Of a stretch of 64,000 nucleotides of DNA, positions 1 to 64,000 are shown piece after piece. Numbering within the stretch: position 1 is the first letter of the stretch; every line of letters starts with the position of its first letter. The position numbers and the translations under genes are program-made. This stretch comes from a virus. Taxonomy: Duplodnaviria > Caudoviricetes. The notes beneath the pieces were generated by a model. It was given only the letters and a program-made list of their open reading frames with translations. It was not told the DNA's origin and ran no database searches. Location of the stretch: the IMG/VR virus record IMGVR_UViG_3300038345_000076, positions 32,001 to 96,000 of that record; one strand, 5' to 3'.

Positions 1-19
1 CTTCTACGAACGTGCGCAG

Positions 20-757
20 GTGCAGTTTATCGTTATCCATCGTGTAAACTACCTTCTGCATTATCTGATGATTGAGATTTATGAACTTCTTGACAAGGAG
101 AAATGTCTGAAATTTTTGGTAAATAAGTATAAAAAAAAGGCAGAAGAAGTATGGGATGGTTACGAAAGTCCACGTTTTAAGAGCATGACGATTGAGGCGT
201 GGTCAACATTCCATGACCACATGAGAATCACCAAAGATATTCTACAGCCGAAACTTGATAAGGTCTATGAGGCAATACGAGACTATATGATAAGGCTTGG
301 TTGGAGAGATATTGAAGTGAAGGCAAGGGTTGAGTTAGTCTTTCTGTTGTGCAAGGTTGACCGGCATAGTTTTCGTGCTTTCTTTAAAGAGTTCGAGGAT
401 GCCAGTGGCGCAGACTTTTCCAAATGCTTTGAAAATTCAGACCTACAGCAGATGGTGAAGTATTTCGCTATGATGGCTGAGAGTTTGGGAATCAAGACTG
501 AGGCAGATAAGTTTGGGCTTCCAGACATCAAAGGTTTCGATTGTGATGCCAATGTCCGTGTGAAATGGGCATGGAGTGACTTCATCAAAGACTTGCAGGA
601 CAATGACCTTATGGACGAAAGTGCATTACGCGCTATTGAACTGAATCCGAAGATGAAGGCAGACTATGAAAGATTACTCGAAGAGGATGATCAGAAGCAG
701 TTGGATGATGGACTTGACAAACTCAGTGAGAAATTCAAAGTAACAAAACAGAAATGA
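20..757 (+). CDS. Hypothetical phage protein (possibly 5'-truncated by the window)
   Basis: 245-aa ORF, tightly coupled to the next ORF. Confidence 0.7.
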   Translation: MQFIVIHRVNYLLHYLMIEIYELLDKEKCLKFLVNKYKKKAEEVWDGYESPRFKSMTIEAWSTFHDHMRITKDILQPKLDKVYEAIRDYMIRLGWRDIEVKARVELVFLLCKVDRHSFRAFFKEFEDASGADFSKCFENSDLQQMVKYFAMMAESLGIKTEADKFGLPDIKGFDCDANVRVKWAWSDFIKDLQDNDLMDESALRAIELNPKMKADYERLLEEDDQKQLDDGLDKLSEKFKVTKQK

Positions 758-758
758 T

Positions 759-1544
759 ATGGAAAAGTATGTGATTTTCAGAGAAGATAAAGACAAGCAC
801 GGTGTCTATCTCTTTGTGAAGAAATTCGTGCCTAAGAAATGGTTCAGGAAAGAGAAGATTGGGTATTGCATCAGTGCTGACCAGGCAGAGACGTTTGAGC
901 CAGATGTGATGGCGAAAGTCTGTGAGCGAATCAAACGTGACTACCCCAATGCTGAGATTATCTGCGAGGACTACAGGACTTTCACTGACAGGATGGTGAA
1001 GCACAGGTTCTGGGTTGTCGGTCGTTGGCGTGAGGACAGCACGGAAGAGTTCTATTGTGACAGTGACAGGCATGGCAAGCCAGAGTACACGACGGACTTG
1101 CAGGCGGTACGTTTCTCTTTGTCGGAGAGTGCTGCCAACGAGACGCTGAGAACTATCCGCAAATGTACGCGAGACAGGGTATATACTCGCATGGTTTTCC
1201 TCAGTCTGGAGAATGAGTTGCTTTCGCCCTGCATGATGATTACGTGTACGAGCAAGGGGAGTCAGGTGACGAAATACTTTGCGAGAGAAGAGGGCAAGCG
1301 GCTACGGCTTGTTACCACTTCAAATGCGGCTGCAAAGTTCAGTTATGACGGGGTTTTGATAATGTTTGAGCATCTGAGGACTGAAAACAAGAATTTCCTC
1401 TACGCTGTTCTTCCAGAGTTCAAGGACAATGTGAATTGTAAAAACATTGAGACTTATATGCGGGAGAAGAAAATTTCGCGGATGATAGTCATGGATGTGC
1501 AACTAAAGCATTTGAACAGACATATTAGTGTACGAAATGAGTGA
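759..1544 (+). CDS. Hypothetical phage protein
   Basis: 261-aa ORF in a coupled operon. Confidence 0.75.
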   Translation: MEKYVIFREDKDKHGVYLFVKKFVPKKWFRKEKIGYCISADQAETFEPDVMAKVCERIKRDYPNAEIICEDYRTFTDRMVKHRFWVVGRWREDSTEEFYCDSDRHGKPEYTTDLQAVRFSLSESAANETLRTIRKCTRDRVYTRMVFLSLENELLSPCMMITCTSKGSQVTKYFAREEGKRLRLVTTSNAAAKFSYDGVLIMFEHLRTENKNFLYAVLPEFKDNVNCKNIETYMREKKISRMIVMDVQLKHLNRHISVRNE

Positions 1545-1872
1545 TATATTTGATTTTACAAGACAGAGTAAAGTCCAGAAAGACGAAATGGAACTCATTG
1601 AAAAACAAAGGCATGAGTTCAAGTATGTAAAAAGCGAAAGGAAAGTTTCCGGTCACACAATGTTCTCGTACAACATAAATACAGGAGAAATCAAGGTTGC
1701 ACCAGTTGAGCATTGCAAAGACATAGACTTCTCGACACTTTTGCCTTTGTCGCGTGACAGGATTGTAATAGAGAAAGATTGCGTCTATAGGCAGGCTCTC
1801 AACAAGAAGAACTTTGTCAAAAGGCTTATTAGGGAGGGTATAATTGCAAAAAAGAATGAGTACAAAATGTAG
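1528..1872 (+). CDS. Hypothetical phage protein
   Basis: 114-aa ORF overlapping both neighbours. Confidence 0.7.
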   Translation: MYEMSDIFDFTRQSKVQKDEMELIEKQRHEFKYVKSERKVSGHTMFSYNINTGEIKVAPVEHCKDIDFSTLLPLSRDRIVIEKDCVYRQALNKKNFVKRLIREGIIAKKNEYKM

Positions 1873-2140
1873 AATATGCAAATGTAATGCGCAGTGTTGC
1901 TACAACATCCCATTCGACAGAGGCGAATTGGATAGGTTCAATGACAAGATAGTGAACAAGGTTCTGTTTCTGTTGCCGATGCACGGTGCGCAGGTGGCTT
2001 TCACGGATGAAGACCCGGGCAAGAACAAATGTCCGTTTCTCAGAGCGGACTATAAATGCAACATATACGAGAACAGACCCGATGTTTGCAGGAAATTTGG
2101 GGTTATACCCGAACTTCCGTGTAAGTGGATAAAGAGATAG
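1844..2140 (+). CDS. YkgJ-like Cys-cluster (Zn/Fe-S) protein
   Basis: CxxCxCxxxCC at the N-terminus; CPFL...CNIYENRPDVCRKF pattern. Confidence 0.75.
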   Translation: MQKRMSTKCRICKCNAQCCYNIPFDRGELDRFNDKIVNKVLFLLPMHGAQVAFTDEDPGKNKCPFLRADYKCNIYENRPDVCRKFGVIPELPCKWIKR

Positions 2141-2197
2141 GGCTGCAATGATTTTGCAGCATACGAAACGAAAAGGAAAGAATGTGAAATAAAACAG

Positions 2198-2383
2198 GTG
2201 ATTATGGAAAACGATCTTAGAACAAAAATGCGAGAGGCTAAGAGTTGTTGCGAGAAAAAGATTCTCTCAGCAATAAATGAATTTTCCGAAACAACTGGCT
2301 TACAAGTAGTAGAAATAGATTTTAAACGGGAACATTTCGGTGGATGTCTAAGCCAGAGTGTTGAAATACAGACAAAAATATGA
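2198..2383 (+). CDS. Small hypothetical protein
   Basis: 61-aa ORF with ATGA overlap into the next gene. Confidence 0.55.
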   Translation: MIMENDLRTKMREAKSCCEKKILSAINEFSETTGLQVVEIDFKREHFGGCLSQSVEIQTKI

Positions 2384-2658
2384 GATGCAAGCAAGCGATA
2401 CAAATAGGGAGTAACGTGACGGACATCATGCGGTTGCCGTGTGTGATTTCTGCACATAAAAACGCCGTTGGCAATGAGAGTTTTATCTATTACAAACTGT
2501 TTGGCGATACTATTACGTCGATGTTTGCTTGGAATGAAACTATCACTGCTTACTCTGGCGATTGGCTGTGTGAAGACTATGACGGGCGGTGGCATCTGTT
2601 GAGTGATAAGGAATATAAAGATGGGGTTGAAGATAGAGAACAATGCGCAGGTGCGTGA
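2380..2658 (+). CDS. Hypothetical protein
   Basis: 92-aa ORF with a GDWL motif. Confidence 0.6.
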   Translation: MRCKQAIQIGSNVTDIMRLPCVISAHKNAVGNESFIYYKLFGDTITSMFAWNETITAYSGDWLCEDYDGRWHLLSDKEYKDGVEDREQCAGA

Positions 2659-3517
2659 GAAGGTCAGGCAGAAGAACGTGAGAGACTACTTCCTGCAATA
2701 CTCGCAGGCGGTAAGACCGTGGCTGAAGGAACTGGCTGAGAAGTATAAGGCAAAAGGGGAGTTTCCGCTGATGCCGATACAGATATTGCCGTCGTACTAC
2801 AACAGCTTACAGGACAAGGAGATTGCTGCTTTCGCCTCGCTGCTGATACCTGAGACGGAGAATGTTCTGAAGAATATCGGTGAGTTCAGGCAGATGCTTA
2901 GCGAAAGTCCCTGGGAGTGGTTTAAGAATCGGGGATTTGTAAGATTGGGTATCGGGAAAGTGCAGGATAAGCGGACGGGAGGGGTGTTTAACTGGAAGAT
3001 TGCAAAACTGATGGATAGGCTATGGGAAGAACACTTTGCTAAGACCACAAAGGCGGCATCAAGCATCGGGCAGACTATCAGACTGATTGCCGATATTGAA
3101 CGATGTTCGTACTTCGATGTGCTGACGTATATTTGTGAGGACTGTGGGGTAGGTGACTACTTCTACAAACTGAGGCTGCTACTGATGATTGCGGCTACCT
3201 CTGACGGCTTCGGACTTGGCTTGTGGAGTGTTGAACCACCTGAGTTGAAAAGTCCGCTCACAAACGATTTGCGGACGTTTCTGAGCACGTTCTTTCCTGA
3301 CTACAGGAGGCTTGGTTCAGTGGATGAAGCCATACACTTGTTTGGGTTTGAGAGAGATTGCGATTTCTTTTATGCCTGGCATGCTTACAAAGAATTGCAG
3401 AAAAGAAATCCGAAGGTGTGTAGTAAGTTTGCTACGACTTATCTGAGGTGGTATGAGATTGGGGCAAGGAAGAAACCTTTTGAGTTCAGGGAGATACTAC
3501 CAAAGATTGAAAATTAG
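2603..3517 (+). CDS. Diverged DUF2400/TIGR02757-like helical protein
   Basis: DKEIAAFASLL, KLRLLLM, DGFGLGLW..PPELKSPL and DFFY motifs recall DUF2400. Confidence 0.5.
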   Translation: MIRNIKMGLKIENNAQVREKVRQKNVRDYFLQYSQAVRPWLKELAEKYKAKGEFPLMPIQILPSYYNSLQDKEIAAFASLLIPETENVLKNIGEFRQMLSESPWEWFKNRGFVRLGIGKVQDKRTGGVFNWKIAKLMDRLWEEHFAKTTKAASSIGQTIRLIADIERCSYFDVLTYICEDCGVGDYFYKLRLLLMIAATSDGFGLGLWSVEPPELKSPLTNDLRTFLSTFFPDYRRLGSVDEAIHLFGFERDCDFFYAWHAYKELQKRNPKVCSKFATTYLRWYEIGARKKPFEFREILPKIEN

Positions 3518-3553
3518 AAAAGACAAAAGGCTAAGATTCGTATTAGTTGGTGC

Positions 3554-3592
3554 AGGGAGTGGCGATCGGGCTGCTCCCTGCGTTTTTTTTAG
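3554..3592 (+). terminator. Intrinsic terminator between convergent units
   Basis: GCAGGGAG...CTCCCTGC stem followed by a T8 tract. Confidence 0.75.
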
Positions 3593-4428
3593 TGGTTGAA
3601 GAAATCCCTTGCATCATCACCAATGTTGTTGATGTCAACACAGACGTAGTGCTTGCTCGTAGTCTGGGAATTTGTGTGTCCTGCGAGTTTGGCAATGATC
3701 TCAACGGGTACACCACGGACTGCAAGGGCTGTGACGTAAGAGCGACGGCTGCTGTGCATGGTAATCCATTGATATTTGGGCTTGGTCTGCATACGCCCGT
3801 TACAGAAGAGTGTTATTTCCTCCGTAAATCCGAGTTTCTTGCAGATGCGCTGGATGGTACGGTTGACTACGCTTCGGTCAACTTCTTTTGTCGGATTCAT
3901 CTTTAGGTACTTTACAAGTCGTGCGTGAAGCGGTTGCTCAACGGCTACTTTCGTTTTCTTGCTGACGTATGAAAGCGTTTCGCCATGTACGTTGTCTGTT
4001 GACATGGTTCGGCAGTCGCTTGAACGTGCGCCGGAGAAAGCACCACGCATGAAAAGAATCTTGACATTCATTTCTGTCTCGCTCTTCGGCTTGTATTCGT
4101 CGAATAGGATAAGTTCTTCTTCCGTCAGGCAGCAGTGCTGAGACGGAATGACCTTTACCTTCAGAGCCTTGGCATAACGCATGGTTGGCAGTTCAACTTC
4201 TTCGCATACGTTGTTAAGGAATGCCTTGATGATGGAGCAATAGACCTGTGCAGAGTTCTGTGCGAGACGTTGGAGCATCAATTCCCGTACTTTGTTGAGG
4301 TTGCTCAGTGTGAGGTCTTTCCACTGGACTTCCTTTACTCCGATGGCTTCACGCATGAATCGGAGAATCTGGATTCTGCCCGGATTGCTCCGTTCAAATT
4401 CCTGTTCAAATGATAAAACTTTGTTCAT
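3589..4428 (-). CDS. Tyrosine recombinase (Xer/integrase family), about 279 aa
   Basis: GARSSD (R), KKTK (K), HSSRR (HxxR), LAGH and KHY catalytic set; likely start is MNKVLSF at 4428. Confidence 0.9.
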   Translation of the reverse strand: MNKVLSFEQEFERSNPGRIQILRFMREAIGVKEVQWKDLTLSNLNKVRELMLQRLAQNSAQVYCSIIKAFLNNVCEEVELPTMRYAKALKVKVIPSQHCCLTEEELILFDEYKPKSETEMNVKILFMRGAFSGARSSDCRTMSTDNVHGETLSYVSKKTKVAVEQPLHARLVKYLKMNPTKEVDRSVVNRTIQRICKKLGFTEEITLFCNGRMQTKPKYQWITMHSSRRSYVTALAVRGVPVEIIAKLAGHTNSQTTSKHYVCVDINNIGDDARDFFNH

Positions 4429-4586
4429 ATTGACTTTTAATTTAACTTGTTCGTAAATAGTGAGCGCACTGCCATGTTGCTGACTGTGCGCCTGTCTAAC
4501 CAAAAAATAATTAATTATGATTACTATATTATAGCAATATACGGGACAAAGGCGGTTATCTGTATCTATAGATAGTCGCCTTTGTG

Positions 4587-5786
4587 TCAAGATACCCTGT
4601 ATGGAAATATGCAGAGGTCAGAAAAACCACTAAAGAATTTTCTAACGTCGTCTGTTGCGGGCTGTTGTTCTGCCTGTATTCTCAAAATTTTCTGACGGCA
4701 GTCAGCATGAATGCTGCCGATGTCGTTGCACTGTCTTATCACCTCCTGAGTGCTGACATAAGCGCATTGAACGCGGGTTATCTCTGCACCAGAGAAGTAA
4801 AGCATATCGCCACAGCCTGTAAGTTTCTCGGCACCTATCTGGTCTATGACCACACGGCTGTCCGTTCCCGTCGTGGTGCGGAATGCAATACGTGTCGGGA
4901 AGTTTGCCTTGATGTTACCCGTAACGATGGTTGCAGACGGTCGCTGGGTGGAGATTACGAGGTGCATCCCAACGGCACGGGCTTTCTGTGCGAGTCGGCA
5001 GATGTAATATTCGATATTCCGTCCGTACTGGCGATCCATTACAAGGTCGCCGTACTCGTCGATGACAATGACGTAATACTCCATCGTCTTTTCGCTTACA
5101 TCGTTGTACTCCTTGATGTTTCTTGCGCCAACCTCGTTGAGCATGGTGTAACGCTTTTCCATGAGGCGACAAAGCGCATCGAGCATGGTCTGAGCATGAG
5201 CCGCCTCAGTTATGATTGGTGGCATACCAAGCATCTGCGTGATGTATGGTCGTGCTATCGAGGTGTATGCTGACAGTTCGACTTTCTTTGGGTCGATTAG
5301 CACTAACTTCAACTCTTCTGGTGTCTTCTTATGCAAGAGCGACATGAGCATAACGTTAAGTCCAACAGACTTTCCTTGCCCTGTAGCACCTGCAACGAGA
5401 AGATGCGGCATTTCGGCAAGGTCGGCCATGAAGATTTCATTAGTCACGGTGCGTCCGATGGCTAACGGAAGAGCCATATCAGATGTAAGATATTCCTGGG
5501 ATTCAAGAATATCTGAGAGTGGCACGATTTCACGCTGTTTGTTCGGAATCTCGATTCCTACGCAACCATCGTACATCGGTGCAATGATGCGGACGGACGG
5601 GACGCGGAGAGCGGCAGCGATTTCGTTCTTGATGCCCGTGATGCGAGAGATACGCATGCCGAGCATTGGACGGAACTTGTAGAGCGTGACGTTTGTACCA
5701 CGCAGTTCCTCGAAGTCGTAGGTCTGTATCTTGTAGGACAGCAGTACGGACTTGAGGAAGTCGGATTGTGATTGTTGTTCGTTCAT
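4587..5786 (-). CDS. ftsK: FtsK/SpoIIIE motor domain protein without a transmembrane anchor
   Basis: MPHLLVAGATGQGKSV, LIDPKKVEL, VIDEYGDL, STQRPS and GAEKLTGCGDML motifs. Confidence 0.93.
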   Translation of the reverse strand: MNEQQSQSDFLKSVLLSYKIQTYDFEELRGTNVTLYKFRPMLGMRISRITGIKNEIAAALRVPSVRIIAPMYDGCVGIEIPNKQREIVPLSDILESQEYLTSDMALPLAIGRTVTNEIFMADLAEMPHLLVAGATGQGKSVGLNVMLMSLLHKKTPEELKLVLIDPKKVELSAYTSIARPYITQMLGMPPIITEAAHAQTMLDALCRLMEKRYTMLNEVGARNIKEYNDVSEKTMEYYVIVIDEYGDLVMDRQYGRNIEYYICRLAQKARAVGMHLVISTQRPSATIVTGNIKANFPTRIAFRTTTGTDSRVVIDQIGAEKLTGCGDMLYFSGAEITRVQCAYVSTQEVIRQCNDIGSIHADCRQKILRIQAEQQPATDDVRKFFSGFSDLCIFPYRVS

Positions 5787-5849
5787 AATTAGTCTTTTTA
5801 TTGATTTATCGTACTTCCATCCTTTGCAAAGAGGATAGAAGTGAAAAGA

Positions 5850-6095
5850 CTACTTGCACCAGTCGATGCAGGCAACACCGTACTTGTCAAGATTACGAAT
5901 CATCAGGTCGGCAACGATGAACGAGCCTTTGTAGCATGGATCATTTTCTTTGCCTTTGAGACGCTGAAGGGCTTTCTGTCCTTGTTCGTTGGAGATACGA
6001 CCTGCAACAGCCATACGGTAGTAGAAACAATCCTCTACCAAATCGTTTGGGTGGATTTGCAGGTCGGGGATGGAAGATGCTTCACTCTTTGTCAT
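5850..6095 (-). CDS. Hypothetical protein
   Basis: 3' part of ORF 5850-6296; start chosen to avoid a long overlap. Confidence 0.5.
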   Translation of the reverse strand: MTKSEASSIPDLQIHPNDLVEDCFYYRMAVAGRISNEQGQKALQRLKGKENDPCYKGSFIVADLMIRNLDKYGVACIDWCK

Positions 6096-6357
6096 CGTCA
6101 TCAGGAATCTCAACGGTATCAATGGCAAAGCCCCATTCTCCCTTTTCAAACGCATAATGCGCTTGTTCGTTTTCATCGTCATTCTTCCCGATGTACTCAG
6201 TTTTGACGTATTCGTTGAGTTCAGACAAAAGCTGCCGTGCTTGCTCCTTAGACATTGGTATAAAATCTGTAGAGCCACCATCTTTGTAATCGGCAATGCT
6301 GCCTACATACTTGCTTGTATTTCCGTTTGGGAAATACTCTACTGAATAAGTCTTCAT
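6082..6357 (-). CDS. Hypothetical acidic protein
   Basis: ORF starting MKTYSVEY, just downstream of a TAACTTTG promoter. Confidence 0.65.
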   Translation of the reverse strand: MKTYSVEYFPNGNTSKYVGSIADYKDGGSTDFIPMSKEQARQLLSELNEYVKTEYIGKNDDENEQAHYAFEKGEWGFAIDTVEIPDDDDKE

Positions 6358-6375
6358 TGTCTTACTAATTTTTTG

Positions 6376-6383
6376 CAAAGTTA
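6376..6383 (-). promoter_or_regulatory. Bacteroidota -7 promoter element (TAACTTTG)
   Basis: Matches TAnnTTTG about 20 bp upstream of the ATG. Confidence 0.6.
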
Positions 6384-6522
6384 AACATTAAATTGAATAA
6401 TATCGTTGTTTCAGTATGTGAAATTTAGTCACAGACTGAATTTTTTCGGAAATATTTACAAAACTCCATTTGTGTTTGTTGTAATGTGTCGTACTTATCA
6501 GGTACAACACATCTGGAGAGAG

Positions 6523-7770
6523 TTAGGCGGCAACCATATCCACGATAGTTGCCGTTTGCTCAACCTCAATACAATCGTGGACTTCACGATGTTCTGGGTC
6601 GATAACATAGTCGCCATCGTTACGTAGCATAGGCATCTGTAGAAGCAGGTCGAAATTGTCAGTGACAATATAGGTGGCACGGTCGTGCGACTGTATGCAA
6701 ATGCCGTTGAACGGTGTCGTGCGGAAACGTTGCAGTGACAATCCAATGCCTTCGGAGATTGGTGATGGCTTCTTCATGCGGAAACTTGCAGAATATTCCC
6801 GGTCGAAATCGTAGTCGTAATAGTCGAAATACATTCTATCGCTGCCAGCATAGACGCTGACGTTGATATTGTGAACACATATATTCTTGCTGATGGATTT
6901 CTGCCACTTGCGCAAAGCCTGAATATCGTCGGGATGAATCTCGTAACGTCGCATGGTCTTCATGTCTGGCAATACGCTTCGCCAGTTGGGATAACGACCA
7001 ATAGAGTTCGTGAACTTCACCTTTGCGTCACCGAGTTTTGCAATCATCGTGCAGAGGCTTGGATCGTCTTCGTTGTCGCTACCGTCGTACTGATAGACAT
7101 CGAACAGGATATCCGTCTTGTTCTTCTTTGCATAGTCTATGAGCCGTTTCCAGTCATTCTTAGGAATCAGCACCATGTAGTTGTGCTCAAAATCACAATC
7201 AGAAGTCCAGTTGCCAGGCTTATTGGTTATTATAGCCAATGAGTGACCTTGCGATGCGACAAAGTTAATACTCTGTGCAGACGTGTTGACCTCCATGAGC
7301 ACGTTGTTAAGAACGGGACGGAGTTCGTCGTCTGCGCAGTGGTCGATGATAGTCTTGGCAGTATTGAGATTGTCGAATCCCACGCTTACCTGACAAATCA
7401 GTTCGCCCTTTGGTTTTTCCTCGTATGTAAAATAGAGTTCATTACGATTCTTAGCCAGAGACTTGAACTGTTCGAGCAAGGCATGAGAGAAAAGAGTATC
7501 ACCACGAAACTCGCAGTGGTAGGTGTCAACGTCAATAGATTCTACGTCGAAGTCTATTCCCTTGACTTGTTCCTGCTTGGAATAGTCGTAATAGCCGTAT
7601 AGGGCGTTACTCCATTCCTTGCACTTCTTCAACTCTGCCAGTGAGATAATTGACTTTTCGGCCATAAACTCACGAAATGCTTCATTCTCTTCGACTGCAC
7701 GGTTGAAATACTTGTCTGCAATCTCTAACATAGCCTGATAGATGGCTTGGTCTTTCTGTAAATCGTTCAT
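6523..7770 (-). CDS. DNA polymerase III beta-clamp (DnaN)-like domain protein
   Basis: DDELRPVLNNVLME, FVASQGHSLA and GRYPNWRSVLP resemble the DnaN central domain. Confidence 0.65.
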   Translation of the reverse strand: MNDLQKDQAIYQAMLEIADKYFNRAVEENEAFREFMAEKSIISLAELKKCKEWSNALYGYYDYSKQEQVKGIDFDVESIDVDTYHCEFRGDTLFSHALLEQFKSLAKNRNELYFTYEEKPKGELICQVSVGFDNLNTAKTIIDHCADDELRPVLNNVLMEVNTSAQSINFVASQGHSLAIITNKPGNWTSDCDFEHNYMVLIPKNDWKRLIDYAKKNKTDILFDVYQYDGSDNEDDPSLCTMIAKLGDAKVKFTNSIGRYPNWRSVLPDMKTMRRYEIHPDDIQALRKWQKSISKNICVHNINVSVYAGSDRMYFDYYDYDFDREYSASFRMKKPSPISEGIGLSLQRFRTTPFNGICIQSHDRATYIVTDNFDLLLQMPMLRNDGDYVIDPEHREVHDCIEVEQTATIVDMVAA

Positions 7771-7848
7771 AATTGAATTGAATTAAATTGGTTAAACATT
7801 AGAAATCGTAACTTGTATAGGTTGTAGGTCTATACAAGTTTGTGCAAG

Positions 7849-8241
7849 TCAGAAAGAATCATGCCAAACAAGTCTATTGCTATCGTCAATGAGAATGTCA
7901 ACACAGCCTTCATCGTTGTCGAAGAAACTGGTTGCACATTCTTTTGAGCAGAAGCAATCAGTACCGTCAAAGACGTAGCCTTCAGTAATCTGCTTGCCAC
8001 AGACGGAACATTTGCGAATGACTTTATCATCGGGGATAATGTCATAGTTGAGGCTCCACATTTCAGCCACAAAGTCAACGGCTTTCTCAATCTCTATCCG
8101 TTTGAGGAAACTGATAGTATCAGCGTCTTCGACTTCGTTCAAAGTCTCAATGTAGTCATTGACTAACTGTTGTCCGTCGATGATTTCACCTTTTGGATAG
8201 CCATAAACCCCTTCGGGGTCGAATGTAATGTTGATTTTCAT
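7849..8241 (-). CDS. Zn-finger protein
   Basis: CSVCG...EGY...FCSKEC. Confidence 0.7.
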   Translation of the reverse strand: MKINITFDPEGVYGYPKGEIIDGQQLVNDYIETLNEVEDADTISFLKRIEIEKAVDFVAEMWSLNYDIIPDDKVIRKCSVCGKQITEGYVFDGTDCFCSKECATSFFDNDEGCVDILIDDSNRLVWHDSF

Positions 8242-8253
8242 AGTGTCAATGAT

Positions 8254-8403
8254 TTAGTTTTCAACATCCATCAAATAACCTTGAGAGTGACAACAAGGAC
8301 AAACGTCCTCGTCGTAGTTCACGATAATGTTCTGACCACACCAGTTGCAACGGACTAAATCACCGTCACAGATGCTTTCGTTGTGATAATCTTTTGCGTT
8401 CAT
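8254..8403 (-). CDS. Small Zn-ribbon protein (49 aa, not in the ORF track)
   Basis: MNAKDYHNESICDGDLVRCNWCGQNIIVNYDEDVCPCCHSQGYLMDVEN. Confidence 0.6.
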   Translation of the reverse strand: MNAKDYHNESICDGDLVRCNWCGQNIIVNYDEDVCPCCHSQGYLMDVEN

Positions 8404-8469
8404 AATGTTTGAATTTTATTGGTTAGTTAGTACCCACAATGTTTGTTATTACATTATGAGTTAGAGAGA

Positions 8470-8685
8470 TTAGTCAGTGAAAGTGAGATTGTCAGACCAT
8501 TCCCAATCAAGTCCTTTTTTGTCAAACTCATCAACGCTGCTTTCTGGCTCTTCATCGGATGCCCACATGAGCGTTTCCTGTCCGCAGTTAGGACATACAT
8601 CTTCACCATAGGCAATGAGCATTTCGTTTTCACAACTGTGACAATACACATGATCGCCTTGTTCTACATAACATTTTACAGCCAT
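8470..8685 (-). CDS. Small Zn-ribbon protein
   Basis: CHSC...EDVCPNCG. Confidence 0.65.
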   Translation of the reverse strand: MAVKCYVEQGDHVYCHSCENEMLIAYGEDVCPNCGQETLMWASDEEPESSVDEFDKKGLDWEWSDNLTFTD

Positions 8686-8750
8686 AAATCTTATTTTTAA
8701 TTTGTTAGTAGTCCTGCGGCAGTTGTCGGACTGCTTGCAGGTAGAAGAGT

Positions 8751-9227
8751 TTACTTGTTCTCGATGATTGCAGCAATGATATAGCGCAGTTCGTCAAGCG
8801 AGAGACGTTCAACATAATCGTGGTCTGGGTCTGAATCTTCTTGATAGCATACTCCGTCATTGTAGAAGCAGTAATACTTCAGATTCTCGTTGCCATCGGC
8901 ATCCTTCACGATGTAGAATGCCCAATAGGTAGCATAGTGGAAAGACTTCTCCAGTTTGTCGAAAATCTCGAATCCTTCGTCATGCCTGCCAATGTCGCTC
9001 AAAGTTTCGTCGTTGACCTTGAATTGGCGTGCAAAGGCGCAGCCTATTTCAGATGTGTCGAGGACATGAGTAATCTCCACACCATCTTCGTCTTCTTCAT
9101 ACATACCAAACTCATTGTAGAAATAATCACTCATTTCTTCACCATGTTCACGTACATACTCTGTGAGGGCTTTGATAAGTTGCTCCTGGCAGTTGCGGGC
9201 AACCATAATTAAATCTTTAATATCCAT
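8751..9227 (-). CDS. Acidic hypothetical protein
   Basis: 158-aa ORF in the leftward array. Confidence 0.7.
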   Translation of the reverse strand: MDIKDLIMVARNCQEQLIKALTEYVREHGEEMSDYFYNEFGMYEEDEDGVEITHVLDTSEIGCAFARQFKVNDETLSDIGRHDEGFEIFDKLEKSFHYATYWAFYIVKDADGNENLKYYCFYNDGVCYQEDSDPDHDYVERLSLDELRYIIAAIIENK

Positions 9228-9291
9228 AACTTAATTGATTTTGATTAGACATTGGTAGCAGTGCCGATTATCGTATCAGCACCGCTTAAAG

Positions 9292-9705
9292 TTACTCAAT
9301 GGTACGCTCGATGATGTGACAATCTGGGTAAAGTTTCTCACCAGAACGCTCGTCACGCTCTGCCAGAGCCTTCTCTGCTTTCTCATAGGAGCCGAAGACT
9401 CGCGCATAGACTTTCTTAACTGGTAAGTCCTGCACAATCAAATAAACTTTCTGTTCCTTTGGCTCCTGAATCACGATGCACCACCAGCCTCCATCAAGTT
9501 CTTCGTCGTTGTAGTCTGTCTCAAAGTCTGCAAGTGTCGGTTCTCTCGACTGCCAACTATATTGGTCGGCATTGTAGAACTTCACTTCGTCGTCTGGAAG
9601 TCTCTGTAACATATCCAGAACTTTTTGCGGTTGGTCACAGAGATTGTCAAACTCATGTCGGTCATAGTTGAGCGAGTTGCCAACTTTGTAAAATGCGATA
9701 GTCAT
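9292..9705 (-). CDS. Hypothetical protein
   Basis: 137-aa ORF in the array. Confidence 0.7.
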   Translation of the reverse strand: MTIAFYKVGNSLNYDRHEFDNLCDQPQKVLDMLQRLPDDEVKFYNADQYSWQSREPTLADFETDYNDEELDGGWWCIVIQEPKEQKVYLIVQDLPVKKVYARVFGSYEKAEKALAERDERSGEKLYPDCHIIERTIE

Positions 9706-9775
9706 AATTGAAAATGTTTATTGGTTTGAAAATAGTGACCATCTTCGTGACTGAACGAAAATGGTCTGAGAGAGT

Positions 9776-10510
9776 TTAGTGAGCAACCGAGGTGTAATCT
9801 TCCCAATTTTCACCGTTGGAATCATCAGGACAAAGAGGTGCATCTTCTTTCCATTCCGTTTTTGCAAACTCCAATGCTTCTTCATAAGAGGATGCTTCGA
9901 TGTCGAATGTGCGAGAGTATGAGCCGGACACTCGAATGACAAACTTTTGATTTGTCTTGCTTTCAACGTAGGCAATTAGTTTGTCAAGGTCATCTGAAAG
10001 CAGACTTTCGCATTGGTCACTGTAAGAGCAGTGATGATGATGGTTTTCAATGCAGAAACAATCATCCTCATCAATATACAATGATTCTACGCCAACAGAT
10101 AGCGTTTCTCCATTAATAGACAGTCTGGTGGCGAAAGTTCCGTCGAACTTTATTCGTCCACCATTCCGCTTAACGATTTCTCGTAGGTGGGAAAGTTTCT
10201 TTTCTCGTACTTCTTTCTGCAAGTGGTCGAGAATGTCAAGGAATGATTCAGGGTCATAGGCAAAAATAGTTTCCCCTTCAATTTTCTCTGTTTCCTGAGC
10301 AACGTTATTGACATGGAAGATAACCATTCCATCATTGTCAGTCTCAACGGCTGTGCATTCTTCTGTTGTGGCTGTATCACCTTCAACATAATGAACAAAG
10401 AATGTTTTGGTAAAATCGTGTTTGCAACCATAACCAAGAATGTTCCTGATTTCATTCAGAATATCGTTCTTGACATTCATGATTCTCTCTGCATAATCTT
10501 TTCTTTCCAT
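9776..10510 (-). CDS. Hypothetical protein with a C-terminal DpnD/PcfM-like domain
   Basis: Likely start MERKDY; C-terminal KFVIRVSGSYSRTFDIEASSYEEALE. Confidence 0.6.
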   Translation of the reverse strand: MERKDYAERIMNVKNDILNEIRNILGYGCKHDFTKTFFVHYVEGDTATTEECTAVETDNDGMVIFHVNNVAQETEKIEGETIFAYDPESFLDILDHLQKEVREKKLSHLREIVKRNGGRIKFDGTFATRLSINGETLSVGVESLYIDEDDCFCIENHHHHCSYSDQCESLLSDDLDKLIAYVESKTNQKFVIRVSGSYSRTFDIEASSYEEALEFAKTEWKEDAPLCPDDSNGENWEDYTSVAH

Positions 10511-10574
10511 AATAAACTGAATTTTAAAAGTTAGACAATAGTGAATCGCCCAAGTATTAAGTTGGGCGAAACTC

Positions 10575-11006
10575 TTAGTCAATGAACATACCAAAATCAA
10601 TCTTCTTTGCCTTTTGTCCGTTAAGAACTGGCTTGGTGGAAAAGACATAGGTATGCACATTGTCTGTAATGCAGTGACTTCCAAAGATGTGATAGCCCGC
10701 TTTCTGAATAGCCTTAAACACGGCTTTCATTTCACATGTTCTGACCTTCATACTGAAAGGGTATCTCCTCTTGTCAATCTTCTGTGTTACTATACCAGTC
10801 ATTTTAGTCATTGCAGAAGATTCATAGAATATATGTACTTCTGCACTTTTGTCTGAATAGTCCCAGATTCTCAGGGTGTAGAAACCTTTTTCCAGACCAT
10901 TTTTCATCCAATAGATGATGTGGTTGCAGATGTCATGAACAACTTTTGCTCTCACTTCTTTTGGCTGAACGTAATCGTTAGCCGGAATATTTACCTGTAC
11001 TTTCAT
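10575..11006 (-). CDS. Hypothetical protein
   Basis: 143-aa ORF in the array. Confidence 0.7.
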   Translation of the reverse strand: MKVQVNIPANDYVQPKEVRAKVVHDICNHIIYWMKNGLEKGFYTLRIWDYSDKSAEVHIFYESSAMTKMTGIVTQKIDKRRYPFSMKVRTCEMKAVFKAIQKAGYHIFGSHCITDNVHTYVFSTKPVLNGQKAKKIDFGMFID

Positions 11007-11077
11007 GTGAATTGAATTTTATAAATTAGACAATAGGCAGTAAACACGATGCTTGGTCGTGCTTACCGATAGCGAGT

Positions 11078-11332
11078 TTAGCCATAGACGGCATCCCAAT
11101 CTACCTCAGAAACTTCTTTCTCGGCTGTAATACCCATATCGAGGTTGATGTGTGGGTCGGTGTCCTGGTCTTCAACATACTGCATACAGAAATCAATGAA
11201 GCAACAAGTTCTGGCTTCATTCTCATGGTCATTCTTTGGGAACTTAATACCGCGAGCAACGATCTCTTTCTCAAACATTTCGCCAAGCACGGCAATCTCA
11301 CCGTAAGATGGCTGATACTGATATGTACTCAT
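11078..11332 (-). CDS. Small acidic hypothetical protein
   Basis: 84-aa ORF in the array. Confidence 0.65.
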   Translation of the reverse strand: MSTYQYQPSYGEIAVLGEMFEKEIVARGIKFPKNDHENEARTCCFIDFCMQYVEDQDTDPHINLDMGITAEKEVSEVDWDAVYG

Positions 11333-11400
11333 AATTTTAAAATTTAGAATTTATCGTACTCTCTGCATTTGTCAGGACACAGAGAGAGGTAGATAATAGA

Positions 11401-11652
11401 TTAAATTCTTGACTCCATTGCTTTTTGAAGGATAGTTTTGTTTTCGCTTGAAAGTGAATCAATATCCAAATCACCTTCAAACTCAAAACATCCGACGTGA
11501 ATGAAGATTTTATCCTCTTTGTCGGAATACCAAATGCTTTCAACATCTACTTCGTTGTCGAAAATGCGGAGTCTTACTTTTAGGTCTATTGCATAGAAAT
11601 TCTGTTCATTTCTGTGCATAAAGTCCATTGCTGTTTCTTGAATTGTACTCAT
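11401..11652 (-). CDS. Small hypothetical protein
   Basis: Start MSTIQETA downstream of the hairpin-AGTACGA element. Confidence 0.6.
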   Translation of the reverse strand: MSTIQETAMDFMHRNEQNFYAIDLKVRLRIFDNEVDVESIWYSDKEDKIFIHVGCFEFEGDLDIDSLSSENKTILQKAMESRI

Positions 11653-11717
11653 ATTATATTCTTTTAATGTTAATCGTACTCCAATCTGTTTTTGAGCAGA
11701 TATGGAGTGAGAGAGTT

Positions 11718-12248
11718 TTAGAATGGCATCTTGTCGCAGGCTTTCTGCAACTTTTCCAGATAGGCTTCGTAGTCTTCGTAGTGCTCTTTTATGTTGTCGA
11801 ATGGTACTCCATTGCCAGGCTGTCCGTTTTGCCACCACGAAAGAACTGTCTCGTTGATGTCGAAATTGTCAATGTACTCTTGCAAATTCTTTTTCCGTAC
11901 CTTGTCAAGCGAGATAATCATGTCTTCGCCTGCATCGGTATAGCACTCAAGTTCTCCGTCGCCATTCGATGTGATGTCGAAGTCTTCAAGATAGAGTTCG
12001 TTGATGTAGTCTCTCCACGGTTCTCCATCAATAGTGAGTTTACATAAATCTCCATCCCATTCTACATCACAGAAATGACTTCCGTTTAAGTCATAGACAG
12101 AAACAGTGAATCCGATTGTTCCATAGGAACAGAACAATGGCTGTGTCTCGATTTCACGACCGTACCACGAATTTCTTCTTCTGTAATTCTCGTCGTTGAA
12201 TCTGTCTTCGAGAATCGCCTTGCATAGTCTGATTAAATACTTTTCCAT
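11718..12248 (-). CDS. Acidic hypothetical protein
   Basis: 176-aa ORF in the array. Confidence 0.7.
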   Translation of the reverse strand: MEKYLIRLCKAILEDRFNDENYRRRNSWYGREIETQPLFCSYGTIGFTVSVYDLNGSHFCDVEWDGDLCKLTIDGEPWRDYINELYLEDFDITSNGDGELECYTDAGEDMIISLDKVRKKNLQEYIDNFDINETVLSWWQNGQPGNGVPFDNIKEHYEDYEAYLEKLQKACDKMPF

Positions 12249-12288
12249 AATCTATTGAATTTTGTGGTTAGTGCGACTATTGCAGATA

Positions 12289-12492
12289 TTACCCTGCAAA
12301 TAGTCTTTTGATGTTCGGACGTGAACGCAAACCATCTTTGATAACTCTTGCGTTTGCTCCATGGCCGTAGTTCCCATACTTACCATACCTCCAGAACCAT
12401 CGGAAGTGTGGCTTGTCTGCATACTTCTCAACGAAATACTTTTCTCCGTTGATCTCGTAGTCTTTGGAGTTCTTTACGATAGTCATAATCAT
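12289..12492 (-). CDS. Small basic hypothetical protein
   Basis: 67-aa ORF in the array. Confidence 0.55.
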   Translation of the reverse strand: MIMTIVKNSKDYEINGEKYFVEKYADKPHFRWFWRYGKYGNYGHGANARVIKDGLRSRPNIKRLFAG

Positions 12493-12548
12493 TGAATTTT
12501 AGGGGTTAGTGTGCCATGCTCAACTGTTAATTCAAACATGACTGAGAG

Positions 12549-12770
12549 TTAGTAAGTTATCCATTCCGCTTTGTACTTCTTTCCGTTTATAGAAAAGATA
12601 ACTTTGGTATAAGCACTTCTCACATAGATGTTGTACTCTCTGACAGTTCTGTCAAGCCAGTCAACCCATCCTCTAAAATGCTCAGTCATTTCTCTACGGT
12701 TGTTTCCGAAAAGTTTCTTTTCGTACAAACATTCCTTGTAGTTCGTTTGGAATTTGTAAAGTGGTAGCAT
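12549..12770 (-). CDS. Small hypothetical protein
   Basis: 73-aa ORF in the array. Confidence 0.6.
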   Translation of the reverse strand: MLPLYKFQTNYKECLYEKKLFGNNRREMTEHFRGWVDWLDRTVREYNIYVRSAYTKVIFSINGKKYKAEWITY

Positions 12771-12824
12771 AATCTTTGAATTTTTGGTGAATAGTAAAGA
12801 CTTGGGTTGTTAAGCCAAAATCTT

Positions 12825-13298
12825 TCAAAAGTCTGTCATGTGCAATTCGTAAGGCATTATGTCACGTTTCACTCTTGCGCCATGGCCGAAGATTAAACTT
12901 TCAGACAAAGTGTTTCCGATTTCAATACCTCAGAATAGACGAATGTTTCTCAGTTGGTCTTTGTCTGCACACAATTCACGTACTTTCAAGCGAACCGCAT
13001 ACACGCAAACTTTGTCGTAAGGATATGCGATTTCACCGAACAGACGTGCAGAAGAAGGAAACACGCTAAGATAGACGTAACCGATTTTGCTCTGATAACT
13101 GTTTCTGCGCTTTCTGCTTGTTCTTAGCAGTCCTTCGCTTGCAATGTCGTGCCGTGAAGACGTGCCGTGATAAAGTATGATATATTCTTCTCTATATTGG
13201 CGCAGGATTTGAGCAAACTGCTTTATTTCTTTTGCCGTGGGAGTGTCGTTATATACATACTTTTTTGTTTGCTCATAGTTTCGCAAATCAATCTCCAT
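12825..13298 (-). pseudogene. ADP-ribosyltransferase-fold (YHGT) gene interrupted by an in-frame TGA at 12930-12932
   Basis: ILYHGTS...EGL...YVYLS motif. The frame continues past the TGA (GIEIGNTLSESLIFGHGARVKRDIMPYELHMTDF) to a TGA at 12825, where the intergenic hairpin begins. Confidence 0.55.
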
Positions 13299-13359
13299 AG
13301 ATAATTTGAATTTATTTGGTTTATTGCAGAACGCGGAGAGGTAAACCTCCGCACTCCGA

Positions 13360-13902
13360 TTAGTAATTGAAACTCTTGTCTTTCGGAACTTCCGAATAGT
13401 GTAACTCTTCGCTCCAGATACGATACTCGAAAGTATCATAGTCGATGCGCACAAAGATGGTTTGACTTCTCTTCGGATTCTTGCTCACGTCCCCCATAAC
13501 GCTATCGCCAAAGACTTTAAGGAACACTTTCTTGTGGTCTTCTCTTGCTCTCCAAATTTGCAATGCAACATGGTTTCGCATGAGTTTGATTGCATCTTCC
13601 AACCTTGCAAAGTGGTGGTGGCCAGTGCTCCAGCCGTGGTCGTTCACTTCACATCTGATAAAGTAAACTCTTTGCGGTCTTGCGTCGATGGCATCTTCCA
13701 GACCTTCAAGATACTCAATCATCTGTGCGGAAGTTCTGTGCGTGTTTACTTGACTAAAAGGATAAGGAGGAAATTCCGTTCCGTTGCTTGACGTGTAAAG
13801 ATACCAAGTTCCGTTCTTTCTTCCGAGCCGCAAATCAGTCTTCGCTTTCTCGTTGATGCGCTTCACCTGATTGTTGATGATTTCTTTGTTTGTTATAGCC
13901 AT
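13360..13902 (-). CDS. Hypothetical protein
   Basis: 180-aa ORF in the array. Confidence 0.7.
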   Translation of the reverse strand: MAITNKEIINNQVKRINEKAKTDLRLGRKNGTWYLYTSSNGTEFPPYPFSQVNTHRTSAQMIEYLEGLEDAIDARPQRVYFIRCEVNDHGWSTGHHHFARLEDAIKLMRNHVALQIWRAREDHKKVFLKVFGDSVMGDVSKNPKRSQTIFVRIDYDTFEYRIWSEELHYSEVPKDKSFNY

Positions 13903-13963
13903 AATTGTAAGAATTAAAAGTTGTGCTCCAGACAGAAACTTTGCTTTCGGTCTGGAAAGAGAG

Positions 13964-14191
13964 CTATCTACGGAATCGTATAAGCAACTTTGCTTCTTCG
14001 TAAACTTCTGGAGTTACGTTGTAGATGTATTGTCCGCAGCGAACAAGTTGCGCACTTTTCCCGTAAAACTGCTTTTTCATACCTGCAACGCTTCCACTTG
14101 CATGAAAATTAGGGAAGTTGCCTAACCCTAACTTACTTGCAAACTCCTTCCGTACCCTCAATAACGGGTAAGTTTTGCCTGAATCTGTCAT
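13964..14191 (-). CDS. Small hypothetical protein
   Basis: 75-aa ORF in the array. Confidence 0.65.
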   Translation of the reverse strand: MTDSGKTYPLLRVRKEFASKLGLGNFPNFHASGSVAGMKKQFYGKSAQLVRCGQYIYNVTPEVYEEAKLLIRFRR

Positions 14192-14245
14192 AACTGAAAA
14201 GTATTGGTTAATGTACTTCGCAGGGGTGTTGCGCCCTGCAAAGTT

Positions 14246-14689
14246 TTAGGCCGTGAACTTCTTCTCGTACTCAAGAATCTCTTCCCAAGAAATCCATTCG
14301 GGCTTCAGGTCGTCAGGAATCTTGTTCCAATGCTCTTTCATACTCTCAATCATTTCTTTTGCAGTCTGCCAGTGCGCATTGTTGTAATGACTTGCAGATT
14401 CGTAATACTTGCAATCCATCTGCATACGTGAAAGCATCATGTAATCAAACTTAAACGCTCTCTCACGCTCTTCACGTTCAGAACGTGGATTTGCGATTAC
14501 GATTTTACACTCAATCATTTTGTCTGGCTCGCCCTCGGAATCTGTTGCGGGGGAAAGACGATAAACGACTGAAATTTCGTTGTTCTTTGGCTCATCATGG
14601 CAATCCACATAATAATATCCTTTGGAATCTTGATAAAGATTTCCGTCCATTCTGTGTTCGCCAACTCTTGTAAGTTCTAAAGTCTTCAT
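14246..14689 (-). CDS. LPD11-like (large polyvalent protein-associated domain) protein
   Basis: FDYMMLSRMQMDCKYY...KPEWISWEEILEYEKK. Confidence 0.7.
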   Translation of the reverse strand: MKTLELTRVGEHRMDGNLYQDSKGYYYVDCHDEPKNNEISVVYRLSPATDSEGEPDKMIECKIVIANPRSEREERERAFKFDYMMLSRMQMDCKYYESASHYNNAHWQTAKEMIESMKEHWNKIPDDLKPEWISWEEILEYEKKFTA

Positions 14690-14750
14690 AATCGTAAATA
14701 TTTTAATGAGTTTTATCGTACTTTTGGGCGGTTGTAGGTCGCCCGAAAGT

Positions 14751-15242
14751 TTAGAGATTTAGCATCTTGTCAAGCCAAGTCGATTCGTCGATGATGTCGG
14801 CCATAGCATAGTAGTATTTGCCACTGGCTTTGTCGTAGAGATATTGACCGTAGAAAGTCATTGTCGTACACTCTCCGATAAAGAACATTGAATAACGCTC
14901 GTTACGAATCCACCTCTTAGGCGGCAAAACATTCAGAGCATAGTCGTATTCTTCCTGAGTTATCTCCTTTGGCTCTTTGCTCAACCACTTATCACGCTGG
15001 AGTTTGCAATACTCTTCCCATGTAACGGCACGGAAGCCGGATTGGAGAATCTTTGTAACTTTTTCAAGTTGAAACTGCCAGTGGTCTGACATGTTAGGAT
15101 AGTTTACGAGGTGGCTTTCATACAAAGCCTTGTCTTTCTCATAAAACTCCTTTGCACGTTCGATGTTGGTACTAACTTCAGATTCCTTGCAAGTGGTGAA
15201 GCAATCAAAATACGCATTGTTGATAATCAATAAATCTTCCAT
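14751..15242 (-). CDS. DUF1419-like protein
   Basis: KEITQEEYDYALNVLPP...FFIGE; likely start MEDLLII. Confidence 0.55.
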   Translation of the reverse strand: MEDLLIINNAYFDCFTTCKESEVSTNIERAKEFYEKDKALYESHLVNYPNMSDHWQFQLEKVTKILQSGFRAVTWEEYCKLQRDKWLSKEPKEITQEEYDYALNVLPPKRWIRNERYSMFFIGECTTMTFYGQYLYDKASGKYYYAMADIIDESTWLDKMLNL

Positions 15243-15301
15243 AATAGTTTGAATTTTAGTGATACATTGCAGTCGTGGGAGTTTTGAGGCTCCCATGACT
15301 T

Positions 15302-15778
15302 TTAGAGTTCGATCTTGATGTCATTCCACTCTTCCGGCAAAGTTCTAATCTGCTGCAGAATGTAGTCAACAATCTTGCGGTCGTAGATGTAGAAATGCCA
15401 AGCGTAAGAACACTCTCTCAGATTCCCGATAAAGACCCAGCAATTCGTTTCTTCAGCCCAATAAAGATTTACGCCGATATGACGGTCAGGCGTGTAGCCG
15501 TTCTTTCTAATGAAGTCGAATCGCTCTGCAATAGTGCAACCAGGCTGATAAGATGAAGGAATGTTGCAGTCAACGTACTTGTAGCCAGTCTTTCGGAAAT
15601 ACATCAATCTAACCGCCATTTCGTGACGCGAAAGTACTTCGTATTTCTTTGCGCATTTGTCGATGCGATGGAAATACGATTTCACTCCATTAACAACCAC
15701 AAAGTAATCTGTGTAGTTTCTGTCTTCACAATTCCAACGTGAAAACTGCTTGTAATCGTTCTTGATAATCTGTACCAT
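15302..15778 (-). CDS. Hypothetical protein
   Basis: 158-aa ORF in the array. Confidence 0.7.
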   Translation of the reverse strand: MVQIIKNDYKQFSRWNCEDRNYTDYFVVVNGVKSYFHRIDKCAKKYEVLSRHEMAVRLMYFRKTGYKYVDCNIPSSYQPGCTIAERFDFIRKNGYTPDRHIGVNLYWAEETNCWVFIGNLRECSYAWHFYIYDRKIVDYILQQIRTLPEEWNDIKIEL

Positions 15779-15841
15779 GATAATTGAATTTTTGTTAATT
15801 ATAGTTTTGTCAGTCAGAGAGTTTTCAGGCTCTCTGAGAGT

Positions 15842-16078
15842 TTAGGCAACCTTGCGAAATACTTCTTTCAAACCTTGTTTGGTGTACTTCAAGACCTTAA
15901 CAACATTCAGCCCTAAATCTTTCCAAGTCGGAAACTCTTCGAGTGCTGCTGCAACCGCTTCTTTGTTGTTCTTGAAAATTGCAGGACTGCTAACAGATGG
16001 CGCATCGTCTTCCGTGCAATACTCTACACGATAGTTTGGATAATGCTTGCCGTCATAGTCAAAATTGAATTTGTTCAT
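15842..16078 (-). CDS. Small hypothetical protein
   Basis: Start MNKFNF. Confidence 0.6.
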   Translation of the reverse strand: MNKFNFDYDGKHYPNYRVEYCTEDDAPSVSSPAIFKNNKEAVAAALEEFPTWKDLGLNVVKVLKYTKQGLKEVFRKVA

Positions 16079-16383
16079 AATCTTTTGAATTTTGGTAAAA
16101 ATAGTAGGTGCTTCCATCAATCAAAATGGCCGCACCCGAACACACTAAAATTAGCAAACTATGAATGTTGTGCCGTTCCAAACCATTTGCGACTGAAATC
16201 GTCGGAATCTTTGCAGTTGAAAACTATTCCGATACACTTACGATTCTGTTTCGCAAACTCTTCACGTTTCTTTAGAAACTCTTGCTCGGTTATTGGCTCG
16301 TATGGAGCCATCACATAGTAGTTAACCATAATCTTTTGATTTAATTTCGTACTTTGGGGAGTTGCAACGCTCCCCGAAAGTGT

Positions 16384-17043
16384 TCAGGCACACATTCTTT
16401 CGATGTTCTCACGTTTCTTGGAAACTTTGAAGCGGTACACCCAACGATGGTCGGAAAACTCATTGTAGTATTCTATTCCGCGCTCATCCATCAAACTCTT
16501 TACGTCGGCAATATTCTCTTCTGCATGGAAGTTGTAGAAGACCCAAACACCGATACCGTAAGTGGTGGGATAGACCAAGAACCGATTGTTATAGCCGCGT
16601 TCCTTGCAAAGTCTTTGCATAGCCATCGCAAACTTTCCGTATGTTCCGGCATAGACCTTGCGATCCTTCTCAACAAGTTTCTGGACGTACTCGACCGTGA
16701 TGACTTTCGACTTGACGTTTTCTTTCTTGACAAGCATCTGACCGCCATCGTGCTCAACGTATAAAGTATCGTACTCGTAAGGTGATGCGTGACGTTCCCA
16801 CGTCTGGTCTGCAAACTTTCGGCACTTTTCTTCAAACTCTTCCATCGACTCATAAAGTACGTTTGTTCTGCCTTCTTCAGTGGCTTTACTTCCTCGCACA
16901 TTGTCTTTGTTGTAGTTGTAGGAAAAGTCGTACATTTCCTGCCAGACTCTTTTCTTGAACTCTTCGTAAGTTTCCTCTGGAAACCAACGTACATTGATAC
17001 CCTGAACCTTCAGTGCATCAATAGTTTCTTTACTGATTCTCAT
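16384..17043 (-). CDS. Hypothetical protein
   Basis: 219-aa ORF in the array. Confidence 0.75.
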   Translation of the reverse strand: MRISKETIDALKVQGINVRWFPEETYEEFKKRVWQEMYDFSYNYNKDNVRGSKATEEGRTNVLYESMEEFEEKCRKFADQTWERHASPYEYDTLYVEHDGGQMLVKKENVKSKVITVEYVQKLVEKDRKVYAGTYGKFAMAMQRLCKERGYNNRFLVYPTTYGIGVWVFYNFHAEENIADVKSLMDERGIEYYNEFSDHRWVYRFKVSKKRENIERMCA

Positions 17044-17102
17044 AATTGCTGAATTTTAAATGATTAGTCGTACTTTCGTGGAGTGTCACCTCCACAAAAG
17101 TC

Positions 17103-17780
17103 TTAGGCTGCATCCTCGTAGATGCCGTTGAACTCTGTGCCATCCTCATAATAGAGTTTGTCAGGCCAGTTTGCGGAAATCATATCTCCAATAGATTCGT
17201 CTGACATTCTGTAATCATCTTCATCTGACCAAAGTCTCAGATAGTGATGGAAACAATCATCAAATAAATCGTGTAGAGATATGTTCCAATCGGGACTTTT
17301 GTACCATTCAAAGATTTTGTCTAAGATGTCGCAATCGTAGCACATTCCAGTAAACGGACAATCCTGCTCAACCCACCAGATATGAGAATAACGCTTGACG
17401 TGTTCCAGTCCGACAGGATGCTCTGAATCTTTTGCGTGAGGAACAAGTTTGCCGTAATACTTGCGGCTGCGAATGTCGTAGTAATACTTGTTGAGGAATC
17501 TCCAGAGATACTTTCCGCAAAGTTCCTCAGAGTTTGCGTCAAGTTCTGAATCCTCAAAGTGCCAGGTGATGAAACGATACTGATGGTCATAGTCAATTTC
17601 ATAGCGTATGCCAAAGACTTCGCAAAACTTATCCAGAGTGGCGCGTCTTTCATCTGCGTCTGTTTCTTGACAAATGTACCAATAGCCGTAAGTTTCTTCA
17701 CGGTCACGTTCACAAACTTCGTGTTTCGCATCTTTCGACAACTCGTCAAAATGATACAACTTTACAGTTACTTCTTTCAT
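17103..17780 (-). CDS. Acidic/aromatic hypothetical phage protein
   Basis: 225-aa ORF in the array. Confidence 0.75.
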   Translation of the reverse strand: MKEVTVKLYHFDELSKDAKHEVCERDREETYGYWYICQETDADERRATLDKFCEVFGIRYEIDYDHQYRFITWHFEDSELDANSEELCGKYLWRFLNKYYYDIRSRKYYGKLVPHAKDSEHPVGLEHVKRYSHIWWVEQDCPFTGMCYDCDILDKIFEWYKSPDWNISLHDLFDDCFHHYLRLWSDEDDYRMSDESIGDMISANWPDKLYYEDGTEFNGIYEDAA

Positions 17781-17848
17781 AGTCTCATAATTTTAATGTG
17801 AATAATATCGTACTCTCCACGATTGCAACATCATGGAAAGTATTTTGA

Positions 17849-17983
17849 TCAGCACTTGTAAAGTGAGGGCTTGACGAATCTTATTCCGTCTTTCCAAAGT
17901 TCTGTACCTTTGCACTTTGCGCAAATCTCAGCAAACTTGCCGACAAATGGAAATCCCATCGGCTTGACAATTCTTCTTCTCAT
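17849..17983 (-). CDS. Small basic peptide (44 aa, not in the ORF track)
   Basis: MRRRIVKPMGFPFVGKFAEICAKCKG..., flanked by hairpin-AGTACGA elements. Confidence 0.45.
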   Translation of the reverse strand: MRRRIVKPMGFPFVGKFAEICAKCKGTELWKDGIRFVKPSLYKC

Positions 17984-18512
17984 AATTGATATACTTTTTA
18001 TTGGTTAGTCGTACTTCCGACCATTGCAACAAGATCGAAAGCAAAAGTTTCAGAAACATAATCCAAGATTTTTCTGACAGATGAAAAACTTCTCAGCAGT
18101 AGCAAGCATCTTTTTTGTACCATAACCTTTCAGGTACAAAGTGTAAATCCGCTCAATCTGTGCGGAAATATCGCAAAAAGACTTTTTCATAAAAACTCCT
18201 TTCCTTAAAGATTTTATCGTACTGCCAACAAACGCAACTTTGTCGGCAGTAGGTTTTAGATCTCAAAGTTTTCATAAACAAACTTTGCAGCGGCATTGAA
18301 ATCGTTGCCGAAATTCTTAATCTCTCCGTTTGGTAATTCTACGTAATACATAATTGAAACTTTTTTTGGTAAAACATTATCGTACTTTCAACAGTTCTAA
18401 CACTATTGAAAGTAATAGCCCTCACGGGTTTCATAAAACACAATAACTAAAAACCTAAAACTAATATCGTACTGCCAAGAACTTTCACGTACTCAGCAGC
18501 CTGGTCGTACTC

Positions 18513-18722
18513 TCAAATCTCGTACTTTGTCACCTGAATGTTTATCTTCCAGAACTCCAGCCAGAACTTTCTGATTCTCGTACTGAACTTTGGAGAGTTC
18601 CAGACTAACACGGCATAAGCAATCGCAAAAGTTACATAAAGCAGACTATTGCAGCATAATGCCATGACGATGGGCGCAAGTATCAAAGTACCTGCAACGT
18701 AGATAAAAATTTTCTTTGCCAT
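18513..18722 (-). CDS. Small membrane protein
   Basis: Two hydrophobic segments. Confidence 0.6.
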   Translation of the reverse strand: MAKKIFIYVAGTLILAPIVMALCCNSLLYVTFAIAYAVLVWNSPKFSTRIRKFWLEFWKINIQVTKYEI

Positions 18723-18762
18723 AACTTGATTGAATTTTAGAAATAGAATACCAAACTATTAG

Positions 18763-19230
18763 TCAGATAGTTTGGTATGCGAAAGACTTTGCAGCTTTGA
18801 AGTCAAAACCGAAACTCAACAAAGTTTCCTTTGATATGCGCAAGTCCTTCATCTTCTCTTTCAGGCGCATAAACCAGTTGTCGCGTCTTTCGAGAAAAGA
18901 AAGTTTCTGTGATTCATCTTTGAATCCGTGAGAGAGTTCATCTTTCAGATCCTCAAAGTCGAAACGCGCAAACTTGCAAACTCTTTCGACCATTGGAATA
19001 GAAAGCAAAGTATCAAGCGCAACTTTGTTGCCATATTCAGTCAACTTGTTACGCGCATCATTGGCAAAGATCGGCTGAGAAACTTTTCTCGTACTCTGAC
19101 TTTGCCAGTAGTTTTGTTCCTTCATCTTCAGGAAATTCCAAAACTCTGTGTAGGGAATCTTCTGATCGATGGCTTCACGCTCCCAATCTTCTAAGATTGA
19201 GGAGGAAATAAAAGTCTTTTCTTGTTTCAT
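18763..19230 (-). CDS. Hypothetical protein
   Basis: Likely start MKQEKTF within ORF 18763-19404. Confidence 0.6.
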   Translation of the reverse strand: MKQEKTFISSSILEDWEREAIDQKIPYTEFWNFLKMKEQNYWQSQSTRKVSQPIFANDARNKLTEYGNKVALDTLLSIPMVERVCKFARFDFEDLKDELSHGFKDESQKLSFLERRDNWFMRLKEKMKDLRISKETLLSFGFDFKAAKSFAYQTI

Positions 19231-19794
19231 CTTTTTCTGTAAAATTGTAGGCAGCACAAAGTCTTTCATTTGCACTGCCTGGATTATGGCCTGATAGTGA
19301 CAAACTTTTGAGCCTGCAATGCCATACCTACTATATTGCCAAAGTAAACTTTGACCAGGGCTCGTCACCACTGCGTTTGGAGATTGCAGAAAGTTTTTCA
19401 CCACCAGACCGAACTAATGATAAAATTCAATTATGGACTTTTTCTAATATCGGCACATATAGTTTGCGGCTTCCATTTCACACGCAAAAACAACTTTATA
19501 AGACTGAATAATGCACTCAAACCTTTTGTTCCCAAACTTTGAAATGCAATACTTTCAGCCCGAAAGTTATTCCGATCTAAATAAGTCTGTCAAGTAAGAA
19601 CCGCCACAAAGAAACTTTGCAGCATGGGAAATGATTCTCACAAGACAAAGAACAAATAAAAGATGCAACCAGATAGAAAGTATTTCATTTCGTTTCCGGC
19701 TGCAAAAATTAGTGGCTCTCAAGTTACTCAAAAACTTTTGTACGTCAAATAATCGTATTAGCCAAACTTTTGCGACACCAAAAATAAAAGCATG

Positions 19795-19830
19795 AAAAAA
19801 GGGCTACAGACTTTTTGCGGTCTGTAGCCC
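19795..19830 (-). terminator. Intrinsic terminator after the 19846-20631 gene
   Basis: GGGCTACAGAC...GTCTGTAGCCC stem plus a U6 tract on the minus strand. Confidence 0.75.
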
Positions 19831-19845
19831 TTCTAACTTTGAGAG

Positions 19846-20631
19846 TTAAGAGAAAACTCTTTCCAAAATTGCGCTTATTTGCTCTTTCGAAAAATTGTTT
19901 TCCTTTGCTTTAGCAATCGACGTTTCAACATTGACCAAGATACGGCGGTAATCTGCAATTTGATTGCTCAACTTCTTTTGTGCTTCCTGCTTACTTGAAT
20001 AGTAACGAATTGCCAATAAAATATTGGCTGTTGTTATATCTCTATATTCAACAAACAGATTGACAGTGAAAGATACACCGTTTTCTTCAGCCCTCAAGGT
20101 GCAATCTGTATAACGGTTGTTGCCGTCTTTGTCTTGACATTGGTTGCCTCTGAAAATTGCAACCTTGCCGCCTTCGATATAGTTTGACTCTTTCAACTCT
20201 AAAACCTTGCAAGCGGTTAAGACCTTATTATATAAAGTCTTGTTTTCCTGCAACTTCTCCAGAACTTCAGCAAATGTAAGATTATTGGCAGCGTCGATCT
20301 CGTCGGTGTGTGCTTCAAGATACTTCTTCTTTGCGTCTGCAATCGTAACCGCTTTAGTCTCTTCTGTCATAATTCCAGATTCAACTAAAGGAGTTAACGC
20401 CTTCTGTAGTTCAGAGTCGTCAAACTTAATAGGACAAAAATAGTCTGCAATCTCAATAGAAAAAAGTTGATTTTTGTCGATTTTCTCAATAGCCTCCTCC
20501 GCTTTTGCAGATTCAACTAAATTAAAATTGCCACTAACTTTGCCCTTTGTCTGTGTGGCGTCCTTTACTTCAACTTCTGGAAGGTTGTTACTATTATTCA
20601 CAACGTTTTCCTTCTTTGTCTTTTTACTCAT
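19846..20631 (-). CDS. Hypothetical protein (first gene of the leftward region)
   Basis: 261-aa ORF with its own promoter and terminator. Confidence 0.75.
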   Translation of the reverse strand: MSKKTKKENVVNNSNNLPEVEVKDATQTKGKVSGNFNLVESAKAEEAIEKIDKNQLFSIEIADYFCPIKFDDSELQKALTPLVESGIMTEETKAVTIADAKKKYLEAHTDEIDAANNLTFAEVLEKLQENKTLYNKVLTACKVLELKESNYIEGGKVAIFRGNQCQDKDGNNRYTDCTLRAEENGVSFTVNLFVEYRDITTANILLAIRYYSSKQEAQKKLSNQIADYRRILVNVETSIAKAKENNFSKEQISAILERVFS

Positions 20632-20715
20632 AATTGCTAATATTTAAGGGTGTTACAAAATGTCAATTTTTACCGCTTTTTTTGCGGTGGTTACTCTCTC
20701 GTAACCTTTCACCTG

Positions 20716-20723
20716 CAAAGATA
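20716..20723 (-). promoter_or_regulatory. -7 promoter element (TATCTTTG)
   Basis: TAnnTTTG match upstream of the 20631 start. Confidence 0.6.
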
Positions 20724-21213
20724 CATTATAATACTTAATAATACAAAAAATAATACTTTAAATTACGTTTATAATGTGACTTTTTCCGAAATATTTACAA
20801 AATTAAAATTGAAGGTATTATTTTGCAATCTCTACTTTGCAAAATAAAGCTTTTTTGTCGGATCTGACTTCATGAAATGATATATATTATATAAAAAAAT
20901 CTATTGTTTAGGCTGTTCTTCTCAATACCTATATATATATTAAGTATGATTATTATTTGCGCTTAATTTGCGCTTTATGGTTGTTATAATATAATAAAGT
21001 GGTATTATTTACCTTTGCATCTATTTGCAACCAGATACGACATAATACGACGTAATACATGATATTATATATATAGAGAGAGAAAAAAAAAGAAATGTAT
21101 TTATATTGTTTGTTTGTTTGTTTGTGATTTATTTTATTTTGTGATGCAATTTTGTTAAGAAAAAAAGACTTTAGTACGATATTTATAAGTATTTGATTTT
21201 CAAGCGGTTAGAG

Positions 21214-21241
21214 ATGTTACATTATAGTTATAATGTGACTT
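21214..21241. promoter_or_regulatory. 28-bp 11-6-11 inverted repeat (dif-like site or operator)
   Basis: ATGTTACATTA-TAGTTA-TAATGTGACTT; the same right arm recurs at 20772-20782. Confidence 0.45.
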
Positions 21242-21560
21242 TTTTTGTGTTGTTTTTTGTCGTTTTTTTAGACGGGTACCCCCCTTTTAACAACTTTGGG
21301 GAGCCCTACTGACCTCTCGCCGAGATTTTTTATTTTTATTTTTTAAAATTTTCGTTTTGATTTTCAAATTTTTGTGAATTTAGTGTAGGTTATTGGAAAT
21401 CCTACACGGAAAAATGCAGAAATCGTTCATTGTCTGAAAGCCTTATAAATAAAGGGTTTATTTTTGCACAATGTAGGTTGTGAACGATAAATAGCACTCC
21501 TATATAGGTTTTTTGTAATTTAATAAAAGGGTGATAATAATATATATATAATCGTACATT

Positions 21561-23039
21561 ATGGCGAAAAAGGGTGAAAAATCGTGCATTAAGGACGTTT
21601 TACAGGCTGAGATTGGCAGATATTCGGGTCAATTACAGTCATGTATTGACAAGGGATCGTTGCTGAGAGCCTATCAGACCCGTCGCAGGAGCGAACGCCT
21701 TTATGCCTATCACTCGATACTCCGTGATGCCTGTTGCAGTTGTTTCCGAGGTACATCTATGAGTAATGACGGCAAGAAGTGTGTTGTCTGGGGATTTAAT
21801 GGTAAGTATTGGACTCCGTTATCCCCTGTTGTCTTCCGTGACAGCGTAGGTCAGGCATTGATAGCCGCTGCTGGAGCAGGTGATTTCGTTGTCAAGGGTG
21901 ACTGGATAGAGAAGCAGAATACGTTATTGCAGAGTGCATACGCAGGTGTATGCGTATCACCCTTGGAGAAGAACCCTGCTGTTGTCGGTTTCAGGAATGG
22001 TGTATGGGATTTCACTGATATTGAGAATCCCGTCTATCACTCGTTTACGGACATGATGCCTGTTACCGATTTATTGGGTTATGATTATGATCCTACGGCA
22101 TCATGTAAGATGTGGCAGTCGTTCCTAAGTATGATGCTAAACCAGAAAGACATCTTGAAGTTGCAGAAGTACCTTGGTCTTGGCTGTGTCAATCGTCGTT
22201 TGATGTCAAATGTCGTTGAGGACACCTTGTGGCTCATTGGCAGTGGTGCGAATGGTAAGACCACCATTGAGGATGTAGTCAGAGCCGTTTATGGCTATGA
22301 TAATGTCAGCGAGGCTTCGATGGGTGAACTGTTAGACAGGAATCAGATCAGCCGTATGCTGACGATGAGCAATATCGACGGCAAGATATTCAATATCTGT
22401 AGTGAGGTTGACATGAGTGATATCAGCAGGGGCAGTGATGCCTTCAAGCGTCTGTGCAGCGGTGAGCCTCAGAATGCGAGAGGTATTGGTGAGAATGTCC
22501 GCAGGATATATGACATACCGTTTCTGATATTCTCGATGAACCAGCGTCCCGTGAATAAGCGAATGGATGCCGCCTTCAGACGCAGGATAGTTGAGATTGT
22601 CTTCAATCAGTCTATAAGAGAGGAAGACATGGATGCTGGTTTGGGGGATAAGTTGAAGAAAGAATTGCCGGGTATCAGGAACTGGATGATAGAGGGTTAC
22701 AAGATGCTTGTCAGAGACGGATTCCGCTTTGACCATTGTAATTCCGAGGACTATATGGAGTACAATGACCAGTTCTTTGACATCTTCGCCCGTCACGACG
22801 GATTACGTGCGAGTGCGTGGGCGGGTCGTGGTGAGAAGGCTCAGTTGGTAAGTTTTGCCACTCTCTACGACAAATACGTTGATTTCTGCAAGCGCAAAGG
22901 CTATGGTCAGGAAACTCCGTCTGAGAAATCTTTGTCCCAGGATTTGAAGCGTCTGAACTTCCGCAAGGTGCGCAAGGCTGCAGGTGTATTCTACGAGGTA
23001 TATTGTGAGAACGAACTTGAATATGCAGTGAAGTTATGA
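21561..23039 (+). CDS. P4/D5-family SF3 helicase (primase-associated)
   Basis: VGFRNGVWD (D5_N), GSGANGKT Walker A, ICSE Walker B, SMNQRP, AFRRRI, C-terminal winged helix. Confidence 0.88.
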   Translation: MAKKGEKSCIKDVLQAEIGRYSGQLQSCIDKGSLLRAYQTRRRSERLYAYHSILRDACCSCFRGTSMSNDGKKCVVWGFNGKYWTPLSPVVFRDSVGQALIAAAGAGDFVVKGDWIEKQNTLLQSAYAGVCVSPLEKNPAVVGFRNGVWDFTDIENPVYHSFTDMMPVTDLLGYDYDPTASCKMWQSFLSMMLNQKDILKLQKYLGLGCVNRRLMSNVVEDTLWLIGSGANGKTTIEDVVRAVYGYDNVSEASMGELLDRNQISRMLTMSNIDGKIFNICSEVDMSDISRGSDAFKRLCSGEPQNARGIGENVRRIYDIPFLIFSMNQRPVNKRMDAAFRRRIVEIVFNQSIREEDMDAGLGDKLKKELPGIRNWMIEGYKMLVRDGFRFDHCNSEDYMEYNDQFFDIFARHDGLRASAWAGRGEKAQLVSFATLYDKYVDFCKRKGYGQETPSEKSLSQDLKRLNFRKVRKAAGVFYEVYCENELEYAVKL

Positions 23040-23422
23040 AAAAATTGAAGTTTAACATACCTATATACGACTTTGATATTACTCTTGTTCAGATTGAAGA
23101 GAAGAGTGACAAGGATAAGGTTCTTTCCGTGCTGAAAGAAATTAAGTGCACACAAGAACACATGGATAGTGTCTCTGATTATATTGATAGAGGCTGTTAT
23201 GGTGGTGGTGACACTTTCTACAACTTTGACATAAGAGCAATGGTTATTGTCTTTTACACATTTAGGAGTGAGGAAAGCAGATGGGAGGTGTATTCTCACG
23301 AAAAGAGGCATATTGAAGACAGGGTGCTTCAGCACTCTCACGTTGACGATATTGAATCGGCAGGACTTCTTGCAGGGTATCTTGGAAGGAAGTTTTATCA
23401 TTTTATGCAATTAGTAAAGTAG
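23036..23422 (+). CDS. HExxH metallopeptidase-like protein
   Basis: SHEKRH...ESAGLL. Confidence 0.55.
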   Translation: MKKLKFNIPIYDFDITLVQIEEKSDKDKVLSVLKEIKCTQEHMDSVSDYIDRGCYGGGDTFYNFDIRAMVIVFYTFRSEESRWEVYSHEKRHIEDRVLQHSHVDDIESAGLLAGYLGRKFYHFMQLVK

Positions 23423-23430
23423 AGATAGTT

Positions 23431-23784
23431 ATGGTAATAGATAGTGATAAGTATTTCATACACTCTAACGCATGGTGGTGGGGCGTTGACTGTCGGATTA
23501 TCCGTAGGGATGGTGCAGGTGTTGTCAATATCAATTTTGATAATTCAATGCCAGAGACCTGCTACATCGAGGGATTGAGTGTTGTTGAGAATGAGAGGGG
23601 GAACGGCATTGGTCGAAGTCTTCTTGAACTCTGTGAGGTGGTTGCAAGGCAGGAGGGTAAGACTTTTCTTTCTCTTTCTGTCGAAAAGGATCATCCGTGG
23701 TTAGTGGAATGGTACAAAAGAATGGGTTTCTGCATCTACAGTATCGAAGACCATACTTTTCTTATGATTAAATGCTTGAAGTAA
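23431..23784 (+). CDS. GNAT acetyltransferase
   Basis: LSVVENERGNGIGRSLL and WYKRMGF motifs. Confidence 0.85.
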   Translation: MVIDSDKYFIHSNAWWWGVDCRIIRRDGAGVVNINFDNSMPETCYIEGLSVVENERGNGIGRSLLELCEVVARQEGKTFLSLSVEKDHPWLVEWYKRMGFCIYSIEDHTFLMIKCLK

Positions 23785-23799
23785 CAAATTTTTTGAATT

Positions 23800-24324
23800 A
23801 TGAAAGAATACAAGATTTTGTTTGCCGATTTGGATGGCACGTTGATCACTACGGCGAGCGGCAAGACGTTTTCCGAGGATTGTACGGATTTCCGCGTTCG
23901 GAAAGAGGTTCTTGACAAGATTAAGACGATGAAAGGTCTGGAATACCTGTCAATCGTCACGAATCAAGGAGGCGTTCCTCAGTTTATATCTCAGCATGAC
24001 GTTGAGGTGAAGATTAGGAGTATTGCGGAGTTTATTCGCTTATATTTTTCTCAAAAACCTTTCAATCCAGAAGATAATGAGGGTCTAAAAATCATTTGTG
24101 AATATTGCGCTTCGATGGAGAAAGACCACCCATGCCGTAAACCAAACACTGGTATGCTCGAAAACTTTTTGAAATATTCTGGTTGTAAGAAAGCTGACAA
24201 GTCTGTTATGCTGATGATTGGTGATGCCAGTGGAAAGCCAGGGCAATTCTCTGACAGTGACAAGAAGTGTGCCGAGAACTTTGGCATTGATTATCTGGAC
24301 GTAGAAGATTTCTTAAATGCTTGA
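23800..24324 (+). CDS. HAD-IIIA polynucleotide/DNA 3'-phosphatase-like protein
   Basis: DLDGTL, VTNQGG, CRKPNTGM and IGDASG...FSDSDKKCA motifs. Confidence 0.85.
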   Translation: MKEYKILFADLDGTLITTASGKTFSEDCTDFRVRKEVLDKIKTMKGLEYLSIVTNQGGVPQFISQHDVEVKIRSIAEFIRLYFSQKPFNPEDNEGLKIICEYCASMEKDHPCRKPNTGMLENFLKYSGCKKADKSVMLMIGDASGKPGQFSDSDKKCAENFGIDYLDVEDFLNA

Positions 24325-24327
24325 ATT

Positions 24328-24570
24328 ATGGAAAAAGCAAGGGATAAGTTCAGGATTGGTCAGTTGGTTCAGATAATAGTCCACAACTCGCATTATCATG
24401 AATTTGGAAGGATTGTGGCATTCGACGAACACAACGAGTACAATGTCAAAGTTCAGTTTGATGATAATTTCGCGCAGGGCTATATGGTAAGCGAATTGAG
24501 ACCTGTTCCGAGACTTGGGGAAAAACTTCCATTAAATAAGAAACTTAGATCAATATTTCGTAAGTTATGA
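24328..24570 (+). CDS. Small SH3/KOW-like hypothetical protein
   Basis: KFRIGQLV...GRIV pattern. Confidence 0.55.
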   Translation: MEKARDKFRIGQLVQIIVHNSHYHEFGRIVAFDEHNEYNVKVQFDDNFAQGYMVSELRPVPRLGEKLPLNKKLRSIFRKL

Positions 24571-24824
24571 GGATATTAAAGAAAATAAAGAGATTGTGGT
24601 ATCGGTGGCGCAATAGCGATCCCGTCCACAAATGTCCTGTTTACAAAAACGAGGGCTGTGTGTTTGTCGATGGCATTTTTTGTCCGTTCCCAGATTGTGA
24701 CATAGTTCACAAGTACCTTGGTCATAAGTTTGTCGGATGCGCATATTGCCAATACAATCAAGAATGCTGTAGCAGGAATTACGGGCTTGGTTGTTATGAC
24801 GGTAAACCTGATAATTCTTGCTAA
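24567..24824 (+). CDS. Cys-rich hypothetical protein
   Basis: 10 Cys in 85 aa. Confidence 0.55.
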   Translation: MRILKKIKRLWYRWRNSDPVHKCPVYKNEGCVFVDGIFCPFPDCDIVHKYLGHKFVGCAYCQYNQECCSRNYGLGCYDGKPDNSC

Positions 24825-24902
24825 TTCTTTCAAGAGTTGCAAGAAATGGAAAGAACTGAAAAGAACTGAAAAGAAACTTTATTCACAAAAACTTTAAGAT
24901 AT

Positions 24903-25193
24903 ATGAAGTACAAAAAGAAACCAGTCATTATTGACGCAATTCAAGTGAGTGCAAGGAACTTTGACCGTATCTGTGATTTTATGGGATGCACGCCAGAGCA
25001 GTATCTTAACCCTATGTCAGACATTGACGAGTTTGGTGACAGCCGTGACTCTTATCTTGGTGTCTATGTTGAAACATTGGAAGGCAAGATGCTTGCCAAC
25101 ATCGGCGACATGATCATCAAGGGTGTCAACGGCGAGTTCTACCCTTGCAAGCCTGACATTTTCGCAAAAACTTACGAGAAAGTAGAAGAGTAA
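24903..25193 (+). CDS. Conserved phage protein (PGDYG-like family)
   Basis: KYKKKPV...TLEG...GDMIIKGVNGEFYPCKPDIFAKTYE. Confidence 0.75.
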   Translation: MKYKKKPVIIDAIQVSARNFDRICDFMGCTPEQYLNPMSDIDEFGDSRDSYLGVYVETLEGKMLANIGDMIIKGVNGEFYPCKPDIFAKTYEKVEE

Positions 25194-25221
25194 TTTGTTT
25201 CACTTTTAAAAATTTAGATTT

Positions 25222-25716
25222 ATGGATTTCGGAAAAGCAATTATCGCTCTGAAACAGGGCAAAGCCATTCAGAGAAGTGGCTGGAATGGTAAGGGATTGT
25301 TTGTCGTTAAGCAGATTCCTGCCAGTATTAACGCCGACATCATCCCGAAGATGCAGTCGCTACCTCAGTCCGCGAAAGACATTCTTATGTCACGCGAGAA
25401 TCCGCACATCGACTACACTAATCAGATGCTTATTGTGAATCCCGACGGTCGTGCCGACTCATGGGTTCCGTCTTCGTCAGACGTTTTCGCAGAAGACTGG
25501 CGTATCATCGGCGAGGAAGAGACTTTCCTTACCCGTCTGAAGGAAGAGGCAGCGGAACTTTATTACAGACATGAGAAACTTGGCGAGTTCCTTGGCTCTG
25601 ATAAAGTTGATGTTGTGTCTGACAAACAGAAAGAGTTACTGAAGCGTCAGTACGATGCCATGACGGAGTACGGAAAGATACTCGACGAGCGTATTGTAGA
25701 TATTGAGAACAGTTAA
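25222..25716 (+). CDS. DUF2829 (Tad2-like) domain fused to a crAss001_48-like helical domain
   Basis: MDFGKAI.ALK.G...R.GWNGKG...WVPSSSDVFAEDW, followed by RL..E..EL...EKL..FL...QKELL..Q..AM..Y..IL..RI. Confidence 0.7.
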   Translation: MDFGKAIIALKQGKAIQRSGWNGKGLFVVKQIPASINADIIPKMQSLPQSAKDILMSRENPHIDYTNQMLIVNPDGRADSWVPSSSDVFAEDWRIIGEEETFLTRLKEEAAELYYRHEKLGEFLGSDKVDVVSDKQKELLKRQYDAMTEYGKILDERIVDIENS

Positions 25717-25748
25717 TACTATTGTTTCACTTTTAATTTGTTTTTATT

Positions 25749-26270
25749 ATGGGAATTATTATTGTTGGACAGAAAAAGCAGAAGACCGTTAATATGGGCG
25801 GTGTAACTATTGTGCCTGACAGCGGTGTAAATGCAGCTAACAAAGGCGGCATGACTGCCGAAGAGAAGAAGGCTCTGGTTGAGAAAATTATGGAAATGCC
25901 GAAAGACCAGATTGTTCCTGAGTTGCGCAAGCACGGCTTCACTGACATTGCCGACATTACCGAGGCTCAGATGAAGGAAGCTGAGAAAGATGCGCAGGAA
26001 GATGCCCGTGAGAAGCGTCTTGCCGAGATTATGGCTCTGCCTGTTGACGAGCGTCTGCCACTGTTGCTTGCCGAGGGTTACGAGGATGAAGCCAAGAAAC
26101 TCTCTGAGGAACTTGCAGCCGAGCAGGGTGGAGAGTCTTCTGGAAATGCAGAAGACACTACGGCTGAAGACGGCGAGGGCGAGAAAACTGAGACCGATGA
26201 TGGTGACGGCGATGGTGAAATTGAGCCTGAGAAGAGAAAGGTCGGTCGCCCTAAGAAGAGTGAAGAGTAA
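25749..26270 (+). CDS. Acidic protein with a C-terminal AT-hook-like motif
   Basis: KRKVGRPKK terminus. Confidence 0.7.
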   Translation: MGIIIVGQKKQKTVNMGGVTIVPDSGVNAANKGGMTAEEKKALVEKIMEMPKDQIVPELRKHGFTDIADITEAQMKEAEKDAQEDAREKRLAEIMALPVDERLPLLLAEGYEDEAKKLSEELAAEQGGESSGNAEDTTAEDGEGEKTETDDGDGDGEIEPEKRKVGRPKKSEE

Positions 26271-26287
26271 TTCAAGAGTTTTGTGCT

Positions 26288-27025
26288 ATGAGTAAGATTG
26301 ATAGACTTAATAAACAATTCACTGCATTTGTAAACCAACTGACTCCTGACCAAGTTCGGGAGCAGTTGGTTCTCGCATATCTCCAGATGGAGAAATGTCA
26401 GACGGTGTTGAGGGGCTACGACGTTGAGCCTGTTGAAATGATGGATAATGGCGAAAGTTCCGACTTGGAACTTTTCTACCGTTGCAAGAAAGCCGCCGAG
26501 GAACTGGCTTATCTGAACCAGATGGTTCACGATGGTAAGAAAGTCGGTGCTATTGAGTTGAAAGTGAAAGTTGACACCGATCCTGCCATACTTAGCCTAA
26601 AAGAACTTCGTGAAGAGTTCTGCAAGATGGCAGATTCAATGAAGCCAAAAGCCTTGCAAGTTGGGTCAGTGGTCTATTTCCTCAATAAAGGGCGCATCCA
26701 CAAGTCCACGATAAAGGACGTATGTGGATTACATGCAGTAACTTTTGAGCCTTGCTTCCATGTCAATGGTTATGACAATGTTTTTCTTGCCAGTTCCATC
26801 TATGATTCCGCTGTTCGTTTGGCTTCTACTATTGGCAAACTTGTAAATAACCATATTTCTGTTTCCTCAGACCATGAATCGGCATATTTTATAGACCAGA
26901 CAAGTCGTGTATTCAAAGCCGCCAAATGGTATCTGGAAGAGCAGAAGATAGAACATTTTAAAAGTTTGAATGCTATGAGGGAGTATCTGCTAAAGAATAT
27001 TGTTGATGACACTAAAATAGAGTAA
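26288..27025 (+). CDS. Hypothetical protein
   Basis: 245-aa ORF. Confidence 0.7.
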   Translation: MSKIDRLNKQFTAFVNQLTPDQVREQLVLAYLQMEKCQTVLRGYDVEPVEMMDNGESSDLELFYRCKKAAEELAYLNQMVHDGKKVGAIELKVKVDTDPAILSLKELREEFCKMADSMKPKALQVGSVVYFLNKGRIHKSTIKDVCGLHAVTFEPCFHVNGYDNVFLASSIYDSAVRLASTIGKLVNNHISVSSDHESAYFIDQTSRVFKAAKWYLEEQKIEHFKSLNAMREYLLKNIVDDTKIE

Positions 27026-27027
27026 TC

Positions 27028-27645
27028 ATGGAAGAGAAAAAAACGGAAAATTTGAGCACGATACCTTACGGTAAGCCTGCGAGAATCGGTAATTTCAAGA
27101 TTTGGAAGAGCAAGTTTGAACTTGTGAGCGACCCGACCGAAGATCATCGTAAAAAGGTTGCTGAAGAAAGCAAAGGGAAAAAGAAAGCGGTTCGGCAGAA
27201 AGTGACTATTGACTGCATCAACGTTTCAATTCTTGATGGCTCCTGGATGGTACGTATTCCACAGACTTTTGAGCAGTTTGCCATGCTCAGTCTTGCTTAT
27301 GCGTGGTCTCTGAGTGATGACAAGGATGAACAGGTAAAAGGAAGTGACTATCTGCGTACAGCCATATCGAATATGTACTACGTTTCCTGCATCTGCAACG
27401 GATTCTTCCATCATGGCGTTGAAATGGTTACGTCTGCATACGTTGATCCCGAATTGCTCAAAGAGAATGAGCGTCACGAGGCTTTCCTGAAAGATGCCAA
27501 ACTGACTATTGAGCGATTCCTGGACTGGCGCAAGGGATATGACGAAATGGTAGCAGCAGGAGAGCCGAGTGACCGTGAACTTCATCAAGACGAGATTGCA
27601 GAGCAGGCAATGGAGATTCTTGCCGATGGAGATAAGAAAGAATAA
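27028..27645 (+). CDS. Hypothetical protein
   Basis: 205-aa ORF. Confidence 0.75.
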   Translation: MEEKKTENLSTIPYGKPARIGNFKIWKSKFELVSDPTEDHRKKVAEESKGKKKAVRQKVTIDCINVSILDGSWMVRIPQTFEQFAMLSLAYAWSLSDDKDEQVKGSDYLRTAISNMYYVSCICNGFFHHGVEMVTSAYVDPELLKENERHEAFLKDAKLTIERFLDWRKGYDEMVAAGEPSDRELHQDEIAEQAMEILADGDKKE

Positions 27646-27676
27646 AACCTACCGATTTCGATAGGTTTAAGTGCAA

Positions 27677-27704
27677 TAAAGTGGTCGAATTTGACCACTT
27701 TTTT
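27677..27704. terminator. Bidirectional terminator-like hairpin
   Basis: AAAGTGGTCGAATTTGACCACTTTTT between convergent genes. Confidence 0.6.
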
Positions 27705-28293
27705 ATTCTTCTGCATCAAGTGCAGCTTGAATTATCTTCTTTGAAAGTTTGATTACCCTGCCCATTTCAACGGGACGGATAATATTTCCTTTTTCATCCT
27801 TGCATTTCTTTGCTTCCTCATTATAGGCATAGAGTAGGGGACACTGGCTGCATTTTGAAGGGAAATAGAAATTAATTGCATCTGTATCGTCTTCCGTACC
27901 TTGCTCATTCTCTTTCTTGATGTCATTGTACTTTGCATAGAGGTCTGCACGTTCTTTGGAGCCTACTGGCTGCTGTTTTGCAGAACAAAGTATCTCTTTC
28001 AATACTTCCTCAGTTCCAATCAATTCCACTTCATCAATAGAGACAGGCGTTGCAGAGCCGTCTTTTACTCTCTGCTTGCGTTTGTCGAGAAGTTTCTTGA
28101 ACTTCGCGCTTTCTACAATGTTCTTGCGTATGCTGTCATTCTGTTGTGAAGCCAGTGCTTCGTTTTCAGGGAAAGCAATGGCGTAGGCATCCTGTTCGGA
28201 ATACCCAACCGCTATAAGATCAGCCATGACTAAATACTGGACGGTGACGTTCAGTTTCTTTGCTTCTGTCTGTTTTTGCTTTGATAGTTCCAT
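27703..28293 (-). CDS. Hypothetical protein, possible terminase small subunit
   Basis: In the packaging operon; N-terminal HTH-like segment (GYSEQDAYAIAF). Confidence 0.45.
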   Translation of the reverse strand: MELSKQKQTEAKKLNVTVQYLVMADLIAVGYSEQDAYAIAFPENEALASQQNDSIRKNIVESAKFKKLLDKRKQRVKDGSATPVSIDEVELIGTEEVLKEILCSAKQQPVGSKERADLYAKYNDIKKENEQGTEDDTDAINFYFPSKCSQCPLLYAYNEEAKKCKDEKGNIIRPVEMGRVIKLSKKIIQAALDAEE

Positions 28294-28294
28294 C

Positions 28295-29173
28295 TTATTC
28301 TAAGTTTTCAATTTGTTCTTTCGTAAAAATAGGAATGGCATAACAACAGCATGAAGGATGAACGGGCAAAACTCCATAAGCCTCTTGAATCGGGTGGAAT
28401 CCGCAGTTGTCGTCGCATGGGGAACAGGGATAGCTGCTGCCACGTAAGACGTATAAGCCTGCCGCACCTTGCTCTTTGTAGTCCATGACCTGTGAGCGCA
28501 TCCATACCATTTGCAAGGTTGTCTTTGCCATGTTTGTCACATTGGTACTGCCGTTATTCGATAGTCCGACATTACCTTTTACGACACCACGACTGCGTAT
28601 ATATGTCGCATTGAATGATTCTGCCTGTTTGAAAGCCTGTTGTACCTCTGGTATGGTATATATGGTATGCAGATGTGTCTTAGCCTTAGTGATGGCTTGT
28701 GCGAGAGGTATGTTTGCGTATTTCAATGCTGCCACAGCCGCCTCTATGTCTTTCATGAACTTGTAGAGGTAGGTGTCGAGGGTCTGCTGCAAGTTACGGT
28801 TGTTTCGGCCAAGCAAAAGCATCCAAGCCAGCAGGGTTTTAGCACTGTCTTTGTCGGTTGTGACACGGGTTGAATATTCCTCTATCAGACTGAGAATTTC
28901 TTCTTCCGCTTCATCCATTGCCTCCGAGATTTCATTCATCATCTGTTCGTTAAATCCGTTACTGAGATAAAGCAGTTTCGGGTCAACGTCGTAACGATAG
29001 CAAATAGTGATGATACGCTCCATTGCATCCGCAAGAACTTCATCAATACGTGATTGCAGTAATTGTGCGTATTCCTCTCGCATGAGGACAAAACGCTTTG
29101 CAGCGTTTATATCCTCCTGCGTAGGAATAGCGTATTTGCTTGTATCGAGTGAAATCTTAATACTTTCAGCCAT
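28295..29173 (-). CDS. MuF/SPP1 gp7-like head morphogenesis protein
   Basis: Follows the portal gene; C-terminal CxxC...PVHPSCCC. Confidence 0.75.
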   Translation of the reverse strand: MAESIKISLDTSKYAIPTQEDINAAKRFVLMREEYAQLLQSRIDEVLADAMERIITICYRYDVDPKLLYLSNGFNEQMMNEISEAMDEAEEEILSLIEEYSTRVTTDKDSAKTLLAWMLLLGRNNRNLQQTLDTYLYKFMKDIEAAVAALKYANIPLAQAITKAKTHLHTIYTIPEVQQAFKQAESFNATYIRSRGVVKGNVGLSNNGSTNVTNMAKTTLQMVWMRSQVMDYKEQGAAGLYVLRGSSYPCSPCDDNCGFHPIQEAYGVLPVHPSCCCYAIPIFTKEQIENLE

Positions 29174-29193
29174 AACTTATCATCTTAACAGAT

Positions 29194-30957
29194 TTAATGG
29201 GTATCGTTCCAGTTTCCCCAGTTGTTGCGACCTTCCCAGTTACCATTGCTATCATATTTGCGCCCACTCCGATTCGGTCTGCCAGAGCCACGTCCTGTTG
29301 CTACGGAGTATTTCCTTTTTGTGGTTGATCTACCTTTTTTTTCTTCCTTGGTATCAATCTGATTCTGAGCCTTTATAACTTCTATCTGCTGTTCTGTCTG
29401 TATGCCAGCGAGTTCTTCCTGCATTTCAACGTTTGCATCATTCTGTATCTCAAGTTTCTGCTCTTCAAGTAACAACTGCTGCATCTGCTCGTCATGTTTC
29501 TCCTGTAGAATCCTTTCCCACTCTTGCGGAGTCGAATAAGGTAATTTTTCTGAGGCGGTCTGTTTAGACAGGAAACCACCGAGTACCGCAGTGTTAAGAT
29601 TCTGAGTAAGTTCACTGACATTTAAGTGAATGTAAGGCTCGATGTAGTGCCGGATATTGGTATTGAGGAAAGCCAGTCGCATTTCACACTCGATACCGTA
29701 GCCCCAAGAGAAGATGTCAATCATCTTATCTACGCATCCGTCATACTCCTGTGAGTCGGTCATTGCTTTTTCGTAGGCATCGGAGTACATGATTTTCAGA
29801 GAAACGCCTGGTGTGTCGCCTGACTTCAGTTCTGGTGTCTTGACTGCAAACGACTGCTTGTAGATATTGTCTTCGAGTTTGTCAAGTTCTGCCTTGTAAG
29901 CGTTTGACGCATCCTGCCTGTTGAGGAAACCTATCTCTCCGTCAGACGGCAGAATCATAATCTTAGAGGCATACGACATGTCCTGTGTGGTTATTTCCTC
30001 ACTGCCTTCGCCCTTCACATACATGATAGGCAACCCGAAATCGTGGTTGCTGTGAGCAAGGTTTGAGAAAGCAATCTCATAGTTTTCAATCGTCTCTTCC
30101 GAGTAAGTCCAGCAGGGGCCGTTATCGTCACGCATATAGGCGACAGGTATGGAGTCGAATCCGTGCGCCTCCATCCATTCCAGACGGTAGCCATCCGTAT
30201 TGAAAAGTTTGAAGATAAGATTTTTTGCTTTCTCAAAGATGTTTGTAGGATCACCGTCGGCAACAAAGCGGTAGTAGTAGGTATCATCCCACACGTCGAT
30301 GTATCGTTTTGTCACAGAGCCGTTTTCCGCATAGTTGCAATAGGTTCGTGCAAAAGTGCTGAGTTTACCCGTTTTTAAGTCGTAGTGCGGGAATAGCTTG
30401 TCACCGTTGAGGAACGACAGGACTTTCCATCCGAACTTTCCTTTGTCGAGGAAGCCGACGAAAGCACCGTCACCCGTTGCTTTGACAGACTTTGCCAGTT
30501 GATACCAGGCAACCTCCATATTCTTGTTCGCCCATCCGTTCTTGAACTCGTTGAAGACCTTGTTCGTCTCGTCGTCAACTTTCTTGTCAGAGAGTTCAAA
30601 CTGTATGTCGTTTCCGCAAAGATGTGTCAGATGCTTAACGAGGATAATCTGCTGATAGGAGAAAGCATAACGAGGAATCTCCTGAATGTACCACTTTCCG
30701 TCCTCTTCATTTTCCTGCCAGATGTCAGGAAACAACTCTTTGTCGTTGATAAGGTGTCCGGCAGGGTCGAGTTCACGCAGGAAATCCTCTTGCGTGACAA
30801 TCTTTCGGTACAGCCTGTCATGTGTGACTGGCATTTCCGAAACTTCATTCCATACATACCCGTGGTCGTAGTGACCATCAGGAAGGATTCGAGTAAAAGG
30901 CTTCTTTGTAAGAAGGTCTCTTAACGTTGTGTTGGTCTTTTCTAAAACTGCATCCAT
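29194..30957 (-). CDS. Portal protein (SPP1 gp6-like)
   Basis: 587 aa, follows terminase; HGFDSIPVAY, LSKQTA and GVSLKIMYSD motifs. Confidence 0.85.
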   Translation of the reverse strand: MDAVLEKTNTTLRDLLTKKPFTRILPDGHYDHGYVWNEVSEMPVTHDRLYRKIVTQEDFLRELDPAGHLINDKELFPDIWQENEEDGKWYIQEIPRYAFSYQQIILVKHLTHLCGNDIQFELSDKKVDDETNKVFNEFKNGWANKNMEVAWYQLAKSVKATGDGAFVGFLDKGKFGWKVLSFLNGDKLFPHYDLKTGKLSTFARTYCNYAENGSVTKRYIDVWDDTYYYRFVADGDPTNIFEKAKNLIFKLFNTDGYRLEWMEAHGFDSIPVAYMRDDNGPCWTYSEETIENYEIAFSNLAHSNHDFGLPIMYVKGEGSEEITTQDMSYASKIMILPSDGEIGFLNRQDASNAYKAELDKLEDNIYKQSFAVKTPELKSGDTPGVSLKIMYSDAYEKAMTDSQEYDGCVDKMIDIFSWGYGIECEMRLAFLNTNIRHYIEPYIHLNVSELTQNLNTAVLGGFLSKQTASEKLPYSTPQEWERILQEKHDEQMQQLLLEEQKLEIQNDANVEMQEELAGIQTEQQIEVIKAQNQIDTKEEKKGRSTTKRKYSVATGRGSGRPNRSGRKYDSNGNWEGRNNWGNWNDTH

Positions 30958-30974
30958 ATCGTTCTGTTTTTGTG

Positions 30975-33725
30975 TTAATCCCTATGCCTTGGTGTAAGTT
31001 TCCTTACAGTTCTGATACGGCTTCTTCCGTTATTTCCTTTTTTAAGCCATTTTGGTATTACGGCTTGCGTATGTTTAATATCGAAAATCTCCCTCATAAA
31101 CAAAGCCTCGAAGAAGTCAGGTGAGTGTCCGACAACCGCTTTGTTCTTCATCTGTTCCTTATGAATGAGACACCAGCCCTTGTCTTCCTTAGACATATCC
31201 TGCTTGACGCATTTTCTTTCGAGTTGCAGAATGTCGTAGAGCGTTTTCGTTTCTTTGCCAATCTTGTATTTGCGTTTGAGAAGACTTGGCTCAATGCTCC
31301 AATCTCCTTGCTGTGTCCGTTCTGCAAACTTATATGCGCATTGAGATTTCTTATTGTCGTAAAGTCCTTTGTCTTTTTCTGCAACGGCTTCCTGGTTATT
31401 GAATGGTACGGCTCTTGGGAAAGCCCCCTTCAAAACTTGCCCCATGCCGTTCAAGTCATAGGCGAAGTTCTGTTCCAAAACTCCCCATTCCTGAAGTTTC
31501 GCCCTTAATAGTCCGACGGTTGTATATGGGTCACGTCGGCAGACATAGACATCGGCAACATGGTTTCCAATCCAGAGCCATGTCACGCAGTTGTCGCCAC
31601 CTGTTCCGGCAACGTCGCAGGTTGCACGGCGAACACCGTCGCCAATCATCTGTGCGTTCTGGAAGATTTTGTCAAGATGATAGGCTTGAATTATATCATC
31701 TCCCATCTTTATGATGTCCCAGTTTCCGTCAAACTCTCTGGCTCTTACTTCTGGCGGCTGGTTAAGAAGATTGGCTATATATCCTGGGTCTTTCTTTATC
31801 AGTTCCTTGTTCTCGTTCAAAGCTGCTTTCTTGAACGTGACAGACTTGACAAAGAAAGAAGTTTTTGTGTAACCATACTGTTCCCATTCGGGATCCCATG
31901 CGTCATCAATCAGTTCACGGCATTGCTCATAAACTTCTTCTGGCGTATCTCCCCAAATGATATTGTCAACAGAATCGTCCGGCATATAGCAATAGCGAAC
32001 AACGCCGTCACGCTCTGGAATCGGGAAACCTTTTCTCTCAGGGTGCATCAGTCCGTCGGAGTAGATGGTATCTTCTTTCCCGATCCACCAGTCAACAAAC
32101 TTTCTGAGCCATGACAGCGGATCTGGGTTACAAGTTCCGAACATACGCGAATGAACACCGATAGTATTACGGCAGGAAGTCATGAGGAATTTGAACATTT
32201 CAAACGGAATCTGAGGTAACTCGTCAATGCCGATAGAGCAAAACTGCTGACCACGATACTTTGTTTCAAAGTCTGAAAACGGCATATCATAGATAGTAAG
32301 TCCGAGTTTTGCACCCGTCTTGAAGTTCCATGTCATATCGTCCTTCGACTTGTTATAGCGTCCAAGTTTTGCAAACCATCTTTTCGACTCGTTGATGATG
32401 TTTTCAAAGTCATCTTTGTTTTTACGGAAAATGATACCGTTAAAGTGTTTATTTTGGATGTCGTACAAAGGCTCCATCAACATTGTTGTTGTGTTGTGGT
32501 TGATGGTGTAGGCATCCGTCATGTAGAGGTGGTCACGCCCCGTCACTGTAATGCAACGGCAGTTCTGTCGATGTTTTGACTTTGTGATGTACTGAAGAGT
32601 TTTTGTAAGCACATTCTTCTCGTTCGGTTTCTTCGGAGTATTCGCGTTGACGTGTGCGCGAAGTTTGAAGTTTGTTCTTGCAAACAAGTCAGCATCGTTG
32701 GGAGCGACAAAAGCAACTTTCCAATATCCGATGCGCTCTGGATCATCCTCAATCTGTGAAACTCTCGCCCAAATTCCCAAAGAGCGTGCTACCTCTGCAA
32801 CATCTTCTATCAGCTCTTTGTTTGGCAAAGCAAGATATGGATGCTTGTGCATAGAACGTCCATTCTGAAACATGACACCTCTGAGATATTCCCATCGTGC
32901 CTGTACTGAGGCAGTCTTATATTCTGAAGGTATTCTTGCGGGTTGTTTTTGTCTGCTGCAAGTTATTTTCCTCCTGTTTTCGTCATCCAGGCCCTTGAGA
33001 TAGTAGAATCCGTCATTCCTGTTTTTCTTTATCTTATAGCCTATAGCCGAGAACTTTCTTGCCAGATGTTGGTCTTTAGACAGTTTCACTCCAGTCATTG
33101 AGAAGTTCCAGAATCCAGAACCGCTGATATATCCAAGTACAAAAGGATGAATAGGCAGGTCAACGGATGTGATTTTCTCGTTCAGATCAACTTCCCCGCA
33201 TAGCGGAAACTCAACAAAATTCGTCTTTCCGCGGCGGAGTGAAAGCGGATAAGGTCTGTCAAGTGCATATATTCCCATGATATCCCTGGCTGTCATTACG
33301 TGAAAGTCTTCTGTTGGAGAAGTCCTTGCCCAGAACCTGTGATTATCCATGCACCTGACTTCCGTCCCGTCATCAAAATGGAACACATAGATGGTATTAA
33401 CACCCTGCTCAAAAATGCCGCTTACTTTCTGCACACCATTGTATGGAGTGCAAATAAGGTCATCTATTTCAAGGTCGCCCATCAGTCTGAACCCAGATGG
33501 AGTAGCTACAGGTGTCGTGTACGGGTTTGCCTTAGCACCACCTCTGTTACCACCAAATATCGTAATGTCTGCATCATTGCTGAGACCGATTTCCTGCGCC
33601 CCTTTCTGGGCGATAAAAAACTTTGACTTTTTCTTGCTGTTTTCTTTTTCTCTCAGTTCATCAACAAAAGCCTGGGAATATATAGGTTTCCCGTCTATCG
33701 TGTATAGTCCTGTAAAACCTTCCAT
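30975..33725 (-). CDS. terL: Terminase large subunit containing an intein
   Basis: GGNRGGAK|TT Walker A split by the intein; IGIDEL Walker B, TCNPD, DVAGTGGD nuclease motif, GHSPDFFEAL. Confidence 0.93.
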   Translation of the reverse strand: MEGFTGLYTIDGKPIYSQAFVDELREKENSKKKSKFFIAQKGAQEIGLSNDADITIFGGNRGGAKANPYTTPVATPSGFRLMGDLEIDDLICTPYNGVQKVSGIFEQGVNTIYVFHFDDGTEVRCMDNHRFWARTSPTEDFHVMTARDIMGIYALDRPYPLSLRRGKTNFVEFPLCGEVDLNEKITSVDLPIHPFVLGYISGSGFWNFSMTGVKLSKDQHLARKFSAIGYKIKKNRNDGFYYLKGLDDENRRKITCSRQKQPARIPSEYKTASVQARWEYLRGVMFQNGRSMHKHPYLALPNKELIEDVAEVARSLGIWARVSQIEDDPERIGYWKVAFVAPNDADLFARTNFKLRAHVNANTPKKPNEKNVLTKTLQYITKSKHRQNCRCITVTGRDHLYMTDAYTINHNTTTMLMEPLYDIQNKHFNGIIFRKNKDDFENIINESKRWFAKLGRYNKSKDDMTWNFKTGAKLGLTIYDMPFSDFETKYRGQQFCSIGIDELPQIPFEMFKFLMTSCRNTIGVHSRMFGTCNPDPLSWLRKFVDWWIGKEDTIYSDGLMHPERKGFPIPERDGVVRYCYMPDDSVDNIIWGDTPEEVYEQCRELIDDAWDPEWEQYGYTKTSFFVKSVTFKKAALNENKELIKKDPGYIANLLNQPPEVRAREFDGNWDIIKMGDDIIQAYHLDKIFQNAQMIGDGVRRATCDVAGTGGDNCVTWLWIGNHVADVYVCRRDPYTTVGLLRAKLQEWGVLEQNFAYDLNGMGQVLKGAFPRAVPFNNQEAVAEKDKGLYDNKKSQCAYKFAERTQQGDWSIEPSLLKRKYKIGKETKTLYDILQLERKCVKQDMSKEDKGWCLIHKEQMKNKAVVGHSPDFFEALFMREIFDIKHTQAVIPKWLKKGNNGRSRIRTVRKLTPRHRD
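32493..33530 (-). mobile_element. 346-aa intein (Ala1...His-Asn/Thr+1) with a degenerate LAGLIDADG domain
   Basis: Starts ANPYTTPVATPSG, block B CMDNH, ends CRCITV...DHLYMT...INHN|T. Confidence 0.85.
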
Positions 33726-33837
33726 GATGTAAATTTTTTTGTGACAAAAATAATTGTAAAACGATGAATATCTGAGATTTTAATTAGAAATGTAAAGATT
33801 TCCAAAATATTTTTTGAATAAATATTTGTTTGGTAAT

Positions 33838-33845
33838 TAATTTTG
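33838..33845 (+). promoter_or_regulatory. -7 promoter element (TAATTTTG) of the head-tail operon; a divergent TATTTTTG near 33745-33752 serves terL
   Basis: TAnnTTTG matches in the divergent intergenic region. Confidence 0.5.
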
Positions 33846-33911
33846 CGAAAAATATTTACAAAAAAAACGGACGAAAAACGTCCATTGACACAAACACAAA
33901 ATTTTATAGTT

Positions 33912-34742
33912 ATGGAGAAAGACATTCTCATTCAGGGTCTTAGAACCCGCATCGGAGAAGACGATGCAAAGATTATCAGTGACAAGACATTTGACGGTGT
34001 TGCCACAGAAGTTTTAGGTCTGTTTGCCGACGATACCAAAGTCACAGACGAGACATGGAAACTTCCTGTTGCTCTTCTGAAGCAGTTTGCCGGACAGAAG
34101 CGTTTCGATGAAAAGAACTTCACCGAGAAGTTCAAGACCGAGTACGCTAACGAGTTCAAAACTCAGCATGAGAAAGATGTTGAGACTCGTATCAATGCTG
34201 CCGTTGCAAAGGCATTGGAAGACTATAAGAAGGAACACCCTGAGAATGGTGGTGGTGATGGTGGTAAAGGTGGTGCTTCTGAGGAATCACTGGATGAAAA
34301 GGTTGCGAAAGCCGTGAAGGAAGCAATGGCTGGACTGACTGGTGCTGACAGCGAGTTTGGTAAGATGACTGCTACCATGACCAACTTCATGAAGTCACAG
34401 ATGGAACGGGAGAAAACCGCAACTCTCAACAGCGTTAAGGCAGAACTCAAGAAACACCTCATTGCTCTGAAGGCCAACAACGAGGCTTGTATTGACGATG
34501 CTCTGGATGATATCGAATATGGGGATAATCCCACATTTGAGGGTCTGAAGCAGACAGCAGTATCAGCCTATGAGAAACGCTACAAGCGTTACTATGCTGA
34601 CGGAGGAAAACCCTTCGGTGGTGATGGCACAGGTGAGCATGAAGGTGAAAACGGATTCGTGAAAAAGACGATAGAACGTTTGAAGAAAGAAGCTGAGGAA
34701 AACGCGAACTATGCCACCGAGCAAGAGAAGACCTTCGTGTAA
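33912..34742 (+). CDS. Capsid scaffolding protein (putative)
   Basis: Charged helical protein upstream of the capsid genes; likely start MEKDIL. Confidence 0.6.
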   Translation: MEKDILIQGLRTRIGEDDAKIISDKTFDGVATEVLGLFADDTKVTDETWKLPVALLKQFAGQKRFDEKNFTEKFKTEYANEFKTQHEKDVETRINAAVAKALEDYKKEHPENGGGDGGKGGASEESLDEKVAKAVKEAMAGLTGADSEFGKMTATMTNFMKSQMEREKTATLNSVKAELKKHLIALKANNEACIDDALDDIEYGDNPTFEGLKQTAVSAYEKRYKRYYADGGKPFGGDGTGEHEGENGFVKKTIERLKKEAEENANYATEQEKTFV

Positions 34743-34787
34743 GGCTCTCAACCAACACAAAAAATTCTAATAAAAACATTAAGTAAC

Positions 34788-35456
34788 ATGAGACAAGGAA
34801 CTATCAACAACTACATTAAGTTCAGTAAGAACTTTGGTGGTGTCCGCAAGTGCTACGAGGGCAAACCGACAATTGCCGTCGGTGGTTTCATGTGCGAACC
34901 CGCACTGATGCCTGCCTATCCTAATGTGATGGCAGCAGGAACTCTTGTCTTTGCCGACGAGACCGCAGGTGTTCGTTCCATCGTACCTATCTACACTTTT
35001 AAGGTGTTGGAGGTTGATACATCGAACAACAAGATTAAGGTTGAGAAGGTAGAGACTGGCACTATTGCAAAGGTTGGAATGGTCTTGGGCGTAGTCGGTT
35101 CAGACTTGACTCAGGCTGTGTCTAACGTTTCCACAGTATCTGCTATCGACAGCACAAACGATGGCTATGACATCCTTACCGTCGATGCCGTCGCCTCTGC
35201 AGGTACTGCTTTCGTAGCAGAGGGTGATGTTCTTGCAGAGTTCAATGGAACGACCAAGAAGATCAAGAATCTCCCCAATGGACTGACCTATTGTGACAAC
35301 GTACTCGACCCCGATGCTTATGCCATCGACATCGACTACATCTGGAACTGCATGGAGAAGCCCGTTCTGGAGCGTCGCATGCCGCCTCTGACAGCAAGCC
35401 TGAAGAAGGCTCTTCGTGACAACGAGTGCTATTTCCGTTTCTCGAACCGCAAGTAA
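34788..35456 (+). CDS. Head decoration/cement protein (putative)
   Basis: Lies between scaffold and major capsid; beta-rich. Confidence 0.55.
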   Translation: MRQGTINNYIKFSKNFGGVRKCYEGKPTIAVGGFMCEPALMPAYPNVMAAGTLVFADETAGVRSIVPIYTFKVLEVDTSNNKIKVEKVETGTIAKVGMVLGVVGSDLTQAVSNVSTVSAIDSTNDGYDILTVDAVASAGTAFVAEGDVLAEFNGTTKKIKNLPNGLTYCDNVLDPDAYAIDIDYIWNCMEKPVLERRMPPLTASLKKALRDNECYFRFSNRK

Positions 35457-35476
35457 ACTAAAAAGGAGATTAGATT

Positions 35477-36640
35477 ATGAGAGACTTAAATCTTTATGGT
35501 ATCAGCGGTCTGCATCAGTATGTGGACGCTGAAAACTTCGGTCTGATCCTCGACAACGTGAATGCCAAGTACAACGGTGCTATGTGGCGTCAGTTTGCTT
35601 CGTGGGGAAAGCCGACAGATGACCGTGAGTGGAAACAGGGTATCAAGAAGACCCCGATATTGGTACGTGCCAGCATCCTCGGTACTCATTCCGAGAAGCC
35701 TCAGCGCAGCACCATCGGCTGGGAGTTCTACGGTGGGACCCTGCCCCAGTTAGGTCATGGCTTCAACATCACACAGGATGACATGATTGAACTCCGTAAG
35801 AGCGCAAAACTTGCTGACATGACTTTTGGCGAGGCTCTGACGGACAGTTTCGTTCTGAACTCTGACGCTATGATCGGCGGTGTCCACAACGAACTCACTT
35901 ACATGGTCATGCAGGCCATGTCAACTGGCGAGATTCACGATATTGCCGTTGACGGTGCTCGCTACGACTTCAAGTTCCAGATTCCTGACGAGAACTTCCT
36001 TGCACCCGACAATGGTAAGGAGTGGTATATTTGGGACACCTCTGGTGCAACTCCCAAGTTGGTTGCCAATCCGAATGCAGATGTAATTGAGGACATTCTG
36101 ACATTCCAGAAGTACCTCACTGACACGCTGAACCTCGGTGTTGACCACTGGAAGCTGTCAAAGGACTTGCTTGACAAGATTGTCCTTCATCCTTCCGTGA
36201 TCAACGCTTTCAAGGGTAGCAAGAACTACTACCATCCAGAGAGCGTGAAGGTTGACCGTGCCGAACTTTTGGGTTGGCTGCATACTTCTATGAAGATATG
36301 GCCGTTCCAGGAGATTGACTTCAAGTCGCGTCATGAAGAGGACGGAAAGCCCGTTGCCGATGCTCCTGCATTCGACATTCACAACATGGTAGCCGCCAGC
36401 CGTGCTTATCGTCCGTTTGAGATCAAGGTGATGAACTCAATCTTGAAAGACCGCAACAAGATGGGCGCACACAACGACAGTGTTCGCACCTACTTCGTCG
36501 AAGACCGTATCGCGGTTCAGAACGTATGGCAGGATCGTCCCATGATGAACATCATCGACTGCGAACTCTACGCAGGCCCCGTGTTCAACAACGTTCATGA
36601 CTACGGTATCGCTACCGTATGGAAGGACTACGAGGGTTAA
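35477..36640 (+). CDS. Major capsid protein
   Basis: 387 aa; LTYMVMQAMSTGEI and ADVIEDI resemble lambda-E-like Bacteroidales capsids; position in operon. Confidence 0.8.
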   Translation: MRDLNLYGISGLHQYVDAENFGLILDNVNAKYNGAMWRQFASWGKPTDDREWKQGIKKTPILVRASILGTHSEKPQRSTIGWEFYGGTLPQLGHGFNITQDDMIELRKSAKLADMTFGEALTDSFVLNSDAMIGGVHNELTYMVMQAMSTGEIHDIAVDGARYDFKFQIPDENFLAPDNGKEWYIWDTSGATPKLVANPNADVIEDILTFQKYLTDTLNLGVDHWKLSKDLLDKIVLHPSVINAFKGSKNYYHPESVKVDRAELLGWLHTSMKIWPFQEIDFKSRHEEDGKPVADAPAFDIHNMVAASRAYRPFEIKVMNSILKDRNKMGAHNDSVRTYFVEDRIAVQNVWQDRPMMNIIDCELYAGPVFNNVHDYGIATVWKDYEG

Positions 36641-36659
36641 ACTCTAAGTGACTTGAATC

Positions 36660-37076
36660 ATGGCCGATAACGAGCAGAATCAGATTGTCACGGTTGAAGA
36701 GTATATCAAAACTCTTTCACCCAATGCAAACATCAGTGAGAGTACCATTAAAGGCATTCTCATTGATGCAAGCATTAATGCTGGGACACCTGTGTCCGAT
36801 TTGACGGAAAAGCAGAAAGACCTATCCCTTGCTTACCTTCTAATCCGTATTGCCTTTAATCCTTTGATGTCGCAGAAAGTGACAGACAAGGATGGTGATT
36901 GGGAACATTCGGAGGGCAGTGAGCAGTGGTCTCGCTCTCAGTTGATGCAATTTCTGATTCTCGCCCGTGACCTGCTGAAGAAGTGGGATATTACAGATGC
37001 CCGCGTAGAATCACTTGCTCCCAAATGGGGCATGAAGGGCAGTGGCTTTCACAAAATCCGCAGATACCCGAAATAG
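36660..37076 (+). CDS. Head-tail adaptor (putative)
   Basis: Follows the major capsid gene; 138 aa, helical. Confidence 0.55.
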   Translation: MADNEQNQIVTVEEYIKTLSPNANISESTIKGILIDASINAGTPVSDLTEKQKDLSLAYLLIRIAFNPLMSQKVTDKDGDWEHSEGSEQWSRSQLMQFLILARDLLKKWDITDARVESLAPKWGMKGSGFHKIRRYPK

Positions 37077-37078
37077 TT

Positions 37079-37501
37079 ATGGCTCAGATAAATAACCCTC
37101 GTTTCCCTCATACTTGCAGGATCGTCAGGTTCGTTAATGATGACCCGATGGTTGACCAAAGCGACATTGAAGATGACCCTATGCAGGATGAAACAGAAGA
37201 AACCACTGTTAATGACCAAGACTCAGAAGAGACTAATCAAGCGCAGGGTGGAACTGTTATCTATGAGGGAGAATGTAGGAGTGACAACAAAGCCGTTACG
37301 TCGGACAATGGAGAGTTTAATGTTTCTTACCGAACGCTCGCATTGCCTTTGAAACAGGACGAATGGACTGAGGAAACCATACCTTTGGAGGGTGACAGAA
37401 TCGAACTACAGCGATTCGGGTATAAAGAATACGGAATAGTGGTTGACAAACGCCCAAGCAATTTAGGAACTCATATTTTGTGGAAATATGCCCGTAACTA
37501 A
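37079..37501 (+). CDS. Head closure protein (putative)
   Basis: Start MAQINNPRFPHTC; VIYEGEC motif; position. Confidence 0.55.
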   Translation: MAQINNPRFPHTCRIVRFVNDDPMVDQSDIEDDPMQDETEETTVNDQDSEETNQAQGGTVIYEGECRSDNKAVTSDNGEFNVSYRTLALPLKQDEWTEETIPLEGDRIELQRFGYKEYGIVVDKRPSNLGTHILWKYARN

Positions 37502-38036
37502 TCGTCAGATAGTACACGAAGCCATTGCAGGCTATAAGACAGCAATCTTCGATGAAGTCGAGAAGCGTTGTCGAAAGTTTTGTACTGACTTGTGTCAGGA
37601 GGCGATAAGAGCAAGAAAGAATGCTCCAGGTGCACACAACTTTACAGGTAACTTGATTAACTCGATTGTTGTGTGTCTCTACAGGAACAGAGAACCTATC
37701 AATGCTTACTATGCAGCGCAATATGTTCCGAAAGCCATTCAGGTGAAGATGCGGCAGAGAACGCGGAAACGTTATCGTTTCAATCCCGACTATGATGGTG
37801 ACAAGAGCCATTATCTTCCAACAGTTCAGACTAACGGCGGTTGGGGTGAAGACGATGCCCGCCATTTCTTCCAAGACTACGTTCCGAAAGGCAAGAACCT
37901 GTTTGACATTGTGGTAGCCTATCCCGTTGAATACGGAAACTGGGTGGAAACGCAGAGAAGCACCACTGGTATATTGCAATCCTACGCACACGCCGAAGCA
38001 GTTGGTGTTACATACTTGAAGTTAGTAAGGAAATAG
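37488..38036 (+). CDS. Neck/tail completion protein (HK97 gp10-like)
   Basis: TGNLINSI and VEYGNWVE motifs. Confidence 0.65.
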   Translation: MPVTNRQIVHEAIAGYKTAIFDEVEKRCRKFCTDLCQEAIRARKNAPGAHNFTGNLINSIVVCLYRNREPINAYYAAQYVPKAIQVKMRQRTRKRYRFNPDYDGDKSHYLPTVQTNGGWGEDDARHFFQDYVPKGKNLFDIVVAYPVEYGNWVETQRSTTGILQSYAHAEAVGVTYLKLVRK

Positions 38037-38041
38037 CAGTT

Positions 38042-38464
38042 ATGGCAGAAGGAAAGAAAACGCTTATCTACCTCATTTACAACGATCTGTCAAATGCGGT
38101 AAAGGGAATCGGGAAAAAGACTTTTTTCGGCAGACCAGAACCCGTCGGCTCAGACGTTGCGAACTTCATTGCGATTGAGATACCTACGGAAATCCGTAGC
38201 CGTATCGCAGGAAGTTTTGATATGAGCGTAGATTGTTATGCTACTTTTGACGTTTACTGCAAGGCAAAAACTGACAGGACGTTGAATATCGGTACACAGA
38301 CCGATTTGGTTCAGAAAGTCTTGGACGTTTTTCCGATTAACGGCAAATGTGTGACGGCGGCTAATCCGACCATTCTGATGCAGGGTTATGACGAGACAGG
38401 GTATCAAGTCACGAAAATCTCTTTTAAGTTAAGGACAAAATTCAATTCAACACAAACACTTTAA
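38042..38464 (+). CDS. Tail terminator protein (putative)
   Basis: 140 aa immediately before the tail tube gene. Confidence 0.55.
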   Translation: MAEGKKTLIYLIYNDLSNAVKGIGKKTFFGRPEPVGSDVANFIAIEIPTEIRSRIAGSFDMSVDCYATFDVYCKAKTDRTLNIGTQTDLVQKVLDVFPINGKCVTAANPTILMQGYDETGYQVTKISFKLRTKFNSTQTL

Positions 38465-38476
38465 CATATTACGACT

Positions 38477-39079
38477 ATGGCACTTAGAAAGAAAATTGAA
38501 ATGCAGGACGATGTGTTCTCTGGTATCAGTGCGGTATTTGCCGTTGCTGGTGGTCTTGGAAACGACCTTTCGTTTGCGAATGCCACTGAGTTCCCCGTTT
38601 CCGACGATTCGGGTTTCAACTTCGACACAGGTCAGCCGAGTGTTGAGCACTTCAAGGTGAAGGGAATGAACACAGACTGGGTGAACACCTTTACGCCTGG
38701 TGACGGTGAAATGACACTGGAGATTCCTTGTCACGACACTGGCGTTATGGAGTTGTGCGGTTTTGACCCGACTGATGTCAGCATCACTCTTCCTGCTGGC
38801 ATGGCACAGGGTGGTACTGCTGCAACAGGCAAGGGCTATGCGTTCACTCCGAAGGCTGTTTACCTGGGTATCGGTGTGCTGAACGACACAGAAGACAAAC
38901 TTCTGTTTGTCAAGAAGGCGAAGTACATGGCTCAGTTGATTCTTGGCAGTGACAACAAGCCTCTGTGCGTTGTGCTCACTGGTAGTATTTCCGCTGGTGC
39001 TGATCCCAAGGCTTTCGGTATCTGTGATATCGCGCCCACTACTCAGACAGGTGATGAACAGACAGGTGACGGTAACTAA
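38477..39079 (+). CDS. Major tail (tube) protein
   Basis: 200 aa, followed by a terminator, chaperones and the tape measure gene. Confidence 0.7.
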   Translation: MALRKKIEMQDDVFSGISAVFAVAGGLGNDLSFANATEFPVSDDSGFNFDTGQPSVEHFKVKGMNTDWVNTFTPGDGEMTLEIPCHDTGVMELCGFDPTDVSITLPAGMAQGGTAATGKGYAFTPKAVYLGIGVLNDTEDKLLFVKKAKYMAQLILGSDNKPLCVVLTGSISAGADPKAFGICDIAPTTQTGDEQTGDGN

Positions 39080-39115
39080 TCTGAGGTTAGACCTATAGAA
39101 GAATACTCATAGCAT

Positions 39116-39152
39116 AGGGGCAGTGGTAGTTTTGATGCTGCCGCTGCCCCTT
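39116..39152 (+). terminator. Hairpin terminator after the tail tube gene
   Basis: AGGGGCAGTGG...CCGCTGCCCCTT. Confidence 0.55.
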
Positions 39153-39175
39153 AAAACTTTAAATGAGAAAAGTTT

Positions 39176-39721
39176 ATGAAGAAGGATGAAGAGCAAATAT
39201 TGGAACAACCATCATACGATGCGCAGCAGGTTTATCTTTCGTTGATAAACAACGATGCGGAAGAAGTCGAAATACTCCGTACCAAGAAGAAATACAAGAT
39301 TCGCTGGCTCAAGAACGGTCAGTTGGATAAACTTACCCGTCTGCTTCTTCACAAGAAAAGTATTGACAAGCATACGACTACAGGAAATGATGTCTTTGAC
39401 GAGATACACGAAGACACGAAATTGGCTTGCAAGGCTGCTGCTATCATTGTTCTCGACGGGTATTGGAAGTTGAAGTTCCGCTACTGGTATCTGTGGCGTT
39501 GGTTCTACTATGTGCGGCAGTACGACAATATCCAATTGCATAAAATCCTCGAAGTCGGCAAAAAAAAAGTTCCGCTGAATCAGTTCTACATGACTATCAT
39601 GTCATTGACAGAGGCAAAGGATACGCTGATGAGGATGAGAGCGAAGGAAGTAGAAGCTATCCTTCACGCACAAAGTATGGCTCAGCCTTCTCAGACCGAA
39701 AACAAAGACAGTGGCTCGTAA
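39176..39721 (+). CDS. Tail assembly chaperone (G-like) with a -1 slippery site
   Basis: A9 run at 39560-39568 (GGC AAA AAA AAA G). Confidence 0.7.
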   Translation: MKKDEEQILEQPSYDAQQVYLSLINNDAEEVEILRTKKKYKIRWLKNGQLDKLTRLLLHKKSIDKHTTTGNDVFDEIHEDTKLACKAAAIIVLDGYWKLKFRYWYLWRWFYYVRQYDNIQLHKILEVGKKKVPLNQFYMTIMSLTEAKDTLMRMRAKEVEAILHAQSMAQPSQTENKDSGS

Positions 39722-40029
39722 TGCCTCGATACTTTTTCTTCGGTTTGTTTAGGATTCCGATGTATGAATACTATTGGGGGCATACGGCGGCTCAGATTCA
39801 GTTGATAGACAATGATCAGCCTATTACGCTTTACAAGATGTCTGATCCGAATGAAGGTCTGAAGCCTGGCGATAAAGGTTGGAAGCCGAATGCGAAGAAA
39901 CTTGAAAAGACCGTTGAGAATTGGAAGAAGCGCAAGGCAGAGCGAGAGAAGAGGGGATTTAAACTTGACACGTTCTTACGGACTGGCGAGAAAGTTCCCG
40001 TAGATAACGACACAACACAAACTAAATAG
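39721..40029 (+). CDS. Tail assembly chaperone (T-like, -1 frame)
   Basis: The -1 frame is open from the slippery site into this ORF. Confidence 0.65.
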   Translation: MPRYFFFGLFRIPMYEYYWGHTAAQIQLIDNDQPITLYKMSDPNEGLKPGDKGWKPNAKKLEKTVENWKKRKAEREKRGFKLDTFLRTGEKVPVDNDTTQTK

Positions 40030-40039
40030 TAAAATAGTT

Positions 40040-43000
40040 ATGGCATTAGACCCATTGAAGTTTCAGGTTGCCATCCAAGATGATGCGACGAGTCAGTTAA
40101 GTAGTATAGAGGCTGCTTTGAATAGCCTGAAAGACAAGACCATCAGCGTAAAAGTTGAAGGTCTTAGTGATTTACAGAATCTTTTGTCTGCCTTGCAGCA
40201 TCAGCAGGTCAGTAACCTTGGCAAAGATGTAGGCAATGCCATTAACGAGGCATCGAGGAACTTGCAGAAAGAGGCGCAAGATGCTGTAAGGACTTCTCTT
40301 GGAAACTTGGCACAAGACCTTGCTTCCATTAAGACAGCGATTCAGAATGACAACTTTACGGCATTCTCAAATCGCATCCAGACTTGTGCAGAGAAGGTGA
40401 ACTTGCTGGATGAAGCGTTTAAGAAGTTTAAAGTTACCATCGGCGAGAATGAGGAACTGAAGAACCTTCTTACGGGTTTGGGAGCCGCCATCAGGGAAGT
40501 TTCATCTGCAATGTCTGCGATGAACTCCGTGAGGAATAGTGGTGGCGCAAAGGCACAGAAAGAAGAACTGAAACAGCAGGAAGAAGGACTTATAAAGGTA
40601 ACCAATGCTATAGGTCGTGTCCGTGACGCAGCATCGGGTGATGGTGGAGCATCATCCGGCAGTGTTGCTTTTATGGAAAGCATCAACAAGGTCGGTGAGC
40701 GGAATATCCAGACGTTAATAAAAGAGCAGGGTCATATTGAACGTCTGATAGCCATTGCAAAGAAGAGTATCGACTTCGGCGAGGGTCATCCCGTCCTAGG
40801 TATGGGACGTTTGCGTGGCGACCAGATGCAGAATTTACAGAATCTGGAGCAGTTGAAGAACGTCATCAAAGAGATACTTTTTGCTGCCAACCAAGGCGAC
40901 CAAACCGCTATTCGTTTCCTGAACACATTAGGTTCGTTGAAGACCATATCCTTTGGAAAGGACTTAATGGGTAATAACATAACGCTACTTGGTGGTCACT
41001 TCGATCAACTGACTCACAGCGTGACAGGTACGGCTTCGGCTATGCGTCAGTTGAACAAGGATATGCGTCTTGACTTCAACAAGGCTGCAAACAAGGAGAA
41101 ACTTGCAGCAGAAGCAGAGGCGGTAAAGAAACTTGCCGCATCCTATAAGTCTATGCAGCAAGAGTCCAACGCTATGCGTTCGCAGTCGGAATCGGCTCTT
41201 GCATCCCGCATAAGGATGTTGCGGGAACAATCGTCAGACTTACAAAAACTTCTTTCCGTTGGCAAAATCGGATTGGGTGAAGGTCAGTATAATTCAGTAA
41301 GGGATGCACTACGTGAGATAAGAAAAGAGTTACAGCAGATAGAGACTATCACGCAGCGAGGCGGCAACTCTACAGGTCTGTTGCGTTCATTGTCAGTCGG
41401 TCGTGATTACAGTGGTGTTATCGCGTCGGGTCGAGCCGTTGCTGATATGCGTAACAAGCAGGCACAAGAAACGAATCTTGCATCACGCGCTGTATCACAA
41501 CTGACGATGGAAGAGCAGAGGTTGGCGCAGGCGTTAAACCAGGCTACCAACAGCGCAAGAGGTCAGAGTCAGGTATTGAGCGACCTTAAATCTTTGGCTA
41601 CTCAGTACCTTGGTGTTTGGGGTGGTCAACAGTTTTTGAACAACATCATTCAGATTGGTGGTCAGTTGGAAATGCAACGCTTATCAATCGGTGCGATCTT
41701 AGGTGACGCTGCACAGGCGAATGATTTGTTTGAGAAGATAAAAGGTCTGGCCATCCAGTCACCTTTCGGTGTTGTAGAACTTGACCAGATGACCAAACAA
41801 CTTACCGCCTACGGATTTGAGTACAACGAACTGTTTGATATGACCAAACGCCTTGCGGATATTTCCGCTGCTACAGGCACAGGTGTTGACCGCCTTGCCT
41901 TAGCCTTGGGTCATGTAAGAAGTGAGGCAGCGTTATCCGGCTACACTTTGCGTCAGTTCAGTATGGCGAACATACCTCTTGCCCAGAAACTATCCGAAAG
42001 GCTCTCTGAGATAGAACACAGATTTGTTTCGATTGCTGATGTCAGAAAGCGTGTACGAAGCAAAGAAATCGGTTATGAAGATGTTGTTGCTGTTCTGAAG
42101 GAAATGACAGATGAAGGCGGTATGTTCTATCGCGCTCAAGAAACCATGTCACAGAGTGTAAAAGCAAGGTTCAAGAACCTGAAAGACTCTATGGATATAA
42201 TGTATGGCGAAATGGCAGAAAGTAAAGTCGGTGATGGACTGAAAGAGGTGGCCATTACCCTTACAAATCTGACAAGGAACTGGGAGGAACTTGCAGCCGC
42301 AATAGCCACTGTAACAGCATTGTATGGTGGTAAAAAAATGATAGCGTTCCTTAATGCAAATGCCATAAACGCATATTCAAGCAGTATTACACGGCTTGGC
42401 ATGAATCTTGGTTCTCTTACTGCTACAGAGTTGAGGGAACTCGCATATTCTGGTCAGCTTTCTAAACAAAGACTATTAGAAGCTGTTGCGACAGGTCAGG
42501 TTAGTGTTGAGGATGCCAAACTTGCAGCAGCTAAATGGGGGTTGAATAATGCCCAGCTTGCCCAGGTTGCATCTGGTCAGCGAACAATAGCATCATTGAC
42601 CGCTAATTCGATAGCCACAAGCAAATATTCTGTGGCACAATTAAGAGCAATAGCAACAACACGTCAGTTCGCATTAGGCTCAAAAGGTCTTGCCGTAGCC
42701 ATGAATGTCGTTGCTACAAATGCTAAAAAAGCAAGATCAGCCCTTCTTGGTCTCCTGAAAGCCGCTTGGCCTGTAGCACTTATTACTGCTGGTGTAGAGG
42801 CATGGATGCACTATAGAAAACAGAGTGAGCAGGCAGCAGAGGCAGCAGAAAACGCTTTTACTCGCGGAACAGAAAGTGTCAGGAATCTTAGGGATGCGCT
42901 TCAAAGTCTTCCTAAATACGAAATTGTCAACGGTACGGCAAACCTTGACGATGGTGCTTTGCGTAATGGGATCAAAAATGCCGTAAATGAACTGAAGAAC

Positions 43001-46000
43001 TATCACGTATTGGCAAACGACCTTATTGCCAAAGTGAATATGACCGATAGCAACGGTAAACCGATCATGTCACTTGCAGAGCAATATAACTATCTGAGAA
43101 GTCAGGTTGAATTAGCAGAGCAGGCCATGGAAGAGTTTCAGAGGACATCTTCTGCGCAAGAATCTGCTTTAAACTCTACAGGTGGTATAGGTAATGACAA
43201 TGCCCTTGAAGATATAAACGACTATTTTTCTTCAAGGAAGGCTTTTATCGAGAAAACAAACGAGTTTGTAGAAAAATACAAGAATCAGGCTAAAGTTGCC
43301 ATTGATGCTGCAAGGGATGAGGATGAAGCCTTCAGAAAACAGACAGAGGGCATGGCTAATTACGCAGAAATGCTAAGAATCCTTGTTACAGAAACAGACT
43401 CACTTGGCAATAAGATGGATTTCTCGAAGGGCTTTAATGTATTCTGGGGTATGCCTAATATGCAATCAACAGACTTTAGGAGCCTTTGGAGTGGTGTTGG
43501 TGGTCAGTTTAATGAGGCAAAAAAGGAACTTGACAACTGGGCGACAGGTTTCCGTGCTGCAATGGAAGGTAGTTTTGGCTATGACTTTTCCCATCTGACA
43601 GAAGTCCAGTTAGAGAATATCCGCAGACATATATGGGATTTTTCCAACTCTCCAGAATTGAGCAAACTTGACGAAGAGACGAGGAAATGGATTCGTGATT
43701 ATCTTGGAAGAAAGTGGAATATAACTTTTTCAACTAATGCCGAAACCGTTCTTAAAGATTTTGACGAAATGCAGAATCATATAGAGAAACTTGTTGGTAA
43801 AAAATGGGTTATCAAACTGAAGTTGCAGTCTGTCGGTTCTTTTGAAGAGTTGTATGACACCCTTGACAAAGATGTTAAAGAAGCAAAAGAAACCATCAAA
43901 AAACTTGGTACGTCTTTTACAAATGAAAGAAAAAAACAGTTAGAGAGTAACGTCATAGATGATACACAACTATCAGGAAAAGAAAAAGAGTATAGAGACG
44001 CTTACAAAAAACTTAGGAAAGCAAAGGCTGCATCAGACCAAGAAGGTTTCAAGTTGTCTTCATTAGAGGAAAAGGAATCTGGTAGAACTGGTAGAAGTGG
44101 CAGTAAGTCCGAAGACAAGGATGCGCGTCGCCTGCGTGAGATCGTGAAACTTTACAAGGATGCCTACGACTGGTACGGGAAGTACGAGAAGCAGGTGGGA
44201 GAGGGTAGTGCTTTGGCAAAAGTCAAAGAGCAGTTTGAGCCTCTGTTCAAACAATTTGAAGAGCAGTTCAAGCAGAAACTATCCCTTGACTCGATACCTC
44301 TCTATAAGGAGAATCTTGTATCGCTTCTTGACGAGGCACAGAAACTTTACGAGTCGCCCAAGCATAAGAACTCGTACATGGTGGAAGCCATCAAGACAAT
44401 CCGTGATGCCATCAATAACGTGGACTATGAAGAGGCGCAGCGCAAGATGGACGAATATGCAAGCAAGGTACAGATAGAACTCGACGGTCTTACCCGTGCG
44501 TGGGACATGTTTAATAATGTACGTGAGGCTACTGGCAATATTGACCTTGCCGTACAGTTGAGCGGTGCGGACTACCAGGCAGGACAGACACGTAACCTTG
44601 CCGATTCTCTGAAGAAGAAGATTGAGCAAGATTTTGCCTCTGCCAATGCCGTAGCCATACCGTTTGACATCAATATGTCTGACAAAGATATTGAGAATAA
44701 CATCAAGAATGCAATTCCGAAGGAAAGTGAGGAACGTATCAAGGGTATCGTTGAGGAATACAAGAAATGGCGTGACTTGCAGCGTGAGGTGTTTAACGAT
44801 GCCATCAACAACTATGCAAAGATTCTCGGCTCACTGGTTGATCATAAGTCTCAGATAGAGAAGATTGAAGACGAGTACAAAAAGGAGGTTGAACTCCTAA
44901 AAATACTTTTGGATTCTGGTAAAATCACTCAGGAGCAGTATGACAAGGGAGTAGGTATTGCCAGAGGTAATGCCGACTCTAAGGAATGGCAGGCTTCCAC
45001 ATCATATATAAATCTGATGAATAATTCCCTGTCAATGACCCGCTCTGAGATAGAGGCAGCCGCCAATATGCAGCGTGACTATCTGAACAGGGAGTTGGAA
45101 CGCGGTGCTATTGATGCGCAGAAATACGTTGAGGAAATGTCAAAACTCCAGAATCTTGAAAGGGAGTGGAGCGACAAAGGTTTCCTTGGTCTTCGTGGTG
45201 GTGTCGGTGCTTTTCTCAGTGGTGGTAATGATGGGCTACTGAACTATTATCAGACCCGTGCTAAGAAAGCGAGAACTGATTATGCAAATGCCGATAATAA
45301 GAACAGCAAGGATGCAAAAGAGAAACTAAAAGAAGCAAAGCATTATGAGGGGTTGTATAGTTCTCTTGTGAAATTAACTGATGGTGCTAAAAAGGTATTT
45401 ACGGCTTTTCAGACTTTGCAGGCTGGGATAGACCTTGTAGCAAACTTGTTTGACTCTCTTGGAATGAAAGGGGCGGCAACATTCATGAGTGATGTTAGTG
45501 GCGTTCTTGGAAGTGGCTTACAGGGGGCATCAGCATTGTCAGCCCTTGGTCCTTGGGGAATGGCTGCAGGTGCTGGACTTGGACTGCTTGGAGGTTTGTT
45601 TGGTTTACACGACAAAGTCTTGCAGCGTGAGATTGAAAGGCTCCGTGAGGACGTGCAGAAGATTGAGAACAATACAGACTTGATAGTTCAAGCCCGTGAG
45701 CGTACCCTTGGCTATGACACAGGAGATTTGCGTCGCAGTTATGCGCAGCAGTACGCTCCCAATGAAGCAAGACGTCAGAAAATTCTTGCATCAGACGATT
45801 GGTTTAATAAATTTTTAGCAAACACCGCTTGGGGGCAGGGTTTTAACTCCGTTGCTCAGAATGCCATGTACGAATACTATCAAAGGAATAGTGCTGGCAC
45901 AGGTTATCAGCAGCAGTTGGCGAATCTGAAAGCAGAGCGTGAAGACTATATGAGAATGTACGATGCAGAGAACGACAAGAAAGACAGTTCTGGTGAGGCA

Positions 46001-46759
46001 TTGGAGGAATACCGAAAGAAGATTGCTGAGATTGATGATCAGATACTCTATTTCACGGAGGATTTGGCAAAAGAGCTATGGGGTATTGACCTAAAAGGAT
46101 GGGCAAATCAGATTAGCGATTCTTTATGGACTGCTTTTGAGAACGGCGAGGATGCAATCAAGGCTTTCCACGAAACCGCTAAGGATATTATATCTGACGT
46201 TGCGAAACGCATGATGAATATACACCTAATTGAGCCTGTCATGACAAAGTTGGAAGAGGCATTGTTTGGCAAGGTTGGTGCAAATGGAGAACGAATTGGT
46301 GGCGGTGCATATAATATGCAGACAGGTAAGTTTAATGAGAGAGAGACTTTGGAAATTCTTGGTCAATTCTTCGGAGAGGGTGGAGAGTTTGCAAAAGTGA
46401 TAGGTTCCGCTGAGAGTTTCTACGAAATGGCGAAGAAGGTTACAGGCATAGATTTTGGTTCAGATAGTGGCGGTTCTACAAGCAGTACAATCAAGGGTGT
46501 TACAGAGCAAACCGCCGACCTATTGGCAAGTTATGTCAATGCCATCCGTGCAGACGTTTCTGTTATCCAAGCCATGATAGCGCAATACTTCCCGCTGTAC
46601 TATCAAGCATTGACTTCCGGCAACGAAAGGTTGAGGGGGATAGAAAATAATACCGCGGCTATCATGCGGAGTAACGAAGCGATAGAAAAGAGCAATCAGG
46701 CTATCCTCGACAGAATTGACGGACTTAGGAACAATACATGGAGAGTTCCAATGGCGTAA
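40040..46759 (+). CDS. Tape measure protein
   Basis: 2239 aa, Ala/Gln-rich coiled coil; SPFGVVEL...LADISAATG tape-measure domain. Confidence 0.92.
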   Translation: MALDPLKFQVAIQDDATSQLSSIEAALNSLKDKTISVKVEGLSDLQNLLSALQHQQVSNLGKDVGNAINEASRNLQKEAQDAVRTSLGNLAQDLASIKTAIQNDNFTAFSNRIQTCAEKVNLLDEAFKKFKVTIGENEELKNLLTGLGAAIREVSSAMSAMNSVRNSGGAKAQKEELKQQEEGLIKVTNAIGRVRDAASGDGGASSGSVAFMESINKVGERNIQTLIKEQGHIERLIAIAKKSIDFGEGHPVLGMGRLRGDQMQNLQNLEQLKNVIKEILFAANQGDQTAIRFLNTLGSLKTISFGKDLMGNNITLLGGHFDQLTHSVTGTASAMRQLNKDMRLDFNKAANKEKLAAEAEAVKKLAASYKSMQQESNAMRSQSESALASRIRMLREQSSDLQKLLSVGKIGLGEGQYNSVRDALREIRKELQQIETITQRGGNSTGLLRSLSVGRDYSGVIASGRAVADMRNKQAQETNLASRAVSQLTMEEQRLAQALNQATNSARGQSQVLSDLKSLATQYLGVWGGQQFLNNIIQIGGQLEMQRLSIGAILGDAAQANDLFEKIKGLAIQSPFGVVELDQMTKQLTAYGFEYNELFDMTKRLADISAATGTGVDRLALALGHVRSEAALSGYTLRQFSMANIPLAQKLSERLSEIEHRFVSIADVRKRVRSKEIGYEDVVAVLKEMTDEGGMFYRAQETMSQSVKARFKNLKDSMDIMYGEMAESKVGDGLKEVAITLTNLTRNWEELAAAIATVTALYGGKKMIAFLNANAINAYSSSITRLGMNLGSLTATELRELAYSGQLSKQRLLEAVATGQVSVEDAKLAAAKWGLNNAQLAQVASGQRTIASLTANSIATSKYSVAQLRAIATTRQFALGSKGLAVAMNVVATNAKKARSALLGLLKAAWPVALITAGVEAWMHYRKQSEQAAEAAENAFTRGTESVRNLRDALQSLPKYEIVNGTANLDDGALRNGIKNAVNELKNYHVLANDLIAKVNMTDSNGKPIMSLAEQYNYLRSQVELAEQAMEEFQRTSSAQESALNSTGGIGNDNALEDINDYFSSRKAFIEKTNEFVEKYKNQAKVAIDAARDEDEAFRKQTEGMANYAEMLRILVTETDSLGNKMDFSKGFNVFWGMPNMQSTDFRSLWSGVGGQFNEAKKELDNWATGFRAAMEGSFGYDFSHLTEVQLENIRRHIWDFSNSPELSKLDEETRKWIRDYLGRKWNITFSTNAETVLKDFDEMQNHIEKLVGKKWVIKLKLQSVGSFEELYDTLDKDVKEAKETIKKLGTSFTNERKKQLESNVIDDTQLSGKEKEYRDAYKKLRKAKAASDQEGFKLSSLEEKESGRTGRSGSKSEDKDARRLREIVKLYKDAYDWYGKYEKQVGEGSALAKVKEQFEPLFKQFEEQFKQKLSLDSIPLYKENLVSLLDEAQKLYESPKHKNSYMVEAIKTIRDAINNVDYEEAQRKMDEYASKVQIELDGLTRAWDMFNNVREATGNIDLAVQLSGADYQAGQTRNLADSLKKKIEQDFASANAVAIPFDINMSDKDIENNIKNAIPKESEERIKGIVEEYKKWRDLQREVFNDAINNYAKILGSLVDHKSQIEKIEDEYKKEVELLKILLDSGKITQEQYDKGVGIARGNADSKEWQASTSYINLMNNSLSMTRSEIEAAANMQRDYLNRELERGAIDAQKYVEEMSKLQNLEREWSDKGFLGLRGGVGAFLSGGNDGLLNYYQTRAKKARTDYANADNKNSKDAKEKLKEAKHYEGLYSSLVKLTDGAKKVFTAFQTLQAGIDLVANLFDSLGMKGAATFMSDVSGVLGSGLQGASALSALGPWGMAAGAGLGLLGGLFGLHDKVLQREIERLREDVQKIENNTDLIVQARERTLGYDTGDLRRSYAQQYAPNEARRQKILASDDWFNKFLANTAWGQGFNSVAQNAMYEYYQRNSAGTGYQQQLANLKAEREDYMRMYDAENDKKDSSGEALEEYRKKIAEIDDQILYFTEDLAKELWGIDLKGWANQISDSLWTAFENGEDAIKAFHETAKDIISDVAKRMMNIHLIEPVMTKLEEALFGKVGANGERIGGGAYNMQTGKFNERETLEILGQFFGEGGEFAKVIGSAESFYEMAKKVTGIDFGSDSGGSTSSTIKGVTEQTADLLASYVNAIRADVSVIQAMIAQYFPLYYQALTSGNERLRGIENNTAAIMRSNEAIEKSNQAILDRIDGLRNNTWRVPMA

Positions 46760-46765
46760 GAAAGT

Positions 46766-46793
46766 AAAGGAGTGGTTTAATTCCACTCCTTTA
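46766..46793. terminator. Bidirectional terminator
   Basis: AAAGGAGTGG-TTTAATT-CCACTCCTTT. Confidence 0.65.
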
Positions 46794-47138
46794 TTCTTTG
46801 AAATTCAGATGTTCCAATGCTTGCTCGTCAGATGTGACAGTCTTCCTCATAATTATGTGCAAGTCATTACTTGAAGATTTCTCGTCTCCATAACTATCAA
46901 CAAAGACCCATCCGGTTTTGCTTAGATAAGTAATAATCTCCGTGATGTTTTTAAACTTAATAGACTTTCCATCTTCATTAGCCAAGATGTGATTTTTCCC
47001 CAAGAGAAAAACTTTGAAACTTGTACCGTCGGCATGAATATTACAGAAATAGTCATACGCTTCTCCTGGTTTGTCAACTCTCTGTGCGCTTGCGCTAATG
47101 CAGCAGCAAAGTACGATAAAAAACAGAATCTTTCTCAT
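46791..47138 (-). CDS. Secreted/periplasmic moron protein
   Basis: Signal peptide (…ISASA|Q); own TATCTTTG promoter at 47161-47168. Confidence 0.7.
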   Translation of the reverse strand: MRKILFFIVLCCCISASAQRVDKPGEAYDYFCNIHADGTSFKVFLLGKNHILANEDGKSIKFKNITEIITYLSKTGWVFVDSYGDEKSSSNDLHIIMRKTVTSDEQALEHLNFKE

Positions 47139-47320
47139 AATTTTAAAGTTTTAAGTTATGCAAAGATAGTTATTATTATTTATAAAGTTGTATTTACATA
47201 ATAATTTTAAGAGACTTTATGAAAAAACGGCGGCTATGCTCACGCACGACCGCCGACTTACCAATAACTAAAAAACTAAAACTATAAATATTACTACTAA
47301 CCTAAAACAATTAAAATCCT

Positions 47321-47830
47321 CTATTTCAAATAGTCATATTCTTCTTTTACCTTGATGTTTTTGTCTGCAATGATGGTTACATCTGGTGAGTGCTTGATGA
47401 TGACTATTGTCGCCTTATCCGTTTGTTCTGCCTCAATATACGCTTTTTCGTACAAATGGATTATAACGAAACTCTTGTTTCGGGCATATATTTTTACCGA
47501 AGAGTTATCACGTATGTGTATAGAGCCATTATACCAAGCGTTGTATCTGAAAGTGATCTCAGAACTTCCGAGAACCAGACTTTGCTTCGGATTGCACACG
47601 CTGTATTTGTCGTTGACAAAGACATTGCTCTGCCTGAGAAAATCCACGTTGAAATGTCTGATGATAAAGTCATTTGACGGCCAGTGATGTTTGAGGCAGA
47701 AATCCAAGCCTTTATACATCTGTTCGATCATTTTTTCCATCGACCAATCTTTCTTCCAAGATTCCTGCCAAGGCTGGCAAAGTCCGAGGGCAATAGCCTG
47801 ATTCTTCAATTCCTTGTTCAGTTCATTCAT
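47321..47830 (-). CDS. Hypothetical beta-solenoid protein
   Basis: LGLCQPW N-terminus; repeating beta-helix-like C-terminus. Confidence 0.7.
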   Translation of the reverse strand: MNELNKELKNQAIALGLCQPWQESWKKDWSMEKMIEQMYKGLDFCLKHHWPSNDFIIRHFNVDFLRQSNVFVNDKYSVCNPKQSLVLGSSEITFRYNAWYNGSIHIRDNSSVKIYARNKSFVIIHLYEKAYIEAEQTDKATIVIIKHSPDVTIIADKNIKVKEEYDYLK

Positions 47831-47974
47831 TGTTAATAATTTTTCGGCAAAAATATTAAAGAAAATACAAAAACAAAATTCTATTAAAAATAATGTTAAG
47901 TTGATTTGCTCAGATTTCCAATTTGTAAATAATATTCATAAATTCTTATGAATAAATTTGCAAAAAAATCAAAA

Positions 47975-48517
47975 ATGTCAGAAATCAACACATACATACA
48001 ACAGATAAAGTTTGACGGAAATACTTACTCAAAAGGAAGTGTTGTGGATATCAAGGAAACATTCAATATTGTTTGCCAGGATTTCCCTTTTATGAAAAAC
48101 CCAAAGAGCAAAGAACTCCCGAAGCGGGATTGGTCAGATGAAGATGGTCTTGACGTATATGTTCCAGATACTTTACCGATGAAGCATTATGACATTGATG
48201 TTGTATTCCTTTATGTAGGCACTGAAAATAATATTAGGAATGATATTTCCAATTTTATAGATTTTATCTATGGCCGAATAAAGGGCAATAACGGTGATTC
48301 TGTCAAGAGTGCCCTCCTCGCAGTCTATAACGAATATGTTGGAATGGGACGTAAGGATATCGTCGTTTCGGAAGTGGAAAACGAGATTTTCTATATTTCA
48401 GACAACGACCCAGATGCAGTAGGTATTTTTAAGGTTAGGTTTACGGTTTATGACCCGACAACCATTGTTTCTCCTGTTAAAGATTCATCAGGTAAAGTGA
48501 CAGAACTAAGTTTTTAA
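47975..48517 (+). CDS. Distal tail (Dit)-like protein
   Basis: Lies after the tape measure and before the large tail protein; RDWSDEDGLDVY. Confidence 0.6.
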   Translation: MSEINTYIQQIKFDGNTYSKGSVVDIKETFNIVCQDFPFMKNPKSKELPKRDWSDEDGLDVYVPDTLPMKHYDIDVVFLYVGTENNIRNDISNFIDFIYGRIKGNNGDSVKSALLAVYNEYVGMGRKDIVVSEVENEIFYISDNDPDAVGIFKVRFTVYDPTTIVSPVKDSSGKVTELSF

Positions 48518-48522
48518 TAGAA

Positions 48523-51500
48523 ATGAGCGGTTGGACGATATACAGCAAACAGGGAACACCCAAATACAAGGTTGAAAATCTGGAGTTCCGTGACATATGG
48601 ATGGGCGAGGAGTTCGTGACGGTAAGTATCGTCTCCCCCACCCCGATAGAGCTTCAAATAGGCGACTATCTGACGTACAGGGGAGCGACATATACCATCT
48701 ATTCGCTTCCTGCCGCTTTGAAACAGGCAAGGAGCAGCAGTTACGGCGAGGCTTTCAAGTACGATAACGTGAAGCTGTCTGCGCGTAGCACGGAGCTTAC
48801 GGACATCCGATTCCTTGATATTGTTCTCGGAGACAACAACCTTCATTACACGTCGCTTCCCACGTTCTCCGTCTATTGCGAGACCGTTGACGACTTGGTT
48901 GACCGCTTGCAGGCCAACACTGACAGGAACGCTATACAGTGGTTTTTCATCACACCAAACCATTCGAGGACGATGCAGCGATACACTGGTGCTGCTGCTG
49001 TCACGGCGGATGCGCTATGGCATCAGTATTACGATGATGCGGACGATTTGTTTGAGGGCAACACGGAAATAAACGTCTCCGTTGACAAGAAAAGCCTCTG
49101 GGAAGGTCTTGCCTTCATCAAGAACAACTTCGGACTAAACTTCATAACCCGTGACAGGTCATGTATCATCGGTGCTCCTGGTGTTATCGCAAACCATATC
49201 TTCCAGTACGGGAAGGGAAACGGTCTGTATCAGATAGAGCGTGTTGCAGATCAAGACCAGCAGATCGTTACGAAGCTCTTTGCCTATGGCAGTGACAAGA
49301 ACCTTCCATTACGCTACTATGCCACCATCGGAGACGACATGCCGAACAACATGGCTGTCAATGTCCTCATGCTGCCAGGGTTTCCTCAGTATGCACTGAA
49401 CCAGTTGTGCCGTACCACATACTATACCGACGGTACGGGCAAAAGGCATACGAAGGTGCAGATACGCAAGACACCTTCCGCAGGCTATTCCGACATTATG
49501 GATATACTCGGCGAGTACACTATCGGCTTTTCTGATAACAAGCTGCGTCCGTATATCACGTCAGGCAATGTAGGTACTCTCGGAGTGAAAGAGGGAGACA
49601 TCCACTTCACGGAAGAGAACGACGACAATGGCTTGAAGGAGGTGTACCCATCCATCGAGGGCATGACGGCAGGAGACGCAGGTGTAAGCGGTCTTCCTGC
49701 CGACGAGCGTCTTGACGAAATAAAGGCTTGTGATGTCATCGACGACAACGGTGTCTTTGAAGAGGGTGCAGAGATACCTAACTTCAACATATACCTGAAG
49801 CCTCTCGGCTTTGACTTGAAGCAGGCTTACGATGCCAACGGAGGTACGATGGTGATACACCTCAACGACGGCTACTGCGGAGGACGCGACTTCTCCGTAA
49901 AGAGTGTCGAATGGGAGGAGGCGAACAGCAGGTGGAAACTAAACGTAGAGCGTCATCACGACGAATCCCTTGACTTGTACTTTCCCTACTCCTGGGGCAA
50001 GTCCACTGGCGGCTCGTCCTCTGCCAACGAAGCGTATCAGATACGCACTGGAGACCATTTCGTCTTGACAGAGATAGAGATAAGCGATACGTCGTATATA
50101 TGGGCTGCGAGCGTCAAGGCGTTGCGCAAGGCTATCACATGGCTTCTTAACAACGACTACACGCGCTTCACTTATCTCCCGAAGGTTGACGAGATATTCA
50201 TGGCACGTCAGCACGACTCATCTACGCCAGGGACTTCCCTGCATGACACATTGAAGGCTGGAGACGTTATGAACTTCGAGGACAGTGACCTGGATATCGC
50301 AGGTAATGTGTTTATTGATACCCTTACGATCAAGGAAAACGGCAACAACGGCATACCCACATACGACGTAGTGTTACGCAACGACAAGCAGGTAGGCACG
50401 ATGCAGCGAATACAGAACCAGTTGAACTCGCTTTCCTCGTTTGTCTCAGGAGGCGGTGGAGGTCTGAGCATAGCGCAGATACGTCAGTTGATCCAGACAT
50501 ACGGTGCCGACTTGTTTCTCTCCAAACTAAACGACGATACGGCACAGGGGACACTGACTCTGATGAAAAGACTTGTAGTTGGGTTACAAGCAACGTTTAA
50601 CAAAGGGTTTGAATCCAAAGACTATTCAAAACTTGCAGAAGGTGCCGACTTCGGAGATTTTGTTCAAGGGCTTGTAGGAGGTGACGGTGCAAGGATTGAC
50701 AAGAATGGTAACATGGAGGCGACAAGCCTCTTTCTTCGTTCTGAACTCATAGCACCGAAGCTGACATACAACCATGTAGATGTCCGTGTAGGTGATGAAT
50801 GGCAGACAAACGGAGGAGGTGAGATAGCCTATGTTGACGGGTTCTTTACAGACCCAGAGGATAATATAGAAGGCGGTTATATCCATCTGCGTTTACAAGA
50901 AGATGACGAAGGAAATATAGTAGAGTTCGGAACGCTTAAACTGAACGATTTCTGTAAGGGAATCTTTCATAACATGGATGGCGGTTATAACGACACGCAG
51001 ACCACAGATGACGGTAAGGGAGGCAGGACATTCTCAGGCTTCTTTACTTCGTTCTTCAATATCATAGAGGTTAGCGGAGACCATTACGAGACTCTGAAAT
51101 ACAAGTTACGTCCTACCATCACTTCTGGAGGGTTTGACTATTGGATGCGTGACGATGGTACGGCAAGTGGTATGCGTGGAGGTTTCCATCCGTGCGCACA
51201 TATGACCTTTGCACAGTACTCAAACCCACAAGACACGACACGTCAGAATTGTCAGTACCGCACTACGACATATATGCGTATGCTGGCTAACATGACTGGC
51301 TGGGATGAAGGACTTGCCAACGTAGCATTCCAGGTAGGCAACACACCTTTGATAGCAAGTGCCTTTGGAAGTACAGACCCAAGCGGAAGGGCTGCTAATG
51401 CTGGTCGCTACTCCATGTGGATTAACGGCGACATCTTCTTTTCTGGCACACTGAACCGTGTGGACGCATGGGGCAGGGATATAACAGACTACCCAGACCA

Positions 51501-54500
51501 AGGGGATTATGCTCCAACTACTACATACCGTCTCAATGACCTTGTGCACTATAATGGTATCGTTTGGCGGTGCATAAAGGCTTCTGTTACAGGAGAAGCA
51601 CCAGGAAGCAATACGCAAGACCCGTCATGGATTAAATGGATTTATGCCGAAAGCGTAGAACCGATGGGGCATTGGAACAGCACAAGAAGACATTATCCTG
51701 CCAAAGCTATCGTAAACCTGTTCAATGGTGTGTATATGGCTAAGACGGAGACAAACAATGCTCCTCTTGGACTTCTAATGACAAAAGACGGGGAATATAT
51801 TACTACCGATGACGGGGGATATATCATTGTCGATGATACGATTGACTCAGATTGGGAGTTGCTTCTTGATACTGGAGATATAACCAATGGAGAGGATGGA
51901 GAGAATGCTGTTGTCATCAACCTCACAAACGATACTGATAGCGTTTTGACTGACGAGAAAGGAAACATCCCGTCTAGAACATCCTTTCCTACGACAACGG
52001 CAGAACTGTATGACGGACTGAATAAGGTAGTGCAAGGAGTAGTGTGGTCTATACAATCCACTACTGGCTGTACGGCATCCATTGATGCTACCACTGGAGA
52101 ATGTCAGGTACTTACGATGACTGCCGATAATGCCGAGGTCGTCATCATTGCTACTTACAAGCAGAAAACATACGGAAAGAAATTCACTTTCAAGAAACTC
52201 TTAGGCAAAGATAAACTGTGGCTTGATATGCCAGAGGTGGTGTATTACGACAACCCGACAGCAAAGAACATCTCACCAGTCAAATTAGTCATCAGGGCTT
52301 ATATTACATCCGCAACAAAAGGGACGGCACAGGCTATCTATGGAAGCATGAACTGTGGATATGTGAGGGTTGGCGGTTCCAACACAAACTACTATCATGG
52401 TGACGAGGTAGGAATAACATACGATTCTTTCACTAACGGACATCTTATCGTCAACCTCTACGATTCAAGCGGCAATATTCAGGACACAGAGGATATAAGG
52501 CTGTTACAAGAACCAACACAACTCGTTTCAGGAGGGAGGTGGACTTCTACTACTGAGGTAAAGATTAATCACTTCTACCGCTTCGGAGATTCCATATACC
52601 TTGCAAAGAAAGAGAGTGTAGGCATATCACCTGTAATGTCATTGCTTAAAGATTGTGATGGGAACTTCATTACTACCAGCGATGGCGGGTATATCATATT
52701 AGACGACAGAACAAACACAGAATACTACGACAAGTGGGTTACTGACGGCGATGCCGTTAATGCCGTGCGCATTGATCTCGACAACGAGAACGATACTATG
52801 CTGTATGACAATAACGGCAATCTGCTGTCAACTCCTTGCGTATCTAACGCTACACTCTATGAAGGAAACCAGAAGATAAGCAACGCTGTTTTCTCCATCA
52901 TTTCTACAGAAGGCTGTACGGCAGCTATCAACGGAAACAAGATAACCGTGTCTGCAATGTCACAGGAGACTGGCAGTGTCATGGTTGGATGCGTTTACAA
53001 AGGCACACAGTATATCGTCGTGATGAGTCTTACAAGAATCATCAATCAGGATAAGTTTGATATTGTATGCTCTCCGAACAGCGTGGCGTATAATTCCACC
53101 TCAGAGGAGGTACAGACAGGAGGTACTATCGTTGTAGAGGTATGGCGCACACCTGCCAGTGGCGGTGCTCGTGAGAAGGTGCAGAGCCTTGCTACGTATG
53201 GTCTTACGCTTTCCTGTTCTCCTTCTGGAATCATGGGTACTTATTCTGGTGGCAGTGCGACTATAACGGTAAACGCTTCCACTGCTGGAGGTAACGATAA
53301 CATCATCATCATTCTGACAAAAGACGGAAAGACTGTTGATGCCGAGGGCATTCCTATTGTAAAGGCGGAGGATGCCGTTACATACGAAATCGTTGTCTTT
53401 CCAGACGGCTTCAACCGTAACAATGACGGAACGTATAAAGACAGCACCCACACCATTACTTGCCGTGTGTTCAAGATTGCTGGGGAAACAAGAACGGAAC
53501 TCAACAACACAACGTTTGCATCAGAAGGTCTTTCCTTTGCACCGTTAGTCAATGACACACTTATATCCAACCCGTTCCAATGGAGTGGAACAGCTTTCTA
53601 CTGGCAGCTTCCTGTTGTCTATCCATCTGGCAGCAGCACGCTTGTTAAGAAGATAAGCGTACAGGTCAAGAAAAGCAATGCTGTCATCCTCTCTAAAGAC
53701 ATTACATTCTCTTTTGACGGAAAGGAGGGTTTGCAGGGATGTGCCACAAGAGTATCTGAATGGAACGGCGAGTCAGGCTATTACCGCAACGATGAAGGCA
53801 AAAACCTTCAATCTGGCGAGGTTGGCTATATTGACATCGTTGCAAGAGAATCAACGGAAACTCCAGACGGGTATTATTTCTACCTACTAATAGCAGGTTC
53901 TTATTCTGGTGACACGTATCACAGCACAACACCGCCTGAAAACGACACATCACACTGGCTTCAACTGTCTAATGTCGGTCCGCTATACACTTCCCTGCTT
54001 ATCGCCAAGAACGCTTTCATCAAGTTCGGTAGTGGCAATCAGTTCATTATCATTAATTCCTCAAACAACATCGAGGCAGGAATGAAGGGCGATGGAGACA
54101 TCCGTATATGGGCTGGAGGAAGCAATATCGGAACGGCAAACGACACAAATCTTGCCAACGCTCCTTATCGAGTAAAGAAAGATGGTTCATTTGTATCTTC
54201 AAAAGCCGATATTCAAGGGACAATAAGAGCGCAAACTTACTTCTATGACGTACAGACATTAGCACTTCCAAATTCAGACGGACAGTACGTCGGTACTATC
54301 CAAACAGGAAAACAGATAGTGTTTGTAAAGTCTCCTCGAAATCCAAACGGGCAAAACAATATCGTTTACCTGCCATACGCAAACACAAACAACGGTGCGG
54401 TAATAGATATATATTGCTATCCGAATCTGGGTGTATCGTCAAGCAATCAGGGTATTCTCATAGAACCACAGCCTGTTTCTGGGCAAACGATTACTGACCC

Positions 54501-54615
54501 ATATACAGGAGAAAGTCTTGATTATGTTGCACTGGAAATATCTCACAAGGCACGATTCTATTGCAATGGCAATACTTGGATATGGTTAGAGCGTAATATA
54601 AACACATCACAATAA
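48523..54615 (+). CDS. Large tail tip protein (Tal/hub-like N-terminus plus fibre)
   Basis: 2030 aa; FQYGKGNGLY...VTKLFAYGSDKNLP; FLSKLNDDTAQG; internal duplication of about 290 aa. Confidence 0.8.
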   Translation: MSGWTIYSKQGTPKYKVENLEFRDIWMGEEFVTVSIVSPTPIELQIGDYLTYRGATYTIYSLPAALKQARSSSYGEAFKYDNVKLSARSTELTDIRFLDIVLGDNNLHYTSLPTFSVYCETVDDLVDRLQANTDRNAIQWFFITPNHSRTMQRYTGAAAVTADALWHQYYDDADDLFEGNTEINVSVDKKSLWEGLAFIKNNFGLNFITRDRSCIIGAPGVIANHIFQYGKGNGLYQIERVADQDQQIVTKLFAYGSDKNLPLRYYATIGDDMPNNMAVNVLMLPGFPQYALNQLCRTTYYTDGTGKRHTKVQIRKTPSAGYSDIMDILGEYTIGFSDNKLRPYITSGNVGTLGVKEGDIHFTEENDDNGLKEVYPSIEGMTAGDAGVSGLPADERLDEIKACDVIDDNGVFEEGAEIPNFNIYLKPLGFDLKQAYDANGGTMVIHLNDGYCGGRDFSVKSVEWEEANSRWKLNVERHHDESLDLYFPYSWGKSTGGSSSANEAYQIRTGDHFVLTEIEISDTSYIWAASVKALRKAITWLLNNDYTRFTYLPKVDEIFMARQHDSSTPGTSLHDTLKAGDVMNFEDSDLDIAGNVFIDTLTIKENGNNGIPTYDVVLRNDKQVGTMQRIQNQLNSLSSFVSGGGGGLSIAQIRQLIQTYGADLFLSKLNDDTAQGTLTLMKRLVVGLQATFNKGFESKDYSKLAEGADFGDFVQGLVGGDGARIDKNGNMEATSLFLRSELIAPKLTYNHVDVRVGDEWQTNGGGEIAYVDGFFTDPEDNIEGGYIHLRLQEDDEGNIVEFGTLKLNDFCKGIFHNMDGGYNDTQTTDDGKGGRTFSGFFTSFFNIIEVSGDHYETLKYKLRPTITSGGFDYWMRDDGTASGMRGGFHPCAHMTFAQYSNPQDTTRQNCQYRTTTYMRMLANMTGWDEGLANVAFQVGNTPLIASAFGSTDPSGRAANAGRYSMWINGDIFFSGTLNRVDAWGRDITDYPDQGDYAPTTTYRLNDLVHYNGIVWRCIKASVTGEAPGSNTQDPSWIKWIYAESVEPMGHWNSTRRHYPAKAIVNLFNGVYMAKTETNNAPLGLLMTKDGEYITTDDGGYIIVDDTIDSDWELLLDTGDITNGEDGENAVVINLTNDTDSVLTDEKGNIPSRTSFPTTTAELYDGLNKVVQGVVWSIQSTTGCTASIDATTGECQVLTMTADNAEVVIIATYKQKTYGKKFTFKKLLGKDKLWLDMPEVVYYDNPTAKNISPVKLVIRAYITSATKGTAQAIYGSMNCGYVRVGGSNTNYYHGDEVGITYDSFTNGHLIVNLYDSSGNIQDTEDIRLLQEPTQLVSGGRWTSTTEVKINHFYRFGDSIYLAKKESVGISPVMSLLKDCDGNFITTSDGGYIILDDRTNTEYYDKWVTDGDAVNAVRIDLDNENDTMLYDNNGNLLSTPCVSNATLYEGNQKISNAVFSIISTEGCTAAINGNKITVSAMSQETGSVMVGCVYKGTQYIVVMSLTRIINQDKFDIVCSPNSVAYNSTSEEVQTGGTIVVEVWRTPASGGAREKVQSLATYGLTLSCSPSGIMGTYSGGSATITVNASTAGGNDNIIIILTKDGKTVDAEGIPIVKAEDAVTYEIVVFPDGFNRNNDGTYKDSTHTITCRVFKIAGETRTELNNTTFASEGLSFAPLVNDTLISNPFQWSGTAFYWQLPVVYPSGSSTLVKKISVQVKKSNAVILSKDITFSFDGKEGLQGCATRVSEWNGESGYYRNDEGKNLQSGEVGYIDIVARESTETPDGYYFYLLIAGSYSGDTYHSTTPPENDTSHWLQLSNVGPLYTSLLIAKNAFIKFGSGNQFIIINSSNNIEAGMKGDGDIRIWAGGSNIGTANDTNLANAPYRVKKDGSFVSSKADIQGTIRAQTYFYDVQTLALPNSDGQYVGTIQTGKQIVFVKSPRNPNGQNNIVYLPYANTNNGAVIDIYCYPNLGVSSSNQGILIEPQPVSGQTITDPYTGESLDYVALEISHKARFYCNGNTWIWLERNINTSQ

Positions 54616-54641
54616 ATATTAATATTTAAAACATATAGATT

Positions 54642-55157
54642 ATGGATAAATTAGGAAAATTTTTACAGAGAGGTTTGGTGAATGCCTCACCGAGCAGATT
54701 CCTTATGGCAGACGTTAAGGAGAACGAAATGGCAAGTTCCTTGCCACAGAATGTAACGGCGGACTATGTTCGTGCCATAGGTAGTGATGGAAAGAGTTAT
54801 AGAATACCAAGAGCAGATTTCGCAAGCATCATCCGTAGCGAGTTAGGAACAATCTTAAATGGACTGACAAACCAGACCACCGTAACGAAGGTTCCAACGC
54901 TTAACGGATCCACTCTTGGAGCATCAGCTGTTGCAACTTTGGCATCAGTTCTGGGCGTAGAAATGCAAGTGTATGTCAACGATGGTTTCTCTCATGGTAT
55001 GCCTGGATATACGGGAATATTCGTTGGCTTCAACATGACCAATGAACGTGGTGGAGCAATATTCTTTGAAGCAGAAGGGGTGGGTGGAGGTTTCTTCACC
55101 AGTGCTACCGTTAATGGGCAGATTATACAATGGCATCATTTGGCATTTCAATCTTAA
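54642..55157 (+). CDS. Shufflon target gene: constant 103-aa N-terminus plus currently fused cassette 1
   Basis: CTGGGCG at 54951-54957 encodes LG at the constant/variable junction. Confidence 0.85.
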   Translation: MDKLGKFLQRGLVNASPSRFLMADVKENEMASSLPQNVTADYVRAIGSDGKSYRIPRADFASIIRSELGTILNGLTNQTTVTKVPTLNGSTLGASAVATLASVLGVEMQVYVNDGFSHGMPGYTGIFVGFNMTNERGGAIFFEAEGVGGGFFTSATVNGQIIQWHHLAFQS

Positions 55158-55184
55158 CAAAAAGGAGGTATAAGCCTCCCTTTT

Positions 55185-55445
55185 CTGGGCGTAAGAGGCA
55201 GAATTATATTTGAAGATAAGCAAATACAACAGAATGGTAGTTACACTACAGGTTCTCTTGCAGGAGGACTGTATGTGTTAGAATCAACAGTTGGAGGACA
55301 TAATATCGTATTTACGCTATATGCTTCAGGATTGCATGTTATTCAAGCAGATGCTGCACAGATTACAGTAACAGGCAGTATGAGTGCAGGTGTAACAGTT
55401 ACGAATAATGCTTCTGCAAGAAACTTTACGTTAAGGAAATTATAA
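55185..55445 (+). CDS. Silent shufflon cassette 2 (LGVRGRIIFEDK...NFTLRKL)
   Basis: Open frame from CTGGGCG with no start codon; not in the ORF track. Confidence 0.8.
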   Translation: MGVRGRIIFEDKQIQQNGSYTTGSLAGGLYVLESTVGGHNIVFTLYASGLHVIQADAAQITVTGSMSAGVTVTNNASARNFTLRKL

Positions 55446-55466
55446 AAGGAGGGTATTGCCATCCTT

Positions 55467-55715
55467 TTATATTGCTGTAAATGTACACTCTCTCCACCGT
55501 TGCCAAGTATTATTTGCATAAACATTATAAAAGAGTTTTCCGGAAGCTGTACCACTTGCATATTCAAGAGCAATGCGAATAGAATAAATCATAATACAAT
55601 ATCCAAAAGAACATGGTGTGTTATTATGAGTGGTAGAATTGAACCATTCACATTTTACTATATTTGTGGTTCCAAGCAAGTCTGTTACGATAGTATTGTT
55701 ATTGAATGCGCCCAG
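55467..55715 (-). CDS. Silent shufflon cassette 3 (LGAFNNNT...WQRWRECTFTAI)
   Basis: Open frame from an inverted site. Confidence 0.8.
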   Translation of the reverse strand: MGAFNNNTIVTDLLGTTNIVKCEWFNSTTHNNTPCSFGYCIMIYSIRIALEYASGTASGKLFYNVYANNTWQRWRECTFTAI

Positions 55716-55771
55716 CTCTTATTGTTATTGGTGGTTAACAAACAAGGGGTAGCTCTGCTACCCCCATTATG

Positions 55772-56017
55772 TTACCAGGGTACACTGTTGCCGAACAAGT
55801 ATTCCCATCCTGTTGTTATTACGGGTTTTTGGTCATAGGAATATCTAAAGGCTAACGTCCTATTAGAAGTGAACCTCTGAACAATCTGGCCACCTGAAGT
55901 TCTAATAACTTCTAAAATGTAGAATCCATGAGTATTATCCCATCCAACATAGTAACCTTCTTCTATTGTATGGTCTGGGTCACTTACAGAATAATGTTTT
56001 TTGAAAGTTACGCCCAG
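55772..56017 (-). CDS. Silent shufflon cassette 4 (LGVTFKKHY...GNSVPW)
   Basis: Open frame from an inverted site. Confidence 0.8.
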   Translation of the reverse strand: MGVTFKKHYSVSDPDHTIEEGYYVGWDNTHGFYILEVIRTSGGQIVQRFTSNRTLAFRYSYDQKPVITTGWEYLFGNSVPW

Positions 56018-56028
56018 AAAGAATAATT

Positions 56029-56280
56029 CTGGGCGTATGGCGTTTGGCTTCAAGAAGCTCTCAAGAAGGCGATATATCATCATGTGACGAGTGTGTTAAT
56101 GGATATATATACTTTATGACAGTTCAACATCCGTTAAGTAATGCACCTGAGCTTCCTTGTAATGTAATCACATTTAGAACGGATTCAATAGGCTTTCAAT
56201 TTGGATATGGCTATTGGACTGGAAAAATGTATACGCGTGGACTGAACGGTGGTACTTGGTCAAATTGGAAAGAGTTGTGA
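56029..56280 (+). CDS. Silent shufflon cassette 5 (LGVWRLAS...WSNWKEL)
   Basis: Open frame from a site. Confidence 0.8.
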   Translation: MGVWRLASRSSQEGDISSCDECVNGYIYFMTVQHPLSNAPELPCNVITFRTDSIGFQFGYGYWTGKMYTRGLNGGTWSNWKEL

Positions 56281-56311
56281 AATAATGGGACGGTTTAATG
56301 CCGTCCAATTT

Positions 56312-56668
56312 TCACCACTCCATAACCAGTACTCTAAAATATACAGAAAGACCTTCTCTTTTGGTTACAGTCAAACTTCCATCATTATTGAAGGAGAGGT
56401 CAGATTGTTTTATGGCATTTCCTTCATAAATTGTTCCTGCAACTGTTTTTCTACCAAGAACAAAGACGCTGGGTGTCGCTGTATTTTGAGATATAAACAA
56501 AATGCTACACCTGTCACCATCACTTCCTCCAAAGTAGGTATTTGGTATAGTAACACTTGTACCTGATGCTTGTTGTATTGAGAAGCATGAACGAGGATAT
56601 GAAAATACTTTTTCAGACATAATAGTACGAATACCATTAATCCCCTCATTATTTTCAATTTCGCCCAG
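56312..56668 (-). CDS. Silent shufflon cassette 6 (LGEIENNEG...VLVMEW)
   Basis: Open frame from an inverted site. Confidence 0.8.
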   Translation of the reverse strand: MGEIENNEGINGIRTIMSEKVFSYPRSCFSIQQASGTSVTIPNTYFGGSDGDRCSILFISQNTATPSVFVLGRKTVAGTIYEGNAIKQSDLSFNNDGSLTVTKREGLSVYFRVLVMEW

Positions 56669-56680
56669 ATGTAATTAATG

Positions 56681-56947
56681 CTGGGCGTGGTACGTTATAT
56701 TGGAGACATTAATTCATCTTCAAATATAGATGATTTGGTAAGTGGATGGTATAGAATAAGCACAACTACACCTCCTAATTGGTGGTTTAATAACTCAAGC
56801 ACAGATGGACTTGTTGAGGTTATCAAAACACACGCTAACTACAAAATGTTAAGATATACAAGTTTTACTAATGGAGACGTCTATGGACGCTGTTATTTAT
56901 GGACTTCATGGGGCGACTGGAAAAAGTTCACGGCTGGAACATTATAA
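56681..56947 (+). CDS. Silent shufflon cassette 7 (LGVVRYIG...WGDWKKFTAGTL)
   Basis: Open frame from a site. Confidence 0.8.
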   Translation: MGVVRYIGDINSSSNIDDLVSGWYRISTTTPPNWWFNNSSTDGLVEVIKTHANYKMLRYTSFTNGDVYGRCYLWTSWGDWKKFTAGTL

Positions 56948-56975
56948 ATAGTGGGAGGTTTTTTCCTCCCACTTA

Positions 56976-57257
56976 TTATGTTGCATACTCAACCACTGTT
57001 CCTGTGACTTTCCTCCACATGCCAAATCCATTATCCCAGCCTCTGAACCAAAAATCCGATGAACCCTTTGCACAATCAAATACGATTTGCTCTTTGTTTT
57101 GTAAAACATACAAGCAAAACGAATTAGTGAGACCTGTGGGACGATGAGAATGGTTTCGTGTTTGCACCCCAGCTAAAGTGTAATAGCAATGACCAATTTC
57201 GGTATAGTCATCAAAGTCTCCTCCATCACTCTGATAATGGCGCTGTATGCCGCCCAG
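56976..57257 (-). CDS. Silent shufflon cassette 8 (LGGIQRHY...FGMWRKV...)
   Basis: Open frame from an inverted site. Confidence 0.8.
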   Translation of the reverse strand: MGGIQRHYQSDGGDFDDYTEIGHCYYTLAGVQTRNHSHRPTGLTNSFCLYVLQNKEQIVFDCAKGSSDFWFRGWDNGFGMWRKVTGTVVEYAT

Positions 57258-57269
57258 CATTAATCATTC

Positions 57270-57611
57270 CTGGGCGTAGATAGGATTGTGTATACGAATG
57301 GTTCAAACAATCAATCTTTTTATATTGCTTCGTTTGGTAACTACTCGTCTGTCAGAATATTAGGATCGCATTCTAATGTAAACAGTGGTGCTATTGACTT
57401 CACTATATATGGCAATATGGGGGATTTTGTGGCAAAGGGTAATGCTGGACAGAATGGTTATGACATTAAAGTTTACAAAAAGGATTCAAAAATATATCTC
57501 TTTTTTCCTACCGGTATTTCTGTTAATGTTATACTCGTCGGCGGTCTTGGTAAACTAATACAGGAGGCTATACCAGAAGGCGCCACCCAGTTGACTGTTT
57601 CCCCTTATTAA
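57270..57611 (+). CDS. Silent shufflon cassette 9 (LGVDRIVYTNG...LTVSPY)
   Basis: Open frame from a site. Confidence 0.8.
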   Translation: MGVDRIVYTNGSNNQSFYIASFGNYSSVRILGSHSNVNSGAIDFTIYGNMGDFVAKGNAGQNGYDIKVYKKDSKIYLFFPTGISVNVILVGGLGKLIQEAIPEGATQLTVSPY

Positions 57612-57640
57612 CAATAAAGGATGGCTTGTAACCATCCTTT

Positions 57641-57856
57641 TTATATTTCCTTCCACGATGTATAAGAAGCACCTCCATAAACACTAATACGAGTATATAA
57701 GCCACCAATTACATCAGAAATCTTGGAAATAAAAAAATGACCCCAATAATAACTACCTTGCGCTTCAATCAGTAAACCAAAGTCAGCAGGCATCCCTTTA
57801 GAAATTCCATCTCCAGCATAAGATTGAGCTTTGAATTTCCCTCCTAAAACGCCCAG
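57641..57856 (-). CDS. Silent shufflon cassette 10 (LGVLGGKF...YTSWKEI)
   Basis: Open frame from an inverted site. Confidence 0.8.
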   Translation of the reverse strand: MGVLGGKFKAQSYAGDGISKGMPADFGLLIEAQGSYYWGHFFISKISDVIGGLYTRISVYGGASYTSWKEI

Positions 57857-57868
57857 CACTCTAAGACG

Positions 57869-58258
57869 TTAGGCTCCTTCGCTTGGTGTGGTATGGAGGC
57901 TGAATTTGCTTTTGACTACCCATGGTTCCCATTTTTCGTAGCGTGACTCGCGGCTACGGCAATAGCGAATGATTATGGCTTTTTCGTAGTTAAGGATTAA
58001 TAGTTCTTGCTTATTGTCTGTAGGGAAAAACATGACCAATCCTTTTCCTATTATAGTTGGTTCTCGATAATTACCTATTGTGGTAAGACAGGGTGCGTCC
58101 TTTACTAACTTTTCTAGTTCTTCCTCAGGAATAACCGAATTTCCTTCAGGGCACAATGTATTGATGTCTGTGCCATATGGTATATTTTTCTGTGACAACA
58201 TCGCCGCTTGCGCATGGAGTGCCTCTTTAAATTGCTTGTCTCTTTCTTCCTGTGTCAT
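57869..58258 (-). CDS. Hypothetical protein between the shufflon and the recombinase
   Basis: 129 aa; own TAACTTTG promoter near 58279-58286; C-terminal WEPW. Confidence 0.65.
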   Translation of the reverse strand: MTQEERDKQFKEALHAQAAMLSQKNIPYGTDINTLCPEGNSVIPEEELEKLVKDAPCLTTIGNYREPTIIGKGLVMFFPTDNKQELLILNYEKAIIIRYCRSRESRYEKWEPWVVKSKFSLHTTPSEGA

Positions 58259-58332
58259 AATCGTTTTTTAGTTTGCCGCAAAGTTAAGAAAAATCCTTGA
58301 AACACCTTTGTTTTATTCTGATTATTTATATT

Positions 58333-59562
58333 TTACCCCGGTTTTTCGGGCAATTTTTCATCCGATATTTCGTCTCCAGTATCACATGTTGCTACTTTAA
58401 AAGCCTTCTTGACATCGTTGGCAATCATAGTTTTGGCAATATGTGCATACCTTTGCGTCTGCTCTATCTTGGTATGGCCAGCCAATTTTGATACGGTCGT
58501 TATCGGCACTCCTTTTGCTATGAGTAGGGTGCAGAAGGTATGGCGCAGCGTATGGAAGGTGATATGTCTGGAGTCGGCTACCCCAATACGCTTGATCAGA
58601 TCCTTCAGAGTCCTGTTGGCAGAGGCGTTATTACCTATATGCGTCAGTCTTTCTATGCTGCCGCGCCGCTCGATCAACGCGAGTGCCTTTCCACCGAATA
58701 GAGAATATAGCGGTAACCTTACAACCACTCCAGATGACTTGCTTGTTTTCTTCGGCTGTATGATAAGCCAGGTCTTTCCATGCTCCTTCAGCAGCATGTC
58801 AGAGGTGAGGGTTGTCAGATCATGATATCGCAGTCCGGTATAGATGGCCATCAACGCACAGTCTCGGATTCTTGCCTCGCGTTTCTTTAATTTAAGATGC
58901 TCCAGCTTTCGCACCTCATCGAATGTCAACGACTCTTCTCTGCTCTTTATCTTAGGAATAGGGAAATGCAGGAACGGGTCATCGTCGACGCATATGAGCT
59001 TTCTGGCGATAGCCTCGTTGATGATACACCTTATGCCTTTTAGTCTGCCTGATATAGTGCTTTGTGACATCTTCTGGGATTTCTGCCAATCCACGAACCT
59101 GTTGAGCCAGTCTATATCTATCTCTTCTAATGTAAGGTCTTTGTGAAACCTGTCCACTATCTTGATAAGTGTGTTATAGGAATCCTTTGTGTGCTTTCCT
59201 CTTGAAGATGAATGTTCATTGATAGAAGTCACGAAATCACGGAATGTAGCAGAAGATGAAATATTATGTCTGACAGCGTTCTTAAGCATGGCAAGCGTGG
59301 GATTCTTTCCCCTCTGTATAAATCCGAACTCGATGCGTTGTATCTTGATTAACTCATCAAATATATACTGGTTGAGTTGCTTTGCAAGAGGATGATTGAC
59401 AATATAATGACCGTCCCACTGATACGGATATAGGTAAACTTTTGTTGAAAAGTATATTCTCTTTCCGTTAAGCAGGCACTCCACTTGCACAAGGCTTCTT
59501 CCGTCTAAGTTTAACTTCCCTTTTCTGTTGAATACAAGCCTGTATCTTACTTTATCAAACAT
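58333..59562 (-). CDS. Tyrosine recombinase (Bacteroidales integrase type), putative shufflon invertase
   Basis: Arm-binding N-domain, SAM-like domain, YTGLRY, HTLRH, LAGH and TQRY motifs; TATATTTG promoter at 59575-59582. Confidence 0.9.
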   Translation of the reverse strand: MFDKVRYRLVFNRKGKLNLDGRSLVQVECLLNGKRIYFSTKVYLYPYQWDGHYIVNHPLAKQLNQYIFDELIKIQRIEFGFIQRGKNPTLAMLKNAVRHNISSSATFRDFVTSINEHSSSRGKHTKDSYNTLIKIVDRFHKDLTLEEIDIDWLNRFVDWQKSQKMSQSTISGRLKGIRCIINEAIARKLICVDDDPFLHFPIPKIKSREESLTFDEVRKLEHLKLKKREARIRDCALMAIYTGLRYHDLTTLTSDMLLKEHGKTWLIIQPKKTSKSSGVVVRLPLYSLFGGKALALIERRGSIERLTHIGNNASANRTLKDLIKRIGVADSRHITFHTLRHTFCTLLIAKGVPITTVSKLAGHTKIEQTQRYAHIAKTMIANDVKKAFKVATCDTGDEISDEKLPEKPG

Positions 59563-59721
59563 GTCTTTTTCTTACAAATATACGAATAGTTTGCAAAATG
59601 TAAAACATTTCCATTGAAAAGTGATATTGTTATAGATAATTTTGTTTTTTTTGTAAAAAAAGTAGTAAATATCATTAGATATTTAACTCGTAACACACAA
59701 CACAAACACAATTAACATGTT

Positions 59722-60006
59722 ATGAAGAGGATTTTAGATTGGTTCGCAGGAATAGAGAAGGACAAGATATTGCACGACGACATGGTGTTTAATATTTCCT
59801 TGCTTGCCGCTTGTGCATGCAGGCTGTTAGTCAGCAAGGAGTGGTATAATATAACCGCATGTGCTTTCTTCGCTGGCTTCATCGCAGGTGTGGCGAAGGA
59901 AATCTATGACGAGTGGAAGTACAAGGGTGCTGACGAGCGTGACTGGAAAGCCGACATCTGCGGTCTTGTGCGTGGCACTATATTCTCATTATTATTAACA
60001 ATATAA
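59722..60006 (+). CDS. Small membrane protein
   Basis: DKILH...KEIYD...D..AD..G pattern; hydrophobic. Confidence 0.6.
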   Translation: MKRILDWFAGIEKDKILHDDMVFNISLLAACACRLLVSKEWYNITACAFFAGFIAGVAKEIYDEWKYKGADERDWKADICGLVRGTIFSLLLTI

Positions 60007-60020
60007 ACACAAAAACAATT

Positions 60021-60200
60021 ATGGAAAAGTACAAAGGATTCATTTATTTTGCTCTGATTTGCCTATATATCTTAGGCTCTATCGGAGGCATTGGTTATGC
60101 TTGCTACAATCACGCATACCTCATTGCAATCGGTGTGGCAGCCGTCGCTCTGATGGCTTTACCACAAGTTGTCAAATACTTTAAGGCTCTGACAGAATGA
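60021..60200 (+). CDS. Small 2-TM membrane protein (59 aa, not in the ORF track)
   Basis: MEKYKGFIYFALICLYILGSIGGIGYAC...; ATGA overlap with the holin gene. Confidence 0.6.
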   Translation: MEKYKGFIYFALICLYILGSIGGIGYACYNHAYLIAIGVAAVALMALPQVVKYFKALTE

Positions 60201-60694
60201 TTGAACAGATTAAGAACATGGCGGTGGGGATAGTATTGGCTATCCTCGCCTACTTGGAGCCAATAGATGGAGAACTGCTAAGTCTTTTCGTGGTATTCTT
60301 TCTCAATTTCCTATTTGGCTACCTCTCTGGGATGGTTAAGGGTGAAGAGTTCTCGCTGAAGAAGGCTCTTGTGTGTGTCGGTCATGCTGCTGTATTCTTT
60401 ATCCTCTGCGCTGCCGTCTATATCATCGGGCGATTGAAGGGGCAAATGGAAGGATCAGTGCAATGCGTGTCGTTCATCACCTACCTTGTTATATACTTCT
60501 ATGCGCTTAATATCTTGCGCAACTGCAAGAAGATATTCAAGGACGAAACGGCACCTTGGCATGTAGTGAATACGATCTACTTCATCCTCCGCTTCAAGTT
60601 CATCGAGAAAATACCTTATCTGAATGAGTATCTCGATACACAGAAGCAAGAGGCAGTAGAGCAGAAAATTATTCTTGATAAAGACGATAATTGA
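60197..60694 (+). CDS. Holin (phage holin 4-like)
   Basis: Multiple TM segments; ALNILRN motif; directly upstream of the endolysin. Confidence 0.75.
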   Translation: MIEQIKNMAVGIVLAILAYLEPIDGELLSLFVVFFLNFLFGYLSGMVKGEEFSLKKALVCVGHAAVFFILCAAVYIIGRLKGQMEGSVQCVSFITYLVIYFYALNILRNCKKIFKDETAPWHVVNTIYFILRFKFIEKIPYLNEYLDTQKQEAVEQKIILDKDDN

Positions 60695-60696
60695 TT

Positions 60697-61347
60697 ATGG
60701 AGATAACGCAATCACAATTACTAAGAGCCGTTCCTAACCTTAACAAATCCAAGGTGGACGAGTTTGTGGCATCATTCAATATGTATGCCATACATTTCGG
60801 TCTGACGACGAAGGCAAGGGTATGTCACTATCTTGCGCAGGTATTCAACGAGACTGGTGCTTTGAAGGCTACGTCGGAGAATATGAACTACTCTGCGGAG
60901 AGGCTTATGCAGGTATGGCCTTCACGCTTCAAGACGTTGGAGAAGGCGAAGGAGTATGCGCATAACCCTGAGAAACTGGCGAACAATGTCTATGCGAATC
61001 GGATGGGTAACGGCAACGAGGCATCGGGTGACGGATGGAAGTACAGGGGACGGGGATATATCGGACTTACGGGCAAGAGTAACTATTCCGACTTCAACAG
61101 ATATGATTTATGTACGGAAGATGTCTTGAAGAATCCAGACAAGGTAGCGGTCTATCCTCTCAACCAACTCTGTGCGATGTGGTTCTGGGAAAGGTATAGC
61201 CTCAATTCGATAGCGGACAGGGACACTGGAGGTACTGGCAGCGAGAAGATCGTGGAGGAGATAACCAGGAAGGTCAACGGCGGTCTTATTGGAATATCGG
61301 AGAGGAAGTATTATTATAGACGTTTTGCAAGAACATTTGGCTTATGA
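60697..61347 (+). CDS. Endolysin, glycoside hydrolase family 19
   Basis: HYLAQ..ETG, ENMNYS, DGWKYRGRGYIGLTGKSNY and ITRKVNGG motifs. Confidence 0.9.
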   Translation: MEITQSQLLRAVPNLNKSKVDEFVASFNMYAIHFGLTTKARVCHYLAQVFNETGALKATSENMNYSAERLMQVWPSRFKTLEKAKEYAHNPEKLANNVYANRMGNGNEASGDGWKYRGRGYIGLTGKSNYSDFNRYDLCTEDVLKNPDKVAVYPLNQLCAMWFWERYSLNSIADRDTGGTGSEKIVEEITRKVNGGLIGISERKYYYRRFARTFGL

Positions 61348-61865
61348 AGAAGTTACCAAACATACTGATATTATTGCTCATTGCTTCCATAGCGGTCAAT
61401 GTGTTTGTCCTTACACGCAAGCCGAAGATGGATATTAAGCATGACACGACGGAGGTAGTCAGATGGGACACCAACCATGACTCGCTGCCTCCAGAGAAGG
61501 GCGAGAAGATAGTGAAGTACATCCGCATCCCTTGTTCAAACTCTCCGCAGGATTCTTTAATAGGGGATAGTCTTATTCAAGATTCCGCATCCAATTCTTC
61601 AATAACGCTCCCTGTCGTCCAGAAAACCTTCTCCGACGACAGCACCTATACAGCCTGGGTCAGTGGTCCGAAGGTGGATGCCTACCCGAAGCTGGACAGC
61701 ATCAATGTGCGGCAGAAGATCATTGAACGGAACATCACCGTCACGCTGACCGAGAAAGAGAAAGAGAGGCACTGGCGTTTCGGTCTTGGTGTCAATGCGG
61801 GCATCAGCGTCATCACAGGAAAGCCCGACATCACGGCAGGCTTTCAGGCAGGCTATACATGGTAG
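61344..61865 (+). CDS. Spanin-like / lysis accessory protein
   Basis: N-terminal TM; YTAWVSG..PKLDSI; C-terminal beta-strands ending in an aromatic residue. Confidence 0.55.
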   Translation: MKKLPNILILLLIASIAVNVFVLTRKPKMDIKHDTTEVVRWDTNHDSLPPEKGEKIVKYIRIPCSNSPQDSLIGDSLIQDSASNSSITLPVVQKTFSDDSTYTAWVSGPKVDAYPKLDSINVRQKIIERNITVTLTEKEKERHWRFGLGVNAGISVITGKPDITAGFQAGYTW

Positions 61866-62080
61866 AGAAAAAAGTTGTCTTCATATAATTAATAGTTTAG
61901 TATTTTCTGATTTTTAGACGTAACTGAAGTGGGCAAGCGTGCCTGCGCTCGTTTTTTTTAGTTTCATCATGGTATCAAATTTTTCATATCTTGAAGATTT
62001 TTAGTTATTTAACATTAGCACCCCATCCGTGAGGACATGGTGCTATTCTGGGGAATATATTTATAAATAATAATCATAAA

Positions 62081-62206
62081 GAAATCCCCCGTCATAAATA
62101 AGTATCTCACCACATTATCTACGGACTTCCCACAGAGAGAAGCGGGGGATTATGCCCTTTTTTCTCCCTGTGGGATAAATGTCTATTGTCCGCAATGTGG
62201 TGAGAT
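62081..62206 (-). ncRNA. Candidate structured ncRNA with a pseudoknot
   Basis: Nested stems 62104-16/62194-206, 62122-26/62188-92 and 62128-41/62162-75; loop 62143-51 pairs with 62083-91; TACCTTTG promoter at 62212-62219. Confidence 0.55.
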
Positions 62207-62252
62207 GGGTGCAAAGGTACTAATAAAAGTTGAACAAACCAAAATTTGCACA

Positions 62253-62480
62253 ATGAAAGTAGTTGAGTTATTAAAAATAGGTGCTGAAACGTTAAAAATG
62301 ATGTCACAGAATGGCATCTTTATTGACGATTGGAAATATGTGGAAGCCTATGAACATTTTCTGAGGATGCGCGAATTGGGCGTAAAGTATAATGTTGCCA
62401 TCAAGGAAGCGGCTAATGATCTTCACGTCACCAAGCGTACACTGCAACGAGCGTTCAAGCGTCTTTCAAAGGAGTGTTAA
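62253..62480 (+). CDS. Small HTH DNA-binding protein
   Basis: AANDLHVTKRTLQRAFKRL HTH; likely start MKVVELL. Confidence 0.7.
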   Translation: MKVVELLKIGAETLKMMSQNGIFIDDWKYVEAYEHFLRMRELGVKYNVAIKEAANDLHVTKRTLQRAFKRLSKEC

Positions 62481-62615
62481 ATGGTGTCACGGATTGGCAC
62501 TTGAAAGGCGTGTTTATCTATTGTTATCTGTTTTATAACTGGTTATCTTTGCATTGGTTTTTCGCGATAACCAGAAGAAACAATAGTATTAACAACTCAA
62601 ACACAAGATTTCATT

Positions 62616-63230
62616 ATGGCAAATTTAGACATGAATGACTTGATGGCTATCCGTGGTCTCGATCGCGAGTACGATCATGGCTATGGTTACGGCTATAACC
62701 GTGGTTACGGTATGTCGCCTTACGAGCAGATGAAGGTTAGCCACATGGCATCCAAGCGTCCGAGCGGTGTAGCCGTAGCAGGTCTTACCGTTGGTGTGGT
62801 CGGTGCTGTGGCAGGTATCGGGGCGTGGATTTTTGGCGGTATGCAGGCCAATGCCAAGGCAAAGGAAGCCGCTCAGATCGGCATCGCAGCAAAAGAACTT
62901 GCTGCTTCGCAGTATCAGTCATCCCTAAAACTGCTTGACGCAGAGCATGACAACACGCAGAAGACCATCGACCGTATTCTTCGTGGTTTCGACACGGAGC
63001 GTCAGGAGCGTATCAATGGTGACATCACCCTGAACGCCACCATCAACGATACCGTCAGTGGTTCACAGCAGGGTACGCTCACTGCTTCACAGATTGCTCA
63101 GCAGGAGGCTACTCAGTCAGTAATGGCAGGTCTGATGACTGGTCGTTACAGCGAGAATCCTCTGAAGGTGGTACGTGTGAGCGGTCAGCGCGAGTGCCCT
63201 TGTGACAGCGGTTGCGGTTACAACGGCTAA
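62616..63230 (+). CDS. Gly-rich TM plus coiled-coil protein with a C-terminal Cys motif
   Basis: GYGYG repeats, Gly-zipper TM, CPCDSGCGYNG; TATCTTTG promoter near 62544. Confidence 0.75.
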   Translation: MANLDMNDLMAIRGLDREYDHGYGYGYNRGYGMSPYEQMKVSHMASKRPSGVAVAGLTVGVVGAVAGIGAWIFGGMQANAKAKEAAQIGIAAKELAASQYQSSLKLLDAEHDNTQKTIDRILRGFDTERQERINGDITLNATINDTVSGSQQGTLTASQIAQQEATQSVMAGLMTGRYSENPLKVVRVSGQRECPCDSGCGYNG

Positions 63231-63298
63231 AGAAACGTAGGGTCTGATTGGGTACGGAAATCGGACTTTTTCAGACCCTACATTAAAGACACGGCAAA

Positions 63299-63658
63299 AT
63301 GTTATGGTTCAACAAAGAAAAGAAAAAGAAGATGGAGTTTATTCAGAATTACGTACCGACGAGCAAGGCACAGCTATTACAGGTGGCTATGTTCTTTAAC
63401 AAAGGTGACTTGCAGAAAGCGCAGGAAATGTTTGACTTCTACGCAAAGAATCTTCAGTTACCAGACTTTGACCCTGTTGCACCTACATTCATGCAGCAGG
63501 TGAAGAGTAACGCAACAGACTTCTTTTCATGGATTAAGGAGAATCGGGAAGATATCGTAAACGGGTATGAGTTTGTTCGCTCCATCATCGCAAACAAAGG
63601 AGCAATTCCTCCTGTAGCGCAAGAGGTGTCAGATCCTCTACCACCGATCAACGAATAA
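63299..63658 (+). CDS. Hypothetical protein
   Basis: 119-aa ORF. Confidence 0.7.
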   Translation: MLWFNKEKKKKMEFIQNYVPTSKAQLLQVAMFFNKGDLQKAQEMFDFYAKNLQLPDFDPVAPTFMQQVKSNATDFFSWIKENREDIVNGYEFVRSIIANKGAIPPVAQEVSDPLPPINE

Positions 63659-63701
63659 ATATTCAGGTATTTTTAGGTACAAAACTTAACACGGCAAAAG
63701 T

Positions 63702-63920
63702 ATGGATGAAAAGAAAAAACTCAAAGGTTTTCCGCTTACTTTCAATATCTATGCGGAAAATGAAACAGAGGTTGAAGAGTGCCGGATGGCTATTATTGCT
63801 TTTATCGGTTTACATGCTTCACAATGCAGGGCTGTCACTGCAAAAAAAGTGGCACATGCGATAGGTAACTGGGATAAGAACCCAATAGTAAAGAATCAGA
63901 TAATCAATTATTTCAAGTAA
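63702..63920 (+). CDS. Hypothetical protein
   Basis: 72-aa ORF, followed by a truncated Cys-containing ORF from 63922. Confidence 0.65.
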   Translation: MDEKKKLKGFPLTFNIYAENETEVEECRMAIIAFIGLHASQCRAVTAKKVAHAIGNWDKNPIVKNQIINYFK

Positions 63921-64000
63921 TATGGAACAGACGAATCAAAATCAAGAACAGCAGTTTCGCTGTACTGGTGACTGCATCAAGTGTAATCGCGCACAGAGGG

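Follow-up and report, generated by a model that had tools for sequence, protein, structure and literature searches.

A probable shufflon acting on the last tail gene of a cattle-gut phage

The tip gene and its cassette array

The window analysed here is a 64-kb stretch of the genome (105,850 bp, ~106 kb) of a siphovirus-like phage from cattle gut, in which the gene order runs from the tape measure through the tail proteins to a small tip gene (54642-55157), a tyrosine recombinase, a holin and an endolysin. The tape-measure gene (40040-46759, 2239 aa) and a 189-aa gene lie upstream of a 2030-aa tail protein (48523..54615, plus strand, taken from the ORF list), which has a CBM_5_12 match and PHROG matches of unknown function. 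The tip gene follows directly and, as an earlier note on this DNA had stated, carries its first CTGGGCG heptamer at codons 104-105. Codons 1-103 (54642..54950, plus strand), which end in ...ATLASV just before this proposed crossover core, form the constant part of the 171-aa tip protein.

The heptamer occurs 12 times in the window, and ten of these copies, five on each strand, fall within the 2.9 kb between 54951 and 57856. Shuffled versions of the window contained 3.16 copies on average and none of 100 reached 12, and the clustering described earlier holds, with ten copies in 2.9 kb against about three expected in 64 kb. Each of the ten copies heads a frame that is open in the Leu-Gly register, as had been claimed, while the range of lengths given for these frames, 71-118 aa, needs correction to 68-118 aa because the expressed cassette is 68 aa long. 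This currently expressed C-terminus with its stop is cassette 1 (54951..55157, plus strand; site 1 at 54951-54957). The other nine cassettes are silent. On the plus strand are cassettes 2 (55185..55445, 86 aa; site 55185-55191), 5 (56029..56280, 83 aa; site 56029-56035), 7 (56681..56947, 88 aa; site 56681-56687) and 9 (57270..57611, 113 aa; site 57270-57276), and on the minus strand cassettes 3 (55467..55715, 82 aa; site 55709-55715), 4 (55772..56017, 81 aa; site 56011-56017), 6 (56312..56668, 118 aa; site 56662-56668), 8 (56976..57257, 93 aa; site 57251-57257) and 10 (57641..57856, 71 aa; site 57850-57856).

The arrangement of the array is likewise as first described. Back-to-back sites of the form CGCCCAG-N11/12-CTGGGCG are found at 56011/56029, 56662/56681 and 57251/57270, and convergent cassettes are parted by hairpins, with 14 terminator-like sites against 3.3 expected; one hairpin follows cassette 1 (55160..55184) and further ones lie at 55444-55468, 55745-55765, 56288-56306, 56950-56973 and 57616-57640. 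Several cassettes end in an aromatic-x-x-W motif, and across the family of CTGGGCG arrays described below 40 of 87 cassettes carry WxxW close to their C-terminus.

The ten frames could in principle be a family of small independent genes whose products all have Leu-Gly at the N-terminus and which use their own starts, and an ATG does stand directly before the CTG in cassettes 7 and 8, while cassette 4 is preceded by 26 open codons that include ATG codons. Against this, a stop lies 1-9 codons upstream of the core in eight of the ten frames (nine codons for cassette 2, one for cassette 3), most of them have no start there, and the two frames lacking a near upstream stop are cassette 4 and cassette 1, the latter simply continuing the constant part. 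In a relative with 31 sites, moreover, the spacers end in TTCT or TCTT and hold no ATG, and in other relatives homologous cassettes are fused in frame to the constant part, and we regard separate genes as very unlikely indeed.

At least three short sites in both orientations at a single locus, and an in-frame boundary between a constant part and startless C-terminal cassettes, are marks of a shufflon that are both present here, and we consider it likely that the locus is a multiple-inversion system of this kind for the last tail gene of the phage. According to this proposal, the 103-residue constant part, predicted to trimerise, would dock on the 2030-aa tail protein, and the Leu-Gly encoded by the asymmetric 7-bp core would join it to a cassette. 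Each of nine further cores, which lie in both orientations, heads a startless cassette of 71-118 aa with a hairpin at its end. The adjacent tyrosine recombinase would exchange strands within the 7-bp core of oppositely oriented sites, and inversion of the DNA between them would set a new cassette in frame behind the constant part. In a depth-limited search all ten cassettes reached the expression site in at most two inversions. Sites 1 and 2 point the same way, which makes deletions formally possible. What counts against the shufflon reading is that beyond the 7-bp core, which we take to be the overlap region, similarity among the sites is limited to a weak upstream AT-rich bias, leaving little for a recombinase to bind.

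The tip protein itself has no Pfam, PHROG or NCBIfam match. It is predicted to form a homotrimer, with an ipSAE of 0.75 compared to 0.00 for the best of three controls, a mark that 20 of 30 same-chain pairs among solved proteins attained, and one of 23 proteins solved as single chains; the trimer runs showed at least 74% contact agreement and a partner pLDDT of at least 63. As monomers, the window protein and P0003 were modelled by AlphaFold2 with a pLDDT of just 52-53, and a Foldseek search of the PDB gave no match at E <= 0.001. Among named Atlas clusters, fibre families come nearest, at 0.85 only, a weak language-model lead. Gene order, the trimer prediction and this lead suggest that the cassettes may set receptor specificity.

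Rearranged junctions in related phages

If the array is shuffled, rearranged junctions should be detectable in related genomes, and those that were sought there are present and break exactly at the heptamer. The contig L002 joins window positions 48579-54958 to 56681-56974 with its breakpoint inside the heptamer, and its expressed tip is a homologue of silent cassette 7 (92% amino acid identity). Between L005 and L006 there is 96.9% identity as far as the heptamer and no relationship beyond it. More generally, relatives are 91-94% identical to the tip protein across the constant part only, and residues 68-105 are near-invariant among 26 homologues. Four close homologues share the same constant 105 residues and carry four different C-termini, and a second clade comprises about 20 near-identical constant parts with differing C-termini. 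In X2, a cattle run from another sample, a contig joins 57849 to 55709, and its loose ends carry the window's 4/5 and 6/7 spacers inverted, beside cassettes 6 and 8, while in run X7 a cassette-2/3-type unit is placed after 57269.

Isoforms with breakpoints in the sites were thus found in related phages only. The source sample (run X1) gave one colinear contig and no alternative junction among its assembled contigs, which drop minor variants; neither this lone colinear form nor the lack of contigs from run X4 is evidence against switching, and all of the recombinant evidence therefore comes from related phages and not from one population. An alternative is that the array is a store of cassettes exchanged on evolutionary time scales only, by rare recombination at the joint, or that it has decayed, with no programmed switching within a population. 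That the rearrangements were all observed between related, non-identical phages (77-97% identity), and that the source sample holds a single arrangement, would fit such a store. It is, however, difficult to reconcile with an intact recombinase, with ten frames that are all open, with spacers precisely inverted between cores and with a 7-bp identity that is too short for homologous recombination. In addition, the X2 and X7 contigs break at the sites even though the usual assembly word exceeds the repeats in length, a hint of mixed arrangements, and a related BV01-like shufflon has been reported to be active in read data (PMC13596623). We therefore find a mere cassette store quite unlikely, and infer that switching is ongoing in this phage.

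The adjacent recombinase and its linkage to CTGGGCG arrays

A complete tyrosine recombinase had been noted at the far end of the array, and the gene at 58333..59562 (minus strand, 409 aa), which lies 477 bp from the last site, indeed matches Arm-DNA-bind_5, Phage_int_SAM_5 and Phage_integrase, all above the Pfam cut-offs (PF00589, 70.4 bits with a cut-off of 27.1). Alignment to XerD reveals the full catalytic set, R245, K271/272, H337, R340, H363 and Y372. NCBIfam returned just sub-threshold Xer and integron-integrase matches for this protein and no named invertase family. The putative 'Bacteroidales' label derives solely from the nearest annotated relatives of this recombinase, which are integrases of Bacteroides and Phocaeicola phages. 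Between the array and the recombinase lies a 129-aa ORF (57869..58258, minus strand) with no Pfam, NCBIfam or PHROG match; considered as a cassette look-alike, it matched none of the cassettes significantly by BLAST and had no counterpart in any related locus, and it is probably outside the core system.

The same unit of array and recombinase recurs elsewhere. Ten other phage contigs carry the same core and the ASVLG joint in arrays of 2-31 sites, and in each of them a recombinase of the same group (30-76% identity) sits beside the last site, so that a dedicated recombinase next to the array, a further mark of a shufflon, is found here and in ten other contigs. Recombinase orientation and neighbouring genes differ among the ten; in L003 head genes, not lysis genes, follow the recombinase, and L026 has its recombinase upstream. 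ARAGORN found no tRNA in a tRNA-like stretch of the L003 array. Together with the heptamer-breakpoint junctions in relatives, this linkage supports the shufflon interpretation that was first made from the letters of the window.

The linkage also bears on whether the neighbouring gene is the catalyst. The array could recombine at CTGGGCG by means of another enzyme, either from the host or one of the two further tyrosine recombinases of the phage, the adjacent gene being a lysogeny integrase whose position between tail and lysis genes is unrelated. The arm-binding, SAM-like and catalytic architecture is typical of integrases, the nearest annotated relatives are labelled integrase, and a homologue in the cultured Bacteroides phage BS-TP2 holds the same tail-to-lysis position; from the arm-binding domain and the labels, a lysogeny role may be considered for the 58333-59562 protein. 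Yet recombinases of the same group adjoin the array in ten contigs of varied orientation and neighbourhood, whereas the genome's other two tyrosine recombinases, which are ~23% identical and lie on long branches, have no array linkage, and BS-TP2 also encodes gp12, a distant second integrase that could act in lysogeny. We thus judge another enzyme unlikely and infer that the 58333-59562 recombinase is the invertase of the proposed shufflon.

The IMG/VR relatives were reached by an exact-DNA pattern scan; scanning IMG/VR with a peptide pattern from the constant part, or prokaryote genomes with a profile, gave no confirmed relative, and GenBank phages held no match to the locus (megablast) or to the 171-aa protein (tblastn). 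An exact 16-mer scan of prokaryote genomes returned 120 matches, nearly all of them chance matches in GC-rich genomes, with L092 as the only real array; one IMG/VR candidate, L032, was likewise set aside as a chance GC-rich match. It is possible, if somewhat doubtful, that the CTGGGCG arrays represent a family of phage tip shufflons that is widespread in the viromes of gut and rumen, with a universal ...ASV-LG joint, recombinases diverging down to 30% identity and cassettes that could pass between unrelated phages besides being shuffled inside a single one. With as many as 31 cassettes, such arrays would then surpass every programmed-inversion repertoire so far described for a gene.

Significance and comparison with known inversion systems

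Bacteroidales gut phages meet hosts with phase-variable surfaces, and ten ready-made tips behind one joint, or 31 in a relative, would hedge host range without mutation. Tip switching of this kind would affect the prediction of host range from metagenomes and would explain assembly breaks at the locus, which may in addition serve as a compact natural scaffold on which receptor-binding tips can be studied or exchanged.

The R64/IncI shufflon (Rci, pilV) is similar in being a tyrosine-recombinase multiple-inversion system that swaps the C-termini of a partner-specifying surface adhesin, and in having a 7-bp core with conservation confined to one side. It differs in its seven sites and four segments, in that the adhesin belongs to a plasmid pilus and not to a phage tail, and in that its recombinase and site sequence are not known to be related to those here. 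The Gin (Mu), Cin (P1) and Min (p15B) systems invert DNA to swap tail-fibre C-termini and change host range, Min at multiple sites, but they use serine invertases, whereas no Resolvase-family (PF00239) match was found in the whole 105,850-bp genome, 12 of 14 control genomes having one. The earlier note was thus correct that an integrase-type enzyme is present rather than a serine invertase, although this is no novelty given the Rin shufflon of Bifidobacterium prophages, described in 2018 with a predicted tyrosine invertase, five cassettes and an 11-bp rix site (TTCCCTAACCC), in which prophage and virion genomes were found to differ by inversions (PMC6109161). By description, Rin shares with the layout proposed here a phage-encoded tyrosine-family invertase at one end, the constant N-terminal part of a receptor-binding protein at the other and, between them, dissimilar variable C-terminal cassettes headed by short asymmetric repeats; it differs in its actinobacterium host, the 11-bp site and the number of cassettes, five.

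Also close are two systems of gut Bacteroidales phages that likewise combine in-frame C-terminal cassettes, short directional motifs and a recombinase gene alongside, in the case of BV01 by description. A 2026 preprint reports a tail-fibre shufflon in a BV01-like Phocaeicola phage, with a flanking recombinase of unstated class, the core TGGGAGAACT, three cassettes that give six variants, and activity at the read level (PMC13596623). There the shufflon and a carbohydrate-binding tail fibre gene overlap at the distal end of that gene (PMC13596623), whereas here the switch would act on a separate 171-aa gene after the 2030-aa tail protein. BS-TP2 (PQ571275.1) contains an unannotated four-cassette locus with the same layout and gene order, in which array and neighbouring homologous recombinase lie where the tail module ends. 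This recombinase, gp3, is 36% identical to that of the window over 94% of its length (E 5e-66) and falls close to the array-linked recombinases in a tree whose deep forks lack resolution. The BS-TP2 cassettes share the WxxWK-type ending, but the joint reads ...ASV|LEEL instead of ...ASV|LG and the crossover motif is CTGGAAG(A/G)ACTG (CTGGAAGAACTG) instead of CTGGGCG, which does not occur in the BS-TP2 locus. As BS-TP2 is cultured and carries a four-cassette version, the idea is testable at the bench. With three cassettes in BV01, four in BS-TP2 and ten here, and with one relative reaching 31, the repertoire that had been called unusually large is so in relation to published systems and not within the CTGGGCG-array family. 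Phage tip shufflons are already known as a kind, from Rin in 2018 and the BV01-like system in 2026, and the present locus is probably a new and large example.

Anatomy of the cassette array

Of the 12 copies of the heptamer CTGGGCG in the window, ten, five per strand, lie within 54951-57856, whereas dinucleotide shuffles predict 3.16 copies in the whole 64 kb; the cluster of ten sites described in the earlier note, five plus and five minus, is therefore real. The first copy forms codons 104-105 (Leu-Gly) of the 171-aa tip gene at 54642-55157 (+), as claimed there, and joins a constant part (54642-54950) to the currently expressed cassette 1. All ten copies open a frame in the same Leu-Gly register, as had been proposed, although these frames measure 68-118 residues and not 71-118. 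Eight of the ten copies are preceded by a stop codon at a distance of 1-9 codons, so those eight cassettes lack their own start; upstream of cassette 4 the frame stays open for 26 codons, and the ATG found directly before the core in cassettes 7 and 8 is supplied by the spacer.

Three pairs of back-to-back sites share the arrangement CGCCCAG, 11-12 nt, CTGGGCG, and most cassettes are convergent with G+C hairpins between them, so that the spacing and the layout first reported both hold; terminator-like sites number 14 in the array region versus 3.3 in shuffles. The left end is nested, running from site 1 (plus) through cassette 1, site 2 (plus), cassettes 2 and 3, site 3 (minus) and cassette 4 to site 4 (minus). 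Pairwise comparison of the ten cassettes detected no BLAST-level similarity. Several end in the aromatic-x-x-W motif noted previously, and WxxW is located near the C-terminus of 40 of the 87 cassettes across the CTGGGCG-array family. An orphan ORF of 129 aa with its own ATG (57869-58258, minus strand), lying between the array and the recombinase, carries W-E-P-W close to its C-terminus; it has no family match and no homologue among the related loci.

The window spans bases 32001-96000 of the 105,850-bp IMG/VR source record, which is complete by CheckV, and the public runs containing this stretch are gut metagenomes of cattle, goat and sheep. Upstream of the tip gene, on the same strand, are genes for a major head protein, a 2239-aa tape-measure protein, a 189-aa protein and a 2030-aa protein with a CBM_5_12 module, while the array is followed by the orphan ORF, the recombinase, a holin-like gene and an endolysin. 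By this order, the tip gene is the last of the tail module.

Rearranged junctions and the core site

The observation behind the earlier shufflon reading is genuine, and we regard that reading as well supported by comparison with related sequences. A protein search with the 171-aa product returned four close homologues that share 91-94% identity with it across residues 1-105; their C-termini all differ and each start right after ...ASVLG. A second clade, near-identical within itself over the constant part and ~50% identical to the window's conserved block, bears about twenty unrelated C-termini behind the same joint. Rearranged junctions, whose absence from deep reads or related genomes would have told against the reading in the earlier note, were found in related phages with breakpoints at the heptamer. 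The tip of one homologue, P0003, is a homologue of the window's silent cassette 7, and its contig aligns with window positions 48579-54958 and then jumps to 56681-56974, the eight overlapping bases being the core; two sibling assemblies from one study each contribute a contig, and this pair is 96.9% identical as far as the core but unrelated past it.

Further junctions come from two other runs. In an independent cattle sample (X2), a contig joins 57849 to 55709, so that cassette 10 and the core run into the flank found after site 3 in the window. Loose ends from the same run continue from cassette 6 into CGCCCAG-AATTATTCTTT-CTGGGCG and from cassette 8 into CGCCCAG-CATTAATTACAT-CTGGGCG; their spacers are the reverse complement of the window's 4/5 and 6/7 spacers, and each runs into a cassette not present in the window. 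In run X7, 265 new bases come after position 57269, and after them the hairpin at which cassettes 2 and 3 end. The X2 and X7 junctions are what inversion and permutation of inter-core blocks would produce. The contigs of both runs break off at sites although the repeats span only 7-26 bp, a hint that those samples contain mixed arrangements. A single colinear contig came from the source run, and minor forms cannot appear in contigs.

In one of the two contigs that diverge at the core, from a close relative (L006:1045-3189), the heptamer links the constant part to a 154-aa cassette; the 1.8 kb downstream holds plus-strand genes and no more CTGGGCG, and this locus may represent a fixed form without an array.

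Among 67 family sites compared, the heptamer alone is fixed; A/T is weakly favoured at upstream positions -7 to -1, and there is almost no pattern on the downstream (cassette) side. Tyrosine recombinases require identity across an overlap region of 6-8 bp, and the breakpoints in relatives lie inside the heptamer; hence the heptamer would be the overlap region, and its asymmetry would give the sites direction. In a block model that permits only inversions between opposed cores, one inversion brings cassettes 3, 4, 6, 8 and 10 to the expression site, and two are needed for 2, 5, 7 and 9.

Recombinases and the tip protein

The gene at 58333-59562 (-) encodes a tyrosine recombinase that retains R245, K271/272, H337, R340, H363 and Y372, and the whole genome contains no serine recombinase, in agreement with the claim of an integrase-type enzyme in place of a serine invertase. 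Two further tyrosine recombinases, each ~23% identical to the adjacent one, are encoded at window 3589-4590 (-; 333 aa) and at ~7873-9045 of the whole genome (G000:C1; -; 390 aa); they may serve integration, dimer resolution or another switch. In related contigs, wherever the flank is long enough, the last site is adjoined by a tyrosine recombinase that shares 30-76% identity with the one beside the window's array, and both its orientation and its neighbouring genes vary. In a small tree with unresolved deep forks, the array-linked enzymes form three supported clades, and the other recombinases fall on long branches. We infer that the adjacent recombinase is the catalyst, that switching is ongoing in this phage and that the tips bind receptors.

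Prediction of the 171-aa tip protein as a homotrimer gave an ipSAE of 0.75 versus 0.00 for the best of three controls, a value that expresses the confidence of a model and not measured assembly. Of 30 proteins solved as pairs of one chain, 20 attained that ipSAE mark, compared with 1 of 23 solved as single chains. At least 74% of contacts were shared between the trimer runs, partner pLDDT was at least 63, and the predicted contacts lie both in the constant part and in the cassette. Monomer models of the tip protein and of P0003 were of poor quality and matched no fold. In a language-model search, the tip family lay next to unnamed viral and Bacteroidota clusters, with fibre families at lead level only. 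Two longer homologues, P0006 (293 aa) and P0019 (282 aa), have a second, internal joint-like ...AADLASLLGG... after the first cassette, a sequence feature that suggests two-tier or tandem cassettes.

The array family and known shufflons

Scanning IMG/VR with the 16-mer GCATCAGTTCTGGGCG (…ASVLG) retrieved 27 stretches. True arrays of 2 to 12 sites, with cassettes open in the same register, are found at loci L010, L012, L014, L017, L018, L019, L026 and L029, and at L003 from ENA. The array at L016, once extended (L038; G001:C1:56371-64762), spans 8.4 kb of an IMG/VR phage contig 71.6 kb long and comprises 31 CTGGGCG sites. Each site opens a frame of 55-105 aa in that register, and identical 19-22 nt spacers are repeated in both orientations. 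About 220 bp separate the last site from a recombinase (G001:C1:54999-56150) that is 38% identical to that of the window. To our knowledge, no larger inversion repertoire has been described.

Two loci of the family deserve separate mention. A 2263-bp contig (L092, JAZRQP010000089.1) with seven CTGGGCG sites behind the ...ASVLG joint is binned to a Faecalimonas (Firmicutes) MAG; either it is a phage fragment binned there by mistake, or it points to a family extending beyond Bacteroidales hosts. The four-site array of a distant relative has a 233-nt non-coding stretch between two sites (L003:10871-11103) with a T-loop-like GTTCGAATC and a terminator-like hairpin, in which ARAGORN called no tRNA.

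Phage tip shufflons with tyrosine invertases have been described before, namely the five-cassette Rin of Bifidobacterium prophages, whose rix site is 11 bp long (PMC6109161). A 2026 preprint reports an active three-cassette shufflon in BV01-like Phocaeicola phages; its motif is TGGGAGAACT, and a recombinase flanks it (PMC13596623). In the literature searched, no paper connected shufflons to rumen phages.

Among annotated phages, the proteins closest to the adjacent recombinase are called 'integrases' and belong to phages of Bacteroides and Phocaeicola. The top match is gp3 of the cultured Bacteroides phage BS-TP2 (PQ571275.1; 36% identity), which is located between the last tail genes and holin/endolysin, the same position as in the window. 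Beside gp3, itself annotated as an 'integrase', we identified an unannotated four-cassette array (L161:9725-10556 and L160:1-3000). Within gp85, the core CTGGAAG(A/G)ACTG is present as CTGGAAGAACTGAT at codon 17, where the joint reads ...ASV|LEEL; the core has three inverted copies or near-copies, each opening a startless minus-strand frame of 91-139 aa, and two of these three cassettes end in WxxWK. There is a 141-bp overlap between the ends of the linear BS-TP2 record, which is cut within the array.

Taking recombinase similarity together with the gene position and array of BS-TP2, we consider the window system to be a relative of the Bacteroidales phage shufflons, from which it differs in several ways: it has another core, its constant part is longer and is encoded by a small gene of its own, and its repertoire is much larger. 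The set of ten tips, called unusually large in the earlier note, is large beside published systems but is exceeded by the 31-site relative. The kind of system is already known; what is new is its size (10 sites here, 31 in a relative), the minimal core of only 7 bp and the family's breadth.
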